64,000 bases of DNA from a virus (taxonomy: Duplodnaviria > Caudoviricetes): the IMG/VR virus record IMGVR_UViG_3300021387_000087; one strand, given 5' to 3'. Each line of letters begins with the position of its first letter. The stretch's first letter is position 1. Under the pieces are notes generated by a model. That model did no database searches. It was not told where the DNA came from and saw nothing but the letters and a program-made list of their open reading frames with translations. The position numbers and the translations under genes are program-made. Of the stretch, positions 1 through 64,000 are shown piece after piece.

Positions 1-1190
1 TCTGTAGTATCGGAAATTCCTTTGACCCAATTAAAACTAACTTTTACATATGTTCCCTCAGAATCATCTACATTAGCACTATTAACTCTTTGCGCTGTTA
101 AATTGTTTAATTGTGGAGCTGTATAAACAGATTTCCATTGAGCATATAACGCAACAGCGGCATTTGTGGTATAAGTGGCGCCCGGCGCATAAGAAACACC
201 TGTTCCTGATGCGCTAGTATTCCAGTTAACGAAAGCGTAATCTGTTCTTGTGGGAATCCCTCTTCGTAATGTTAAATCAGTTCCATAGGTTTTAGTCTGA
301 TTGCTAGGCGCACCAGAGCCGCCATTAGAATGATACGTCACTGAGTACGTATTGATAGTCCATTGTGCATATAAGGTTAGAGCTGAATTTCCTTGATATG
401 TAGCACCCGGCGCATAATTTGTACCACTTCCATTAGACGCTGTATTCCACGTAGAAAATGTATAACCCGTTCGTGTGGGTCTAGTAGAAGAGAGGGTCAA
501 ATTTGTTCCGTATGTCTTGGACTGATTGCTTGGGGCACCTTGTCCACCATTCGCATTATAAGAAACGGTATAAGTATTAGCTGTCCATTTTGCGTATAAC
601 GCTAAATTAGCATTTCCTGTATAAGTTCCTCCAGACGCATAGTTTGTACCAGTTCCATTAGAAGCTGTATTCCACGTAGAAAAGGAATAACCCGGCCTTG
701 TCGGTTTTGTAGAAGACAGAGTGATATTTGTACCATGGGTCTTGGTCTGATTCCCCGGTGCTCCTGAACCACCATTTGCACTATATGAAACTGTATAAGT
801 AGGAAGTGCGGCAATCGTACAAGAGTAATATGCAGGTGAACTGTCTACTAACACATTTCCACCCCCACTTGGGTTTTTTATAACGCCGTCCCATTGCACA
901 TAAAAACTACGTGCTGATGTTAATCTTGAAACTGTTACAGTTTTTGACCCTACTGGGAAGTGTTCCCATTGACTTTTCTCGTTTGTAAAACTTTTGGAAT
1001 AAGACTTCCATTCAAAATTACCCTGAAGCTGGCCACTAACATTATAAGCGGTTGAACGATAGGGAATTTTATTAACAGCCTGAATACCAAAAACAATATT
1101 AAACACATAATTAGTCGCGTTTACTGTAACTGTAACTGATATATATGGACGTTCGTCCTGTGCTCCTACACCGCCATAAACTGTAGACAT
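1..1190 (-). CDS. Tail-associated/adhesin-like protein with three Listeria-Bacteroides (InlB B-repeat-like) domains; runs off the window edge
   Basis: ATG at 1190 after AAGGAGGTG. Manual translation MSTVYGGVGAQDERP..., then three ~75-aa repeats of the form TYTVSY.ANGG.GAP.NQ.KT.GT..TL....PTR.GY.F..WNT...G.G..YA.G.TY..N....LYAQW, spaced 225 bp apart. Missing from the ORF track because no stop is in the window. Confidence 0.8.
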   Translation of the reverse strand, partial: MSTVYGGVGAQDERPYISVTVTVNATNYVFNIVFGIQAVNKIPYRSTAYNVSGQLQGNFEWKSYSKSFTNEKSQWEHFPVGSKTVTVSRLTSARSFYVQWDGVIKNPSGGGNVLVDSSPAYYSCTIAALPTYTVSYSANGGSGAPGNQTKTHGTNITLSSTKPTRPGYSFSTWNTASNGTGTNYASGGTYTGNANLALYAKWTANTYTVSYNANGGQGAPSNQSKTYGTNLTLSSTRPTRTGYTFSTWNTASNGSGTNYAPGATYQGNSALTLYAQWTINTYSVTYHSNGGSGAPSNQTKTYGTDLTLRRGIPTRTDYAFVNWNTSASGTGVSYAPGATYTTNAAVALYAQWKSVYTAPQLNNLTAQRVNSANVDDSEGTYVKVSFNWVKGISDTT

Positions 1191-1209
1191 ATATCATCAC
1201 CTCCTTCTT

Positions 1210-4200
1210 TTAATTCATTATTTTCAATGACAAATGACCATTGGTTCTCATAACCCAACCAATTTGTCCTATTGTTTCACCAGTTTCTGCGTTTGTTGTT
1301 TGCATTAATAAATTAGTTATACTTGCTGTAGGAATATTCATCTGATTTTGTGACATATAAGCAGTTTCGTTAGCATCAACCCAAAATCCTAACTTGTTAG
1401 ATTCTATCAACAGATAATTTCTATCATTTGTTGCTAATTTAATAGACGGGACTTCAGGATCAATTTGAATATATTTTTGAGTGTTTTCAATAACTTCTGC
1501 ATTTTGCTCTATTGCTTGAGCATTTAAATCAATATTTTCATTTAATCCTTCTAACTCGCTTCGCAAATCTTTTTCTGTACCATTGCTGTGGAAAGATATA
1601 CTGTCCGCAACTATACGTAATGAATCAGCTTTAGCGTCATTATCAGTATCTTCAAAGGCAATATAAGTTGTATCGTTGCCTATCTTATATGGAGTTTCAT
1701 CATCAAAAGTAATTCCAAGACTACTATAATGCGCTAATTCTTTCTGGTCTTCCCTGATCGTTACTGCGTCATCTCCAACGAGCACATGATTCCCGCTTTC
1801 TTTTCCTATTCGAATAAAAGGCAGTGAAAATTCACCTTCCTCAACTTTATCGAACCACATTTTAATATAACTTACACCGTTTTTTAATAGTTCAAGCGTA
1901 CTGCCAATTGACCAGCCTGTATTTTTTTGACCAACAGGATGTACCATAATACCATCTTCATTTTGTTCGGTTTCATATTCATCAATGTAAGCGGAAACTA
2001 TATCGTCAGACATATTCCACGCTTGACCATCAAAATAAAACGTTCTGATTGCACCAGCGTGCCAATTAAAACGACTATTAACCTTTAAAACATCACCATT
2101 AACCAGCAATGGCTTTTGTGTTATATTCGCAACATTAAAAACGGTATTATCTGAAGTGTTAGAGTACATAAAATCAACCGTGATAGTTGTACCCTTACAT
2201 ATAACGGCTTCCGCACATTCTATTACTTTTTCAGGAATTTCTTCAGTGACAGAACATATTCCATATAAAGAATAAGGCGCATTCTGTAACACCCAATAAG
2301 TTCCATCATATACAAATTCCATCTGCGCATCTTCTGCCCATAACAACTGATTGGATTCAGACACTATAGCTTGATTAATTAATATTTGTTTTGCTCCCGT
2401 ATTATTCACATTAAGAGAGGGCACATTAGTGGAATTCGCATTTTCAAAAGCTACTTGTATTCTTACGCCATCAAATAAAATAAAGTTCTCACATACGACT
2501 TCTTTAAGTGGTGTATCTGCAGCAGTTGAACACGTTCCATAAACCGCTGTTGCTAAATTCTTAGCTTGATCTATATCTGCTTGTGTATCTTCTGGTGCGG
2601 GCGTCCAGTCTGTAGACCTGTTCCCCTTTTCAACCTTTATATTAGTAAAGCGCCCTTGTTTAATAGTTCCATCCATAATGCCTATCATAACGTTTATTGT
2701 GTCTACAGTGTATGTACTATGAGTTGGCACTGTAAAAGTGTGAGAAAATCTGGTGATTGCTTCTGTAAGAGGAAATCTTTGTATAGCCTGTGAAAGATTA
2801 GCTCCACCCTCTGTTGATCTATAATGCAACCACACTACAGCGTTACCTTCACCTTCAATTAATTGAGCATCAAATGAAATTGTTATTTCGTCTCCTGAAG
2901 CTATTTGCATAGGATCAGCAGTTGTTTTTTTGCCCAGTTCCCAACTAAAGCCACCGTAAGTTTTATCTGTACCCATTGTTACATGTGCCCAATTTTTATT
3001 TTCAATATTTTCATCTATTGTAACAGTAGCACCAGCCCAAATGCTCCACTTATTTAACTGGTCTCTAAAGTTACTGTTCCTTTTGTAATTCCTACCACCA
3101 ACTTCAATTTTATCAATAGCAGCTTGATAATCCGTAACTTTAACCCATTTACTACCATCATATCTATAGCTACTTCCGTCTGTAGCGTCTACAAGATAAT
3201 CACCAGTCTCTACACCAGTATAAGTACCAGATGTGGTGCCATAAAAGATTGTTGATTTGCTATCAACTTTATCAAACAACTCCCCTGATGCAGAATATAC
3301 TGACCACGTATTATTTGAACCATTGTATCTGTATACATTATCTTTTATATATGTTGATGTAGTTGTACCTGTGTAATACCAAAGATCTCCATCGTGAGCC
3401 ATTTTTAATTCCGTAGTAGTCCAAGATAATGCAGGATTAGTTGATTGATAAAAAGTTTGAATTTTTTCGTCTATTTGTGATTGAAGGTCTGTACGGAGAG
3501 TAGAAATTTCTTGTTCTACATCTTCAGGGGCGGGAGACCAGTCTGTTGCTTTATTACCTTTTTCAACTTTTAAATTAGAAATCCTGAAAAAATTATTTGT
3601 ACCATAATCAGAATAAAACTCAAGATAGTCATGTGGAAGACTCGGTGATTCTCTGTCAGTTATAGTAGATACAAATGTAATACGTTCATCTATTATATCA
3701 CCGACTTGATAAGAAGTGCCTGATAATATATTGGTATATATACAAGTTTGATGCACTCCTTTGTTATTACTATTATATACAGCAAGTTTTGGTTTTGCTG
3801 TACGTACTACCATATAAAGATCAAAAGATATACAAATATCATCATTGTTATTTAATGGTAGTGCACATCCTAAATCAAAATAGGCATATTCATTTCTTGA
3901 ACCATCAGCTGATTCTGTTTTATCTATAATAACACCTTTTGTATTTCTTGCTAAATTACGTCCACCAATTTGAATATTATCAATAGCAGTTTTATAATCA
4001 GTTACTTTAACCCAAGCACCATTATTCCAACGATAACTACTTCCATCTGTACTATCTACTAAATAATCTCCTTCTTCAGCAGAGGTTACGCTACTCGTTG
4101 TCCCATAATAAATAGCACTCTTACCATCAATTTTATCAAACAAATCAGGATTAGCTGAATATGCAGACCATACATTAGTTTCACCATTATATTGATAGGT

Positions 4201-6570
4201 TGTATTATTTTTATAAGTAGTGCCAGATTCACCAATATAATACCAAAGATCACCAGTATGATTCGGTCTTTCTTCCGCAGTCCAAGAATTTGCGGGATTA
4301 GTCTTTTGACACCATGTTTCGACCTTACTGTCAATTTGTGTTTCTAAAGATGTCTTTAATGAATTGATATTTTGTAATGTTTGTGCTTTATCATATAAAA
4401 TAAATTCACCATTATAAAACATATAAGCAGGATTCTCTGTACTTAACCATACTTGATAGCTACTATATGCCATACCTACATATACATACACTTTTCCATC
4501 TGCATAAGTCGGTTCTGTTTGTGTATACCATTGACCAACATCTAAATGAAATAATCCATCATTCTCAATAGTTCCTACTATATAAACAGGATGTTGTGTT
4601 GTTAACGTACTTGCGCAATTTGTTGAATATCTTAAATCAACAGGATAAGCATCATAAATAGTTGACGTATTCATTCCTAATTTATAATTATAATATGTAT
4701 CAAGAGAACTATTTGAGGTTTGCGCACCTGCCCCTGCACTATATAAAATTTTACCAAGTATAAATCCACCCGTATAAACAGGTTTTCCAGTGTTTGTTGT
4801 TTTATATGCTCCAGAATAAAAACAAGACCATGTATTTTCACTATCTTTCATAATAAGGTTATACCCTTTAATTCCATTAGTTCCTGCCTTTACATTATTA
4901 CTATATTGAGTATAACTAGTATTTTGATAATAACTTGCATTTGCAAAAAATCCTCTTACAATGGCGGATCCCCCTGTCGTTTCTGTAGCATTTGAAAGCA
5001 AATTTTCTCGATAAGTAAAATCAATTGCTGTACCTGCTCCATAATGAGTAGTCAATCTTGCAGTTTGAGAATAGTAACAAGGAATCCATTCAGACTTAGT
5101 TCCATCTGGATATATTAATCTTAAATAAACATTACTGTTTGATGATGTATCATCCCAGCCAACTAATTCACTTGTTTGTGTTGAATTAACAACATTTCCA
5201 TAAGAATAAGTAACAGTAATTTTTTGACCATCTTCTAATCTATTAAAAGGTACAGAAGTTTCCCACATACGAGAACGGTTTTTATTAACTACAGTAGTAC
5301 TAACATCTGCTTTATTTAAACTATCAGCAATCGTATCAACATTAGTAATATCTCCTACTTCATTACCAAATAGCATACCGGGAGCAGGATAAAAATGTTT
5401 ACTTACCTTATCATATAAACCTGTTATACCATCCGCTTTTCTTATTGAACCAACTAAATCAACCGCAAGAGTATCACCATCATAAAATTTAAGTGAATAT
5501 ATTCGTGTACTAGAAGGTTCAGTTATATTTCCTGTACTTGTTCGTCTTAAACCTTCATAAAGACCAAAAACAGCCATATTACAATAAGGTTTTGTGGTAT
5601 TTTCATCTACTCTTGTAACGGTAGCAGTTGTACCATCAGTTTTTGTTACAGTAGTACCTTGAAGTTTAATAGTTTGTCTGGAATGATCCGTTTTAAAACC
5701 AGTAGCTATAGTAGTGCCATTTCCAATTCTTAACAAACCAGTATTATAAGAAGATAATTGACAGTTATTAACACCGCTAGCATTTCTAACGCCAAAAATT
5801 GTACCATAACCATTTACATTTGTAGATTCATTCCATGCACCTGTGCTAGTATTAACAGCATTTCGGCTAATAAAGTCTATCTCAAAGCCCCATGTTTTAA
5901 TTGGCGGTTTCCAATCTAAATATACGTATTGTTTACCAGTAGATTCTACCCATTCAACTTCTTTATAAGGCGGTTCTACTGTACCAACCCCATCATTCAC
6001 AATAGGAATAGTTATATGGTCTAATAATACTGTGAGACCTCCTGCCTGATACAATGAACATTTAATAAGCGCAGTATTTTCAGGTATTGTAAATGTAACG
6101 GAAGATTCATCAACCCCTGTTCCAGATGTAGGATAAACTATTACCCAAGTAACCTTATCAGTAGTTACTTCAATTTTAAATCTACCTGCATATGGTGTAA
6201 CCGCGCTAGTTCCTTGTTTAAATATTGCAGAAAAAGTAATTGTAGGGGTAGATAGTTCTCCTGTTTCTGATTTAGTTACAATAGTATCAGACGCATTTAA
6301 TTTGTATGAGTAAGCGGAAGTACCTGTCGCACCTTGCTGTCCTGTAATATTTACAGGATCAGATTCTGAATAATACGACCCATTATCAAGTTTTCCCTCA
6401 TATGTTGTTCTAATCTTTTGCCAAACGTATCTTCCATCGACCCATGTAGGTTTTGTGGTAGACCACGAACCGCCAGTTTGAGTTGTTGGACTCGTTGACT
6501 GATAATAATATACTTCTATTTTTGTTATAGTATTATAAGAAGTAAGAGTAGTTGAACCATAAGTTATCAT
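1210..6570 (-). CDS. Large modular tail fibre / receptor-binding protein
   Basis: 1793-aa ORF; likely start MITYG at 6570 after GAAAGGGA. Contains YYYQSTSPTTQTGGSWSTTKP, two IGGRN/VGGRN...KVEKGN..TDW.PAPED modules and two YG.CS...YDG..W repeats, typical of siphophage tail fibres. Lies at the end of the tail module. Confidence 0.8.
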   Translation of the reverse strand: MITYGSTTLTSYNTITKIEVYYYQSTSPTTQTGGSWSTTKPTWVDGRYVWQKIRTTYEGKLDNGSYYSESDPVNITGQQGATGTSAYSYKLNASDTIVTKSETGELSTPTITFSAIFKQGTSAVTPYAGRFKIEVTTDKVTWVIVYPTSGTGVDESSVTFTIPENTALIKCSLYQAGGLTVLLDHITIPIVNDGVGTVEPPYKEVEWVESTGKQYVYLDWKPPIKTWGFEIDFISRNAVNTSTGAWNESTNVNGYGTIFGVRNASGVNNCQLSSYNTGLLRIGNGTTIATGFKTDHSRQTIKLQGTTVTKTDGTTATVTRVDENTTKPYCNMAVFGLYEGLRRTSTGNITEPSSTRIYSLKFYDGDTLAVDLVGSIRKADGITGLYDKVSKHFYPAPGMLFGNEVGDITNVDTIADSLNKADVSTTVVNKNRSRMWETSVPFNRLEDGQKITVTYSYGNVVNSTQTSELVGWDDTSSNSNVYLRLIYPDGTKSEWIPCYYSQTARLTTHYGAGTAIDFTYRENLLSNATETTGGSAIVRGFFANASYYQNTSYTQYSNNVKAGTNGIKGYNLIMKDSENTWSCFYSGAYKTTNTGKPVYTGGFILGKILYSAGAGAQTSNSSLDTYYNYKLGMNTSTIYDAYPVDLRYSTNCASTLTTQHPVYIVGTIENDGLFHLDVGQWYTQTEPTYADGKVYVYVGMAYSSYQVWLSTENPAYMFYNGEFILYDKAQTLQNINSLKTSLETQIDSKVETWCQKTNPANSWTAEERPNHTGDLWYYIGESGTTYKNNTTYQYNGETNVWSAYSANPDLFDKIDGKSAIYYGTTSSVTSAEEGDYLVDSTDGSSYRWNNGAWVKVTDYKTAIDNIQIGGRNLARNTKGVIIDKTESADGSRNEYAYFDLGCALPLNNNDDICISFDLYMVVRTAKPKLAVYNSNNKGVHQTCIYTNILSGTSYQVGDIIDERITFVSTITDRESPSLPHDYLEFYSDYGTNNFFRISNLKVEKGNKATDWSPAPEDVEQEISTLRTDLQSQIDEKIQTFYQSTNPALSWTTTELKMAHDGDLWYYTGTTTSTYIKDNVYRYNGSNNTWSVYSASGELFDKVDSKSTIFYGTTSGTYTGVETGDYLVDATDGSSYRYDGSKWVKVTDYQAAIDKIEVGGRNYKRNSNFRDQLNKWSIWAGATVTIDENIENKNWAHVTMGTDKTYGGFSWELGKKTTADPMQIASGDEITISFDAQLIEGEGNAVVWLHYRSTEGGANLSQAIQRFPLTEAITRFSHTFTVPTHSTYTVDTINVMIGIMDGTIKQGRFTNIKVEKGNRSTDWTPAPEDTQADIDQAKNLATAVYGTCSTAADTPLKEVVCENFILFDGVRIQVAFENANSTNVPSLNVNNTGAKQILINQAIVSESNQLLWAEDAQMEFVYDGTYWVLQNAPYSLYGICSVTEEIPEKVIECAEAVICKGTTITVDFMYSNTSDNTVFNVANITQKPLLVNGDVLKVNSRFNWHAGAIRTFYFDGQAWNMSDDIVSAYIDEYETEQNEDGIMVHPVGQKNTGWSIGSTLELLKNGVSYIKMWFDKVEEGEFSLPFIRIGKESGNHVLVGDDAVTIREDQKELAHYSSLGITFDDETPYKIGNDTTYIAFEDTDNDAKADSLRIVADSISFHSNGTEKDLRSELEGLNENIDLNAQAIEQNAEVIENTQKYIQIDPEVPSIKLATNDRNYLLIESNKLGFWVDANETAYMSQNQMNIPTASITNLLMQTTNAETGETIGQIGWVMRTNGHLSLKIMN

Positions 6571-6590
6571 ATTAATTTCCCTTTCTTCCA

Positions 6591-6620
6591 TAAAATGCTG
6601 ATAGTTGTATCAGCATTTTA
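6591..6620. terminator. Perfect 13-bp inverted repeat, terminator-like hairpin
   Basis: TAAAATGCTGATA-gttg-TATCAGCATTTTA between two tail genes. Confidence 0.55.
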
Positions 6621-6637
6621 AAATACTAATACAACTA

Positions 6638-9160
6638 TCAAATTTGAGCCTTTACGTCTGCAATAATTTTCTTTGAAATCAATGTACCGTCTACATAAAT
6701 TACTTTGCCCGATTTCTGAGTAGAACCATTAAATGTAGTTGCGTTACCAGAACTATCTCTGAAAGACCATGTATATTTTCCTTTTGGTAAATCATCGTCA
6801 CCAGCATCAGCCCATGCAGACCCAGTGTATTTCTTTAATACAACGGTTTTATGAGTAGAATCTAAATGATAATAAAATTCACCTGTTGTAGGATTACTTG
6901 GTGCCGCCGTTAAGAATCTATCAGATTTAAGGGGATCTAATTCCTGTCCAGTACCAGTATCAGTTACAATTACATAGAATGCACCAACACCTTGTCCATT
7001 GACAATTTGTTCTCCAAGTGAACAAAATGCTGTAGCCTGAATAGGATCAAGTCGGTCGATAAGAGAGTAATATGCTGTATATGTTACACTGCTGTATTTG
7101 CAAGTTGCTCTGAATGAAGCGAAGCCTTCGACTACAGAATTATTGACTGTCAGTTTTGAGCCATTAACATTATATCCTTCTGTTCCTGCGGCAATAGTAA
7201 CATAATCGGCTTGACTAACATCATATTTAGCCCATGTCCAATTACTTGCAGAAGAAGTTTTATCTGCTGAACCATCCATTAAACGTCCTTGAATTGTAAT
7301 ATTTTGCGATTCTCTACTTGTAAATACATCTCCACCAATAGTATATAATTCAAATAATTTAGCATTAACACCATTCGTAGCGGCTGTGCTACGTGTCCAT
7401 GTGTAGTTTTGTGTAATTTTTTTCCCTTCACAAGTAAAAGTAAGTGTTATAGTACCAGATGCGGCAGAAATACTTGTACTTGTAGTTAGATTATATCTTA
7501 CATGTCCTACTGCGGAAGCTGTAGCCTGTGCAACTGTAGGACTTACTTCACAAATCGCTGCTGGAGTATCTACAGTACATGCCACTTGAGTTGTACCTTT
7601 ATACCCAACAAAAGGAATATCAATAGTAAATGCGGCTTGTGGCTTATTTGCTGTTGTACAAGGAATTACGTCTGCATAATTACCCATAACTACGTTAATA
7701 GCATCTTTACCAGCATTACCATCTTCACCCTTATCTCCCTTTGCACCATCAGACGTAATAACAATAGTCTGCGTATCAAGAAGGGTAGTAGTACCGCCCG
7801 CTTTATATAATTCTACTGTGATATATCCATTAGTTGTGGCAGTTGCCATATTACTTGATGTTATAATATATGAAGATTCATCTTGTGTTGATGTGTATAT
7901 GGCAGTTGAACCAGATGTAATTTTAAAACGTCCAGTATAAGCCGCTCTTGCGTTATTACCTTCTTGACTGTACGCTTTAACGTTAACAGAAGATGGAGTA
8001 TATGTTACTGCGTCACTGCCGCTAGGTGTGGTTTTATTGATTGCGATTGAATCACACTCTACAGAATAAATAACAGGCGTCTTACCATCAGCACCTGCGG
8101 TCACCTTTACTAAAGAGAATACTTTGATAATATCGTCATAACCAGTTCTCTTACATGTAAAAGTTACCTTGCCTGTTAGCGCACTCATAGCAGTTACGGT
8201 AGCGGTATCGTTTGCTTTTGTTGTTGCAGACTTAGTAAATGTAACACCAGTTCCCGCACTTGTGATCGTCCAATTTTTTGTATCATCTGTGCCACCATTA
8301 TAAATAATAATCTGAGAAACAGCCCCATTAAAAGCGCCTGACACAGGAGTGCCCGCCGAATTACATGGGATCATTTGGTTCTCGTTTGTAAGAACTGCGG
8401 TCACCGCCTTATCACCCGGTGCACCATCCCTAAGTTTCGTAATACAATGTATATCATAAACGTTCGCATCGTTAGTAATTACTTGAATAGTCGCAACGTC
8501 ATTAATAAATAAATAATTATCAGACTCATTAACTACAAGTGTATCTCCTGTATCTGAGCCAGTAACTTTTGTCCAGTCTCCGTTAGCGTCTTTATACTGC
8601 CATTCTTGGATAGAAACATTATTTGTTTTTGCGGACAAAGTAATAATAGAATCGCTGACCAACGTACCATTTGTATTATATTTAAATACTGTATCACCAG
8701 AAATAATACAGGTTTTTGCAGAAGATGCCAGTTTTACGAGACTAAACGTGATCTGACCTTCTGCGGTTAATGTTTTTTGAGTTTCTGGTTCAACATATTC
8801 CACAGTGACTATATAACTAATCATAGTGGAAGTGGGTGTAAACTTATTGGCGTTTACCTTTAATGAACCATTAGATTGTTTTGTTTCGCCAGTTGTTAAG
8901 GCTGTAATATTTCCAGATCCTTCGCGCCTTTTCCATGTAATAGTTACACCAGTAGTAGATGAGGTCAAAGCAATATTGTTATAATAAATAACAGGTGTTA
9001 AAACTAAATTAGTTGAAGAAGTTCCCCAATTAGGCGTATAAGTATTTTGGTCTGGATCATATATAATTGACAAGGGCATATTACTAGTAGGATATACAGA
9101 TAATTGCCCAACGTCAGTAAGGTCTACTAGTGTTATTGAACCATATGTAACTTGTGCCAT
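6638..9160 (-). CDS. Tail/baseplate structural protein with repeated Ig-like beta modules
   Basis: 840 aa, T/S/G-rich; short collagen-like linkers (DGAPGD, GAKGDKGEDGNAGKD); repeated VLTNENQMIPC / VMGNYADVIPC modules; located between tail genes. Confidence 0.7.
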   Translation of the reverse strand: MAQVTYGSITLVDLTDVGQLSVYPTSNMPLSIIYDPDQNTYTPNWGTSSTNLVLTPVIYYNNIALTSSTTGVTITWKRREGSGNITALTTGETKQSNGSLKVNANKFTPTSTMISYIVTVEYVEPETQKTLTAEGQITFSLVKLASSAKTCIISGDTVFKYNTNGTLVSDSIITLSAKTNNVSIQEWQYKDANGDWTKVTGSDTGDTLVVNESDNYLFINDVATIQVITNDANVYDIHCITKLRDGAPGDKAVTAVLTNENQMIPCNSAGTPVSGAFNGAVSQIIIYNGGTDDTKNWTITSAGTGVTFTKSATTKANDTATVTAMSALTGKVTFTCKRTGYDDIIKVFSLVKVTAGADGKTPVIYSVECDSIAINKTTPSGSDAVTYTPSSVNVKAYSQEGNNARAAYTGRFKITSGSTAIYTSTQDESSYIITSSNMATATTNGYITVELYKAGGTTTLLDTQTIVITSDGAKGDKGEDGNAGKDAINVVMGNYADVIPCTTANKPQAAFTIDIPFVGYKGTTQVACTVDTPAAICEVSPTVAQATASAVGHVRYNLTTSTSISAASGTITLTFTCEGKKITQNYTWTRSTAATNGVNAKLFELYTIGGDVFTSRESQNITIQGRLMDGSADKTSSASNWTWAKYDVSQADYVTIAAGTEGYNVNGSKLTVNNSVVEGFASFRATCKYSSVTYTAYYSLIDRLDPIQATAFCSLGEQIVNGQGVGAFYVIVTDTGTGQELDPLKSDRFLTAAPSNPTTGEFYYHLDSTHKTVVLKKYTGSAWADAGDDDLPKGKYTWSFRDSSGNATTFNGSTQKSGKVIYVDGTLISKKIIADVKAQI

Positions 9161-9180
9161 ATTTTTAATTCCTTTCTATC

Positions 9181-12100
9181 TTAATCAAATGATACCTCAC
9201 ATCTAAAAATTGCCTTACTAAATAAATCAGCAGGAGAAATTTGAATAGTTCGAGTATCTAAACGACTCCATGAGGTGTCTTCATTGCCATCTTTATCGTA
9301 TTTTACCCAATGAAATTTGGTGACTTTATCAGAAATATCTGTATTACCACGTCTTACAGTTGCGGTTAATAAAGTGCTGATTCCCCGATTTTTAAAAATA
9401 TTTCCAGCACTAGACTCTATTTCTACAGTGACAGGAGAGGAAGCTGCTATTAATTTTTTAACAACAAAGCTTTTCCTGACTTCTGTCCCACGATATACAG
9501 CATGGATTTCTATAGTTGCATAATTGTTGATTATATTGGAAACACTTATTCTGTGATTAACATTATCCCAAACAGCGGTTGCACTTTCTGGGATAATAAT
9601 ATTCCATTGAATTCCTGCGCTATTAGTAATATCAATTCCATCATAATAAACAATAGCATCCGTGTAGCAATCAGAATAATCGCCACCCTGTCCATCTTCA
9701 TCTGTAAAAACAGCTTGGAATTCATTGGTAAGTGTAATTGTTAAAGAACCGTTAGTCTCGCCAATGATATCTAAAACATAATCTTGCAATGTCTTATCAT
9801 CGGTGATCATAATATTATCAGCACTTACTGTAGCTACGAAATTCCCTTGTGCACCTTGCGTAATAGAAGATATTTGATTTACAATATTCGCCGTATTTTC
9901 AGTATCGTCTATTTTTTTGGACAGGTCTGTCAGAGTCTTTTCATTATTATGAGTGCTTTTTCTCATACTTTTATACGATGAGAAGAAATCATTGGGTGCT
10001 TTTACATCACTAAATTCCACCTCAATAGTATTTAAAGCACCGTAATTTATTTGATAACTAATTAATCGTAGCTTATAAATCTTATCATCAACTTCTATAC
10101 GCAACCAGTTTCCTACATCAAATAATTCATCAATATTGTCGATTGTCTCAGGAAGTAATAAAAGTAAATTCCTTAATGTGCAGGAAATAGAATATTGAGA
10201 TTCTGCTCGCTTAGCTATGTCTTCATCAGCCCTATCAAAGAAATCTTGTGCGTTTTGGATTAACTCAATAATACCGAGTCCATCACTGACAAAATTAGTG
10301 TTTTCCTGTTCATCTTCTCTTCGAAAAGCCAATAATTCCAGCCACAAAGAATCTCCCAAATAAGATTCTAAATTCAAGTATTTATTTACTTGTTCTTGCT
10401 GGGTCTCAATATCATCAATAAATTTATTTAATGCTTCAAGATCATTCTCTCTTACCTGCATCTCACGTTCAACAATTGCTCGTTTCTCTAAATACGGTTT
10501 ATATATTTCTTCATACGCATCTGGATGAGTAGTTTCAGTTATCTTTGCTTCATCTAATATATTTAAAACCGAATTGATAGTTGAAGAAATATTGGTTAAA
10601 GATACCAGATTATATTTGATCATCTCATTTTCAAAATCTTCTGAAGACGCTTTTAATAAATTAACAATGCCACTTAATAATGTTTCTTTTTTCTTAATGA
10701 TTTTTTCGATCTGCGCTTTTATATAATCATCAGTTGCTTCAGAAAGCGTGATCGAAACATTTTTAAAAGCGGTATCTTCTTCATCTGTTAGAGATGTTAC
10801 TGTAATTGTTCCTTGCCAAACTGGGGCTGTATATGAAACAACTTCTGCTTTGGCATCATAACGAGATGTATCTATTGCGACTCTAACGGCATCTCTTATT
10901 TCTATTGTTGCGGTAGATTGTGTTATAGCAGATAATTGGCGCACACCAATTTTTGTATCTGTAAATAAATTTAATTGTTCTTCTGCCGTTGTATCTACTA
11001 CATCGGAAGAATAGGGCATCATTATATTTCTTAAAAATCCATCTAGATATGTAGCGTGATAATAAAGTGCTGTCAAATCTGTATAGCCAACTATTGGAGT
11101 AGGAGAGTGCATCAATTCTTCTTTTGAATACTGTTGATATTTATCAACCAAATTATTATAGTTGTCTATATTTGCAGAAGACACTAAGTTCATCACCCTG
11201 TTATGTTTATACATATCATATTCTTTTTCATACATATCTAATCTATTTCGTAATTTATCTGACATGTCTTCTTTTGTATTATCAGTAAAACGCCAGATAT
11301 ATCTCGATCCAGAAGGGTTACAGTTTACTATAGCGGCTGTCATATCATCATCGCCCGCTGATAGTCTATAACAATTCTTTATATCATCTGTATTAGTTGA
11401 TAAATTAATATTATCTCCTAAATTTTCTTTATTGATAAAAATACCCGTATCTTTGCCGTAACGAGGAATGATTTTTAAAGAATGTGTGCATTTAGGATTG
11501 GTACATCCATCTGAAAAATCACCACGTTTGCCACATTCAGGACAGTAGTCTTTAGCATCATAAAAAGATATCGTCCGTTGAAAGAGTTCGTCTGCTTCTT
11601 CATCTGATTCACCCAATATAACGATACAGTCCACTTCTTCGGCTAGTTCTTTAAAACAATCTATAACTTCTGTTTTATCAAAATCAAAAGTCCGCTTCAC
11701 ATTTTTTAATGAATCGTCAACATGATATATAGTATAGTGCCTTGCTTTATCATGCAGAATCCTGTCTACAATAGAAGCATCAGGATTAAGAGGATTATAA
11801 AAAACGGTATCTTCATAATCATCTCTATCAATATCATCCTCTGTGCGTATTTCTACATCGTAATTTCGAGATTGATTTAATTCTGCATATTGCGCCAAAG
11901 TACCTGTCAAATGCTTTACAGTATCATTAAAGTCATCTATAGTTACAGTGATTTCAAACCATAGTCCTCTTGATTTAATATGTGGTACATTGATTGGTAT
12001 ATATAATAGTTTAAAATCTTTAATTTGATCCCAGAGAGGATTCTTAACTGTATTAATATACTTGTGTACATCACATGACATTTCAGCTAATAATATATAA

Positions 12101-12255
12101 GAATCTTCTAAAGATACTTTTACAGTTAATGTTTTTTCGTCTATTATTAATACACCAAGTTTTTTACCACTTTTATTTGCCAAAATACATGAGGGAATAA
12201 TAGGTTGTTTAACAACATCTCGTTCTATCCGTTTCCCTGATACTAAACCATTCAA
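9181..12255 (-). CDS. Tail tip / baseplate hub (Tal-like) protein
   Basis: 1024 aa, directly after the Dit-like gene; FDVGNWLRIEVDDKIYKLRLISYQINY..IEVEFSD hub-like motif; C-terminal Ig-like module. Confidence 0.6.
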   Translation of the reverse strand: MNGLVSGKRIERDVVKQPIIPSCILANKSGKKLGVLIIDEKTLTVKVSLEDSYILLAEMSCDVHKYINTVKNPLWDQIKDFKLLYIPINVPHIKSRGLWFEITVTIDDFNDTVKHLTGTLAQYAELNQSRNYDVEIRTEDDIDRDDYEDTVFYNPLNPDASIVDRILHDKARHYTIYHVDDSLKNVKRTFDFDKTEVIDCFKELAEEVDCIVILGESDEEADELFQRTISFYDAKDYCPECGKRGDFSDGCTNPKCTHSLKIIPRYGKDTGIFINKENLGDNINLSTNTDDIKNCYRLSAGDDDMTAAIVNCNPSGSRYIWRFTDNTKEDMSDKLRNRLDMYEKEYDMYKHNRVMNLVSSANIDNYNNLVDKYQQYSKEELMHSPTPIVGYTDLTALYYHATYLDGFLRNIMMPYSSDVVDTTAEEQLNLFTDTKIGVRQLSAITQSTATIEIRDAVRVAIDTSRYDAKAEVVSYTAPVWQGTITVTSLTDEEDTAFKNVSITLSEATDDYIKAQIEKIIKKKETLLSGIVNLLKASSEDFENEMIKYNLVSLTNISSTINSVLNILDEAKITETTHPDAYEEIYKPYLEKRAIVEREMQVRENDLEALNKFIDDIETQQEQVNKYLNLESYLGDSLWLELLAFRREDEQENTNFVSDGLGIIELIQNAQDFFDRADEDIAKRAESQYSISCTLRNLLLLLPETIDNIDELFDVGNWLRIEVDDKIYKLRLISYQINYGALNTIEVEFSDVKAPNDFFSSYKSMRKSTHNNEKTLTDLSKKIDDTENTANIVNQISSITQGAQGNFVATVSADNIMITDDKTLQDYVLDIIGETNGSLTITLTNEFQAVFTDEDGQGGDYSDCYTDAIVYYDGIDITNSAGIQWNIIIPESATAVWDNVNHRISVSNIINNYATIEIHAVYRGTEVRKSFVVKKLIAASSPVTVEIESSAGNIFKNRGISTLLTATVRRGNTDISDKVTKFHWVKYDKDGNEDTSWSRLDTRTIQISPADLFSKAIFRCEVSFD

Positions 12256-12279
12256 ATGTATTCCCCCCTTTCATTTTAT

Positions 12280-13080
12280 TTATACTGGAATTACTTTTCT
12301 GATTGGATTGTAAACAATAGTATATTCACACGGTAAAGAAAAAGTAATGATGTTTTCGTTGGTTAAATAATTATTACATATTCTGAGGAATTTAAAATTG
12401 AAATCATCATAAACGTTATGACTTTCCTGAGAAGATTGTAATTGTAAATACTTGGAAAATGTCAACGTTTCTCCATTTGTACAATTCTTAACAATAGTAT
12501 CTCTATCTTCTTCAAAGTCGTTATGAATTACTAAGTCTCCACTTGTTGAACATGTAATGATCACTTCAGGATATAAATAACCAAGTTCAACAGATGTATC
12601 ATTGATTATAATTTGTTCATTTGCTGTTGCAGTACCACTATAAGTTACATCGTCTTGAACAGCATATGGACGAGTGGAAATAAAGTTCAAAGTAGCGCCA
12701 ATCCTTCTCGATCCTGATAATTCTTCTGTAATATTAAAACTACCGTCCCAATGTACGCCTTGATATTCTGTTTCGGGCAATTTAAAAACATGAGGTGCTG
12801 GTCTGCACAACCAACGCTTTAACGCTTCCATTTCTTCAATGCTTATACTGATTTCATCTGTTTTACATGGATTTTTAATTATAGTAATAGTAAAGGCTAA
12901 TGTACTACTATAAATCTGATATAGAAAAGGTTGTTCTTTCCCCATAAATAATGAGGTTTGGGTTATATCTCGCTGTCCCTCTGTAGGTGTAGTAGTGCTC
13001 GAAAATGATGCCATAACATATTTTCCATCTTGAAATTCGCTCAAACGTGTATTGTCATAAATAAAATCTGCTACACTCAA
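12280..13080 (-). CDS. Distal tail (Dit-like) protein
   Basis: 266 aa after the tape measure; DFIYDNTRLSEF N-terminus, LKRWLCRP, STRPYA, YLYPEVII pattern. Confidence 0.6.
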   Translation of the reverse strand: MSVADFIYDNTRLSEFQDGKYVMASFSSTTTPTEGQRDITQTSLFMGKEQPFLYQIYSSTLAFTITIIKNPCKTDEISISIEEMEALKRWLCRPAPHVFKLPETEYQGVHWDGSFNITEELSGSRRIGATLNFISTRPYAVQDDVTYSGTATANEQIIINDTSVELGYLYPEVIITCSTSGDLVIHNDFEEDRDTIVKNCTNGETLTFSKYLQLQSSQESHNVYDDFNFKFLRICNNYLTNENIITFSLPCEYTIVYNPIRKVIPV

Positions 13081-13096
13081 GTGTCACACCACCTTT

Positions 13097-13258
13097 CTAT
13101 TCTTGAGAATTAATTAATTCTTGTAAATTTTTTTGTAGTTCTTTTACTTCTATCAGGGCTTTTCGCAGATTACGATTAAGTTCGTTATACTCCTTTATCG
13201 CTTCTCTGTATACTTTTCCCAATTCTAATACTTCTTGAATATCTTTTTCTTCATTCAT
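13097..13258 (-). CDS. Small coiled-coil hypothetical protein (53 aa)
   Basis: AAGGAGGT RBS, then MNEEKDIQEVLELGKVYREAIKEYNELNRNLRKALIEVKELQKNLQELINSQE*; below the ORF-track cutoff. Confidence 0.65.
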   Translation of the reverse strand: MNEEKDIQEVLELGKVYREAIKEYNELNRNLRKALIEVKELQKNLQELINSQE

Positions 13259-13273
13259 CCCTTTACCTCCTTA

Positions 13274-13303
13274 AAAACAACGAGTGCCCGGTTAGGGGCA
13301 CTC
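13274..13303 (-). terminator. Intrinsic terminator after the tape-measure gene
   Basis: Minus strand GAGTGCCC-ctaacc-GGGCACTC followed by GTTGTTTTT. Confidence 0.65.
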
Positions 13304-13317
13304 ATTGTAATCATCAA

Positions 13318-16300
13318 TTATCTAAACCTAATTGAATTACCTTTCAAAGAATTATTGCCATTAAGTCTGCCGATAGAAAGTTCCTGAATATATTTTGTGA
13401 AATTCGGATCTCTCTGTGCTTCCTGCATAAATTCTTTATAATTAGTAACATTAGGAATATTAAATGTAATATTGTTAACAATATCTCCAGTTGTATTATT
13501 GGTATTCGTTATATTCTTATTAGGTCTCATATCCATATGGCTGGCTATAAAGTCAACAGGATTAGACATACCTTTCAAAAGATTAACCGCAGCATCGTGG
13601 GGCAGAACAGCAGTACCTTTATTTAAACGAGTATAGATTTTACCGTTCTTGTTAATAAATACTTCTTGCCCCTCTTCATCAACACGATACATTCCAGCAC
13701 GATTGACATTCTTGGTACCTTTTGCAAACCCACCTTGTATTTTTAAACCTTTAGATGCGGCTGTGCTAACTGCTTTATTGCTGTTATTTGAGGAACTTTT
13801 TAAAGCGTTGCCGCCAGCGGTTTTAGTTCTCTTTTTAATCTTACCATTTTTATCGGTCTCAAAAGTATATCCATCAACATTAAATTTACCAATTTGCAGT
13901 ATACCATTAGAATTGAAGTAATATTCATCGTTACCTATTTTTTGCCTACCAGTCAGCATCTTGCCACTATTTACACTAAAGTAACGTCTTCCTTCCTTCA
14001 TGTCTCTCCAACCAGTTTGTATAGTGCCAGATTTGAAGTAATATGTCGAACTTCCAGTTTTATATAAACCTGTATAATTACTTTTTAACGCGCCAGTCGT
14101 TTTATCTAACAGATAATAAGTATTACCTATTTTCTGTACGTCTTTAAGCATTGCACCATTTTTAGTACTCAAGTAGTACCACTTGCCGCCGACTTTCTGC
14201 CAGCCAGTCGTCATTGCTCCGCTGGAGTTCATATAGTACCAGTTGCCTCCAACCTTCTGCCAACCTGTTTGCTTCTTATCGTTCTTATAATAATAAGTTT
14301 TTCCACCTTCTGTGATAAAACCGTTTTTGGCTTTAGCTGTAGTTTTGGCAGGTGTCGTAGTTGATTTAGCCGCTGTACTACTTGATGCTGTAGACTTAGG
14401 AGTATAATCCGCAACTGTAGGCGTAGTAGGCACTGTCGGTGTAGGTGTTTTTGCATATGTGGTTGCAGATGTATTGTCTACAGAACCATTAGAAGTAGAT
14501 GTAGCAGTAACGAGTGCACCAACTTGTCCTGCGACATTAGCAACATTTGCAGAGAGATTCTGCACACCTGTGTATATATTATTTAAACTACCGCTAAGTG
14601 AATAATCAACAGAAGAAGCAACATCTTTCAAAGTAGATACGATATCAGCTCCAGACTGATTAACTCCAGAAACGACTTCGGTTAATAGAGCATCAATATT
14701 GTCTAATCGAGCATTTAAAACCTCTTCATATTTTTCTTGCATGGTAGATAATGCATCTTTAATATCAGAGATTCTCTGATCTTCCTGAGTGTCTTCTAAA
14801 TCTTTTTGTGCTTCTTTCAGTTGGTCTCGTAATTTCTGACGTTTCGTTGCACCCTCTTCAGAATCATCACCTTCCATACTCTTTAATTGCTTTTGTAAAG
14901 AATTAATTTCTTTTTGTTTTTTGGCAATACTTTCGGCATATTTTTGCTGTTCTTTTTCAGCATCTAAAGCATCTTCATATTTATCAATAAGGTCTTCCAT
15001 GACCTCTATTTGCTTTTTGATGCCTTTTTCTACAAGATCAGCGATAGCTTCTTTTTGAGAATGCGCATTAGAAATAGCATCTTGCTGTGCTTTTAACCAT
15101 TCGTTACGTTGGTCAATCAGTGTTTTATTATTAGGGTCTTTAGCGATATCTGCGTTCAGTCGCTTTACTGCTTCTCCATATTTTTTAGCTTGCTTGATAT
15201 AAATATCATATCGTTGAGCTTCTAATGCAAAAGCGGCTTTTCCTTTATCAGTTACTAATCCAGTATCTTTATCAAAGAGATCTATCTCATTAATAAGATC
15301 ACCTAAGAATTCCATCTCATCTGCAAGATTACTTAATTCATCTTGACCGCGTTCAAACTTATCCCACCGAAGTTGACGAATAGAATTAACTAACGATTGA
15401 ATTTCTTTATTAACCGCAATGACTTCATTATTAATGTTTTTGATTTGGATATACCATTTATACCATTCTTCGGAATATTGCTGAATTCTTCCAGCTTTTA
15501 CTGCGGCATTTAATTGCGCTTGTAATTCAGAGGCTTCACTATTCAGTGCTTTAATCTTATTTTGATTTTCAGTAATTTGACTAGAATAATAATTTTCTGC
15601 TACATCATATCCACGCTCAGTTACCAAATCTATTCTATTTTGAAGAGATGTGATATTAGCCCCGATATTATTGATCGTAGTTTCCCATTTGGTTTGAATT
15701 AATGTAAGTTGCTGTATAGTAAGTTGAGACAGTTTATTAATCTGGTCTTGTAACTTTTGTTGCATCTTAACATATTTTTCATACCAAGTCTGGTACGCCT
15801 GAATCTTTTTCCAAAGTCCTTCATCTCTAACATCATTAATAGTAAAATATTGTCCGCTGTTAACCGAATTTTGGATTCGCTTAATCCAAGTTTGACTTAG
15901 TGCGGTGCCTGAGGCTCCTTGAGAACCCTTTTTGTAACCCTCGTCACCACTCTTTAAGCCAGCTTCTTTTGCGGCAGCTGATGCTTTAGAAAGATAATTG
16001 TAAACATGGCTCTTACTGCTTAAAGAAGAATTGATTGCATTAATTTCTTTTTGTACAGTTGCTAAATCTTGAACCAAAGCACTGTTACGATTAGCAAAAG
16101 TGCTATAAGTTTTAGCCGCATTTGTGTCTAATTGAGAGATTAAAGCATCAATACGATTAAGTCTAATTTCAATAGCATCAAGTGTTTGAAGATTATCTTT
16201 AGAGCTTTTATTCGAAGAGGAATTACCAGAAGATTTCTTGCCACTCTTACCAGAAGATTTCTTACCACTGCCAGAAGATTTTTTGCTACTACTGGAAGAA

Positions 16301-19300
16301 GAGGTACTACCTTTGCGAGATTTTTTCGAAGCTTTTTTCAAAGTTCCACCTGCCGCATGAGACATGCCTGATAGCTGTCCATCCCATTTAGCAGTACCAG
16401 CAGCAAATGCTTTACCTTCTAATTCGTCTTCGTCAAAATCTTCGTCATCTACAGTGCCGTTTGCAAAAGCGCCACCAACCATTTTGCCATGAGAACCATT
16501 AACATATCCTTTTTTAAGGAGTGATTCAGATTGTTTATGATTAAAAATAATCGAGCCTTTAGGAAGATTAGCAAATGTAGGATCACCGCCATTAAGAATT
16601 TGCCAATGTCCGTCTGGAGTTACAATTACTTCACTACCTAATTCGTTTACAAGAGCACCTTTTTCTGCTTTAGGAAGACCCCAATCACCAGATAAAGTGC
16701 CACCCGCATAAGCATGACCTTTGGATATTACTGTACCTTGATTATGAGCGGAGCCTTGGAAACCTCCTCCATTATTAGGTTTTCCTTCAGTAGTATATTT
16801 GGTTTTTATGGTTATGGTCTTGTTAGATAATTTATCATAAACACTTGACTTCCAACTAGAAATTGTACTAAAACCAACCTGACTAGCGGTAATTCTAGCT
16901 GTTTTATCTTTGATAGAGCTTAATTTACTCTTTGAATCTGAAACTTTACTGCTTAATCTAGAATTGTCTGCTGAGATCTTAGGTGTGGTGACTTTTTTCC
17001 CTAAAGCGTTTAATTTATTGGTTACATCACTGCTTGTTTTGTTAAATTGAGCAGAATTACCATTAATAGTAACTTTTACTTTAGGATTCTTCTGAGATGT
17101 TAAATTATCAATCGAATCTTTAGCTTTGTCAACATCTTCTATTCCATCTACACTTAAACCAATAGAGACATTTGATCCGCTCATCGCTTTAAGATTTGAT
17201 ACTGTCTGATTGGCAGCATCTACCTGAGAAGTATCAGAAGTAACCGTGGTATTTATCTGCTCATCTTTAATAGTAGTTTCATGGTTTGTAGTTTGAACAC
17301 CCTGTTGTACACCTGCTTGATTAGCTGCATCTTGAGCGGTATTTTCGGCTTTTAAGACAAGAGGCATCTCTGTTTCTTTTGTTGCTTCCTCTTTGGTTTC
17401 TTCAATTACTTCATTCGCTTGAGATGCGTCTGCACTAAGATTCATTTGAAAATCTGCTTCACCATTGAAACCAAGAGTAGTAAGAGGTTTAAGATCTTCA
17501 GCAGAAGAAGCTAAATGAGCATGTACACCAACATCGGGTTCTGCTGAACCAATTGTATCTGCCACTTCTTGTTTAGCCGCTTCTTCGCTTGCAGGATCGA
17601 CACCGACACCAACAGTAATAAGATCTGCACCAATAGGAGCATGCCCATCTTTATAATAACCCTGAATATGAGAGTTGTCTAAAACAGGAGATATTTTTAT
17701 CTCAACTCCATTAGCATATTTATTTTCAATTTGTTTAATAATCTCTTCGGGGTCATTAGTCGGTGTAAAATCATATGCCATCTGTATTTTTTCAGGCAAC
17801 TGAGAAAATTGTTGGGCAAACTCTTGTATTTTTTTATCGTCTTTAATCGAAATATCAAATCCTAATTTACTGTTTTCTTTAATTGAATCTAATCTTTCGT
17901 TAAGATCACCTGTTATTTCTTTAGCGTAATCTAAAGTATCAACGTTAATTTCCATATCAGGTTCAACATGTTTACCATTTATGATATCTAAGCGCTCAAT
18001 CATTGATTGCAATAAATCGTCTAAAGCACTAGCAGTTTCAGTACTAATATCAGGATTAGCCTTTAAATCTTGGATTTCTTTAATTTTAGATTCTAATTCT
18101 TCAGCGCTTAAAGTCGCTACATCAAAATCAAAAAGATTTGCATGTGCGAGTGCTGGATCAGTGCCTGTCTTTTTTAAATCAATTAATCTTTGTTTTGCCG
18201 CTTCAGCCTGCTCGGTTACTTTATCTAACTGTTGCATTTGACCATCGGTGAAGAAATGAACTCTAGAACCAGTAGCATTTAATTCATTCATTAAAGAAAG
18301 AATTAAATCCTTAGATACGCCATAATGTTCTGCAACAGCATCAAGATTTTTATCAGTCATTGTCATGACAGTTTCGCCAGCTGCATTTGTGGAAATTTCA
18401 GCATACTCTTCAGGCCAAGACATTATTTCATCAATCCATAAATTAGCTCCCTGTGTAGGATCTTCTGTAAAGAATTTTTGCATTGTGTCAGCGCCTTGTT
18501 CATAAGCCGCTTCTACTTCCTTAACTGACGCTAATGCTAAATCTTTATAGGAGAATAACTGAGCAATACGCCTGAATCCTTCTTCACCAGTTTCACCACT
18601 TTCAAGATAGGCATCGCCCTCTTTAAAGATTTGATCTCTAAACAATTTGTAATTAGTACTATAATCTGCGCTTCCGTGTCCATTTTGATATTTGCTTAAA
18701 GCCGATGTAGCTCCACTATAAGCTGACCATAGCATATCTAATTGTTCAATTTCTTCTCTGTATGCATCAGCGACCGCTCCAGAAGAAGCTGTAAACTTCT
18801 CCATTAATTCTTGACGCTTCTCATAAAATTCTGCATGACGCATTGATTCTTCTTGAGACTGCAACGCTCTTAATGCATCGGCATTAACCATAATGCCGCC
18901 CGCTGTTTCTTCAAATAAAGAAGCATAATCATAATTGGGCAAATCTTTATAAGCATCAGCAATTGCTTTAACTTCGCTTGCAATTTCATGCCCTTGATCA
19001 TCTTGCGTCTTAGTAAATGTCAAGAATCCTTGTCCCTTAGAAAGGGTAGAAGATAAGTTAGAAGTTTCTTCAATCCATCCAGAAGCTTTTTGAGCGAATT
19101 TATCAAATGACTCGCCCGCCTCATCTAGAGAAGTGGTAGCTATATAACCTAACCTACCCAATAATTCTGCGACAGCATTGATTGACTCTTGCGAAGACTC
19201 TGCGGTAATACCAAATGCGTCAGCTATTGTTTGGATATCGCTTGCTACTTCAGGGGGAAGATTAGATAAGTTACTTAAATATCCTTCAATATCTGTAACA

Positions 19301-22300
19301 TCATATTTAAAATCATCAAACAATCCACTTAAAGCATCTACACTGCCAGTCTTTTGTAAAGCTTCCATTACATTGTTTACATCAAGACCAGCCTCTTTAG
19401 CGGCTTTAGACAATTGTTCCATCCCTAAGTAGATAGCGCCCTTTTTGCCTGAAAAATGCATCATTTTACCAACTGCATTGGCGGTATAATCTCCAATATC
19501 ATTAACAGCCGCTATGATGCCTTTGCCCCCTTTTTCAGGTTTGTCAAGTTCAAGTATTTGACCAAGATCAATTTTCCCTGTTGTTTTATCTGTGGCTTCG
19601 TTTATAATATTTTGTATATAGTCATGAACGGTATCAGCATCTAAAAATTCGCCCTTCCCATTTTTAGAATTCTTCATAATAGGAGTAAAGGCTATATCAA
19701 TATTATTAAATTTTTCCGATGTTCCAAATACAGTATCTATACTGCCTTTTTCGGGATTATAGTCCCAAGATTTTAATGCGTCTGCATATTGCTTCTTGGT
19801 TTTTTTATCCCATTTTATTACGGGACGTTCATTCATATTAACGTTGCCGAATTGGGCAGTTGGATATAATCCTTGTAATGGCTCAACTCCGAAACCTTTC
19901 ATTCCCCATTCATATGCTTTTTGTTGTTCATTTAAAAGATTTTCAACGGCATCACGAAGGGTATCAGGAATTTCCTTAGCTGATTTTTTATTTTCTTTTG
20001 GAGTGCCTAAAACGGACTCAACAGCATTCTTTACTTTAGAATCATTAAATTTCTTCTTGATATTATAGGCTTCTATCTGAGTTTGATCAACTTTATCAAA
20101 AATGTCTTCAAATGGACGATTAAATTTTTGATCGCCCATTGCATCGACCACTTCATTGGCAGCCTCTTTTACTTTGTCAAAGGCAGTTTTGGTCTTTTCA
20201 ATTTGGGAAGTATCGCCAGAAACTAGTGCAGCATTATAATTATCTACTGCCTCTTGTGCCTCAACAAGGACTTCGCCAGCGGAAAGATTGTCTTCACCAA
20301 AAGTGCCATTCTTAGCAAAAATGCTTTGTTCAAGAAAAGAGTTGTAATCGTCTTTGTATTTAGAAATTATTTCATCGTTCTCTTGGATGGAAGCGGTTAA
20401 TGAATTCATTAATCCTTCAAAGCCACTGCCGTCCCAATCCTCGCCCATTTCTTCTTTTAATTCCAAAAGACGATTATACAATACGTCCATAGACTCTTCA
20501 GCTTCTAATGCATTACCTGTAAAACGAATACCAATTTCACCAGCATAATCATATTTTCCCCAATTGCCCGTTAAATCTTTTGTTAAAGATTCTATGTCTT
20601 TATCTGACAAAAAGCCACCTGAAGACATATTATATACTTGTCTGTCTTTGGTAAGTTTTTCTTCTGCATTTTCATAATCTCCAGCATTATGCGCAAGATT
20701 AGAACGCGCTTCCTCTGCTTTAATATTACGAAGCTTGTCTAACTGCTCATCTAATTTTCCATTAACAAGATCAACTCCATCAGCACTATGTCCGTATTCA
20801 TCAGTAATTTGTTTTTGTAAATCATATAATTGTTTTTTAATATTTGCTTGTTCTTCTTCGGATAAATTAGTATTTTCTAATTGTTTATGTAAATCTTGAT
20901 ATTGTTGTGTATAGTTATTGAGAGAGTCCTTATTCTCATTCCAAGTATTAGTTAATTCATGTGCTTTATCAATGTGATCTTGTTGTTGTTGATCGAGATA
21001 GTTGAATAATCCGTTTATAATAGTAATAGCTGCAGGAATTGCTATAAGCCAGAACAGGGGACTTGAGGCTAGTCCAGCTAATCCAGTTGCGCCCGCAGCA
21101 GTACCAGCGCTACCCGCACCAGTTGCGACTCCATCAAGACCTTGACTCATACCACCAGATAGTTTCGAGCCAGTTTGAGCATCTTCCGCTTCTTTGTTTG
21201 CAATAGTAGCTAGTGTGTTTTCCTCTGTCTTTTTTGTATTATCTGCAGTTGCGACAGAATCAGTGGTTTCACCAACGGCACCTTCTATATGTGCTGAATT
21301 GTTAGCATTTTCAGCTGTAGTTTCAGCGACTTCAGCAGCCGCTTTCTCTCCAGAAACAGATATACTTTCTTCTTTTAAAGCATTGCCTTCTTCTAGAACA
21401 TCGTTCATTTCTTGTTGGGCTTCTTTTTGTTCTTTTAATGCTTGTATTTCAGGGTTTTCTTTAGCTTTCGCTCGATTTTCTCTTTGATTTTGAATTTGTG
21501 CCCAGCCTTTAAAGATTGATTTATTTTCATCGTCAGATTTGTTACTATCAAAAATTGTTCTGAAAACATCACCTAAAGACTTACTAGTCGCTTTCGCTTC
21601 GTCTAATCGGCTAACAAATTTAACAAGCCAACTATCTGCGGTCATGAGACCTCTAATAATTGTTCCACCATAAAGAAGAGCAAAAGCAGACTGGAGTCCA
21701 CCAACCTCATTTATGACGTTAAGAATAGTAGTACCTAAGTCAATGAACATATTGATGATATCGCGATTAGCGGCATTTGCCCAGAGTTCTTGCCAAGCGT
21801 TTTGAAGTTTTGCAAGGTGCCCAGAGATACTATCTAAATATTTCTGATTTTCTTTCATTGCAGAATTTGCAGCTTTAGTGGAAGAATCTTCGTAGACAGA
21901 TTGAAGAGTTTTAGGGTTCTGAAGAATCGAACTGGCAATAGATGCACGGTTTTTACCTGCAATTGATTCAAGCAACAAGTTCTGACGGTTATCACCAGAT
22001 TTAAGGTCAGCTTGACGGATTTCATCCCAGATTTGGGAGAGACCTAGCATGATTTCATACGTTGATTTGTAGCGACCTAACTCATCTTGAATATCAAAAC
22101 CTTGGTAATTATTAGAAGCTACTTTGGTTGCGTTCATAATCAATTCACGCATCTTAGATTGCGACATAATCATGTCGGACGTATCTTCGCCCATTTCTTC
22201 CAATTCTTCTGCCGCTTCTTTAGTGCCTGTTAAACGAAGCGCGATTGTACGAATACCCTTGCCCGTCTTGGAAGCGTCCTGCGTAATAAGGTTGCCTGCC

Positions 22301-25300
22301 GTTGTCAAAGCAATAGCTTCATCAAGATCATTTCCTGCTGTTGTAAGTGTAGCTGCTCCATCTTGAAGAGCAGTTGCTAATTCATCAGTTGCTATTGCAT
22401 AATTATTACCGATAAGATTCAATCTATCTACGATGTCCATCTTATCGATACCTTTTTCTGCGTCTTCATATGCGGCGCTCATAGCAACCAATGCAGTTGT
22501 TGCGTCATTAATATTGTCAAATTCAGAGACATTAAACAGTACATTTGCAGTTTGCGCTGATTGAGAGGCTTCCTGTAAAGTTTCGCCTAAACGCATCCAG
22601 TCGGCAGTACTCGTTTGTAATTGCGCGGCTGTAGTACCGATATCATTCGCTGTATCAAATGTACTCTTTTGATATTCTCTTAAACTACTCAGACTTTCAT
22701 CTGAAACTTTTTGCATCTCTGTTAATGCATCATCAAGTTCATGGATGATTCCAATACCCTGTTTAAATACGCCAATTACTTCATAAAACGAAACAAAGGA
22801 CAGGAGATAAGTGCCTAAGGATTTAAAACGCTCGGTAAGCATCGAAATAAAAGTGCCGCCTGTATTCCCAGCTTCCTTTTCTGCATTCGCAATATCTCTT
22901 AATTGCTGAACGACATTTGATGCATCAAAACTGTTAATTCCAGTTTGTAATTGACCGATTAATCCGCTCATTTCTGTTCTAGCACTAGATGATATAGCTG
23001 GATTATCGTTTAAAAATTTTTGATAAATTGCTCGTTGTTTTTGTAATTCACTAGGATTAACAATAGAAAAATCTTTTGCGCCATTTTTTATACGATCTAA
23101 GGACTCTTCAAATCCTTTTAAATTAGTTACATATTCTTTTATAATATCAGGATTACCAAGAATTTCTTCAAGTGACATGCCCTGCATTTTCTCAACAATC
23201 TTTTGAAAATTACCAAAAGATTCAGATGCGGAAACAATGTCTTTTTTAAATACCTTAAAAGCCGCATCGCTAAGAGAACCTTGAGCAAACACTTTGTTTA
23301 TTCCTTCAAAATTAGATTGTTTAATAATATTTGTAAATAAATCTCCCCCAAGGATTTTCGTCAAATCATCTTTTGTGCTTTTCGCCTCATGAATAATCTG
23401 TGAGTGAAATTTTTCAAACCCTAACGTTACTTTATCTAAAGCAACCTGTTGATTTAAAACCGCTTTATCGGGCGCGTTTTCACTTAATATACCCGTAAGA
23501 AAATCTGGTCTTTGTATATTGGTTGCCTTTGATATGCGATCTGTATATGTTTTTATGCTTTTATAAATGGCATCTATAGAAGTTGTAGTTGCTTTAGGAT
23601 TACTAATTTCGCCAAATAATTTAGTAATAGCAGTCCCATATCCCGTAAAACTTGCAGGTAAACTTGCCAATAGATTTTTCGACTCTGTAATTGAATCTTT
23701 GGCGGTTTTAAAAGTATTAGTAACCGATTCAATGTCCTGTTTTACCTGTTCCGTCACAGAATTTGTATTAGGATCAAATACTTTGAGAGGCTCATCAGTT
23801 AATGTTTGTTTTATTTGTCTAATTCGTTCTAATGCCTGTTCAACATTTATTAATTGAGCTTCTAAAGCGGGATCAATGACAACTAATTTTTCACTATCTG
23901 CTTTAATCTTTTCTAAATCTTTTTCTAATTTATTTAAATCTGCTATAGGTCTTTTAGTAGCCGATTCAGCTTTGGCTAACGCTTCTTTCTCAGCTTGATC
24001 TTTAGCTGCTTGGGCAGCCGTCTTTTGTGCTTCAACTTGTGCTTTATATGCTTTATCACCAGCAGCGGCACCACTTACATTCTGAGATAACATCTCGGTT
24101 AGTTGCAAGACCTCTTTTAATGCAGAAGCATCCATGAAATTAAAGGTACCGTTTTTCATAGAATCAACGATTTCTTTTAATCTCTCCAATGCCATAGTTG
24201 CACTATCTACATTCTCAACATAACCCCTGATTTCTTCTCCTGGATTATTTATTAATAATTGCATTTTCTGTGTATCATCATTAGGATTATATTGATATGC
24301 TAAATTCAAGTCTTCTAATGCACTTTTTTGTTTTTCATATTCAGCAATAGTCTTAGCAACATAAGAGGCTTGAGCATTCTCTATTGCTTTTAAAGATTCA
24401 ACTTGCTGAGAAGCTGCTTTTGTAAAACTATCACCTAATTGAGCACCAAAGATATTATCTTCAGGTTTAAGAGATGCTTGAGACAGTATTCTTTGTTTTG
24501 TTTCTTCAACATGTTTGGCAGCAGCATCTATTTCTTGTACTGATTTAGCGTCCAAAGCACCTTTTACATCTGTGCTATAACCTTTATATTGCTTACTTAA
24601 AGATTCATCAGCGGCTTTTTGTTGTGCTTTTTCTTCTTCTTTTTTAGCCTTTTCTGCCGCTTTTATTTGCTCTAGTTCAATTCGATTTTTTTGTTTTGTT
24701 TGTTCATCTAATAATTTTTTGTTTTGTGCTTCAGCCTCTTCTGTTCTTTGTTTTCTTTCAGCCTCTAATTGTTTTGCAAGATTATTTTTTTCAGTTTCTA
24801 ACGCTTTCTTTTCAGCCTCTAATGTTTTCTTTTCTTCTGCATTCGCTTTTTGTTGATCGTTAGCCTTTTTGTTCTTATACTTGTCAACTTCAGACTGTAA
24901 TTGCTTTCTAGCCTGTGTTTCTTCATCTAACAGTTTTTTAGTTTTAGCCAACTCCTCATTAGTAGCTTTAGTCTGCTCTTTAGCGACTTCAAGCTGTTCT
25001 GTAAGACCTTTAAACTGCTCATCAAATCCTTGAGAAAATTGAGCTGTATCAATTTGTTGCTTGAGTTCAAAAATCTTTTGAGTAGCCGCTTCTATCTTTT
25101 GAGGAATTTGTTCAAATACTTCTTTTAAACCTGTCAAATTAGAACCGTCAGAAAGAGATGAGAGAGTCGAATTTAAAATATTAAGTTGACCAATAATTTC
25201 TTGAATCTTTCCTGAAATGGCATCTAATACAGCGCTATTATCACCACCAAATATTTGTTTGATTAATTCGGTCGGAGAATTGTCAAGAGCAAAATTCTTT

Positions 25301-28300
25301 GCGCTATCTATAATTGCATCTGGGGCTTGCGTTATTTTAGGAAGAATAGATTGTAAATCAGCACCAGCTTCAATAGCATATTGTTTTAAATCATCTATTC
25401 TCCTTTTGTATGCTTCCATTTTTTCTTCGTTGGTAGATTTTTTATCGTCTAAAACATCTTGCGTAGACCAAAGAGTTTTAAAATAATTATCTCCACCATT
25501 GCGTTTCAGCATACCCTCCCAATTTTGTCCTAAATTATTAGAAAAATATTTTTCCAAAGATTCTGCTTGTGATCGTAATTCTTTTAAAGCCTGCCTATCT
25601 TTCGCAGCTTGTTGCTGGATAGCATTACCTGTGTTTGAAATATTAAAATTAAACCCTAAATCTTTTTGAGAGATCGTTTGTAAACTATCAGCAATAGTTT
25701 GAATCTGTGATAACAAATTTGGTAATCCAGAATTGTCATCAACTGCTCCAATAGCAGATTGCACACTTGCCAAAGATGCAACAAGTGCTATAACTTCTTC
25801 ATTTAATGTTTCAAACTGACTAATTAACGGATTAATATCTAATCCATTTTGTAAATCAACTTTAAGCCCACCCTCAGCTTGAACAGCAGACATTACTTTA
25901 CTCACTTGTTGACCTGCTTCAACAATTTGTCCCATTGCTTCGGCTATTTTTGTCAATTGTTCTGTAGTGCCAGCAGAGTCAGAACTTTTTCCCATTTGGT
26001 TAATTGTATTAGATACTTGGGTTAATAAAGTTTGAATTTTTTGAGTAGTATTAATAGTATTTTGTAATTCTTCAGGATCAAAACCAAATTTTGCTTTTAA
26101 TGCGGCTTTAGATTCTTCTTCAATACTTTTAGCACTCGCTTCTGCTGATGCTTTAACATCTTTGTTTGCATCAACAAATGCTTGTTTGGCTTCAGCGGCA
26201 CTTATAAATTTAAAAGTAAGATTATCAGCGTCATCCCCTTCTTTTTGCATTCCCTTGATATTGTCCGTCTTCACAGGTGTCTCTGGGTGAGTAGGGGGTA
26301 CCTCTGGTTTCGGTGCTGGTGTAGGATTCGCTGGTGTGCTAGGTGGCTGCGCATTATTGGCATTTTGACGAGAAGTCGCCAACCTATCTTGCGCATCAGC
26401 ATCCGCATTAGCCGCATCTGCTTCTTCTCGCATAGCTGTAGCCGCACCTTGTGCTGTTTCAGCGGCCTGTTGCCCCACTTGATTTCCTTGCTGTTGTGCT
26501 TGAGATAACCCTTCAACAGCACCTGTCGCACGAGTTGCTGATTCGTCTAAAGATTCAGTTGGTATTTCTCCATTTTGATTTGTTAAGTCGTTTAAGGCAT
26601 TTTGAGTTTGCTGTATTCGTCCCTCCCAATATGATATTTTTTGTTCTAAGGAATCAGCAAACTCTTGAAAACTGTCTATGGTAATAACATCACTGTCTTC
26701 AGCCCATTTTGCAATTAGCGCGTTTTGATGATCAAATAAAGATCCGGGGTCAAAATTGTCCTTATCACTAAGAATTTTATTAACTTCATCACGGGCTTCC
26801 TTTAATTTTTCTTGGATATTTTTATAAGTACTAATATATTTTTCTAATTGCTCTTCCGTTGCGTGTTCGTCCGTCTCTCCACTGCCCGCCTCTTCATTTG
26901 GAATTTCTATTGATGTTGGAGACATCTGCCTAATTGTCTCATTAATTTCTTTTACTTTTTCTTGTCTTGCTTCAATTTGTTCTTTTAAATTATCTAATTT
27001 TTCCTGAGCATCTTCACCATAGCTTTCCAGAGCGCCAAATGAAGCACCCGTTTCACCTGATGATTCCCAATATTGTGCTAAATCTCTAATAACATCATTA
27101 TCAGAGTCATACATATGTTCTAAAACAATTTCAGCTTCAGACCTAAATTTAGTCGCTGATTCACCCTCATTTATTGATTCAACAATATTTTGAATGGCAG
27201 AATTCAGTTCTTGCTGTTCTTGGTATTGTCTTTCAAGTTCTTCAAGCTCTTCTTCTAATGCTTTTCTTTGTTGTTCTAATTGTCCAACATCAACTATTTC
27301 TTGAGTATCAGGCGTTGATTCTGGCGTTACCTTTGCTGGTTTTGATTCTTCTGCTTGGATGTTCGCAATTTGTTCATTTATTGCTCTTTTTTGCGATTCA
27401 GTCTCAGCAATTGTGTTTAGGAGATTTTGTAGTTCAGTAGAATTTTCAATCCATCTTTGTTTTAGATTGGTTATATGCTCTCGGAGACCATCAGTATTAA
27501 ACTCTTTTTCGCCACCAAATTCTCTTGCTAATCTTTCTGCCAACGACTCTTTTTTATCCCATGTTTTAAGTTTATCTAAGTTAGAGGGCATATTTTTGCC
27601 ATTATTACCCCCTATCATATTTTGGTAAGCCTTATAATATTCAATCCATGCTAAATCTTTATTTGATTCATCGGCCTCATCATACGCTTGCTGTTTTTCC
27701 CATAATTGTTTTTTTGATGCTGATACGCCCTTTTGTTCATAATTTCCATTAATTACATCAACAATCGCTGTATTTTCTTTTTCTAATTCTTCTTTTGCCC
27801 TTTGTAATTCATCAGCTTGTTTTTCTACTTCTTGACGCTGTTTGGTTAAATGATCAACATCTCCCTCTAGCTTATCAGTAAAAACAGACGGATCTACCAT
27901 TCCTTCAATATTTTCAGCGCTAGAATCAACGCCAGTTTTTCCATATGTGTTTAATAAGTTTTTAAAGGCTTGAGAAATTTGTGCTTTTCTTCTAGCTTCA
28001 TCATCTCTTTGTTTTTTTTCTTCTGAACGATTATCAGCCGTTTTTTCTGCAAGAGACTCTAACCAATTTGTAACAGTATCATCATATCTTAAATCAGCAG
28101 GTTCTTCGTCAGGTGCAATTATATTAAATAACTGATCCCAGTCAAGCGTATTAGCTTTATCATACTCTTGAATGGTTGATTCAATCTGTTTAGAACGCTC
28201 TCCTTGAACCATTTCACGAAGACGGGATAAAAGAGCTGGGATGTCTTTTTGTTCATATTGACTCGCATTTAACTTCTCTCGTATATCATCTCTTGTTTTA

Positions 28301-29199
28301 CTTGCTTTCTCTATTTTTGAACGTAAATCACCAATAATATTAGTAACATCTTCTTGTGTATATTTACCACCTTTTTCCGAACTTGTGATTGCAGAAATAA
28401 TCTCGTCAAGACGATTTTCTGCGGTCGCATATGCTTTCTGTTGTTCCTCGTTTTTAGGATTCTGCTTTGCAATATATTTTAAACGTTCAGTTAAAGCAGC
28501 CGCTCTTCGCAAATCTGATTTGGTAAAAGAATCAGTTTTCCCACCCGCTTTTAGCCACAGGTCTTCAACTTGCTGTGATGATGCTGTACCGCCTATCATA
28601 TAAGGCATAACATCTTTATAATCTGTTGAAATAGACACATTGCTCATCATTTGGACAATATCTTTTATTGTTTCATCAGCATGCTGACCTAACGCATTTC
28701 GATATTGTGCCTTGAATTTTTGGGTGTCTCTTTTCCCCATACCAAAAGATTCGATAGCCTCATCAAAAATTGAGGCTCCTAAAATTTGTTGAGCAATCTC
28801 CTCCCCAGGTTTAATTTTCTCCCATTTCGAGGCACCTGTTTTAGAAAATTCTGAGCTATAATAATATGGGATCTCTTCTATGCCCCTTCTAAAACCCTCA
28901 ATAATTTGTACTTTAACGCTTTCCGCTAAATCTCCATCGGCTAAAACTTGAGTTAAAGGAGGAATTACATTACTCCAATCCAAATCTTTAAATTTACTAT
29001 TAGACAATAATTCATTGATTTTGCCCAATTCACTTTCAGCCTGTTCTGCTAATTTTTTATCGTTAAAACCTACATCCAATTCATAGTCTTTAAGATTGCC
29101 TTTTAGTCCATTTTTAAGTTGACTAGCAATTTGTTTATAATTATCAATTAACTCAACTGCTAATGATATCTTACCAGTCGCAACACCCTGTCCAGCCAT
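13318..29199 (-). CDS. Tail tape-measure protein (5293 aa) with C-terminal cell-wall/choline-binding-type repeats
   Basis: Very long helical/coiled-coil ORF upstream of Dit; TP901-type core (ELDDALTEMQKVS...ADWMRLG...IVDRLNLIGNNYAI...GKGIRTIALRL) at ~21800-22750; TGWQKVGG.WYY repeats near the C-terminus; AAAGGAGGTG RBS. Confidence 0.9.
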   Translation of the reverse strand: MAGQGVATGKISLAVELIDNYKQIASQLKNGLKGNLKDYELDVGFNDKKLAEQAESELGKINELLSNSKFKDLDWSNVIPPLTQVLADGDLAESVKVQIIEGFRRGIEEIPYYYSSEFSKTGASKWEKIKPGEEIAQQILGASIFDEAIESFGMGKRDTQKFKAQYRNALGQHADETIKDIVQMMSNVSISTDYKDVMPYMIGGTASSQQVEDLWLKAGGKTDSFTKSDLRRAAALTERLKYIAKQNPKNEEQQKAYATAENRLDEIISAITSSEKGGKYTQEDVTNIIGDLRSKIEKASKTRDDIREKLNASQYEQKDIPALLSRLREMVQGERSKQIESTIQEYDKANTLDWDQLFNIIAPDEEPADLRYDDTVTNWLESLAEKTADNRSEEKKQRDDEARRKAQISQAFKNLLNTYGKTGVDSSAENIEGMVDPSVFTDKLEGDVDHLTKQRQEVEKQADELQRAKEELEKENTAIVDVINGNYEQKGVSASKKQLWEKQQAYDEADESNKDLAWIEYYKAYQNMIGGNNGKNMPSNLDKLKTWDKKESLAERLAREFGGEKEFNTDGLREHITNLKQRWIENSTELQNLLNTIAETESQKRAINEQIANIQAEESKPAKVTPESTPDTQEIVDVGQLEQQRKALEEELEELERQYQEQQELNSAIQNIVESINEGESATKFRSEAEIVLEHMYDSDNDVIRDLAQYWESSGETGASFGALESYGEDAQEKLDNLKEQIEARQEKVKEINETIRQMSPTSIEIPNEEAGSGETDEHATEEQLEKYISTYKNIQEKLKEARDEVNKILSDKDNFDPGSLFDHQNALIAKWAEDSDVITIDSFQEFADSLEQKISYWEGRIQQTQNALNDLTNQNGEIPTESLDESATRATGAVEGLSQAQQQGNQVGQQAAETAQGAATAMREEADAANADADAQDRLATSRQNANNAQPPSTPANPTPAPKPEVPPTHPETPVKTDNIKGMQKEGDDADNLTFKFISAAEAKQAFVDANKDVKASAEASAKSIEEESKAALKAKFGFDPEELQNTINTTQKIQTLLTQVSNTINQMGKSSDSAGTTEQLTKIAEAMGQIVEAGQQVSKVMSAVQAEGGLKVDLQNGLDINPLISQFETLNEEVIALVASLASVQSAIGAVDDNSGLPNLLSQIQTIADSLQTISQKDLGFNFNISNTGNAIQQQAAKDRQALKELRSQAESLEKYFSNNLGQNWEGMLKRNGGDNYFKTLWSTQDVLDDKKSTNEEKMEAYKRRIDDLKQYAIEAGADLQSILPKITQAPDAIIDSAKNFALDNSPTELIKQIFGGDNSAVLDAISGKIQEIIGQLNILNSTLSSLSDGSNLTGLKEVFEQIPQKIEAATQKIFELKQQIDTAQFSQGFDEQFKGLTEQLEVAKEQTKATNEELAKTKKLLDEETQARKQLQSEVDKYKNKKANDQQKANAEEKKTLEAEKKALETEKNNLAKQLEAERKQRTEEAEAQNKKLLDEQTKQKNRIELEQIKAAEKAKKEEEKAQQKAADESLSKQYKGYSTDVKGALDAKSVQEIDAAAKHVEETKQRILSQASLKPEDNIFGAQLGDSFTKAASQQVESLKAIENAQASYVAKTIAEYEKQKSALEDLNLAYQYNPNDDTQKMQLLINNPGEEIRGYVENVDSATMALERLKEIVDSMKNGTFNFMDASALKEVLQLTEMLSQNVSGAAAGDKAYKAQVEAQKTAAQAAKDQAEKEALAKAESATKRPIADLNKLEKDLEKIKADSEKLVVIDPALEAQLINVEQALERIRQIKQTLTDEPLKVFDPNTNSVTEQVKQDIESVTNTFKTAKDSITESKNLLASLPASFTGYGTAITKLFGEISNPKATTTSIDAIYKSIKTYTDRISKATNIQRPDFLTGILSENAPDKAVLNQQVALDKVTLGFEKFHSQIIHEAKSTKDDLTKILGGDLFTNIIKQSNFEGINKVFAQGSLSDAAFKVFKKDIVSASESFGNFQKIVEKMQGMSLEEILGNPDIIKEYVTNLKGFEESLDRIKNGAKDFSIVNPSELQKQRAIYQKFLNDNPAISSSARTEMSGLIGQLQTGINSFDASNVVQQLRDIANAEKEAGNTGGTFISMLTERFKSLGTYLLSFVSFYEVIGVFKQGIGIIHELDDALTEMQKVSDESLSSLREYQKSTFDTANDIGTTAAQLQTSTADWMRLGETLQEASQSAQTANVLFNVSEFDNINDATTALVAMSAAYEDAEKGIDKMDIVDRLNLIGNNYAIATDELATALQDGAATLTTAGNDLDEAIALTTAGNLITQDASKTGKGIRTIALRLTGTKEAAEELEEMGEDTSDMIMSQSKMRELIMNATKVASNNYQGFDIQDELGRYKSTYEIMLGLSQIWDEIRQADLKSGDNRQNLLLESIAGKNRASIASSILQNPKTLQSVYEDSSTKAANSAMKENQKYLDSISGHLAKLQNAWQELWANAANRDIINMFIDLGTTILNVINEVGGLQSAFALLYGGTIIRGLMTADSWLVKFVSRLDEAKATSKSLGDVFRTIFDSNKSDDENKSIFKGWAQIQNQRENRAKAKENPEIQALKEQKEAQQEMNDVLEEGNALKEESISVSGEKAAAEVAETTAENANNSAHIEGAVGETTDSVATADNTKKTEENTLATIANKEAEDAQTGSKLSGGMSQGLDGVATGAGSAGTAAGATGLAGLASSPLFWLIAIPAAITIINGLFNYLDQQQQDHIDKAHELTNTWNENKDSLNNYTQQYQDLHKQLENTNLSEEEQANIKKQLYDLQKQITDEYGHSADGVDLVNGKLDEQLDKLRNIKAEEARSNLAHNAGDYENAEEKLTKDRQVYNMSSGGFLSDKDIESLTKDLTGNWGKYDYAGEIGIRFTGNALEAEESMDVLYNRLLELKEEMGEDWDGSGFEGLMNSLTASIQENDEIISKYKDDYNSFLEQSIFAKNGTFGEDNLSAGEVLVEAQEAVDNYNAALVSGDTSQIEKTKTAFDKVKEAANEVVDAMGDQKFNRPFEDIFDKVDQTQIEAYNIKKKFNDSKVKNAVESVLGTPKENKKSAKEIPDTLRDAVENLLNEQQKAYEWGMKGFGVEPLQGLYPTAQFGNVNMNERPVIKWDKKTKKQYADALKSWDYNPEKGSIDTVFGTSEKFNNIDIAFTPIMKNSKNGKGEFLDADTVHDYIQNIINEATDKTTGKIDLGQILELDKPEKGGKGIIAAVNDIGDYTANAVGKMMHFSGKKGAIYLGMEQLSKAAKEAGLDVNNVMEALQKTGSVDALSGLFDDFKYDVTDIEGYLSNLSNLPPEVASDIQTIADAFGITAESSQESINAVAELLGRLGYIATTSLDEAGESFDKFAQKASGWIEETSNLSSTLSKGQGFLTFTKTQDDQGHEIASEVKAIADAYKDLPNYDYASLFEETAGGIMVNADALRALQSQEESMRHAEFYEKRQELMEKFTASSGAVADAYREEIEQLDMLWSAYSGATSALSKYQNGHGSADYSTNYKLFRDQIFKEGDAYLESGETGEEGFRRIAQLFSYKDLALASVKEVEAAYEQGADTMQKFFTEDPTQGANLWIDEIMSWPEEYAEISTNAAGETVMTMTDKNLDAVAEHYGVSKDLILSLMNELNATGSRVHFFTDGQMQQLDKVTEQAEAAKQRLIDLKKTGTDPALAHANLFDFDVATLSAEELESKIKEIQDLKANPDISTETASALDDLLQSMIERLDIINGKHVEPDMEINVDTLDYAKEITGDLNERLDSIKENSKLGFDISIKDDKKIQEFAQQFSQLPEKIQMAYDFTPTNDPEEIIKQIENKYANGVEIKISPVLDNSHIQGYYKDGHAPIGADLITVGVGVDPASEEAAKQEVADTIGSAEPDVGVHAHLASSAEDLKPLTTLGFNGEADFQMNLSADASQANEVIEETKEEATKETEMPLVLKAENTAQDAANQAGVQQGVQTTNHETTIKDEQINTTVTSDTSQVDAANQTVSNLKAMSGSNVSIGLSVDGIEDVDKAKDSIDNLTSQKNPKVKVTINGNSAQFNKTSSDVTNKLNALGKKVTTPKISADNSRLSSKVSDSKSKLSSIKDKTARITASQVGFSTISSWKSSVYDKLSNKTITIKTKYTTEGKPNNGGGFQGSAHNQGTVISKGHAYAGGTLSGDWGLPKAEKGALVNELGSEVIVTPDGHWQILNGGDPTFANLPKGSIIFNHKQSESLLKKGYVNGSHGKMVGGAFANGTVDDEDFDEDELEGKAFAAGTAKWDGQLSGMSHAAGGTLKKASKKSRKGSTSSSSSSKKSSGSGKKSSGKSGKKSSGNSSSNKSSKDNLQTLDAIEIRLNRIDALISQLDTNAAKTYSTFANRNSALVQDLATVQKEINAINSSLSSKSHVYNYLSKASAAAKEAGLKSGDEGYKKGSQGASGTALSQTWIKRIQNSVNSGQYFTINDVRDEGLWKKIQAYQTWYEKYVKMQQKLQDQINKLSQLTIQQLTLIQTKWETTINNIGANITSLQNRIDLVTERGYDVAENYYSSQITENQNKIKALNSEASELQAQLNAAVKAGRIQQYSEEWYKWYIQIKNINNEVIAVNKEIQSLVNSIRQLRWDKFERGQDELSNLADEMEFLGDLINEIDLFDKDTGLVTDKGKAAFALEAQRYDIYIKQAKKYGEAVKRLNADIAKDPNNKTLIDQRNEWLKAQQDAISNAHSQKEAIADLVEKGIKKQIEVMEDLIDKYEDALDAEKEQQKYAESIAKKQKEINSLQKQLKSMEGDDSEEGATKRQKLRDQLKEAQKDLEDTQEDQRISDIKDALSTMQEKYEEVLNARLDNIDALLTEVVSGVNQSGADIVSTLKDVASSVDYSLSGSLNNIYTGVQNLSANVANVAGQVGALVTATSTSNGSVDNTSATTYAKTPTPTVPTTPTVADYTPKSTASSSTAAKSTTTPAKTTAKAKNGFITEGGKTYYYKNDKKQTGWQKVGGNWYYMNSSGAMTTGWQKVGGKWYYLSTKNGAMLKDVQKIGNTYYLLDKTTGALKSNYTGLYKTGSSTYYFKSGTIQTGWRDMKEGRRYFSVNSGKMLTGRQKIGNDEYYFNSNGILQIGKFNVDGYTFETDKNGKIKKRTKTAGGNALKSSSNNSNKAVSTAASKGLKIQGGFAKGTKNVNRAGMYRVDEEGQEVFINKNGKIYTRLNKGTAVLPHDAAVNLLKGMSNPVDFIASHMDMRPNKNITNTNNTTGDIVNNITFNIPNVTNYKEFMQEAQRDPNFTKYIQELSIGRLNGNNSLKGNSIRFR
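13830..14330 (-). repeat. About 7-8 cell-wall-binding (choline/glucan-binding YG-type) repeats within the tape-measure protein
   Basis: QTGWQKVGGNWYYMNSSGAM / TTGWQKVGGKWYYLSTKNGAM / LTGRQKIGNDEYYFNSNGIL. Confidence 0.85.
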
Positions 29200-29229
29200 T
29201 GTAACGCACCTCCTTTCACATTATATTTA

Positions 29230-29772
29230 TTAGCTAAACCTAAGCACTGAATATTTTTGTTTCATAGCTGCTTCTACTCCTAAATTAAACATTTTATTTT
29301 GAAATTGGTCACTAGCAACCATCTTTTCGATTTTTCCGAACCTATTTGGTTCTCCTTGAATATAAACAGGATCTTTAGCCACAGGAGAAAGATAATCCCC
29401 ATAATGTCGTAAATGATTCACGCGCCTGCCATGCAATCCTAAATCCCAAACGCTTTCATATATTTCTTCTTCTGAAATGCCTTTTGGCTCATGATTCGTA
29501 AAACCGGGCAATATGGCAACACCACCCTCTCGAAAGTTGCCTTTACGAAAATGAAATTTTTTATAAGACCAATCACGCATTTGACCAGTTCTTTGATAAT
29601 ATTCAGGATCATATTCATTGTAATAACCCGCCATTTCTTTTTTAGCAAATTCTTCAATTTTATTAGACGCTTCTTTAATTGCAACAATAGAAAAAGTATT
29701 AAAGAATAATTGCAAATCGTTAGTAATGGCAGCATCGTTAAGGTCTATTGTAAAATTTAAACCAAATTTCAT
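29230..29772 (-). CDS. Hypothetical phage protein (tail region)
   Basis: 180-aa ORF, co-oriented and closely packed; YYNEYDPEYYQRT motif. Confidence 0.6.
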   Translation of the reverse strand: MKFGLNFTIDLNDAAITNDLQLFFNTFSIVAIKEASNKIEEFAKKEMAGYYNEYDPEYYQRTGQMRDWSYKKFHFRKGNFREGGVAILPGFTNHEPKGISEEEIYESVWDLGLHGRRVNHLRHYGDYLSPVAKDPVYIQGEPNRFGKIEKMVASDQFQNKMFNLGVEAAMKQKYSVLRFS

Positions 29773-29776
29773 AGAA

Positions 29777-30391
29777 TTACTCCCTCTTCACAATCCTCCT
29801 CACCTTATCCATATCAATTTCTCCGACCACATCTTCAGCAGCCCCAAGGAAACTTTCAATCCATTTATGAATAAGCGGAGCAAACTTTACCACTTGTTCC
29901 CTGACAAAAGCATGCGGTTCATAATAATTTGTCATAATATCATTGCTCTTCATATTGAGCACACTATCAAACATAGCCACTTGCGCTTCAGGAATATAAC
30001 TAATAATTACGTCCACAAGACCATACCTCTGTAACAGGTTAAAATCACCCAATGCATCATTTTCATCAAACTTAATATTTGTATATGTATTAAGTAGTGC
30101 ACTTACATACAATAAATACTTTTTACATGAATCGACTTTAAACTGCCCATCAACTGTAAAATAACTAGACGCGATAATCTGATCGCAAATAGCGCACACC
30201 ACTTCATAACGTTCATAATCTTTTACAGCAAGTGTCCCTTCCAGATATACACGTCTAGCATCATCTGAAGATCTGTTTTTAAGTGACTTAACAAAATCCT
30301 TTACTGTCACAAATTTAACTCTATCTTTTTCAGCATCTATAAAATGTGTTCTAACATCTGCCTGCTGATTCTGATTCGTATTTTTAGCCAT
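29777..30391 (-). CDS. Hypothetical protein, possible tail assembly chaperone
   Basis: 204 aa, AAAAGGAGA RBS; function inferred only from its position between the major tail and tape-measure genes. Confidence 0.5.
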   Translation of the reverse strand: MAKNTNQNQQADVRTHFIDAEKDRVKFVTVKDFVKSLKNRSSDDARRVYLEGTLAVKDYERYEVVCAICDQIIASSYFTVDGQFKVDSCKKYLLYVSALLNTYTNIKFDENDALGDFNLLQRYGLVDVIISYIPEAQVAMFDSVLNMKSNDIMTNYYEPHAFVREQVVKFAPLIHKWIESFLGAAEDVVGEIDMDKVRRIVKRE

Positions 30392-30412
30392 AATTAATTC
30401 TCCTTTTCTTCC

Positions 30413-30883
30413 TTAATTAAATTTCTTACAGTATGCCACCCCTACACAAATAGCATCTGCCTCATCGTCATTTACTTCTTTGTTAAAGTTATCTTTAACA
30501 TATTTAATTGAAGCTTGTTTAAATTCTGTTCGTTTCCTACCAAACGCTTGCAGTTTCACATATTTACGCCATTCACTGGGCGCAAATTCATAATATGTAA
30601 TTCCATTAAATAAACAAAAACCGTAGACCGCTCCAATAATTTTCATGAGCATATCTATGACTTTCATATTTCCAAACACAACATCTTTTTCTATTACTAT
30701 AATATCAGGCTTTAACTGTCCTATATCAGCCAGTAATTCTTTGACCATTAATTCAAGACGTTTATAACCGTTCTTTTCTTTTTTAAAATTATCAATAACA
30801 CCCGATTCTTGATAGACGCCATCTTTAAAAATAGCCCATCCTGTAGATGTTGTACTGGTATCAAGAGATAGAAGAGTAATCAT
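30413..30883 (-). CDS. RuvC-like Holliday junction resolvase
   Basis: LLSLDTSTTSTGWA, IVIEKD, PSEWRK and DDEADAI acidic catalytic motifs. Confidence 0.8.
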   Translation of the reverse strand: MITLLSLDTSTTSTGWAIFKDGVYQESGVIDNFKKEKNGYKRLELMVKELLADIGQLKPDIIVIEKDVVFGNMKVIDMLMKIIGAVYGFCLFNGITYYEFAPSEWRKYVKLQAFGRKRTEFKQASIKYVKDNFNKEVNDDEADAICVGVAYCKKFN

Positions 30884-31128
30884 ATTGTGTCCTCCTCTAA
30901 TTCATAACGACACCAAAGTTCATATGCCTCTTTGGTTTCTTCTTTTAAGAAGATCATTACCAAAATAGTATTACCTGTTTTCCTGTCCATTCCTGTATAT
31001 ATATCAATTGGGTAAATACCGTTTGCGATATATAATTTAAATTGTTTGCTATTAACAATTCGCACAACTTCTTCAGGACGGTATGGACGTGGATGTAAGT
31101 TTGAATTTACTAAATCATGACTGACCAT
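30880..31128 (-). CDS. Small hypothetical protein (82 aa)
   Basis: GAAAGGA RBS; ATGA-type overlap with the resolvase gene. Confidence 0.65.
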   Translation of the reverse strand: MVSHDLVNSNLHPRPYRPEEVVRIVNSKQFKLYIANGIYPIDIYTGMDRKTGNTILVMIFLKEETKEAYELWCRYELEEDTI

Positions 31129-31154
31129 ATATCTTTAACCAATCCTTTCTCGTA

Positions 31155-31200
31155 CAAAAAAAGGGCATAACCTCGCCTGAACAGCGTAAGCTATGCCCTT
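31155..31200 (-). terminator. Long terminator hairpin with U-tract
   Basis: Minus strand AAGGGCATAGCTT-acgctgttcaggcg-AGGTTATGCCCTT then TTTTT. Confidence 0.7.
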
Positions 31201-31278
31201 ATCAATATGACTACCACCAAAAATTAGGGGGTAGTATTTGTTAAAGTATAAAAATAATCACTGTTCATTCAAAAATAA

Positions 31279-31701
31279 TTAATGCTTTTTGTAAACAATT
31301 GAACGGGGTACGTTCTTACCTGATTCACGGGTAGCATTATAAACCGCTTTCTTTACTGTCTCTCCAGCAATTTGCTTTTCAACCTCTGGCTTAACAGATT
31401 CAGATTCTTTCTCCTCGGTTTTTACGGGTTTAGCTTCTTCAGCCATAATCTTTTTGTAAGAATTAGCCATAGAGTTTTTAAGCATTTTCATTTTATTTTG
31501 ATCCATTCCCTGAAGCACTTTTTGGGCATCTTCTTTAGAGGTTTGTCCTGCTTCAAAAGAGGAAAGGATATCAAAGAGATCTACACATTCCTTACTACAA
31601 TACATTGTCATAAACGTGGGATAATTGAGGAATCGGTCACAGTTTGTGCAATACTCATAATGTTTCCCACAGACAACACAGGTTCTATCAAATTTTCCCA
31701 T
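31279..31701 (-). CDS. Zinc-finger hypothetical protein
   Basis: Probable start MGKFDRTCVVCGKHYEYCTNC...YCSKEC after AAAGGAGA; the longer start in the track lies across a terminator. Confidence 0.65.
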   Translation of the reverse strand: MGKFDRTCVVCGKHYEYCTNCDRFLNYPTFMTMYCSKECVDLFDILSSFEAGQTSKEDAQKVLQGMDQNKMKMLKNSMANSYKKIMAEEAKPVKTEEKESESVKPEVEKQIAGETVKKAVYNATRESGKNVPRSIVYKKH

Positions 31702-31744
31702 GTTTTTCTCCTTTACATTTAAATTGTAATAATAGTTACTAAAA

Positions 31745-31780
31745 AAATAAAAAACAGAGTGGGCTGTGGCACCCACTCTG
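31745..31780 (-). terminator. Intrinsic terminator after the major tail gene
   Basis: Minus strand CAGAGTGGG-tgccacag-CCCACTCTG followed by TTTTTTATTTT. Confidence 0.75.
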
Positions 31781-31811
31781 CCATTTAACAAATTTAATTA
31801 AAATCTGTTTC

Positions 31812-32597
31812 TTACTGCTCAGTATCAGCTGTAGCATAGTAAACATGATACAGGGATTTATCAGTGGAGCAGTAGTCAGTCTGAAGACTACCATTGAAGT
31901 CCAGAGTTGCGTTATCAGAACTCAGAGCGATAGTGGTCTCAGGGCTAGGCTGGAAGGACGGAAGCACGATATAGACAGCGCGGAGCGTATCTGCTTCACA
32001 GGGATCAACGCACAGACCTTTCAGAGTCAGACGAACAGTTGCCGGGAACTTGTCAGCGGAGTTAAGAATATCAACACCCTCTGTAACGTTCCTGTCAAAT
32101 TTAACAACATACTGAGACTCAGCAGTATCTGTAGGAGCAGTCAGCTTAGTACCTGCCAGACCAAATTCAGTTGCAGAAGCGGCAGTACCCTGAGTATAAG
32201 CTTTACCCATAGCACCGTTGGTGCCCAGAGCATTAACAGTAATACGATTACCAGCGACAAAACCATTCAGATCAACAGTAGTACCAGCCTTAACTGTGAT
32301 AATCTTAGGCATAACAATGACGTTATCAGCGGTAGCAATATTAGCTTCGTTACCAGACTGAGCAGCCATAACGTTCAGGTTAAGCATAGCGTTGGTTGCA
32401 GTAAACTCACCAGTTTTTGCGTTCCAGAAGCGCTTAATCAGTGTACCGTCTTTATCAACGGCATCACGGGACTCAGCAGAAATTTCAATCGAAGCCTCGG
32501 AAAGCTGAGTCAGGACATAAAGAGGCGTACCATCAAACTTTTCGGCATAGCCCATGGAAATTCTATCGATAATTAAATCACCAAGTTTAAAAGCCAT
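31812..32597 (-). CDS. Major tail (tube) protein
   Basis: 261 aa, beta-rich; codon bias like the capsid gene; followed by a terminator; located after the neck genes. Confidence 0.7.
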   Translation of the reverse strand: MAFKLGDLIIDRISMGYAEKFDGTPLYVLTQLSEASIEISAESRDAVDKDGTLIKRFWNAKTGEFTATNAMLNLNVMAAQSGNEANIATADNVIVMPKIITVKAGTTVDLNGFVAGNRITVNALGTNGAMGKAYTQGTAASATEFGLAGTKLTAPTDTAESQYVVKFDRNVTEGVDILNSADKFPATVRLTLKGLCVDPCEADTLRAVYIVLPSFQPSPETTIALSSDNATLDFNGSLQTDYCSTDKSLYHVYYATADTEQ

Positions 32598-32624
32598 AGT
32601 AATTACCTTCCTTTCTTATAATAT

Positions 32625-33479
32625 TTATTTTTTATCTTTTGCAATTCCCCTATCATATTCGTGTTTAATTTCACGCATGAAATTGAATTGCTCTTTATCT
32701 ACTTTAGAAACATCAGCAAAGCCAGAATATGACCCATGTAAAAGTGCACTCGTAGATTCAATAATCTGTAATCTTTGTACACTATCCATAAATTCATAAT
32801 ATCCAACCTGTTTTAATTCTTGCTTGTTATATTTGAAACCGGGATGATTTAAACATCCAGATATAAGTGGCAGAAGATAAGATGTAGAACTTTTATCTTC
32901 ATCTTTTCTAGCATTTAATTTCATTTCTTCTTCTTCAATCATCCACTCTTTAGTAGTACGATCTTTGGCTTTTTCTATTTTGGGAAACATATTGAAAGTG
33001 CTTCTTAAATAATAAACAATCACATTATAACTATCTTCATCTAACTCGAAATCATTTTCAGGATTATAGAGGGTCGAATTTCGCAAGACTTTGATAATAT
33101 CTGTAATTCCCTTCTCATCAATATTTGTCCAATTTTCTTCAGGCAGAGTATATATTTCGAACTTAGAAAAATCCAAGTCTCCAAAAATCAATCGGGTCTG
33201 CTCTATACTCAAAGTTCTGTAAAGAATCATAAACAACTGATAATCATTTAAAAAAGTCCAATCAATATTCATATCTTTCCAAAGAAAAAGCCTGTAGCTA
33301 GTAGGATTAGCTGTAAATACATTTAACATCGTCCAGAAACTGGATTCACCATATTGTTTATCGTACTCTAATATATCTCCGATGGTAGGTTGATGAATGG
33401 TAATGAAATCATTAACTTTAAAATCATCTCCGTAGAATAATTGAAGCTGAGTAATATTAGAATTGACTGAAGTTGTCAT
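32625..33479 (-). CDS. Hypothetical morphogenesis protein
   Basis: ITIHQPTIGDILE motif; sits in the neck/tail block; start uncertain (33479 or 33515). Confidence 0.55.
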   Translation of the reverse strand: MTTSVNSNITQLQLFYGDDFKVNDFITIHQPTIGDILEYDKQYGESSFWTMLNVFTANPTSYRLFLWKDMNIDWTFLNDYQLFMILYRTLSIEQTRLIFGDLDFSKFEIYTLPEENWTNIDEKGITDIIKVLRNSTLYNPENDFELDEDSYNVIVYYLRSTFNMFPKIEKAKDRTTKEWMIEEEEMKLNARKDEDKSSTSYLLPLISGCLNHPGFKYNKQELKQVGYYEFMDSVQRLQIIESTSALLHGSYSGFADVSKVDKEQFNFMREIKHEYDRGIAKDKK

Positions 33480-34080
33480 AGTTATTATTCGTGCCCATAT
33501 GCCCATTAACGACATTGGGTGCTTTCATAAAGAATCTCATTCTACGGATATAATATTGTGCGTCAATAATCATAGGCTTATCTTCATAGCATCTGAGTTG
33601 TCTACCTAATGCGTTTGTCCAGCAGAGTAAATCACGAACGATATAACTAAGCAAGTCAGTGCGTGCTATACCATACTCAGTATCCATATCATCTTCATGA
33701 ACGACACAATATACTTCGATAAGCTCATTCTTAACAGCTTTACCACCACGATCGTATCTGTCTGTTTGATCCCATATATCAAACATTATAAAATTAAGCA
33801 CTTCCTTCTGTACCCCGTTTAATTTAATCCAAGGCACAATCTGGTCATGCTTAATCGCTTCATTATAATCTAATATTTCCTGACGTTTCTTTAATTCTTC
33901 TTCTGTAGGATTATCTTTATCCTTATATTTATTCAGGGGTTTAGGCTGTTTAGCACCTAATACCTCTTTGAGATCTGGGTCTTCATTAAATATTTTCATA
34001 AGTTCATCTTTTTTATAAATGATGTCGTTATTATGTCGATTGTCCAAATCTCGTTTTATATTGGCTATATCTCTTTTCAT
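33457..34080 (-). CDS. Putative tail completion/terminator protein
   Basis: 207 aa with IEVYCVVHEDDM..GIARTDLLSYIVRDLL; positional inference. Confidence 0.5.
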   Translation of the reverse strand: MKRDIANIKRDLDNRHNNDIIYKKDELMKIFNEDPDLKEVLGAKQPKPLNKYKDKDNPTEEELKKRQEILDYNEAIKHDQIVPWIKLNGVQKEVLNFIMFDIWDQTDRYDRGGKAVKNELIEVYCVVHEDDMDTEYGIARTDLLSYIVRDLLCWTNALGRQLRCYEDKPMIIDAQYYIRRMRFFMKAPNVVNGHMGTNNNYDNFSQF

Positions 34081-35342
34081 CCTATTACCTCCACATCCAT
34101 GGTAGAGCGGCTTTCACCATCCAAATCAGTAACAGTAAGAACAAAAGTATGCCCAATTAAAGTAGATGCTTTCTTAGGATGAATTGAAATGATATTATCA
34201 TCAATTTTATCCATCACCATTAATCTATCTAAACGATTAATTTCAACATCCGTTAATCCATCATTGTCTTTTAATTCTAGTTTCCATTCTGACTTTCTAT
34301 TGGGATCAATAACCTGTTCTCCACCAACAGTTCCTGTATAATATTCCGCAACAAAATAATATGTACCATTCAATTGCAATTTGTTATAATCTGTATCCCT
34401 AATACTTTGGTCAACATAATCAATTTCTAATTCACCATTATCATTAACATGTGCCGTATAAATGTAACTGGTAAGTGTGCTTTCTTGAGGCTCCGCTTCA
34501 GGAATAATGATTTGCGTTTCGCCTGTATCATCATAATAATTACAAATCAAAAGTTCACGATTATCACGTTTTTCGTCCCACTCATCCTGTTTAAGAGTTA
34601 AATTAATAACGCCCATAGGGTTAAGGTCAACTACTTTTGTAATTTCATAAACTTTGGGATTGATTTTATTATGTGACATAACAAAACGTTGCTCATACGA
34701 CATATATCGAGTGTCACAAAGATTGTATTTTTTTAATCCCTCGTCACCATAAAGGTAATGAGTATCGGGCACCCAACCATTCGTAACGTTATCAAGACCA
34801 ACTGTATAATCAGCTGCCCAAACACCGCTTGTATATGAATTAGCGTTTCTTGAACATCCGATAATATGCATCAATTCCATTTTTCCATGAACCTTACACA
34901 TCCACTTAAAATCCCAGTTACATTTTAAAATATTATATCTAACAAACTGTGCTTCATCATTCCGATTAACAATCATCCACAATTTATCCATATCAAACCC
35001 TTCATCTTTAAAAGGGTCGTCAGGTTCATATTCTTCAAAACCAATTTCATCATTCGTATCATTAGGTATAAATACATATACTCCAATTGGATAATGGACT
35101 TTAGGTCTAAATTGCAGATAATAATCCACGGCATCTTTTAATATTGATACGGTAGCATGTTTGGAATATTTGGCATCTTCATAATGCCAACCATTTTCAG
35201 GGTCAAGTATATATACACGTTTGTATCCTGTGTCACCAGTAAAGGCAGCATTCATTATCATATCAGACTGATTACGTCTAGCTTGTGATAAGTTTTTACC
35301 TCTACTGGTCAACATTGATTTATACATATCCTGTGTAATCAA
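34077..35342 (-). CDS. Putative head-tail connector (stopper-like) protein
   Basis: 421 aa in the neck block; WMIV...YNILKCNW motif; positional inference. Confidence 0.5.
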   Translation of the reverse strand: MITQDMYKSMLTSRGKNLSQARRNQSDMIMNAAFTGDTGYKRVYILDPENGWHYEDAKYSKHATVSILKDAVDYYLQFRPKVHYPIGVYVFIPNDTNDEIGFEEYEPDDPFKDEGFDMDKLWMIVNRNDEAQFVRYNILKCNWDFKWMCKVHGKMELMHIIGCSRNANSYTSGVWAADYTVGLDNVTNGWVPDTHYLYGDEGLKKYNLCDTRYMSYEQRFVMSHNKINPKVYEITKVVDLNPMGVINLTLKQDEWDEKRDNRELLICNYYDDTGETQIIIPEAEPQESTLTSYIYTAHVNDNGELEIDYVDQSIRDTDYNKLQLNGTYYFVAEYYTGTVGGEQVIDPNRKSEWKLELKDNDGLTDVEINRLDRLMVMDKIDDNIISIHPKKASTLIGHTFVLTVTDLDGESRSTMDVEVIG

Positions 35343-35348
35343 ACCACA

Positions 35349-35678
35349 TCACTCCACGCCAATTTTATCAACGAGATTATGTGCGTCTAATACAAATTTT
35401 CTATATACTTGATAATCAAACTGCTCATTACAAGATTCCCGATAAGCAGCTTGCAATTTACAACAAATATCTATTATTGGCTCAGGATAGCAGAGCAATT
35501 CATTTAGCCCATCTATCTCCTTCATGAGATTCACAAAATATTTTGGGAAATCTACACTTTCATAATTTTGTGCGGTTTTCGGATCTTTATAGAGAAGTAG
35601 CCAAAATAATTTTTTATGGAGTTTACTTTTGAATTCAGCAACTTGTGCATCACTGAATTTACCGTAGAGATATTCCAT
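35349..35678 (-). CDS. Hypothetical protein
   Basis: 109 aa, TAATG-coupled to the upstream gene. Confidence 0.6.
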   Translation of the reverse strand: MEYLYGKFSDAQVAEFKSKLHKKLFWLLLYKDPKTAQNYESVDFPKYFVNLMKEIDGLNELLCYPEPIIDICCKLQAAYRESCNEQFDYQVYRKFVLDAHNLVDKIGVE

Positions 35679-36244
35679 TAGGACTCACCACTCCTTAGTC
35701 TGGATGAATATGAGGTGCCATCAATATATGAATTATTAGTTAAACCACGATCTCTGATAAGTTTTCTTTGTAAATAAATTGCTTTATCTAAAACTTCATT
35801 ATTTACAGCAGTATGATTAGCTTGTGCATAAAATTTCTCTGCGCTAGTACCATACATCTGTGTAAGATTCACGGTACTAAACACCAACGGCATAAGCCAC
35901 TGTACAATCATTCCATACCCAATAACATCTGCAATAAATATCTTATCTAAAGATTCATTAATTTCTCTTACTAATTCATATTCAATATGTCCTTCAACAA
36001 TAACAGGTTCGCCTGTTTCTTCATCCACAACAACTTCACCATCTTCGTCCAGCTTTTCAGTTGGATCATTAATGGTAATGTTGTTAAACAGTCTGCTTAC
36101 ATAAGGGTCACTAACAGCGGAATAAATTAAACCCCATAAAAATTCATTCCGATATTCATCTGTGATATCTTCTGTAAACAAATTAAGTATCTCCCCCTTC
36201 CGAAGAAAGGAGGAGATTAATTCGTCATATGTAATAGTAGGCAT
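35678..36244 (-). CDS. Putative head-tail adaptor protein
   Basis: 188 aa, AGGAGGT RBS; second gene after the capsid; EKFYAQANH motif. Confidence 0.5.
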   Translation of the reverse strand: MPTITYDELISSFLRKGEILNLFTEDITDEYRNEFLWGLIYSAVSDPYVSRLFNNITINDPTEKLDEDGEVVVDEETGEPVIVEGHIEYELVREINESLDKIFIADVIGYGMIVQWLMPLVFSTVNLTQMYGTSAEKFYAQANHTAVNNEVLDKAIYLQRKLIRDRGLTNNSYIDGTSYSSRLRSGES

Positions 36245-36264
36245 TGGACTACCTCCTATTCACA

Positions 36265-36846
36265 TTATTCTGTATCGCTATTTAGCCCAGTCAGAATAGC
36301 CAAGTCAGTGCCCCAAGCACCATCTAAAGCCCTGATAGTAGAAATGCTATCAAGTTCACCTGTTCTGACCATGTCAGCAGCAACACTCTTCATACTATCT
36401 ACAACGCCAGCGGGCAGATTAGGAAGAATTGCCTGAACTTCCCTTACAGGTCTTTTAAGTAAAGCCTTTAAATCCGATACCGGATAAAGATTCTCATAGA
36501 ACTGCTTTAATTTAGGAAACTCATTAATAAAGTCCTGATCTTCGACAATAATCATAGGACGGAAGAGTAGATTAGTGCCAGCACGTACTTCTGCTACCAA
36601 ATCCTGATATTCAATACCAATTGTGTCATTTCTACCCAAAAACGTGTAAATCATATTAGTTCTTTTGCCAAGAAGATGTGTTTTACCAACAAGTACAGAC
36701 TTACAAGGAATTCTGTCATCAGATGCAAACTTCCTCTTTTCTGAGACAGTCTTCTTTGTTTCTACAACTTCAGGCTCAATCACAACATTCTCAGCAATTG
36801 TAGGTGCAGGTGTAATAACCTGCGTTTTCTTAGCACTTCTTGCCAT
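36265..36846 (-). CDS. Hypothetical protein following the capsid gene
   Basis: 193 aa, AAAAGGAG RBS. Confidence 0.6.
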   Translation of the reverse strand: MARSAKKTQVITPAPTIAENVVIEPEVVETKKTVSEKRKFASDDRIPCKSVLVGKTHLLGKRTNMIYTFLGRNDTIGIEYQDLVAEVRAGTNLLFRPMIIVEDQDFINEFPKLKQFYENLYPVSDLKALLKRPVREVQAILPNLPAGVVDSMKSVAADMVRTGELDSISTIRALDGAWGTDLAILTGLNSDTE

Positions 36847-36884
36847 AATTCTTTACTCCTTTTAAATCCAATATTTAATTATTA

Positions 36885-37988
36885 TTAGGCGGGAAGAGTC
36901 CACATACCGAAATAACGACCAAGCTGAACGCCCACGCCGAAGCCACGGGTCATTTCATACTTCATAACGTCATCCCAACGACCGTTCTCTTCACCCTTCT
37001 CGGTGACCTGATAAATCTCGGTCTCACCCTGATCAACGACCTTGACAAACTTATCCTCGATAACAGGCAGAATAAGTAAAATCTTATCATCAAAAGCTTT
37101 CTGAGTCAGGGACTTATCCAAATAACGCTGAGGAATCTCAACCAGCTCAGTTCCCTCGTAAGTACCAAGTCTACCAGTATTAGCAACAGACTCCTTCTGA
37201 GACTGTGCTCTCCAGTCAACATCAGTCAGAGCGTTCAGTTTCTTCAGAGCAGTTTTAGTACCAACAATAATAGCTTCACACCCATTAATGGTTTCGACTT
37301 CTGTGATAATCTCATCAAAAGTATCTTTAACCAAAGTGTTATTACCAATCAGAGTAGGAGAAGCGGGAAGCTTCTTATAAGCATCGCCAAATGCCGCATA
37401 AATCTGATTAATAAGTTCAGTCTGGAATGCCTTAGCAACTGCATTCACCAGTGCAGCCCAATCTTCTTGACCAACAAGATAACGATCAATCTGTGCGCCA
37501 ACAGCAGCACCATAGACTTCCTGCTTAACAGTAAATCTTTCGCCCCTGCCAAGTCTCTGGAGTACGAAATCATGATGCTGACCAGAAACCTTAGCAACAC
37601 TCAGAAGAGTGTCATCCTCAGTTACGAATTCAATAATATCATCATTGGCGATAGAACGTCTGTCAACATACTGCATGAAGAAATCGTTCTCACGAAGTCC
37701 TTCCTCAATCTTCAGATCAACAACTTCCTCGATAACTTCAAACAGCTCTTCGCCGTGCTTACGCATTGCACGATGCAGAGTGCGTTTAGTAGGCTTCTCT
37801 TCATGAATATCAAGAATCTGATAAACGAATTTTCTCAGCTTATCATTAGCTTCCTGCTTACCAATAACCTTGCCATCATCAACAATATCATTGCCCATAG
37901 CAAGATCAAACATCAGATTGCGAACAGACTCATAAGGAGTCTCCGCAAAGATATTTCTAAGGTGTTCAGTAGAAAATACTTTAATCAT
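36885..37988 (-). CDS. Major capsid protein
   Basis: 367 aa; follows portal, protease and decoration genes; high-expression codon bias; GTKTALKKL...GRLGTYEGTELVEIPQ pattern. Confidence 0.8.
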   Translation of the reverse strand: MIKVFSTEHLRNIFAETPYESVRNLMFDLAMGNDIVDDGKVIGKQEANDKLRKFVYQILDIHEEKPTKRTLHRAMRKHGEELFEVIEEVVDLKIEEGLRENDFFMQYVDRRSIANDDIIEFVTEDDTLLSVAKVSGQHHDFVLQRLGRGERFTVKQEVYGAAVGAQIDRYLVGQEDWAALVNAVAKAFQTELINQIYAAFGDAYKKLPASPTLIGNNTLVKDTFDEIITEVETINGCEAIIVGTKTALKKLNALTDVDWRAQSQKESVANTGRLGTYEGTELVEIPQRYLDKSLTQKAFDDKILLILPVIEDKFVKVVDQGETEIYQVTEKGEENGRWDDVMKYEMTRGFGVGVQLGRYFGMWTLPA

Positions 37989-38016
37989 ATCGCTTTATCC
38001 TCCTTTCTATAGTCTA

Positions 38017-38478
38017 TTACGCTGCAACGACATACTTGCCGTCTGCAAAAGATACTGTCTTGCCAACAGCGGGTATACCTTGGAATCCCTCGACAGACAT
38101 CTCAAAGATATCGCCCTTAACCAGAGAATAACCCTTAACAACATCACCAGTCTTATTCACCCATGCTTTAGGATTTTCGGTCTGAGGAATATCATAAGGA
38201 GTAATTTCAGGCATCAGAATCCAAAGCGCCTCTGTAGCTTCAGTAACTTCAACATACCAATTACCATTAGCGGCCTGCTCAACAATCTTACCCGCAAAAG
38301 TAGGAGCAGCCGCCTCTTTATAAGTACCAAGTTTAATGTAATCGCCACGACCAACCAGTTCACCATTATCGTGATCAGCAGTCAGTTCGATATCAAAAAT
38401 GTGTCCACCACCATTAGCTGCAAGCAGTCTGGAAGGGAACGCTTCGTTATGTGTAAAAACAAAAGCAATATCAATCAT
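38017..38478 (-). CDS. Probable head decoration/cement protein
   Basis: 153 aa between scaffold and capsid; DNGELVG...VKGYSLVKGDIFEMS; high-expression codon bias. Confidence 0.6.
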   Translation of the reverse strand: MIDIAFVFTHNEAFPSRLLAANGGGHIFDIELTADHDNGELVGRGDYIKLGTYKEAAAPTFAGKIVEQAANGNWYVEVTEATEALWILMPEITPYDIPQTENPKAWVNKTGDVVKGYSLVKGDIFEMSVEGFQGIPAVGKTVSFADGKYVVAA

Positions 38479-38512
38479 AACGTTTAACTCCTTTCTTAAA
38501 ATTTAATAAATA

Positions 38513-40165
38513 TTAGTCAAAGAGATTTCCATATCTCTTGTTGCTATCAGCAGATTTTCCCTCAGGAACTCTAAATAGAGAGAACTTGTGCTGATTAGTG
38601 TCCTTTGCGACATGCGTCTTTTTGCTATTGGATTTAGCATAAGAAAGCAGAAGAGCATCGCATTTAGCTTGAATTTCATCAGCAGAATATTCAGAAGCCT
38701 TTGCTTTGATTTCTGCAAATTCGGCAGAACCAGAAATATCATTCCAATCTTCAGAATTAATAATTGCTTCTTTACGAGAATCTTCTTCGGCTTGCTGATA
38801 TTTAGCCAATTCATCAGACATAGCAGAATACTTAGAACGCATATTCTCAATTTCAGCTTCCTCAGTATCTGTTACATAAATTGCATGAACAGGTATTCTG
38901 TCACCCTTGAGAGAGAAGACGCCAGCACGTTCGCCATAAGACTGACGATAAGCACTACCAGCCCAAATGTCTACCATTACAAGTTCTTTATCATAAACAA
39001 TTACATTGTAATAAGTGTTATCAGCCTCAGAATAAGCATCATTAACCAGAGTAGAAAGCGCATAAATTTTATCATTCAGAGACACAGCAAATTCTTTGCC
39101 ATTAACACTATAGGCGATAGAGTTGTCAATCTTTTTAACTGGTTCATCATCATCTTGTGCACCATCTTCACCTTCGTCCGCTTCAGGTTCAGGATCTGTT
39201 TCAGGCTCTTCGGGTTCTGCTTCTCCCTCAGAATCATCACCTTCAGCACCCTCATCTCCAGATTCAGGATTATCTTCAAAATTCGATTCAGGAGTAGGAT
39301 CAGCTTCAGCATTACCAAACATCTCTTCGAATTTAGCTTTCAGCTCTTCATCTGTCAGATTATCATGCTCAAAAGTGATATCTTCAGCAGTCACATTGTA
39401 CTGCTCCAACAGTTGCTCAAATAAGCCCATATCATCTTTTCCTCCTTTCATAGAATTTTGATCTATCTCAAATGTGGCTTTATCCACATTGAAATTTAAT
39501 AAAGATATATTAGCACCTTCCATGGCTGGCTCTACTGTCGAACCATCTTCATAATATCCAAGGATAGTAATTCCTTTAAACACAAAATCATCAATATTTA
39601 AAATCTTTTCCTTGGCATCATATGAAAAATCATAAACATCAATTTCTACAGATACAGGACATTGACCGTCCGCATCCATAAGAATTTCAGGTGCTTTTGT
39701 GTACCCCTCATAAAGATAAGCATCTGTTTCAATATATTCTTTATCTTTATCAGCATCATATACTAATTCTGGTTTAGCATCGGTAGGAACATGACCTACA
39801 GGAATCTCATCATAAACAATTTCCCCATTTTCACCCTCGTGCATTGCATGCCAACCAAAAACATTTTTCTGCTCTCCATCAATCTCAAGCTGATGGATAT
39901 ACGCTAAAATAGGTCGATTCTTAATACTTTTTAAGTTCTTTTTCATAGAACTGTAAGTAATCTGACTTCTATTTCTATTTTTACCTACGTGAGCAGCTTT
40001 TAAATGCGCTTTTACAAGACCATCTTTATCTGTATCTTTATTAAAAGATAGAGATCCCTCAAGCCCGATAGCCACAAATGAGCCACCAAATTCGTCTTTA
40101 GAAAACTTCAGATTACTTCCTTTATTTACCAGATAATCATAAAAAGCGTCTATACTAATAAACAT
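38513..40165 (-). CDS. Prohead protease/scaffold fusion
   Basis: Likely start MFISIDAF at 40165 after AAAGGAGGTG; HVGKNRNRS, PVSVEI, FKGITILG...VEPAMEGA protease-like region; then an acidic linker and helical C-terminus. Confidence 0.7.
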   Translation of the reverse strand: MFISIDAFYDYLVNKGSNLKFSKDEFGGSFVAIGLEGSLSFNKDTDKDGLVKAHLKAAHVGKNRNRSQITYSSMKKNLKSIKNRPILAYIHQLEIDGEQKNVFGWHAMHEGENGEIVYDEIPVGHVPTDAKPELVYDADKDKEYIETDAYLYEGYTKAPEILMDADGQCPVSVEIDVYDFSYDAKEKILNIDDFVFKGITILGYYEDGSTVEPAMEGANISLLNFNVDKATFEIDQNSMKGGKDDMGLFEQLLEQYNVTAEDITFEHDNLTDEELKAKFEEMFGNAEADPTPESNFEDNPESGDEGAEGDDSEGEAEPEEPETDPEPEADEGEDGAQDDDEPVKKIDNSIAYSVNGKEFAVSLNDKIYALSTLVNDAYSEADNTYYNVIVYDKELVMVDIWAGSAYRQSYGERAGVFSLKGDRIPVHAIYVTDTEEAEIENMRSKYSAMSDELAKYQQAEEDSRKEAIINSEDWNDISGSAEFAEIKAKASEYSADEIQAKCDALLLSYAKSNSKKTHVAKDTNQHKFSLFRVPEGKSADSNKRYGNLFD

Positions 40166-40178
40166 GATTACACCTCCT

Positions 40179-40367
40179 TTATAAATGCACCGTTCTTGAA
40201 AAGGTACATTTATCAACAGGAATAGTGCTATATTTTCCGTCTTCAAAACGACCTATATTCACAAATACAAACTGACTTCCTTCTTTTTCCATTTCGGGAT
40301 AACCAGCCTGTCTAAGCATTTCAGCTACCTCTGCATCAGAGGTTTTAATAAACGGCATTTTTTCCAT
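40179..40367 (-). CDS. Small hypothetical protein
   Basis: 62 aa, AAGGAGGT RBS; fills the portal-protease gap. Confidence 0.6.
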   Translation of the reverse strand: MEKMPFIKTSDAEVAEMLRQAGYPEMEKEGSQFVFVNIGRFEDGKYSTIPVDKCTFSRTVHL

Positions 40368-40381
40368 TGTTAAACCTCCTT

Positions 40382-41983
40382 TTATCCATTTGACCTGTCT
40401 CTTTTCTCCCTAGTTGCTTCTCCATCGTCCGTAAGTGACCCATCATCAGACTCTGGTCTACCAACCTCACCATCACTATTACCAGAAGACGTATGACTAG
40501 ATGCAAGAGGACTATTAAACTTATCAGACAGACCAAGAATATTTTCTTCAAGATAATTAGTAGCCAACGACTCGTATTCACTAATACCACTTAATGTATT
40601 AAGTGCAAGTTTTACAGGAAGACCATAAGTGCCATTTTCTAGCAACTCTTTCCTAAAGTCCTCTTTTGTATAAGCACTAATAGGGAAGAACACTACTTTA
40701 CAAGGTGCGCTCAGATTATAAGTTGCATATCTATTAACCCATCCTTGAGTCTGTCCAAGTAAAGAACTGATTGCCAATTCTGTATCAACCTTCATTGCCA
40801 GTTTCAGACCAGTTGTACCTGTAATAGATATACTATTCAATACCTGTCCACCCATACCAGAATTAAGTACATTTTCTGTAGCTTTAGTCACCTTATTACT
40901 ATTAGTAGTAGCATCATTGTCACTAAAACCAATGGTATTTAATTTTCCGGGCACGATAACGGCAGAAGTGTAATCTGGCAATGCTTCTTCACACATTCTA
41001 TTAAAATATTGGATAATTATTTCGGGATCTACCTTCCAATCATCAATATTTTTACTTCCTGCTATTGTTTCCATTTCTATCCAAATTAATTTATAAATGT
41101 CTTGTTCATCTGCAATGGCTTGAAAATCTTTAACATCCTCTAAATTAATTAACTCAGCAAATAAGCCAGAATAATATGGAACAATCACTTTCCAATCTTC
41201 TATATTTAATTTTAAACAAACAGTATATTCTTCTGGAAATACTTGCCATTTAAAATCATCACCGCCAGATTGATATTGGCGATACATTGATTCAAAAGGT
41301 TCTCCCCAATATTCCAGTAGATAGTTATACGTGCCTGTAAAATATGACATATCCATGGCAAATGCAAAATCACCAGTAGGAAATCTACCCGCAATCTTAC
41401 AATAGTCTGGATCAAGCGGAAGAATAAATAATCCATTATCATCGTCATAATAAGCACAACCATAAAATACATCTTGAAGAAAACAAATAAGATATATCAT
41501 CAAGAATTTTTGCTGAAGGTCAAGACTGTCAATAAACTTAGCTGTTTCAGCATATTCTTTTAATATTTTCTTGTCATTTTGTGTATTAGCAGTTACATCA
41601 TAATTAGGAATAATACGCCTTGCATCTAATTCAAACATAGTCGCATTATAATTGATAAGTTTCTTGTACATTTGTGATCGATAATAAAGATACCAAGAAA
41701 GATTCCTTAAATTCTTTTCATTATTACCAATATTTTTTAAATAAGAAAGAAGTTTGCCTTTATCAAAAGTAGGAATGGCTTTTCTTGTGTTTTTTGTCAC
41801 ATCTGTAATTTGCTTGAATGAATTTTGAGCTGCTTCAAAATTCTTTAATTTATTGTAATTATCATTATAAAAAGACTGTAATTCAGAAACCGTCTTTTCA
41901 CCATGTTGAGTATTTATTAACTCTCGTGCCGGAGTTGCATTCGACACATTGCGATTTTTTCTTCTTTTACGTGCCATAAGCAC
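40382..41983 (-). CDS. Portal protein
   Basis: 533 aa directly after the terminase; LPLDPDYCKI and PLASSHTSSG...GRP tail; SPbeta-like gene order. Confidence 0.75.
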   Translation of the reverse strand: MLMARKRRKNRNVSNATPARELINTQHGEKTVSELQSFYNDNYNKLKNFEAAQNSFKQITDVTKNTRKAIPTFDKGKLLSYLKNIGNNEKNLRNLSWYLYYRSQMYKKLINYNATMFELDARRIIPNYDVTANTQNDKKILKEYAETAKFIDSLDLQQKFLMIYLICFLQDVFYGCAYYDDDNGLFILPLDPDYCKIAGRFPTGDFAFAMDMSYFTGTYNYLLEYWGEPFESMYRQYQSGGDDFKWQVFPEEYTVCLKLNIEDWKVIVPYYSGLFAELINLEDVKDFQAIADEQDIYKLIWIEMETIAGSKNIDDWKVDPEIIIQYFNRMCEEALPDYTSAVIVPGKLNTIGFSDNDATTNSNKVTKATENVLNSGMGGQVLNSISITGTTGLKLAMKVDTELAISSLLGQTQGWVNRYATYNLSAPCKVVFFPISAYTKEDFRKELLENGTYGLPVKLALNTLSGISEYESLATNYLEENILGLSDKFNSPLASSHTSSGNSDGEVGRPESDDGSLTDDGEATREKRDRSNG

Positions 41984-41988
41984 CCTCC

Positions 41989-42549
41989 TTAAATTATTCT
42001 ATTATTTCTTGTGCGTCCTCTTCTAATAGGAAGACTATATACAAGTTGTTCTACATCTGACATAGTAGGTTTTAATTGTAATTCTAATTGTTTCATACAC
42101 CAGTAATTATATGAAAGAGAAGAGTAACGGTCTTTTCTGTTACCTTTTGTCTCAAACACTTTCAACTTACCATCTTTATAATAGCCTTTTAATTTTACCA
42201 ATTCAAAAATAGCGGCAGACGTTTCTGCATATGATTTAAGCAATTCGCCTTTTTCATATACAGTTAATTTCTTATACCCCTTGAATTCTTTAGAAAGATA
42301 TATTTCCGCATCATTCTCAGATACTAAGAAATCAACATTACCATTTTGAATTGCGTTACGAAGTAAAAGACAATATATACTGTTAGAATCAGCTGATGCT
42401 TTTACAGAATAAACAACTTTTTTAGCGTCACGAACTTTACAACGCTGTGCCATTTCATCATTATTACAGCAAGTTAATGCTTTATAAGTGTTCCCTGTTT
42501 CAGGATCATATTGGTCTTTTATAATATAGTCGTACACTCCTAGACCTAC
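41989..42549 (-). CDS. terL: Terminase large subunit, exon 2 (C-terminal nuclease part)
   Basis: VGLGVYD...RKDRYSSLSY; joins exon 1 in frame to give IDTNG|VGLGVYD. Confidence 0.85.
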   Translation of the reverse strand, partial: VGLGVYDYIIKDQYDPETGNTYKALTCCNNDEMAQRCKVRDAKKVVYSVKASADSNSIYCLLLRNAIQNGNVDFLVSENDAEIYLSKEFKGYKKLTVYEKGELLKSYAETSAAIFELVKLKGYYKDGKLKVFETKGNRKDRYSSLSYNYWCMKQLELQLKPTMSDVEQLVYSLPIRRGRTRNNRII

Positions 42550-43773
42550 CATTTTGTTAACTTATAGGTTTTTTATCCTATAATTCTATTAGTTTTTATT
42601 CCTAATAGTTCAGCATATTTTTTTATCTATTTTTTTAATCTTTTCTAAAAACTCATAATACTGTTTTTTGACGGTGTGTCTTTTTCCATACATTGAATGA
42701 AATTTTTTATGACATTCTTTGCATAATGTCACTCCATTATTCACATCATATCTTTCATCTATATAATCTTTAAAATTATTTAAATGATGTGCTTCTAAAA
42801 TAACAGTACCATGACGCCCTTTATAATTTTTCGCCCCACAACATTGGCAAGTAAAATGATCACGAATAAAAACATCACGTCTAAATTCTCGATACTTAGG
42901 ATCATAACGTTCTATACGTTCTGTTTTTCGTGCATCCCCTTTCCAATTAGAGCCTAGTTCCCCTTTATGAGTAGCCGAGTAAAGAATTCCGTAATTTGGA
43001 ACCCCATATTTTTCTAAACAAGTTTTTGTCGCTTTTGCACGAACTTCCTCATTTTGTATAGAATAAGGAACCCCATATTTTTCAAGATTTGTTTTTCTGA
43101 TTTTTTCTTGTATTTCTTTATTCGCAAAAGGATTTTCAGAACCATATTTCTCTAAATTGGTTTGTTTAATTTTGTTTTTTACAGATGGTATCTGCCAACT
43201 ACTAGTCACACCATATTTATTAAATAAAGCATCTTGCGATTTTTGTGTAATACATTCAAGATTATTACAACAGTCTAATTTTATAATCCCCTCTTCATTA
43301 CATTTACGCCAAGTGCAAAATTTAGTAAAATATTCACGACCGCAATAATCGCATTTTAATTTAATTAATACTTGACTATATGGTGACAAATCATGCACTT
43401 TCACATCAAATTCGTCACCCATATTAGTATAGCAATAGCCTTTCTGTTGATACTGTTTTATGTTTCTTGGATTCCATTTCATTTTTACGGTTTCACTCAA
43501 TAACATTTTTCTTACCTCTCTTTCTTTGTAAAATTGAGGTAAGATAAATATTAAATTTGTAATTCTTTTTACTAACTCACAAGTTAACCTCTTAAAAAAT
43601 AGATAGAGCGGTCTCGTGGAGAGGTTATATTCTATTATAAATAGTTTCACTCTCTATGCGTTGCCCCTGACTATATTTTTACATATAGCCTTCGGTTCGA
43701 GTTGGCATTACAGCTTTCTCGCTTAATTCCGCTCTTTACATTTTATTATCACTAATAAAAGCGGCATAAGTTT
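42550..43773 (-). mobile_element. Group I intron (1224 nt) in terL carrying an HNH homing endonuclease
   Basis: Exon 1 ends in U (AACGGU), intron ends in G (AAAAUG). P1 CGGUA/UGCCG with U-G at the splice site; P10 ACUUAU/GUAGGU; P3 AGAGCGG/CCGCUCU; P7 GCAUA/UAUGC; P8 UAUCUAUUUUU/AAAAAUAGAUA enclosing the ORF; two P9-type hairpins before the terminal G. Confidence 0.9.
42610..43506 (-). CDS. Intron-encoded HNH homing endonuclease
   Basis: Start MLLSETV at 43506 after GAGAGGT; CDYCG zinc site, TNLEKYG repeats, RDHFTCQCCG...LEAHH...NNGVTLCKECHKKFH. Confidence 0.88.
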   Translation of the reverse strand: MLLSETVKMKWNPRNIKQYQQKGYCYTNMGDEFDVKVHDLSPYSQVLIKLKCDYCGREYFTKFCTWRKCNEEGIIKLDCCNNLECITQKSQDALFNKYGVTSSWQIPSVKNKIKQTNLEKYGSENPFANKEIQEKIRKTNLEKYGVPYSIQNEEVRAKATKTCLEKYGVPNYGILYSATHKGELGSNWKGDARKTERIERYDPKYREFRRDVFIRDHFTCQCCGAKNYKGRHGTVILEAHHLNNFKDYIDERYDVNNGVTLCKECHKKFHSMYGKRHTVKKQYYEFLEKIKKIDKKIC

Positions 43774-44991
43774 ACCGTTGGTATCAATTACCATATATGT
43801 ACAATTATATTGATAAAAATATCTCATTACTATCAGACCCAATTCGTCTGCGGTTAATCCTTCAAATGTTTGCCCAAAAACAAAATGAGCCTTATATTTT
43901 GTGTCTGTCGTTCTTATAGCATTATTAATATATATAGCAGAAGCGTCATTACGCTTCTTTTTCGTAGAAGCCATTAATGCTATATCAACTGATAAAATTC
44001 GTTCACCATTTTTAGGCGGTGGTGGCACAGGATTGTCTTTAGAATAAAACTTTAGAGGTAATAATCCTTTTTTATTTACTCTTAACCGTGTAGCTTCATC
44101 AAAACTAAACACACCCCCCTCATTGTCGCCATACCAAAAACAGTCATCTTCCATATGAAAAGCAACTTCATCAAAATCATCTTCTGACATACGGTCTTCA
44201 ACTTCGTCTCTCATCAGCAAACCTTCAAGAATAGATATTTGATATGGAAGACCACAAACAAAATATTTTCTTTTAGGATTAATAAAGTTTTTGAAATATG
44301 CCAAAAATTTATCATATCCCCAACTTGACTTTAGCCAAGCAGAAGACATATATATTTCTTTATTACGCTCTTGAAGATGAGAATATTCTGGTTTACTAAG
44401 GTAACCCGGTGATCGAGGGGCTTTTAAAAATTCACGAATAACACTATCAATAATACGTTTATCTGTTTTAACATATTCATCCACTATAATAATATTACAG
44501 TGAGCAGAACGAGCGTTATCAGTACTAGTAGTTATTTTAATCCAACTATCATTCTTAAAATATACAGAGCCATCATTTTGTCCAATACTTATTTTAGCTA
44601 TTTCATTTCTTAAAAAACTGCTTTGAGGACAAAACTCATCTCTAATTTTCAATAGCGATTCAGCAGCTTGTTTTAATACAGGAGCAGTTATTATAACTTT
44701 AGAACCGGGATATAAAATACAATATATTACTGCCACGAGTGCAACTAACATTGTTTTTCCCTGACCTCTTGCGGCTAAATAAAGTACATAATTATTGTGC
44801 ATCATTGCCCATAATAATAATTCTTGAAACCATCGCAGACGAATGGTTTTAAATTGTAATACATCCTTTACAAATCTTTGAGGATTTGCTCTATAATAAC
44901 CAGCACGCCAAGCGATGGTATTCATTAATTTTTTATGCTTTTCTTCTTTAACTTCATCTATGCTTCTGGTTTCTTCTATGAATTCAGCCAT
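43774..44991 (-). CDS. terL: Terminase large subunit, exon 1 (ATPase and start of nuclease)
   Basis: Walker A AARGQGKT, Walker B IIIVDEY, YMSSAW, ILSVDIA, MVIDTNG. Confidence 0.9.
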
Positions 44992-46088
44992 TATTCATCA
45001 TCCGATGCAAATTCTTCGTTCATTTTATTTCCGAAGATTTCATCAAAAATAGCTTCCGTATCGTCATCCTCACTATACTCAGGACGCTTTACAGTTAGCT
45101 TACCGATAAAGTTTTCATAAATAGAAGAAAAAGCATTTTTAATATTAAGCATCTTAACAAGATGACCTTTGAAGAACACATCTATTAACAAACCAATTTT
45201 ATCAATATCAGCCCACTCACCCTCAGGTTCAGGAATTGGTTTTTCCATTTCCCAAGCTTTAATCAATTCGCCAAAACTTTTCTGATCAGTCATTGCATCT
45301 GTAGAGTTTTGAGTAGGTTTAATACCTAAACTTGTCATAATATCTTGACAAGATTTAATAGCATCTTTAGGGTCTGACCCCTCTTTAGCTAATTGTCTTG
45401 CCCTCATATCCTGTATACATAATTGCTCAAACAACACCTCTTGCGCTTTTGCTTCAGCAGGATATCGAGATACCCAATCTTCGTAAGCGCTTTCCAACTG
45501 ATATAATTCTTCAGACGAGTAAGCGCCAAACCTTTTACGTCCACGTTTAATTATTTCTTGGTCTTCATCTATAATTTCAATTTTATCTGGCCTTGACACA
45601 GAATACTTTTCACCATATTCTGAATTTTCCCATGTCTTACCTTTATAAGCTGGAAGACTATTAATCTGAGACATATACCTTTGAAATGGCATCATCTTAG
45701 ATTTACCAGATTCGTTCGATTCTTCATTATTGTATGAATTAACACAACTGATATATAAACTTTCAATAAAAGGTTTATCCATTTTTCGCAAAACTCTTTG
45801 TACAGATATTTTTGTTTCTTTAGGAGGATCTGTGGGTTTTTCTATATTTTCAGCTTCTCTAAAAACACATTCTTTACATATAGGATAATATCCATGTATT
45901 GTATTTCCATCTGCGTAGAAGTTTTCTTTCTTAGCTGTTTTTAATCGTCCACAAGAAGGACATACCAAATCATCACATTTTGTGATTCTTGTATAGCGTT
46001 CTGCAAGAGCATTATATTCGTTTCGCAAATCGCCTATTCTCATTTTTTTTACAGTATCTTGGCTCTTAACCTCACGAAGATAAGCCAT
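44991..46088 (-). CDS. Probable terminase small subunit / Zn-binding packaging protein
   Basis: CPSCG...CKEC zinc motif; immediately upstream of and coupled to terL; start MAYLREV after GAAGGTG. Confidence 0.5.
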   Translation of the reverse strand: MAYLREVKSQDTVKKMRIGDLRNEYNALAERYTRITKCDDLVCPSCGRLKTAKKENFYADGNTIHGYYPICKECVFREAENIEKPTDPPKETKISVQRVLRKMDKPFIESLYISCVNSYNNEESNESGKSKMMPFQRYMSQINSLPAYKGKTWENSEYGEKYSVSRPDKIEIIDEDQEIIKRGRKRFGAYSSEELYQLESAYEDWVSRYPAEAKAQEVLFEQLCIQDMRARQLAKEGSDPKDAIKSCQDIMTSLGIKPTQNSTDAMTDQKSFGELIKAWEMEKPIPEPEGEWADIDKIGLLIDVFFKGHLVKMLNIKNAFSSIYENFIGKLTVKRPEYSEDDDTEAIFDEIFGNKMNEEFASDDE

Positions 46089-46144
46089 GCAATCACCTTC
46101 CTTTTTTATCACTTTAATCCGTCAAAAGTTAGTTACATAAGAAA

Positions 46145-46220
46145 TAGCAGAGACAAGATTTGAACTTGTGACCTCCAGCTTATGGGGCTGGCGAGATAGA
46201 CCGAACTTCTCCACTCTGCG
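46145..46220 (-). tRNA. tRNA with CAT anticodon (Met, initiator-like, atypical)
   Basis: CGCAGAG TG GAGA AGTTCGGTCTA TCTC G CCAGC CCCATAA GCTGG AGGTC ACAAG TTCAAAT CTTGT CTCTGCT A folds into a full cloverleaf; no encoded CCA. Confidence 0.8.
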
Positions 46221-46225
46221 ATATA

Positions 46226-46258
46226 ATAAAGAAGAGACACGCTTACACGTATCTCTTC
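46226..46258 (-). terminator. Terminator-like hairpin just upstream of the tRNA
   Basis: Minus strand GAAGAGATACG-tgtaag-CGTGTCTCTTC then TTTAT. Confidence 0.55.
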
Positions 46259-46262
46259 CTAT

Positions 46263-47486
46263 TTATAATATAATTTTATATGATTCATTATGACCATAAA
46301 TATGATGAAAACCAAAAATCTTAACTGCTGGTTTATTGCCTTTAAAAATACTATCCGCATAAGGATCACACCCTACAAAACTTGGACATACCAAAATCTC
46401 AGTATCATGGCAGCATCCTTCAGAGCCACTGATTTCTTTACTGGTATGCGTATGCCCAATAATCAGATAATCAACCATCTCATCCTGTTTAGCAGACAAC
46501 ATACTCAAGGCATTTTCAAAACTCTTAATCTGATGTCCATGCATTGCAATTACGTTGAATCCAGTCACATCAATTTTAGTAAACCATTCACCTTCTTTAG
46601 GCGTATAAACTGTAATTCGCTCATTTGGTAAACATAAGTCTTCAATATAATGTCCAATAATATACTCTACATCTTCATCCATTAACTCATTAGGTTTTGT
46701 ACCAAGCACTCTAAGCTGAGAATGATTTGATGAGCCTACATGATAGTATTTAATATAAGTATGTTTAGACAATTCTGTTAAGAATGCGGCTACAGTTTTA
46801 GATACTTCAACAACAGCAGCCACCATAGAGGAATCATTAATCTTTAAATCATTGGCATGAATGAGACCTTGAACAAAATCACCCAAACCAAGTACTGTTA
46901 GTTCTTTAACCTTATGAGAGCGAATAAAGTTCACGATATCCACAACCAACAGATCAAATCTATCTTTCATAATATCCAATGAATATTCATTAGTTAAAGA
47001 TGTAAACTTTGCACCTGCATGAATATCTGCAAGACACAAAACATATGTCTCTTCACTGTCATCACTTACTTGAATAGCATTAAACTCAGGCACAGGAATA
47101 GTCTGAGCCAAGCTATGAACTTGTTCAAAGAACAATTCCCTACGAGCCTGTTCTCTATCAATCCTGTTGCGTTCAATGTTTAATGTCTGTATTTTAATTC
47201 TTTCACGTCTCAATTCTTCAAGTTGTTTCCGAATATTAGGATCGTATTCTGCATCTGAAACCATAGCACTAAACACATTGTCATAATATCTTTTAGCGGT
47301 AGAAATTTGACGTCTATAAGTATCACTGTTTTTCCATTGGCTTTCATCTGTATATAACTGGGCATTTACTATATCAGCCACGTCTTTCCATGAATCAATC
47401 AGCCCGTCACCAATATAATGCCCGATTCTCCAAATATATTGTTCTTCTGATTCAGTGGGTAATTTATTTAATAATTGTTTATCCAT
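46263..47486 (-). CDS. Calcineurin-like metallophosphoesterase
   Basis: Motifs ADIHAG, LGDFVQG, SNH, HGH and GHTH in the canonical order. Confidence 0.8.
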   Translation of the reverse strand: MDKQLLNKLPTESEEQYIWRIGHYIGDGLIDSWKDVADIVNAQLYTDESQWKNSDTYRRQISTAKRYYDNVFSAMVSDAEYDPNIRKQLEELRRERIKIQTLNIERNRIDREQARRELFFEQVHSLAQTIPVPEFNAIQVSDDSEETYVLCLADIHAGAKFTSLTNEYSLDIMKDRFDLLVVDIVNFIRSHKVKELTVLGLGDFVQGLIHANDLKINDSSMVAAVVEVSKTVAAFLTELSKHTYIKYYHVGSSNHSQLRVLGTKPNELMDEDVEYIIGHYIEDLCLPNERITVYTPKEGEWFTKIDVTGFNVIAMHGHQIKSFENALSMLSAKQDEMVDYLIIGHTHTSKEISGSEGCCHDTEILVCPSFVGCDPYADSIFKGNKPAVKIFGFHHIYGHNESYKIIL

Positions 47487-47495
47487 ATATTATCC

Positions 47496-48137
47496 TCATT
47501 CAAAAATATAAGTTAATTCAACATCCTGCCCAATAATCTTATCTACAACACCCAAGTCCTTACCCTTATCAGCAAAGAAGTAATATTCCTTGTCAAAAGT
47601 CTTATCATAGAACTCTGGATCAATCTTGGTTACAGACAAAATCATTTTCTTGATTCTTTCCTCGGTATAGTCATTAAAAGCAATGAAATCTTTAACCTTA
47701 GAATTAGAACCAGCAATATCAATGGTTCCGTCATGCTGAAGGAATGTTGTATTTTCAAATGCAATTCTGTCATGCCCGTTAATATAGATATAGTAAGCAG
47801 CCGATGCTACAAACCCCATACCTACTGTTCTAATAGGTGTCTTAGATTGTTTAATAATATCAATAAAAAACAATGTACTAAATAAGTCACCACCACAACT
47901 ATTAATAAGGATAGTAATAGGCTTCCTTAAATCAGGGGTGATATTCTTATCCTCTTCATTCCACTTCAAAATACGAATAGCATAGGATTCAATAATAGTA
48001 CTATCAATATCTTTATTAAAAATCAGAACCCTTTTACCCGTATAAAATTTCATTAATTCATCGTATACATCTGCACCCATTTCTTCAATATAAGAAAATT
48101 CATTTCCCACTTCAGGGAGTAATGCAAGTTCAGCCAT
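47496..48137 (-). CDS. ClpP-like protease subunit
   Basis: PITILINSCGGD, GFVASAA (Ser) and FLQHD (His). Confidence 0.8.
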   Translation of the reverse strand: MAELALLPEVGNEFSYIEEMGADVYDELMKFYTGKRVLIFNKDIDSTIIESYAIRILKWNEEDKNITPDLRKPITILINSCGGDLFSTLFFIDIIKQSKTPIRTVGMGFVASAAYYIYINGHDRIAFENTTFLQHDGTIDIAGSNSKVKDFIAFNDYTEERIKKMILSVTKIDPEFYDKTFDKEYYFFADKGKDLGVVDKIIGQDVELTYIFE

Positions 48138-48161
48138 ACACGTTTCCTCCTTTTAATTCCT

Positions 48162-48968
48162 TTAATCGAACAGATCAGCAAACATTTTAGAAGTTTCACT
48201 TCGCACGTCCTCGGTGAGATATACACACGCGAAAAGTGGATTTCCTTTAAGTTTTTCGCACATGCGTAATAAAGGATTAAACTCAGTACTATCTAATAAT
48301 GACTGTTTATAATCCCCCGAAAAATATATCTTACTATTTGTGCCCACTCTTGTTCCTACTAATTTAATTTGCTTTTCTGTCAAATCCTCTGCTTCGTCAC
48401 AAAGCATAACTGTTTCGTTATAAGTAGTGCCCTTCATATAATAAAGAACATTAGCACTAAGTATTTCTTGTCTAACAAGCTTTTCATATTCAATTTCACC
48501 ACCATCTAATTGTTGGATAAATGGTGTTAAAAACATTCCAATTTTATCTGACATATCACCGGGCAAATAACCAATTTCCTTACCCTCACCCCAAGCTTCT
48601 CGTACACAAAGTATTCTTGCTTGAGTTCCTTTTTCCTGAACACGATAAAGCCCCATTTTGGTTGATAAAAACGATTTTCCACTTCCATATGTGCCTAATA
48701 TAGCGACAGCAGTAATATCATCATTATTTAGTGCATCAAGCGCACACCGTTGTTCAGCGTTCTTACCTTTGATATATTTACTATTAGGAAGTTTAAGACC
48801 AACAAACTTATCACCTGTGAATCTCATTTCTGACTCTTGCCCAGTATCCGTATTTTTAATAATGGCATATTCATTAATACACCAATTTTTATAATTTTCA
48901 GGAGAAAGCATCGCATTTATATATTCAGTATCTCCTTCGATTCTTTTATAACCTTTGTAAAATTCCAA
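48162..48968 (-). CDS. phoH: PhoH-like ATPase
   Basis: NAEQRCALDAL, GTYGSGKS, IGYLPGD, DEAEDLT, GTRVG, SGDYKQ, VRSETS. Confidence 0.85.
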   Translation of the reverse strand: MEFYKGYKRIEGDTEYINAMLSPENYKNWCINEYAIIKNTDTGQESEMRFTGDKFVGLKLPNSKYIKGKNAEQRCALDALNNDDITAVAILGTYGSGKSFLSTKMGLYRVQEKGTQARILCVREAWGEGKEIGYLPGDMSDKIGMFLTPFIQQLDGGEIEYEKLVRQEILSANVLYYMKGTTYNETVMLCDEAEDLTEKQIKLVGTRVGTNSKIYFSGDYKQSLLDSTEFNPLLRMCEKLKGNPLFACVYLTEDVRSETSKMFADLFD

Positions 48969-48991
48969 AAGAATCCTCCTTTATAATTAAG

Positions 48992-49020
48992 AAAGGAGTC
49001 AGCATAAAACCGACTCCTTT
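48992..49020 (-). terminator. Terminator-like hairpin closing the six-gene cassette
   Basis: AAAGGAGTC(A/G)G...GACTCCTTT inverted repeat. Confidence 0.6.
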
Positions 49021-49029
49021 CAATAATAA

Positions 49030-49572
49030 TTACTGTTGTTCCAATTTATCTATACATTGCTGGAGCGCTCTACGCTCTTTCTCAGATGAAACATTGTCCA
49101 TCATATCTTCAAGCTTTCCAATCATGCGTTCTTTTTCAGAATCACGACTTACATAACGCCCAGTCCTTGCGCTACGTCCTCTGCGTTCAGAATATTCATT
49201 ATCCTGAGACGCATCATAGGCACCTGCATAAGCACCATCATAAGCGTGATTATATGTATTATTCATTTGATCCATTGACATTCTATAAGAATTCCCCTGA
49301 TGGCTCATATCATTGTTATGATACATAAACCAAGGATAATGATTAGAATTACCACCCATGTTATTATAAGAACCACCTCTGTGACTCATTTCATATTCTT
49401 CGCTACCACCAGACTCTTTCATAGCCTTTTCTGTCTCCATGTCAAGCATAATAGCAGACGCTTTATACAGACTATCAAGTTCCTGAGGAGTAATATCACC
49501 TTTCTTCAGAATCTTACAAATCTGATCATCAAGGAGTTCTTTGAGTTGATCATAATGTTTAGAAAGTCCCAT
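49030..49572 (-). CDS. Hypothetical protein with a low-complexity Y/N/M/G-rich centre
   Basis: Start MGLSKHY after GAAAGGAGG; YDGAYAGAYDA repeat; RRGRSARTGRYVSR motif. Confidence 0.7.
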   Translation of the reverse strand: MGLSKHYDQLKELLDDQICKILKKGDITPQELDSLYKASAIMLDMETEKAMKESGGSEEYEMSHRGGSYNNMGGNSNHYPWFMYHNNDMSHQGNSYRMSMDQMNNTYNHAYDGAYAGAYDASQDNEYSERRGRSARTGRYVSRDSEKERMIGKLEDMMDNVSSEKERRALQQCIDKLEQQ

Positions 49573-49588
49573 ACTCTTATCCCTCCTT

Positions 49589-50038
49589 TCAAGCCGTCCT
49601 AACAATAGTCATATTAGCATTTTGTAACGTAATTACAGGAGCCGGGGTAACAATTGTATCAGTTGAAGCGGGTACCGCCCTTAAAGCTACCGTGTAGCAA
49701 CAACCGCGAGGAACTGTAATAATAGCCGTACTTGTTACATTCCCGAATTGTTCAACAGCCGCAGGAGTATAAATAGCTTTACTGGTAGAACGTGCTTCTC
49801 CATTTACAGATAAAGAGACCGCAATTGGAGTTACAGTTGCACCCTCAGGAAGGGCGATATTACCATTAAAAACTACTTGATATCTAGCAAAGCAATTAGG
49901 TGTGTTACCGCGCAGGATAAAAATCCCAGTTCCGTCCTCGTGTATTACATTTCCACGATTACAAGGGATAGACGAGTCAAAAATTGCAGCCTGATTCAAT
50001 AACACAGACTGTGCATTATCGTAGAGATATTCTGCCAT
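49589..50038 (-). CDS. All-beta protein, possibly BclA-C/C1q-like jelly roll
   Basis: GIFILRG..ARYQVVFNGNI...ANMTIVR strand pattern; GGAGGTG RBS; the fold is inferred. Confidence 0.5.
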   Translation of the reverse strand: MAEYLYDNAQSVLLNQAAIFDSSIPCNRGNVIHEDGTGIFILRGNTPNCFARYQVVFNGNIALPEGATVTPIAVSLSVNGEARSTSKAIYTPAAVEQFGNVTSTAIITVPRGCCYTVALRAVPASTDTIVTPAPVITLQNANMTIVRTA

Positions 50039-50051
50039 AATCACACCTCCA

Positions 50052-50861
50052 TCAGCCTACACCACAGCCACATCCACAAGTACCATAATTCTGTGTGCAA
50101 CAATTTGGATTGGGCACGACATAACAAGGACGAGGGGTAGGATTGAGATACTGTTCCAGAGCGGTTGTCTGAGCTTCATTATTAGCCAGAATAGCCGCAG
50201 TCTGAGCACCCTGAGATGCAGCCAAATTAGCCATTGTAAGCTGTCTTTCAAGATCGGCAATACGCTCATTTTTAGCATCAATCTTATCTTGGCACATAGT
50301 ATCAAGAATACGCTGAATACCAGCATTCTGATTCTGAAGAATATCACGAACGCCATCATTAAAGGCTGTCCTGTCAGCACAAGCTTCTGTCTGCACAACA
50401 TTTTGAAGGTTAGCGGATGCTAATCTATTCTCACAGCAGCAGTCTGCAAATTGAGATGCAAGCTGATTAATTCCTTGAGTTACAACGGTTTGAGCCGCAA
50501 ATGCTTGATTCATATTAGCCATTTGACGAGCAGTAGCAGCGGTTTCTGCATTAGCAAAACCTGCGCTCACGCCAGCAAATCCATTACAAAGTTGAGTAGA
50601 TAAGCCAGAAATACCAGACTGAATTCCAGAAACGCCAGACATAACAGCAGACTGATCAAAACCACGCTGTACCTCTGCGCCCATAGAGCCGCCACCATTT
50701 CCGTAGCCACCCCAGCCGCCATTTCCAAATGCGAACAGGAATAATAATATAATCCACCATCCGTCAGAGCCGCCCCAGCCCATGCCAGAGCCACCGCCAT
50801 ATCCACCCATCGGGGTTACAGGCATAACCATATCGTTACCATTTCCATCTGTTAAAGCCAT
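50052..50861 (-). CDS. Gly-rich, membrane-segment, Cys-rich coiled-coil hypothetical protein
   Basis: G-rich region flanking WWIILLFLFAF; DCCCENR; DKIDAKNERIADLE; C-terminal CC...CGCGCG. Confidence 0.75.
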   Translation of the reverse strand: MALTDGNGNDMVMPVTPMGGYGGGSGMGWGGSDGWWIILLFLFAFGNGGWGGYGNGGGSMGAEVQRGFDQSAVMSGVSGIQSGISGLSTQLCNGFAGVSAGFANAETAATARQMANMNQAFAAQTVVTQGINQLASQFADCCCENRLASANLQNVVQTEACADRTAFNDGVRDILQNQNAGIQRILDTMCQDKIDAKNERIADLERQLTMANLAASQGAQTAAILANNEAQTTALEQYLNPTPRPCYVVPNPNCCTQNYGTCGCGCGVG

Positions 50862-50979
50862 ATTACTTTTGCCTCCTTGAGATTAAGAATTTGATTGTTT
50901 GTAATATTTAAAACCTTTTGCGCAATGGTTTTTAACGAATATAATTAAATCCTGTTATTCCCTGTTTATCTATTTTTAA

Positions 50980-51198
50980 TTAAAATCTATTATTCATCAT
51001 ATTTTGAATCTGTGTAGCCATTTGTGATAACTGATTAAATTGTTCTTGAGACATTTTTCCGCTATTTAAAAGTTGTTGCACTTGCTGTTTTGGATTGCCC
51101 TGAAAAGTCTGTCTAAACTGATTTAATTGAGCTATCATACTCATCATTGAGTTTTGTGGTTGTATACCACCATTTAAAATATTAAAAAGCGGATTCAT
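50980..51198 (-). CDS. Small Q/N/M-rich hypothetical protein
   Basis: 72 aa, GNPKQQVQQLLNSGKMSQEQFNQL; TAATG-coupled to the upstream gene. Confidence 0.7.
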   Translation of the reverse strand: MNPLFNILNGGIQPQNSMMSMIAQLNQFRQTFQGNPKQQVQQLLNSGKMSQEQFNQLSQMATQIQNMMNNRF

Positions 51199-51596
51199 TA
51201 TTCAATCTCCTTTCGAGTGACAAAGCCTGCCAAAATTTCTTTCAATTCATCTTTTGTCACATATTGAGAATTAACTGTCTGTACAGCTTCCGCAGAAGTA
51301 GTATTCTGTGCCGTCCGCTCTGTATAATCAAAAATTCTTAGTGGCAAAGGAACGCCACTATTGTCTGCTGTTTTTATATAAAAAACACTATTTTCACTGT
51401 CCATCAACATTACGCTTTTACCCGGAGGAACAACCCATGATTTAGCACCCGCTTCACCTTGTACCCAAATCACACCACTATCGTTAGTTTGAGCGGGTTG
51501 AGGCTGAACCACTGGAGTTATAGTTTGTTGAGGAGCATAACTATATTGTGGATACATTTGTTGATAAGTTGCTGGAAATCCATTATTATAAGCCAT
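51198..51596 (-). CDS. Hypothetical protein with a Q/P/Y-rich N-terminus
   Basis: 132 aa, IWVQGEAGAKSW..PG..V.LMDSE..VFYIKT.D..G.P core. Confidence 0.7.
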   Translation of the reverse strand: MAYNNGFPATYQQMYPQYSYAPQQTITPVVQPQPAQTNDSGVIWVQGEAGAKSWVVPPGKSVMLMDSENSVFYIKTADNSGVPLPLRIFDYTERTAQNTTSAEAVQTVNSQYVTKDELKEILAGFVTRKEIE

Positions 51597-51980
51597 TTAA
51601 TCTTCCCTTCTCCAATAATAAATTGGAACTTCATCTCCCGAATCCCAAGTATCAAAATAATTTCCACCTTCACCTACTGCGATAACATGTGTTCCAGTGG
51701 CTAAAATACCTGTTAATTGAGGATTGTCTGCACAAAATTGCCTAACCGTATAACAATCTGGACATGTGTCAGGAATAATATATCTCCTAAATCCATGCTC
51801 AAATAAATACCGCCCCCAAACATCGTTTGAGGACGGCATATCACGCATAGCGTAACCTTGTAGCATTATTCCTATATAGGTATCATCCCATGATTGATTC
51901 ATGGCTTTTGAAATTGCACGTATTACGCAATCTCCAACTAATTTCCGATCAGGATTTGGATTAAAATTAATATAACTCAT
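51597..51980 (-). CDS. Putative papain-fold cysteine peptidase-like protein
   Basis: NPNP...GDCVIRAIS (Cys), GTHVIAV (His), FDTWDS (Asp); activity is inferred. Confidence 0.5.
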   Translation of the reverse strand: MSYINFNPNPDRKLVGDCVIRAISKAMNQSWDDTYIGIMLQGYAMRDMPSSNDVWGRYLFEHGFRRYIIPDTCPDCYTVRQFCADNPQLTGILATGTHVIAVGEGGNYFDTWDSGDEVPIYYWRRED

Positions 51981-51986
51981 ATCAAT

Positions 51987-53549
51987 TCACCATTTATCAA
52001 TACCTGCAAGAACATTAATTTCCTTCTGGACTACATCGTACCAATTACCCAAATTTTTGCGCCTGTTCTTGCCGTTACCATATCGTTTTACGATAGAAGA
52101 ATTGCCATTAAGCAAACCTTCCGCAATTTTATAAACCCAGTTTACTTTTGCTTGAACTTCTGTTGCGTTATAACCCGCTTTAGTCAACTTAGTAAACCGT
52201 TCTGTACCATCAACTGCGCCTTTCCCGAATTTTCCTTGATATACTTGCTGAACAATGTCGGGGGTTACTTCTTTAAAAACAACAGGCACGACAGCAGTTT
52301 GCTTTTGATCTGTTTGTTTATCAATTATTTTTTCTTCGGTAACAATCTTCTTACTACCAGAAGAATCTACAATATATTCAATATCGAAAGCGATTTCATT
52401 ATTAACGCATTCAAGAATACCATTCCATGGATAACTATAGTACATTCTTAAATGACTTTCGCCACGACCATATTTCTCATCGTATTCTCCAACTTGTTTC
52501 TGATCACCTTGTTTACCACCAGTAGCAGTGCCTTTCTCATTAATACTGAATTCCATTAATACATCGGGTTCTGCACTAAGGCACATAGCAGTATGACAAG
52601 TTTCATTTAAATAAACATCACCCATTTGAGCGATAAATGACATGGGACGCCATTTAAAATTACCCGTTCCAGTCATACATTTCCTCATATTGCCTGTATA
52701 TGTTGCACCACCACAGCTAATTCCAGCAGCTTCAAATGCGGATATAACAGCAGAAGAGCAATCTCTATCACCAGATTTAATGGTATACTTTCTTCCATAA
52801 ATATCAATTGTTTCTGTTCCTTTACCCCAACGTTTATCCATGTCTTGCGTGTAACCATGATCTTTATGAGTACAAAGATGTTTCATAATTAACATGGCAA
52901 CTTCTTTTTTATATACATGATAAACCTTTTTCACAGGCTCAGTAGTTGAACCTTTTACAGCATTTTCAGCTTTAGTATAAAAAGGTACATACCAGACAGA
53001 TTCATCTACATTACCCGCAATACCCGGAATATGCGCTCTAGAAGTAAACTGCCATCCATCCATAGAATAAGACGGCTTATATTTAATTTCTTGTTTGCCA
53101 GAATTTGTTCCATAAGCTGGAATCCATCTACGGCATTCAAATCCTTTTAAAGGATCACGCCAATAAGCCTGACCTGCATATACACCAGAATTGTTACCAA
53201 ATTCTTTTAGCCACGCAGTAGCCGCTTGTTTATTTAAATGACGCAAATTCCATTCTTCTAAATCAAGCCAATGTGAAACAGGATGGTATTCTTTAGTAAC
53301 CCTTTTCTCATGCTCAATTTCACTTTTGATTTGATTAGTACTTCCAGCATAAGAATACAAATATGTTCCATAGGGGATACCATATTTTTCACATTGCTCT
53401 ACATTATATTTAAAATATTTATCATCCTGTCGTGACGAATTGTCTCCATATCCAGTGCGCAGAATCGCACCGTCAATGTAATCCTTAACACGCTTCCAAT
53501 CAATTTTTCCTTGATGCTCAGACACATCAATAATTCTCTGCTCAGCCAT
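51987..53549 (-). CDS. Endolysin: GH25 muramidase + NlpC/P60-type peptidase/amidase + CW_7-like binding repeats
   Basis: IIDVSEHQGKIDW, WLDLEE, WQFTS (GH25); GDRDCSSAV...HTAM (Cys-His); VQQVYQGKFGKG...LTKAGYN..EVQAKVN (CW_7-like). Confidence 0.85.
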   Translation of the reverse strand: MAEQRIIDVSEHQGKIDWKRVKDYIDGAILRTGYGDNSSRQDDKYFKYNVEQCEKYGIPYGTYLYSYAGSTNQIKSEIEHEKRVTKEYHPVSHWLDLEEWNLRHLNKQAATAWLKEFGNNSGVYAGQAYWRDPLKGFECRRWIPAYGTNSGKQEIKYKPSYSMDGWQFTSRAHIPGIAGNVDESVWYVPFYTKAENAVKGSTTEPVKKVYHVYKKEVAMLIMKHLCTHKDHGYTQDMDKRWGKGTETIDIYGRKYTIKSGDRDCSSAVISAFEAAGISCGGATYTGNMRKCMTGTGNFKWRPMSFIAQMGDVYLNETCHTAMCLSAEPDVLMEFSINEKGTATGGKQGDQKQVGEYDEKYGRGESHLRMYYSYPWNGILECVNNEIAFDIEYIVDSSGSKKIVTEEKIIDKQTDQKQTAVVPVVFKEVTPDIVQQVYQGKFGKGAVDGTERFTKLTKAGYNATEVQAKVNWVYKIAEGLLNGNSSIVKRYGNGKNRRKNLGNWYDVVQKEINVLAGIDKW

Positions 53550-53571
53550 AAGCATCCCCTTTCTACATACT

Positions 53572-53607
53572 AAAAATGCCCACCACACCTATGACAGTGT
53601 GATGGGC
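53572..53607 (-). terminator. Intrinsic terminator after HU
   Basis: Minus strand GCCCATCACAC-tgtcatag-GTGTGGTGGGC followed by ATTTTT. Confidence 0.7.
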
Positions 53608-53642
53608 TACATCTATATCAGTATTTAATTGTCAAAATTTAA

Positions 53643-53918
53643 TTAATTTGCAGCTTCTTTAAGAGCCTTACCAATCTTAACAGACACCTTCTTCTTGGCG
53701 GGAATCTCAATAGTCTCCCCAGTCATAGGATTGCGTCCAGTCCTTGCGGCAACATCCTTAACAACAACGGTCATACCGTTAGTCAGCTTCAGATCCTCAT
53801 GTGCTTTAACACAATCAAAGATAACGGACTCCACAGCATTAACAAATGCCTTAGTGTCCACCTTTGTAAAACCAGACTTTTCTGCAACCTTTGAAATAAA
53901 TTCCTGCTTGTTTACCAT
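53643..53918 (-). CDS. hup: HU-family DNA-binding protein
   Basis: NKQEFISKVAEKSG...AARTGRNPMTGETIEIPAKK. Confidence 0.92.
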   Translation of the reverse strand: MVNKQEFISKVAEKSGFTKVDTKAFVNAVESVIFDCVKAHEDLKLTNGMTVVVKDVAARTGRNPMTGETIEIPAKKKVSVKIGKALKEAAN

Positions 53919-54100
53919 AATTTTTCTCCTTTACTTCTTTTGTAATCTTTTTGTTTCTTGTATCTAAAAGCTTATATGATATCATATAAACTTCCTTTCA
54001 TATATATCCAGATATTTGAACTAATCAACATTCAAAAAAACTAATGATTTACTTGCTATTTTAAAACATGTAAAATATTCGTTGTAAAAATTAATTATAT

Positions 54101-56743
54101 TTAGTCACTTTTAAAACATTGCAAGAACTGTTCTGGATTTAAAGTATATAAAACTTTCAATAGAATTGCTCTATTGTTATGAGTTTTACTTGTAGGAGCG
54201 CCACCAATATTTTTTATATTCTGTGTAATAACAAAAGCTCTATCTATTAAATAAGACATAAGCCCTATATATTTCTTTCCAAATTTAATTTCTCTAATAT
54301 CAGCTATTAATTGATCGAAATCATTGCGTAATAATAAAATATCTTCTTGAGAATCGTTATCGCCTTTCCGATTATATTGGTCTAATTTAAAACTATACTT
54401 TTCAATTAGTTTTTCAACTTTTCTGTTATTGTATTTTGTATCATTATCATAATGTTTTATAAAAAAATGCTCCATCAGAATTGGTTTAACATAATCTGCT
54501 AAAGTTGGATTAATGTTCATATTATAAAGAACATTCATCGGACAACGTATAGATCCGTTATATTTATCAGCACTAATATTTAACGAACCCATGCCATTGC
54601 GTTTATTATTATATTTCTGAATAGGCTTAAAAAATATCGGGTAACCATTGGCTTTAATATTTAAGTCTCTTTGAATTCTTTTTGTCTCTTCATTTAAATC
54701 AATATCATAAGCACGCTTACTTGAATCTATATATATTTGTGCAAGAACAGATAATATACTTACATAATCTTGATATTTTTTATCTGGAAAGGTATAAGAG
54801 TAGGAAAGTGCTATTTGCGCTAAATTAGATGATAACCCTATTCCCATTTGTGAAGACATTAACTTGTTGTCTATATTTGATAAATCTAAAGCCGTATTTT
54901 TATAACGTGTTGTATCTTTGGGAATATTGTTTTTTATTGTGGGAAATTGTAGTTGGCAATTTCTTGCATGAGAAACTATTGCGGATTGATTTGTAACATA
55001 AATTGTATCTCCGTCCATATCTGAGCCATTGTTTCTCTCTTCGAATACAGTTTCTCGCATATTTATTGCTATGCAATTTTTCCCTAAATAGAAATATTTT
55101 TTTATCCTCCAGTCCAAACGATTTTTCAAATAACCCATATTATTGGGACTATTAAAAGGACTCCTCATTTCACACAATAATTCCCCGTCTTCAAATCGTT
55201 CACTATAACATTGAATCGCTAATTCTTCCTGCTCAAACGTAGGATCATCTTCGGGCTTTTCTCCTACGGCAAACATTAACTCAGCATAAGGCGAACCAAC
55301 TATTGTCATATTATCGCCATTATTGATTATCCGTCCTGTCTTACTCATTTTTACATAAGACTTGATGATATTTGAACGCCGTTGTCTAAAATAACTAGAC
55401 CTTACAAAATCTTTATTGTGCTTTACCAAAGCCAATAGCACATCATAATCATTAGAAAAATTAACACCACGCCTTAAATAATCTAAAAACACATTGTCAT
55501 CAGTTTTTAATTTATATATATAATCCTTAGTACATTGGACAATACTCTCCATAATTTCTTCAGACATACAATTAACATGTTGATAACTCATCTTCTGGAC
55601 ATTACCCAATTTAGATTTTTTGGCAGTTTTTACAATCCCGAAATAACTATCATTATCTTCGATAACTCGTTTACACCAATAATCATAGTTGATTCGACCA
55701 TTCTTAAACTTAATCCACTTCATAGCCGATTCGTGACAAATGATTTTTACATCTTTAGCATAATGCTCATGACCAAATATATCTGTCAATTTCCACGTCT
55801 CATAATCAATCCCGTGTTCAGCAGCGTAATCTCTAAAAAACCCCTGAATGTCGGTATCAAAACATGCCATCTTGCAAAAATGATTTCTAAGAAGAACAAA
55901 ACCGTTAATTTTTGGGAACTGTTCACGAACAAAATTATGATCAATCAATCCTTGCCCATCAAACATTGAATTGCTAATCTTAGCATTTTCACGCTTTACT
56001 GCATGTACGTGCCCATCTTCACCTTTTTCAATACTTATAATATCTTTAAAGCAATAAGAGTCATAATCATCAAGTACCAATATATCATAAGGATTAACCT
56101 TAATTTTCCCAATAATTGTACTCGTAGCCAGAGAAGAATAGGCTTCAGCTTCAACCAATAGCGGATTTTCATACTCATTAAGATCAATCCCCATATAAAG
56201 ATATTCTTTAGCTACATCGTACAATTCCTCTCTAATAAAATCTACAGTCCCCTTTTTAGCTTTGCCCGGTGTCCTGAACAGTCTTTTGTAATGAATCGTT
56301 TGTGATTCTTTACCTTTGCGAGCAGGAGGATAAGTAACATCTACACCTTCTGTGTAAACTTTATCTCTCGCTTCAGCACGATTATATCTAACATATTTGT
56401 CTTGATTTACTTCAGCCCTCGTTAGCAACTCATTAAAGTATTGTAGCTTTTGTTCTTTTTCCTCTTCACTTAATTTGTCGTTTTTCTCTGTATCTTTAAT
56501 ACATTTTTTAATATGTGCTTTTTCTTGTTCGTAGCTTCTTGTACCGTATTTAAAATCAAGAACAATTACATCTCTGGTTGAAGTATCTCTATAAATATCC
56601 AACCCATGTTTCTTCATATAATCTAAAAACAGACTATTACAAAGCATAGCGTCCGTCATATCAATATAATCACGGACGCCAGCATTCTTCTCTAAAAGGC
56701 TTCCAACAACGATGTTTTTAATCTTTATTCCGTATTCGCCCAT
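54101..56743 (-). CDS. YonO-like single-subunit two-barrel DNA-dependent RNA polymerase
   Basis: 880 aa; FDGQGLID, LLRNHFCK, MRSPFN and catalytic GSDMDGD (DxDGD), IDSSKR; adjacent to HU as yonO is to yonN in SPbeta. Confidence 0.85.
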   Translation of the reverse strand: MGEYGIKIKNIVVGSLLEKNAGVRDYIDMTDAMLCNSLFLDYMKKHGLDIYRDTSTRDVIVLDFKYGTRSYEQEKAHIKKCIKDTEKNDKLSEEEKEQKLQYFNELLTRAEVNQDKYVRYNRAEARDKVYTEGVDVTYPPARKGKESQTIHYKRLFRTPGKAKKGTVDFIREELYDVAKEYLYMGIDLNEYENPLLVEAEAYSSLATSTIIGKIKVNPYDILVLDDYDSYCFKDIISIEKGEDGHVHAVKRENAKISNSMFDGQGLIDHNFVREQFPKINGFVLLRNHFCKMACFDTDIQGFFRDYAAEHGIDYETWKLTDIFGHEHYAKDVKIICHESAMKWIKFKNGRINYDYWCKRVIEDNDSYFGIVKTAKKSKLGNVQKMSYQHVNCMSEEIMESIVQCTKDYIYKLKTDDNVFLDYLRRGVNFSNDYDVLLALVKHNKDFVRSSYFRQRRSNIIKSYVKMSKTGRIINNGDNMTIVGSPYAELMFAVGEKPEDDPTFEQEELAIQCYSERFEDGELLCEMRSPFNSPNNMGYLKNRLDWRIKKYFYLGKNCIAINMRETVFEERNNGSDMDGDTIYVTNQSAIVSHARNCQLQFPTIKNNIPKDTTRYKNTALDLSNIDNKLMSSQMGIGLSSNLAQIALSYSYTFPDKKYQDYVSILSVLAQIYIDSSKRAYDIDLNEETKRIQRDLNIKANGYPIFFKPIQKYNNKRNGMGSLNISADKYNGSIRCPMNVLYNMNINPTLADYVKPILMEHFFIKHYDNDTKYNNRKVEKLIEKYSFKLDQYNRKGDNDSQEDILLLRNDFDQLIADIREIKFGKKYIGLMSYLIDRAFVITQNIKNIGGAPTSKTHNNRAILLKVLYTLNPEQFLQCFKSD

Positions 56744-56763
56744 GCATCTTTAGCCTCCTTTAC

Positions 56764-57981
56764 TCACAACATTTGCAGTTTCTCAACTTGCTCTTTTAAA
56801 GCAGCCACAAACAATTTAATTTCGTATTCAGTCGTATTTCTATCCATACTAATACGAATCGTATTATTAATCTCTTTGTCTGTTAAACCAATTTCCTTCA
56901 ACACTTTACTCGGTTTCTTAACTCCTGCATGACAAGCACTACCAGCAGACACTTGACAACCCTCAAAAATATCCAAATTAGTTATTAGCTGTTCATTGTC
57001 AATTCCATTAAAAGTAACATTAACGATATTTGTCAATCCGTTATAGGGGCTATTAATCTTTATGTCATATCTTGTCATTAGGAAATCCAACAAAAGACTT
57101 CTACATCTTTTCAAATTCCTATTATCTTCATCAATAGTCTTATACGCTTGATCCATAGCCCGACCCATCATAACAATAGAAGGAGCGTCTTCAGTGCCAG
57201 ACCGCATTCCTTTTTCCTGACCACCACCATGCAGAAGCGGATTAATTTCAATGCCATTTCTTACATACAAAAAACCAACCCCATGAGGTGCGCCGAACTT
57301 ATGACCAGACACCGACATCATATCAATACCCATATCTTGTACGTCAATCTTCATATGCGTAAAAGCTTGAACTGCATCTACATGCAACACTCCATCATAC
57401 TTGTGTACAATTTTACTAATTGTCTTAATATCATTAATTGACCCAATTTCATTATTCGCCATCATAATTGACACAAGAATTGGATATTGTTTAACATTTG
57501 GCGTATAACGAATACGTTCTTCCAAAGATTCTAAATCAACCGTACCGCTATTATGACATTTCACTATATTCACACTATTGGCAATACTCATTTCATAAAG
57601 CCATACAGCAGGATTAATAACAGAAGGATGCTCAAGACTTGAGACAAAAATTGATGGTGTTAAACGATAATAATCAAACATCTTAGAAGACCCACGAGGA
57701 GCATTCCAATGATGATACTTCTCACAACACCACCCCTTAATCGCTAGATTATTGGCTTCTGTACCTCCAGATGTAAAGATAATCTTATCGCCATCCTGAC
57801 CATTAATACACTTCAAAATATCCTGTCGTACATCCTCAATAGCCTGTCGTGTCTTCATCGATCCCTGAGAGATAGAAGAGGGGTTCCACCAATATTCCCT
57901 ACATAAGGAGCCATACTCCTGTATCATTTCTTCCTCAGGCTGCATTGTAGCAGCGTTATCAAAATAAAGTGATGCTGACAT
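56764..57981 (-). CDS. Cysteine desulfurase (IscS/NifS type)
   Basis: YFDNAAT, FTSGGTEANN, HVDAVQ, SGHKFG (PLP Lys), RSGT, SAGSAC (catalytic Cys). Confidence 0.92.
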   Translation of the reverse strand: MSASLYFDNAATMQPEEEMIQEYGSLCREYWWNPSSISQGSMKTRQAIEDVRQDILKCINGQDGDKIIFTSGGTEANNLAIKGWCCEKYHHWNAPRGSSKMFDYYRLTPSIFVSSLEHPSVINPAVWLYEMSIANSVNIVKCHNSGTVDLESLEERIRYTPNVKQYPILVSIMMANNEIGSINDIKTISKIVHKYDGVLHVDAVQAFTHMKIDVQDMGIDMMSVSGHKFGAPHGVGFLYVRNGIEINPLLHGGGQEKGMRSGTEDAPSIVMMGRAMDQAYKTIDEDNRNLKRCRSLLLDFLMTRYDIKINSPYNGLTNIVNVTFNGIDNEQLITNLDIFEGCQVSAGSACHAGVKKPSKVLKEIGLTDKEINNTIRISMDRNTTEYEIKLFVAALKEQVEKLQML

Positions 57982-58009
57982 TTATTCACCATACCTTTCT
58001 ATATATTTT

Positions 58010-58243
58010 TTAATCCCCAAGAGGGATTTGTTTAACATCACAGAATTGTTCGAATAACTCTCCATTGCTAATTGCCTCTTGCATTCTTTCATCTATTGCA
58101 CTCATCAAAAAATTAAATGTCATATGTTTATTAGGACTCCAAACATACTTATAATTCCATTTATCTACAATAGGATACCCAAAAGGATTAGGCTTCCATT
58201 TTTGCTTTAATCCTTCGACAAAAGCAATATATTCATCAACCAT
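58010..58243 (-). CDS. Small hypothetical protein
   Basis: 77 aa, overlaps the upstream gene in the operon. Confidence 0.55.
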   Translation of the reverse strand: MVDEYIAFVEGLKQKWKPNPFGYPIVDKWNYKYVWSPNKHMTFNFLMSAIDERMQEAISNGELFEQFCDVKQIPLGD

Positions 58244-58427
58244 TTCTTCTTCGACCTTTCAATTCCAATATCCAAGCCTCAAACATTCCCTCTTCAACAT
58301 CTTTACACCATCCAATCCTATGGTCATAATAATACAGTCCGACCTGTTCACCTTTGCGCCTTACCTGATAATTACCAGATTCCATACAAAAATCATAACC
58401 ATCCAGTTTCGTTTCAAACCAAGTCAT
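58236..58427 (-). CDS. Small hypothetical protein
   Basis: 63 aa, ATGA overlap with the upstream gene. Confidence 0.55.
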   Translation of the reverse strand: MTWFETKLDGYDFCMESGNYQVRRKGEQVGLYYYDHRIGWCKDVEEGMFEAWILELKGRRRNG

Positions 58428-58765
58428 TCCTCAACCTCCACAGTGTATAATGGTTTTTTAAAATCATGTACAGATGTAAAATGCATATCTATATCTAAAT
58501 ATCGATTCGCTACAATTCTATATATCTTGTCTCCATTATGATTATAAGTACAATAATCATCTTGATTAACTTCTATCTGTATATCAGATTCAGCAATAAC
58601 TTTAGAAGTAAATACCATACCATTCATTTTCAGTTTCAAATAAAATGGCTTATTCTCATTAATATCAATAGCGCTCATATCAAAATACGAAGTGCCACAA
58701 TAAGGACAAGTATTTAATTCTGTTTTGTACGGTGCCCCGCAGTTAGGACAATTTCTTTGACTCAT
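58424..58765 (-). CDS. Double zinc-ribbon protein
   Basis: MSQRNCPNCGA......CPYCG; start overlaps the end of the radical SAM gene. Confidence 0.65.
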   Translation of the reverse strand: MSQRNCPNCGAPYKTELNTCPYCGTSYFDMSAIDINENKPFYLKLKMNGMVFTSKVIAESDIQIEVNQDDYCTYNHNGDKIYRIVANRYLDIDMHFTSVHDFKKPLYTVEVEE

Positions 58766-59663
58766 TTTCAACCTCATTCCGAATCACTTGAAACATCTCA
58801 TCAACAGTTTTATTTCCAATAGGATAATGGATTTCCGACAGACTACTTCTTGCAAACGTCCCATTTACCAAATCAATATAAAACGTAATAGTGCCATCAT
58901 CACCCGCATAAAACATTTCCCAATCTTCATCAGAAAGTTTATCTCTCATATGAAGTTGCTCAAGTGCAAGATTATCAAAAGATACAACGTCAAAATGATC
59001 TGTCAATCGCATAATATCCTGTTCAAGAAAATAAATCTTGGATTCAATATTATACATATGATCCTTATAAAAATTATTGCCACGACCTTTATGTTTATAT
59101 CCCAAAATAAGAAGTTTTAGTCCCTTATCCATCATATATTTAATATCGGTTTGTTTAACAACACCTGCAATTACATGAATAATGGCATTAGGATATTCTT
59201 TAACAGTATCAATAAATCCCTCTTCGGTAGGATTAACTAAAGAAATACCAATTCCCTTAATCAAATCCATTTTATATAGAAACTTAATAAACTGCTGACC
59301 ATACTCACTCATAAAATGTCTCTGATTAATTGTTGCATTGACAAACACATTCTGGGCTTTCATGGTATATAAAAATTCCATCAAATCGGGGGGTGTAGGA
59401 AACTGAAGATTAATCGCAAGTTCTGTATAAGGATGCATGGTATGCAGAAATTTCCAACTTGTTAAATCACCATGCTTACCAGTAGGAGAGCATCCCGCAT
59501 AGCAAAATTCACATCCATTATCGCAACACTGCGAAATTTGAATATCACAGGATTCTGAGAAATCATAATAGAAATCATCATCATTTGTTACGTGAAATTT
59601 TGTTCCATCATCAAAAATTGTGGTAATTGTATTACCATTCTTATATGTAGCAAGTTCTTTCAT
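58743..59663 (-). CDS. Radical SAM enzyme
   Basis: CDNGCEFC (CxxxCxxC); 306 aa; no C-terminal Cys-rich SPASM domain. Confidence 0.85.
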   Translation of the reverse strand: MKELATYKNGNTITTIFDDGTKFHVTNDDDFYYDFSESCDIQISQCCDNGCEFCYAGCSPTGKHGDLTSWKFLHTMHPYTELAINLQFPTPPDLMEFLYTMKAQNVFVNATINQRHFMSEYGQQFIKFLYKMDLIKGIGISLVNPTEEGFIDTVKEYPNAIIHVIAGVVKQTDIKYMMDKGLKLLILGYKHKGRGNNFYKDHMYNIESKIYFLEQDIMRLTDHFDVVSFDNLALEQLHMRDKLSDEDWEMFYAGDDGTITFYIDLVNGTFARSSLSEIHYPIGNKTVDEMFQVIRNEVENESKKLS

Positions 59664-59672
59664 TACATCTCC

Positions 59673-59972
59673 TTAATGATCTTCTTTTGCATAGCTTATA
59701 CCAACTACTTTATCGCCATGGTCTGTAGTATAATGCTTTATTTCATAGTCTGCTTCTTCGTCAAAATAACTATCTCTATAGCGCCAACTTTCTAACTCTT
59801 TCTCTGTCAGACCTTGTATACTAACCCATTTTTCATCCCATATATCCCATTTATAATTATCATCTTCATCCATCTTCATTAATGCGTCATATTCTTTTTT
59901 TGGCATAATTATTAACGAATGCGAGAGGGATGAATTAGTTTCCCAAACACCGTATCTTATATTCTTTTTCAT
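59673..59972 (-). CDS. ETNSS-motif protein 4 (99 aa)
   Basis: MKKNIRYGVWETNSSLSHSL; C-terminal YTTDHGDKVVGIS. Confidence 0.75.
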   Translation of the reverse strand: MKKNIRYGVWETNSSLSHSLIIMPKKEYDALMKMDEDDNYKWDIWDEKWVSIQGLTEKELESWRYRDSYFDEEADYEIKHYTTDHGDKVVGISYAKEDH

Positions 59973-59987
59973 TTTATTTTAACCTCA

Positions 59988-60401
59988 CTACTCTGAAATA
60001 TACTGTGAAACAGCAACTACAACATCGCCACTAGGAGTCGTTAATTCTTTTATAATACTATCGCCTACATCGTCATCTGAATGTGCAAAACGGGCATACT
60101 GAAAACGATTCGCATAAAAATCAAAAATTTCATTATCAGTTAAATCAATGAAATCTTTACTCTTTTCCCAACGACCCGATTCATAATCTTTTTTAAACCA
60201 AGAGTTTTCTCTACCCTGTTGAATAATATCTTTTTTAGAAATCCATTCATTATTCCATGTATCCCAAAACCAATCGGGATCATATCGTTTTTTATCAGCT
60301 TCTCGCTCTTGTTTAAGATAATCTTCTTTAAGCATAAGAGTGAGTGTATGCTGACTACTTGAATTTGTTTCAAAAGTCTTATATCTAATTTGTGTTTTCA
60401 T
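59988..60401 (-). CDS. ETNSS-motif protein 3 (137 aa)
   Basis: MKTQIRYKTFETNSSSQHTL; C-terminal LTTPSGDVVVAVS. Confidence 0.75.
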   Translation of the reverse strand: MKTQIRYKTFETNSSSQHTLTLMLKEDYLKQEREADKKRYDPDWFWDTWNNEWISKKDIIQQGRENSWFKKDYESGRWEKSKDFIDLTDNEIFDFYANRFQYARFAHSDDDVGDSIIKELTTPSGDVVVAVSQYISE

Positions 60402-61452
60402 TAAGCACCACCTGTCTATTCACATCAGCAAGAAACTTGTTAATCCTATCATAATCAGGATTAGCAGGAAGTTCCGTATGTTCTTTCCAGTATTCTAATT
60501 TACTCTCTAAATCATCTACAATATCATAAAACTCTGGAAGTGGATGATCCTCGTCATCAAGGTACTTGCCATTCCTGATATCCATAAGAAAATCGTGTTC
60601 TTTCGCACGATATGTAATAATCTCACCTTTTTCAAGAATATCAAAACACATCAGATAAAGCCGTACCAGATGCATCATATGCTTTCCAAGTTTGCCACGT
60701 TCAATCGCTTTACGATTCCGCGCACCAATTTTTGCATATTCTTTAACAATTGCAACCATTTCTGACCACATAGACTTATAATCTCGAAGCGGATAGTGCT
60801 TCAAGTTAACATCCATGAAAATCTCAGTGTCGTAATCAGGATTTACCGCTTCATCAATATATAATTTAATTGCATCTTCTGGATATTCAAAAAACTTTGT
60901 AGGAAAAGTATATTTGGCATTTTCAATACTACGCAGAATAAACTCTTCACGCTTAGTCTGTTCCATAGTTCTAGCGGCACGGTTTTCGAGCCTACGAAGC
61001 TGTGACGAGGCATAACCGCCAAAAGAATGAATAGCACGCTTAGAAAGAAACATATCCCTGTTATCAATCAAAGCCTGACCAATATCTGTCACATAAAAAT
61101 ACTGCCAAGGCTCAAGACCAAGAATTTCAATTGTATTAGGATTGCAATTGGAGAGAAGATTAACAATTTTCTCAAGAGAATAAACAGTAGTATCTGTTTC
61201 TTCATTTACAACTTGCTCAAATCCCTTACGAGTAAGAATGTCCTCTGCGCTATGAGTAGCCACACCACGCACATCGATATCACTATTTTCATTATTGGTG
61301 CCATAGGCATAGCTGCCACCAAGTCCCAGAAGAACAATATTGTCGCCCAAAGGCTTTTCCCGCAAAAACTTGTATCTTTCATCTTCATACAACGCTGTTT
61401 GAATATCTTCTACAACCATTGCGATTTCTAAATCATCTGCTGTTCTAATCAT
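60385..61452 (-). CDS. Pol-beta-superfamily nucleotidyltransferase (RlaP/YcgL-like)
   Basis: GGSYAYGTNNENSDIDVRG (GS...DxD), CNPNTIEIL, FGGYA, KHMMHLVRL, LPANPD. Confidence 0.8.
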   Translation of the reverse strand: MIRTADDLEIAMVVEDIQTALYEDERYKFLREKPLGDNIVLLGLGGSYAYGTNNENSDIDVRGVATHSAEDILTRKGFEQVVNEETDTTVYSLEKIVNLLSNCNPNTIEILGLEPWQYFYVTDIGQALIDNRDMFLSKRAIHSFGGYASSQLRRLENRAARTMEQTKREEFILRSIENAKYTFPTKFFEYPEDAIKLYIDEAVNPDYDTEIFMDVNLKHYPLRDYKSMWSEMVAIVKEYAKIGARNRKAIERGKLGKHMMHLVRLYLMCFDILEKGEIITYRAKEHDFLMDIRNGKYLDDEDHPLPEFYDIVDDLESKLEYWKEHTELPANPDYDRINKFLADVNRQVVLNENTN

Positions 61453-61944
61453 TTAATCACACCTTGTCTCCAATCCAACATATTTATTAAAAATAAATTC
61501 AACACACGCTTGAGAATCCCAAAGACTTACTATACAATTATCATCACACCAACCACCATCCAGCTGTTGATGATCAAAATAATCATAAGCTTCTTCCCAT
61601 TTACATTCATCTACTTTAACACCACGACATAACACGCCGTTATGTTTTGTTACATATTTCCCAAATGCTTCATTAAAATAGTTTATAATATATCCTTTAT
61701 CCTCAATCTTTTCTATATCAAAGTTATAATAAGCATACAACCATGTCATGATATATTTTAATTTTGTTTTCTGATTAAAGAACTGAGCCTCATCCTTGCC
61801 AAAATACTGATCCAAAGTGATATGCACATAACCATCTTCATGGATTTTCATATGACATTTTTCTAATCCTCTTTTACTAAAACAGAAGCTATGCACACTA
61901 CTGCTATTAGTCTCCCAAACATTACTCCGAATCTGTGTCTTCAT
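61453..61944 (-). CDS. ETNSS-motif protein 2 (163 aa)
   Basis: MKTQIRSNVWETNSSSVHSF; KTKLKY; YFDHQ. Confidence 0.75.
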   Translation of the reverse strand: MKTQIRSNVWETNSSSVHSFCFSKRGLEKCHMKIHEDGYVHITLDQYFGKDEAQFFNQKTKLKYIMTWLYAYYNFDIEKIEDKGYIINYFNEAFGKYVTKHNGVLCRGVKVDECKWEEAYDYFDHQQLDGGWCDDNCIVSLWDSQACVEFIFNKYVGLETRCD

Positions 61945-62770
61945 CTATCCAATCTCCATTTTCATCAAAATCTTCGGGATGCTTTTCTTTATATAATTCC
62001 CAATCATAAGACCCCTCTTTTGGGTATTTAATCTGAATTGCGTTTTTATCCACAATTCCAGCTTCTAACATAGTGCCAAAAATATCACACTCATCGCCAT
62101 CTACGATAACCACGATATCTTTACGAATTAAGTAATCCTCAAGAGTGATATTATATTTTTCCAGAAATCGTTGAAAAAGTCCTACACTCTGATGATCCAC
62201 GCTTCCGAACTTAGGTACCTCTAACCAGATTTCTTCCTGCTTACGACCAGAATTACAGATTTCTTTATAATAAGGTTCTGAATCCTTATTGTAATAACTC
62301 CAGTTTCCATTGCGAACCAAATCATCGTATGGAACTTCTTCATAAGTTGTATAATCCTGATTCAAATCATCTGTTACAGTGTCTGAATATACACGAAATC
62401 TCTCTGAATCCATGTATGGTTCTACTTTGTCAACTCCAATTAGTTTCTTTAAAAGTGGCTCAAATACCTCATGAAATGTATTTTCACCTCGAATATAACT
62501 CTCTAAGCTATAACAACTTCCGCACATAGAAGCCAAAGCATAAGATAGCTTATCCCGAAAAGATGTAAGAACATCGAACTCTCTACCGAATTCTTTATTA
62601 CAATCGTGCATCAACTGAAGAGTGTGCTTATCTTTATTCCAATCCTCATCAAGATAATACTCATCTCGAATTTCTTTCTGAGTCATTGTCTGACGCTTTT
62701 TCATAATCAAAAGACTGTGCATTGATGAAGAATTAGTCTCCCAAGCCCCTTTTCTTACCGTCATTTTCAT
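61922..62770 (-). CDS. ETNSS-motif protein 1 (282 aa)
   Basis: MKMTVRKGAWETNSSSMHSL; RDKLSY; SVDHQS. Confidence 0.75.
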   Translation of the reverse strand: MKMTVRKGAWETNSSSMHSLLIMKKRQTMTQKEIRDEYYLDEDWNKDKHTLQLMHDCNKEFGREFDVLTSFRDKLSYALASMCGSCYSLESYIRGENTFHEVFEPLLKKLIGVDKVEPYMDSERFRVYSDTVTDDLNQDYTTYEEVPYDDLVRNGNWSYYNKDSEPYYKEICNSGRKQEEIWLEVPKFGSVDHQSVGLFQRFLEKYNITLEDYLIRKDIVVIVDGDECDIFGTMLEAGIVDKNAIQIKYPKEGSYDWELYKEKHPEDFDENGDWIDEDTDSE

Positions 62771-62898
62771 AAATAAAATCTCCTTTTAATTATATATTCT
62801 TTATTCATCCATCTAATCATTATCACATCTTTACAGGGATAAAAACGTGGTTTGATATACCACAATAGCCTGTCAAGTTCTTTACAAATATCTTTCAT
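62767..62898 (-). CDS. Small leader ORF (43 aa)
   Basis: GAGGTG RBS; MKDICKELDRLLWYIKPRFYPCKDVIMIRWMNKEYIIKRRFYL*; its TGA overlaps the ATG of the next gene. Confidence 0.55.
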   Translation of the reverse strand: MKDICKELDRLLWYIKPRFYPCKDVIMIRWMNKEYIIKRRFYL

Positions 62899-62921
62899 AT
62901 TATCACCTCACAACTATATAT

Positions 62922-62949
62922 AGTATATCAAACCACACAAAAATGTCAA
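62922..62949 (-). promoter_or_regulatory. Sigma-A/70-like promoter
   Basis: TTGACA-N16-TATACT with an extended -10 TG (TGaTATACT). Confidence 0.65.
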
Positions 62950-62952
62950 TAT

Positions 62953-63333
62953 TTAATTATCACTTTCTACAACTTTCTTTTTCTTTCCCGATCTTTTCAG
63001 TTTAATCTCTTCTTGACGAGCAGCTTCTTCAATGGCTCTCATATCACGATTAAGACGTCCAAACACACGAGCATACCTTCTATGCTCATTAGGATCTTTA
63101 TATGTTTTCTCTTCACGTCTTGCACGCTCTGTCGCCCATTCACGACTATCTTTCTCAAAAGGGTTTTTCTGATAAGAATAAGTCTTACCGTCTTCTTTAC
63201 GTTTCGCAAATTTTGCCATACGCTTCTCATGACGCTTCTGTTTAATTGCTTTATTAATTGCACGCTGACCACGGGACTTATAACCTTTGCACCACTCATT
63301 ATGTTTCTTATTAGGTTTACTCATCTTTATCAC
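62953..63333 (-). CDS. Highly basic hypothetical protein
   Basis: 126 aa, K/R-rich; overlaps the SPFH stop; true start may be MSKPNK. Confidence 0.6.
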   Translation of the reverse strand: MIKMSKPNKKHNEWCKGYKSRGQRAINKAIKQKRHEKRMAKFAKRKEDGKTYSYQKNPFEKDSREWATERARREEKTYKDPNEHRRYARVFGRLNRDMRAIEEAARQEEIKLKRSGKKKKVVESDN

Positions 63334-64000
63334 CTCTCATATCAACAATAGGAGTAGACCCGCCCTGAATCTGAGGTACAGTTCCATTCCACTTTTCAAT
63401 TTTTTTACTTTCAATTAGTTCAGATGTCAGTGAACCCGCAACCTTCTTATTTGCTTCAGCTTCAGCTTCAGCAGCAATTCTTTTGGCTTCCGCTTCACCC
63501 TCAGCCTTAATCTTTGCCTTTTCAGCATTAATTACAGCAGTTTCTTTATCCTTTTCAGCCTGAATAAGAGCAACTTCTTTTTCTTTTTCAGCTTCTACAG
63601 ATGCAGTCTGCTTATTAATTTTAGCTACCTCAAGTTCCTGTTGAGCCTGAATCTTTTTCTGAATTGCTTTGTCGGTTTCCTTATCTACATTAACATCAAT
63701 TAGAGACGCACTTTCAATAATAATTCCATAAGGTTCAAACTTCTGCTGAAGATATTCAGTAAGAGCAATATTAACCGCTCCACGCTGTTCACCAATAATT
63801 TCTGTCATATAATATCTAGGAGTCACTTCTTTAGTCCAAGACATTACATTAGGTCTAATAAATGTACGGAGAACATCTTTACCAGAACGTCCTTTGAACC
63901 TTGTAAAAATCTCAGCAACTCGCTCTGGATCATATCTATAAGTAAATGTCTCATCAACCCTCAGACCCTTGCCATCCTTCGAAGGAGCCTCAAAACTATC
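63317..64000 (-). CDS. SPFH/Band 7 (prohibitin-like) protein, 5' part outside the window
   Basis: Frame is open to the edge: ..SKDGKGLRVDETFTYRYDP..YGIIIESASLIDV..AIQKKIQAQQE..AEGEAEA..IEKWNGTVPQ. Confidence 0.85.
   Translation of the reverse strand, partial: DSFEAPSKDGKGLRVDETFTYRYDPERVAEIFTRFKGRSGKDVLRTFIRPNVMSWTKEVTPRYYMTEIIGEQRGAVNIALTEYLQQKFEPYGIIIESASLIDVNVDKETDKAIQKKIQAQQELEVAKINKQTASVEAEKEKEVALIQAEKDKETAVINAEKAKIKAEGEAEAKRIAAEAEAEANKKVAGSLTSELIESKKIEKWNGTVPQIQGGSTPIVDMRGDKDE

Follow-up and report, generated by a model that had tools for sequence, protein, structure and literature searches.

A short N-terminal tail carried by otherwise unrelated phage proteins is tied to the gene of a radical SAM (rSAM) enzyme, and tag and enzyme together form a module found in hundreds of large phages. 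We judge it an even call that these ETNSS proteins are clients matured by the neighboring rSAM enzyme via their shared tail. No name or description of an ETNSS-rSAM module was found in Pfam, NCBIfam, or the searched literature. In the window (the whole 64-kb stretch of phage DNA analyzed here), the gene order is A, A, (RlaP), B, B, rSAM, where A and B are two families of protein body behind the tail:

62922..62949 (-): candidate sigma-70-like promoter preceding the operon (TTGACA, 16 nt, TG-TATACT), an 11/12 consensus match only
62767..62898 (-): doubtful 43-aa ORF, with a 4-nt overlap with the ETNSS1 start
61922..62770 (-): ETNSS1, tagged putative client, body family A, 282 aa (tag 62711-62770)
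61453..61944 (-): ETNSS2, tagged putative client, body family A, 163 aa (tag 61885-61944)
60385..61452 (-): RlaP-family Pol-beta nucleotidyltransferase, 355 aa, between the A and B genes
59988..60401 (-): ETNSS3, tagged putative client, body family B, 137 aa (tag 60342-60401)
59673..59972 (-): ETNSS4, tagged putative client, body family B, 99 aa (tag 59913-59972)
58743..59663 (-): single-cluster rSAM enzyme with a CxxxCxxC motif, 306 aa, the core partner
58424..58777 (-): zinc-ribbon protein, 117 aa
58010..58427 (-): two small ORFs, 63 and 77 aa, without family
56764..57981 (-): NifS/IscS-type cysteine desulfurase, 405 aa

Spacing between these genes ranges from -35 to +28 nt, a Shine-Dalgarno site (GGAG/GAGG-like) lies 6–10 nt 5′ of every ETNSS ATG, and the next strong terminator-like hairpin on the promoter's strand is at 53607-53578. 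ORF coordinates and alignment confirm what an earlier sequence-only reading of this DNA had described, namely overlapping or near-abutting genes of which four share an ETNSS start motif; all lie on the minus strand. All four open with MKxx[IV]Rxxx[WF]ETNSS at an equal distance from Met1, and M1, K2, R6, E11, T12, N13, S14, S15, and H18 are invariant across the four-tag alignment; the third Ser is replaced by Leu in ETNSS4. The 43-aa ORF has no family match and no conservation outside its own phage lineage.

The ETNSS motif recurs far above chance. [FW]ETNSSSxH is encoded in more than 564 IMG/VR stretches, and we gathered 392 distinct tagged proteins from ~210 loci, with a tail of the general form MKxQIRxxV[FW]ETNSSSxHS (20 residues). 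The link between this tag and the rSAM gene is real and general. HMM searches placed the rSAM family (~300 aa) in 68/79 tag-seeded viral loci and 39/47 tag-seeded species-genome loci (48/55 and 25/25, respectively, when each side of the locus extends for 5 kb or more) and, in the reverse direction, tagged ORFs in 79/80 rSAM-seeded loci. In 191/191 cases the rSAM gene lies on the same strand as the closest tagged gene, at a median gap of 8 nt. When neighbors were clustered by BLAST, the rSAM family fell within 5 kb in 27/39 lineages and the runner-up family in 7, making rSAM the sole strongly recurrent neighbor family of tagged genes. Even among searchable "orphan" phage records, 3/4 have an rSAM gene elsewhere on the contig. 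ETNSS proteins might have commonly stood without an rSAM neighbor, which the sequence-only reading held would count against a connection; we find the enzyme rarely absent. The canonical order is an uninterrupted A-B-rSAM, and the conserved unit comprises at least one family-A gene, usually at least one family-B gene, and then an rSAM gene of ~300 aa with a single [4Fe-4S] site.

Tag and enzyme also occur in one polypeptide. Single proteins join the tag, an A body, and rSAM (P0215, P0279, P0200-P0205, and others), P0279 is present in two separate metagenomes, and a UniProt phage entry has the same architecture. The tail stays intact even in these fusions, so it must do more than tether two proteins. 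Two-way gene linkage, natural fusions, and the complex model described below together uphold the proposal that the ETNSS motif acts as a tag linked to the rSAM enzyme.

Behind the common tail lie two unrelated body families and ~20 minor ones. The four ORFs of the window had been called otherwise divergent, which stands for the A and B bodies, unrelated to each other on profile comparison (hhalign probability 0.3%), but not within either pair. ETNSS1 without its tag matches the ETNSS2-family profile (hhalign probability 93.8%, E 1.8e-7, in the DHQ...TxxD region) and carries the family-A motifs FG, KxxY, VDHQ, and DGD; ETNSS3 aligns with ETNSS4 (E 7e-4). The ETNSS2 family numbers 2081 cluster representatives at 50% identity, with R6, S14, S15, H18, and D163 invariant, and family A has a conserved polar set of K61, Y64, D124, H125, Q126, and D163. 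Client bodies showed no match to known folds. In two monomer models the cores reach pLDDT >90 and the tail ~40–53, predicting a disordered or flexible tail rather than the buried strand of a known fold that had been put forward as grounds for rejecting a tag.

The enzyme itself is a minimal member of its superfamily. C47, C51, and C54 of the CxxxCxxC triad are invariant in 25 rSAM family members, the window copy included, and 16/25 match PF04055 (best 4e-12). The window copy matches PHROG 16999 ("Fe-S oxidoreductase") at 5e-31 and has no match to the Pfam Radical_SAM model at E ≤ 0.1. As the Gly-rich, GGE-like SAM-binding motif that follows strand 2, most family members have GGG[DN], replaced by NLQF or NGND in the window copy and its sub-branch; we counted the missing GGG motif and the sub-threshold Radical_SAM score of the window copy against maturation. 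Beyond the triad, no auxiliary-cluster Cys (SPASM/twitch) is invariant, and the protein ends ~250 residues past the triad. Most rSAM peptide and protein maturases do have such cysteines, and their absence here therefore also counts against maturation. Weak matches to the NrdG2 and PFLA models occur among family members.

A complex model places the tail inside this enzyme. With ETNSS2 as the client modeled, ETNSS2-rSAM scored an ipSAE of 0.83 (0.82–0.86 in three runs), compared with 0.03 for the best of three controls. The ipSAE mark applied is reached by 58/80 solved complexes and 2/110 mismatched pairs, counts that hold only roughly for a complex folded with custom alignments and with ligands included. 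Runs agreed on at least 63% of contacts, with partner pLDDT of at least 72. In the model, enzyme contacts are confined to tail residues 1–14, inside the barrel. Residues 2–8 pair as a strand with the N-terminal β-hairpin of rSAM (residues 19–31), and residues 10–14 ([WF]-E-T-N-S) enter the barrel and reach invariant residues of the enzyme. The contacted rSAM residues (E81, A83, N109, T111, G137, G139, H163, L185, Y252, and S274) are all invariant or nearly so. Neither the folded ETNSS2 body nor tail residues 15–20 make a confident rSAM contact in the model. Residues 15–20 (S-S-x-H-S-L) are nonetheless as invariant as residues 10–14, which recognition alone does not explain.

If the rSAM enzyme matures its neighbors, its N-terminal hairpin would receive the client tail by strand pairing, and a 5′-deoxyadenosyl radical would then take a hydrogen from one residue of the tail, with T12 to S14 as the likeliest positions. 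We infer that the tail is covalently modified, and that hydrogen abstraction would leave a change needed by both A and B proteins. A single rSAM enzyme could thus mature several unrelated clients, much as anaerobic sulfatase maturase (anSME/AtsB) does with sulfatases. That system likewise pairs one rSAM enzyme with several folded clients that bear a short, invariant, Ser-containing motif near the N-terminus, and its client genes often adjoin the enzyme gene. However, anSME bears two auxiliary clusters in a SPASM domain and reads (C/S)xPxR inside an alkaline-phosphatase fold, whereas the phage enzyme is a single-cluster, SPASM-less rSAM and its motif a free N-terminal tail, ETNSSSxH; the clients have no sulfatase Pfam match, and the tail lacks (C/S)xPxR. 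The glycyl-radical-enzyme activases PflA and NrdG also resemble the phage enzyme, being small single-cluster rSAM enzymes of similar size that take a protein loop into the barrel. Their glycyl-radical substrates differ, as these are large enzymes with a C-terminal RVxG[FWY] Gly loop and the phage clients are proteins of 100–300 aa. The ETNSS tail has no conserved Gly, and the Gly of the bodies (FGW) lies outside an RVxG[FWY] context.

More tentatively, and with somewhat less than even confidence, we suggest that this minimal SPASM-less enzyme modifies the invariant ETNSSSxH tail to yield a new modification or protein-derived cofactor, which would be a new kind of protein maturation, and that the matured A and B proteins form a widespread large-phage effector, probably for counter-defense or nucleic-acid repair. 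Few rSAM enzymes modify whole proteins (sulfatase maturases, glycyl-radical activases, and a small number with ribosomal or methanogenic targets), and every one of them revealed new chemistry. With a small enzyme and a substrate site confined to 20 residues, a direct biochemical test is cheap here. If the matured proteins do counter host defense or repair RNA or DNA, they would extend the known auxiliary functions of phages by a further class, and the same reading would account for a recurrent "hypothetical" gene block in large phages.

Linkage and docking apply equally to a different arrangement, in which the tail is no substrate but plugs the rSAM active site in trans, completing or gating it, and the A and B bodies serve as interchangeable subunits that confer specificity by bringing in some other substrate (a nucleotide, RNA, DNA, or a host protein). 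Some tag-A-rSAM fusions have no further tagged gene nearby, as is usual for subunits that belong to a single enzyme. Under maturation such stand-alone fusions would be self-modifying, single-turnover enzymes, a picture more in keeping with a subunit or adaptor model. The run of seven consecutive invariant tail residues resembles a catalytic loop, and the polar set of family A could bind a ligand. Against this, the confident contacts in the model come from the tail only, with none between body and enzyme, and the up to seven clients found per rSAM gene would compete for one site. To our knowledge, no rSAM enzyme relies on a partner to supply a loop of its active site. We regard a holoenzyme of this kind as possible, with a probability well short of even.

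Appreciably less probable is that the tail is a core peptide, modified by rSAM, cut off, and released as in RiPP biosynthesis, which would leave the bodies the role of follower or scaffold domains. A flexible tail entering the barrel in the model would suit such a route, as would weak matches of the rSAM family to the peptide maturases HxsC, WgkB, PqqE, and SkfB; RiPP maturases (PqqE/PqqD/PqqA, SuiB, SkfB, HxsB/C) also recognize a peptide by strand addition and draw the adjacent stretch into the barrel. The phage enzyme differs from these in lacking SPASM and a PqqD-like RRE (no Pfam RRE/PqqD match in rSAM or its neighbors), recognition in the model falling to a short N-terminal hairpin. The would-be precursors are well-folded, conserved proteins with invariant polar residues and the motif at their extreme N-terminus, no protease or exporter recurs in module neighborhoods, and 2–7 genes yielding an identical product would be redundant.

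We think it very unlikely that the rSAM gene is functionally unrelated and the tail a self-processing site or a packaging or protease signal, cleaved at [FW]-E or N-S in the manner of capsid-targeting sequences. The fixed distance from Met1 fits such a signal, as do the hydrophobic-x-Glu and Asn-Ser dipeptides, which look like contexts where cleavage is known. It would not lead one to expect a near-obligate, adjacent, co-directional rSAM gene or the fusions, and modules lie in early or auxiliary regions, not among head genes; the early regions hold many methylase, RNA-repair, and counter-defense genes.

The remaining genes of the locus are less constant. The gene that separates the A pair from the B pair (355 aa) encodes a true RlaP (PF10127 at 85.5 bits, cut-off 23; phrog_388 at 1.8e-54), with the Pol-beta signature GGS...DID present in its translation. 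RlaP enzymes add nucleotides to damaged RNA 3′ ends (bioRxiv 10.64898/2025.12.29.696909). The gene occurs in 6/79, 6/47, and 10/80 loci (~10%) and in 3/39 lineages, and is thus an accessory neighbor in this phage lineage, outside the conserved module, and not the system component it had been taken for. Near some modules lie RNA-repair genes: RtcB, RNA ligases, a kinase-phosphatase-ligase fusion, PTH2, and Band_7. Although these genes and the known activity of RlaP would suit the alternative offered by the sequence-only reading, a heteromeric enzyme of the paralogs acting with the nucleotidyltransferase on nucleotides or RNA, that alternative is the least probable of all, given the RlaP counts, RNA-repair neighbors found in just 2–5 lineages each, and a canonical A-B-rSAM order with no gene inserted.

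The zinc-ribbon gene and the two small ORFs are restricted to this phage lineage and, like the nucleotidyltransferase, are passengers. The desulfurase matches Aminotran_5 (PF00266, 208 bits), shows the PLP lysine in SGHK and the catalytic Cys in GSAC, and falls below the equivalog cut-offs (308 of 531 for NifS, 246 of 643 for IscS). Its place in the pathway, as first proposed, draws weak support from its presence in 20/79, 4/47, and 12/80 loci (~17%); it is a recurrent accessory, not core, and would probably feed Fe-S assembly. The module itself was found in phages of Bacillota, Bacteroidota (Lak megaphages), and cyanobacteria (Microcystis phage Ma-LMM01), and in one Agrobacterium genome (Agrobacterium rubi).

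A radical SAM enzyme and proteins sharing an N-terminal tail form a conserved, co-transcribed and sometimes fused pair. The four minus-strand ORFs of the window that carry this tail, or tag (ETNSS1–4; 282, 163, 137 and 99 aa), align at their N-termini exactly as the sequence-only reading had described. A scan of IMG/VR for [FW]ETNSSSxH returned more than 564 stretches, and we gathered 392 distinct tagged proteins across about 210 fetched loci. Their tag logo reads M-K-[RK]-Q-I-R-x-G-V-F-E-T-N-S-S-S-x-H-S-L, with the E, N, S, S, S and H positions each 93–99% conserved and the Glu 9 or 10 residues after Met1. When the bodies were grouped after removal of the first 24 residues, two families dominated: family A (231 members, including ETNSS1 and ETNSS2; motifs FGW, KxxY, DH[Q] and TxxD) and family B (128 members, including ETNSS3 and ETNSS4; median 131 aa), with about 20 small groups outside them. 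Direct checks back the placement of the window's four copies, and profile comparison indicates that A and B are unrelated (probability 0.3%).

Database searches place these proteins in no named family. ETNSS1–4 were assigned to no family in Pfam or NCBIfam, and PHROGs added just a weak match to phrog_28997; ten minor tagged body types had zero Pfam matches, ETNSS1 had no tblastn match among phage records, and the family A profile had no match below E 0.99 among PDB sequences. Among 1.84 billion proteins, a profile of ETNSS2 homologues matched 2081 representatives (E ≤ 0.001), all of which lack a name. Our literature searches found no paper on the ETNSS tag or its radical SAM family; the radical SAM/SPASM genes of conflict systems that Kaur et al. 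2020 (PMC7159879) describe have C-terminal peptides, which differ from the ETNSS tag.

The enzyme is a radical SAM protein with a single set of cluster-type cysteines. The window's 306-aa CxxxCxxC protein (58743–59663, minus strand) misses the Pfam Radical_SAM model and matches PHROG 16999 at 5e-31, while 16 of 25 homologues match PF04055 (best 4e-12). C47, C51 and C54 are invariant in the alignment of these 25 homologues, most of which also have a GGG[DN] motif. Because no further cysteine is invariant, the family has neither a SPASM nor a twitch domain; its profile returned just weak radical SAM rows from the PDB. The alignment shows two sub-branches, one with C..C.FCHE[GN]S and GGG[DN], the other with C..C.FCY.GC (a fourth Cys) and the GGG motif replaced. 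The second includes the window, Lak phages and the neighbourhood loci L002 and L013.

Tag and enzyme genes are tightly linked in both directions. Viral loci were the best 80 of more than 564 tag stretches and the best 80 of 495 radical SAM stretches in IMG/VR. Clustering of neighboring ORFs in 79 tag-seeded viral loci, representing 39 lineages, placed the radical SAM family within 5 kb of the tag in 27/39 lineages; the runner-up, a desulfurase, reached 7/39, and the nucleotidyltransferase RlaP and Band_7 3/39 each. With a radical SAM HMM the gene was found in 68/79 viral and 39/47 species-genome tag-seeded loci, and in 48/55 and 25/25, respectively, of those with at least 5 kb on either side. 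Of four searchable "orphan" phage records, three have it elsewhere on the contig, and the fourth is a fragment estimated to be 10% complete. Conversely, tagged ORFs occur in 79/80 radical SAM-seeded loci. The two genes lie on one strand in 191/191 cases (median gap 8 nt), most frequently in the orders A-B-R (83 loci), A-A-B-R (22), A-A-R (17) and A-R (13), where R is the radical SAM gene.

Some proteins join the partners in a single chain. A search for longer proteins with ETNSS2 residues 1–40 gave no candidates; a later profile search gave fusions of about 460–520 aa (among them P0215, P0279, P0200–P0205, P0273, P0290 and P0303) in which the tag, retained whole, is followed by an A body and a radical SAM domain. 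Two unrelated metagenomes share an identical copy of P0279, and BFVD holds one more such phage fusion.

Carriers of the module include Lak megaphages (the radical SAM gene, then four tagged genes), Microcystis phage Ma-LMM01 (gp130 and gp128), Agrobacterium rubi (four A genes, then the radical SAM gene) and Lachnospiraceae, Clostridia, Bacteroidota and Thermoguttaceae genomes from the gut and rumen. The module is split in one complete phage of 216,868 bp (G002; loci L070 and L217), where some 30 kb separate the A-type tagged gene from a radical SAM gene that still adjoins a B-type tagged gene.

Structure models suggest how the two proteins meet. ETNSS2 was modeled twice with AlphaFold, on 23 and on 76 sequences (overall pLDDT 82 and 87), and both models show a confident alpha/beta core behind 19–20 N-terminal residues at pLDDT of about 40–53. 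Nothing convincing matched the model in the PDB (Foldseek, best E 1.6) or among 48,161 chains (VIA-align, best Z 3.1); BFVD returned solely uncharacterised phage proteins and one radical SAM fusion, and the ESM Atlas own-family clusters and one further cluster at TM 0.54. The latter is a 261-aa phage cluster aligned over 120 residues of the family A core; its members carry a Tad2-like (PF11195) domain, and we treat it as a lead only.

Complexes were modeled from the radical SAM and ETNSS2 alignments with a 4Fe-4S cluster and SAM. The pair scored ipSAE 0.83, 0.86 and 0.82, versus 0.00, 0.01 and 0.03 for three controls, with at least 63% contact agreement between runs and partner pLDDT of at least 72. 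In calibration the mark was reached by 58/80 solved complexes and 2/110 mismatched pairs, counts that hold only roughly here, since the job, unlike the calibration, used our own alignments and included ligands. The enzyme is touched solely by tail residues 1–14: residues 2–8 lie against enzyme residues 20–26, residue 10 meets 20 and 109, and the other contacts line the barrel (81, 83–85, 107–111, 136–139, 159–163, 183–185, 225–228, 249–253 and 274), many of them at positions invariant in the family. These predictions support binding of the tail to the enzyme, and a tail that acts as a free arm entering it is well supported by the modeling.

We favor, at about even confidence, a reading in which the tail is the enzyme's substrate, because it alone touches the enzyme in the complex model, because as many as seven tagged clients share one enzyme gene, and because unrelated bodies carry the same tail. 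The enzyme would then carry out radical chemistry on the client tail. Rather unlikely, in our estimate, is that the tagged proteins are subunits or adaptors of a radical SAM holoenzyme, a possibility favored by tag-A-radical SAM fusions standing alone and by tail residues 15–20, which are invariant though out of contact with the enzyme in the model, an unexplained invariance. The alternative raised in the sequence-only reading, a heteromeric enzyme working with the nucleotidyltransferase, fails on counts, with RlaP in about 10% of modules.

Accessory genes are more variable. The window's nucleotidyltransferase is a clear RlaP member (PF10127, 85.5 bits; phrog_388). The desulfurase is a class-V aminotransferase with the PLP lysine and catalytic cysteine; its nearest models are NifS, DndA and IscS, and it falls below their equivalog cut-offs. 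It occurs in 20/79 viral tag-seeded, 4/47 species-genome tag-seeded and 12/80 radical SAM-seeded loci and is relatively commoner where no radical SAM gene is near (9/19 loci versus 15/107 with one, as raw counts that ignore kinship). Since the enzyme lacks an auxiliary cluster, the simplest reading of the desulfurase is Fe-S supply; sulfur insertion by the radical SAM enzyme was set aside for the same reason. Family A loci without a radical SAM gene within 10 kb often have a NifS-like gene close by or abutting (L029, L019, L025, L032, L016 and L017); in L029 (9995–11630) it directly abuts the tagged gene.

Other recurring neighbors are DNA methylases, metallophosphoesterases, a PAPS-reductase-like protein, RNA ligases, RtcB, PTH2 and Band_7, a set that places the module in regions of auxiliary and counter-defence genes and defines no fixed partner. 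Band_7 lies near the module in 5 lineages, and in L002 and L003 it stands alongside RtcB, metallophosphoesterase, PTH2 and ADP-ribosylglycohydrolase. In one phage contig (L036, 10259–11407) a TnpB/Cas12f-like gene (OrfB_IS605 plus a Cas12f1-like TNB domain) comes right after the radical SAM gene. In 4 lineages a family of about 200 aa with no Pfam match (cluster 45) sits between the radical SAM gene and the desulfurase; the window lacks it and has 63- and 77-aa ORFs in the corresponding gap, from zinc ribbon to desulfurase. The family lies at:
L005, 13136–13837
L009, 10007–10615
L013, 12052–12627
L029, 9274–9765
L077, 9454–10038

In the window, the ETNSS region is a single densely packed minus-strand gene run of a large phage, and the minus strand carries every long ORF of the 64 kb. 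The order is a 43-aa ORF, ETNSS1, ETNSS2, nucleotidyltransferase, ETNSS3, ETNSS4, CxxxCxxC protein, zinc ribbon, two small ORFs, desulfurase, an 880-aa DxDGD protein and HU. Intergenic spacing in the run is −35 to +28 nt, and a Shine-Dalgarno-like site precedes all four ETNSS starts. The region as a whole had no megablast match among phage records. Signals and surrounding genes are:
63317–64000, minus strand, Band_7/SPFH protein (PF01145), just upstream of the ETNSS operon
62953–63333, minus strand, Lys-rich 126-aa ORF, just upstream of the operon
62949–62922, minus strand, sigma-70-like site with TG, the best of the region (11/12 consensus match)
54101–56743, minus strand, 880-aa protein with a DMDGD motif, YonO-like RNA polymerase in appearance, no Pfam match
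53643–53918, minus strand, HU-family gene (PF00216), after the 880-aa protein
53607–53578, minus strand, terminator-like hairpin, the strongest found, 3′ of the HU gene
51987–53588, minus strand, endolysin (GH25, ELLD and CW_7 repeats), downstream of the terminator
13318–29199, minus strand, giant 5293-aa ORF among tail-region genes, probably a tape-measure or tail protein

The order of desulfurase followed by the 880-aa protein is also seen in L005, L009 and L013.
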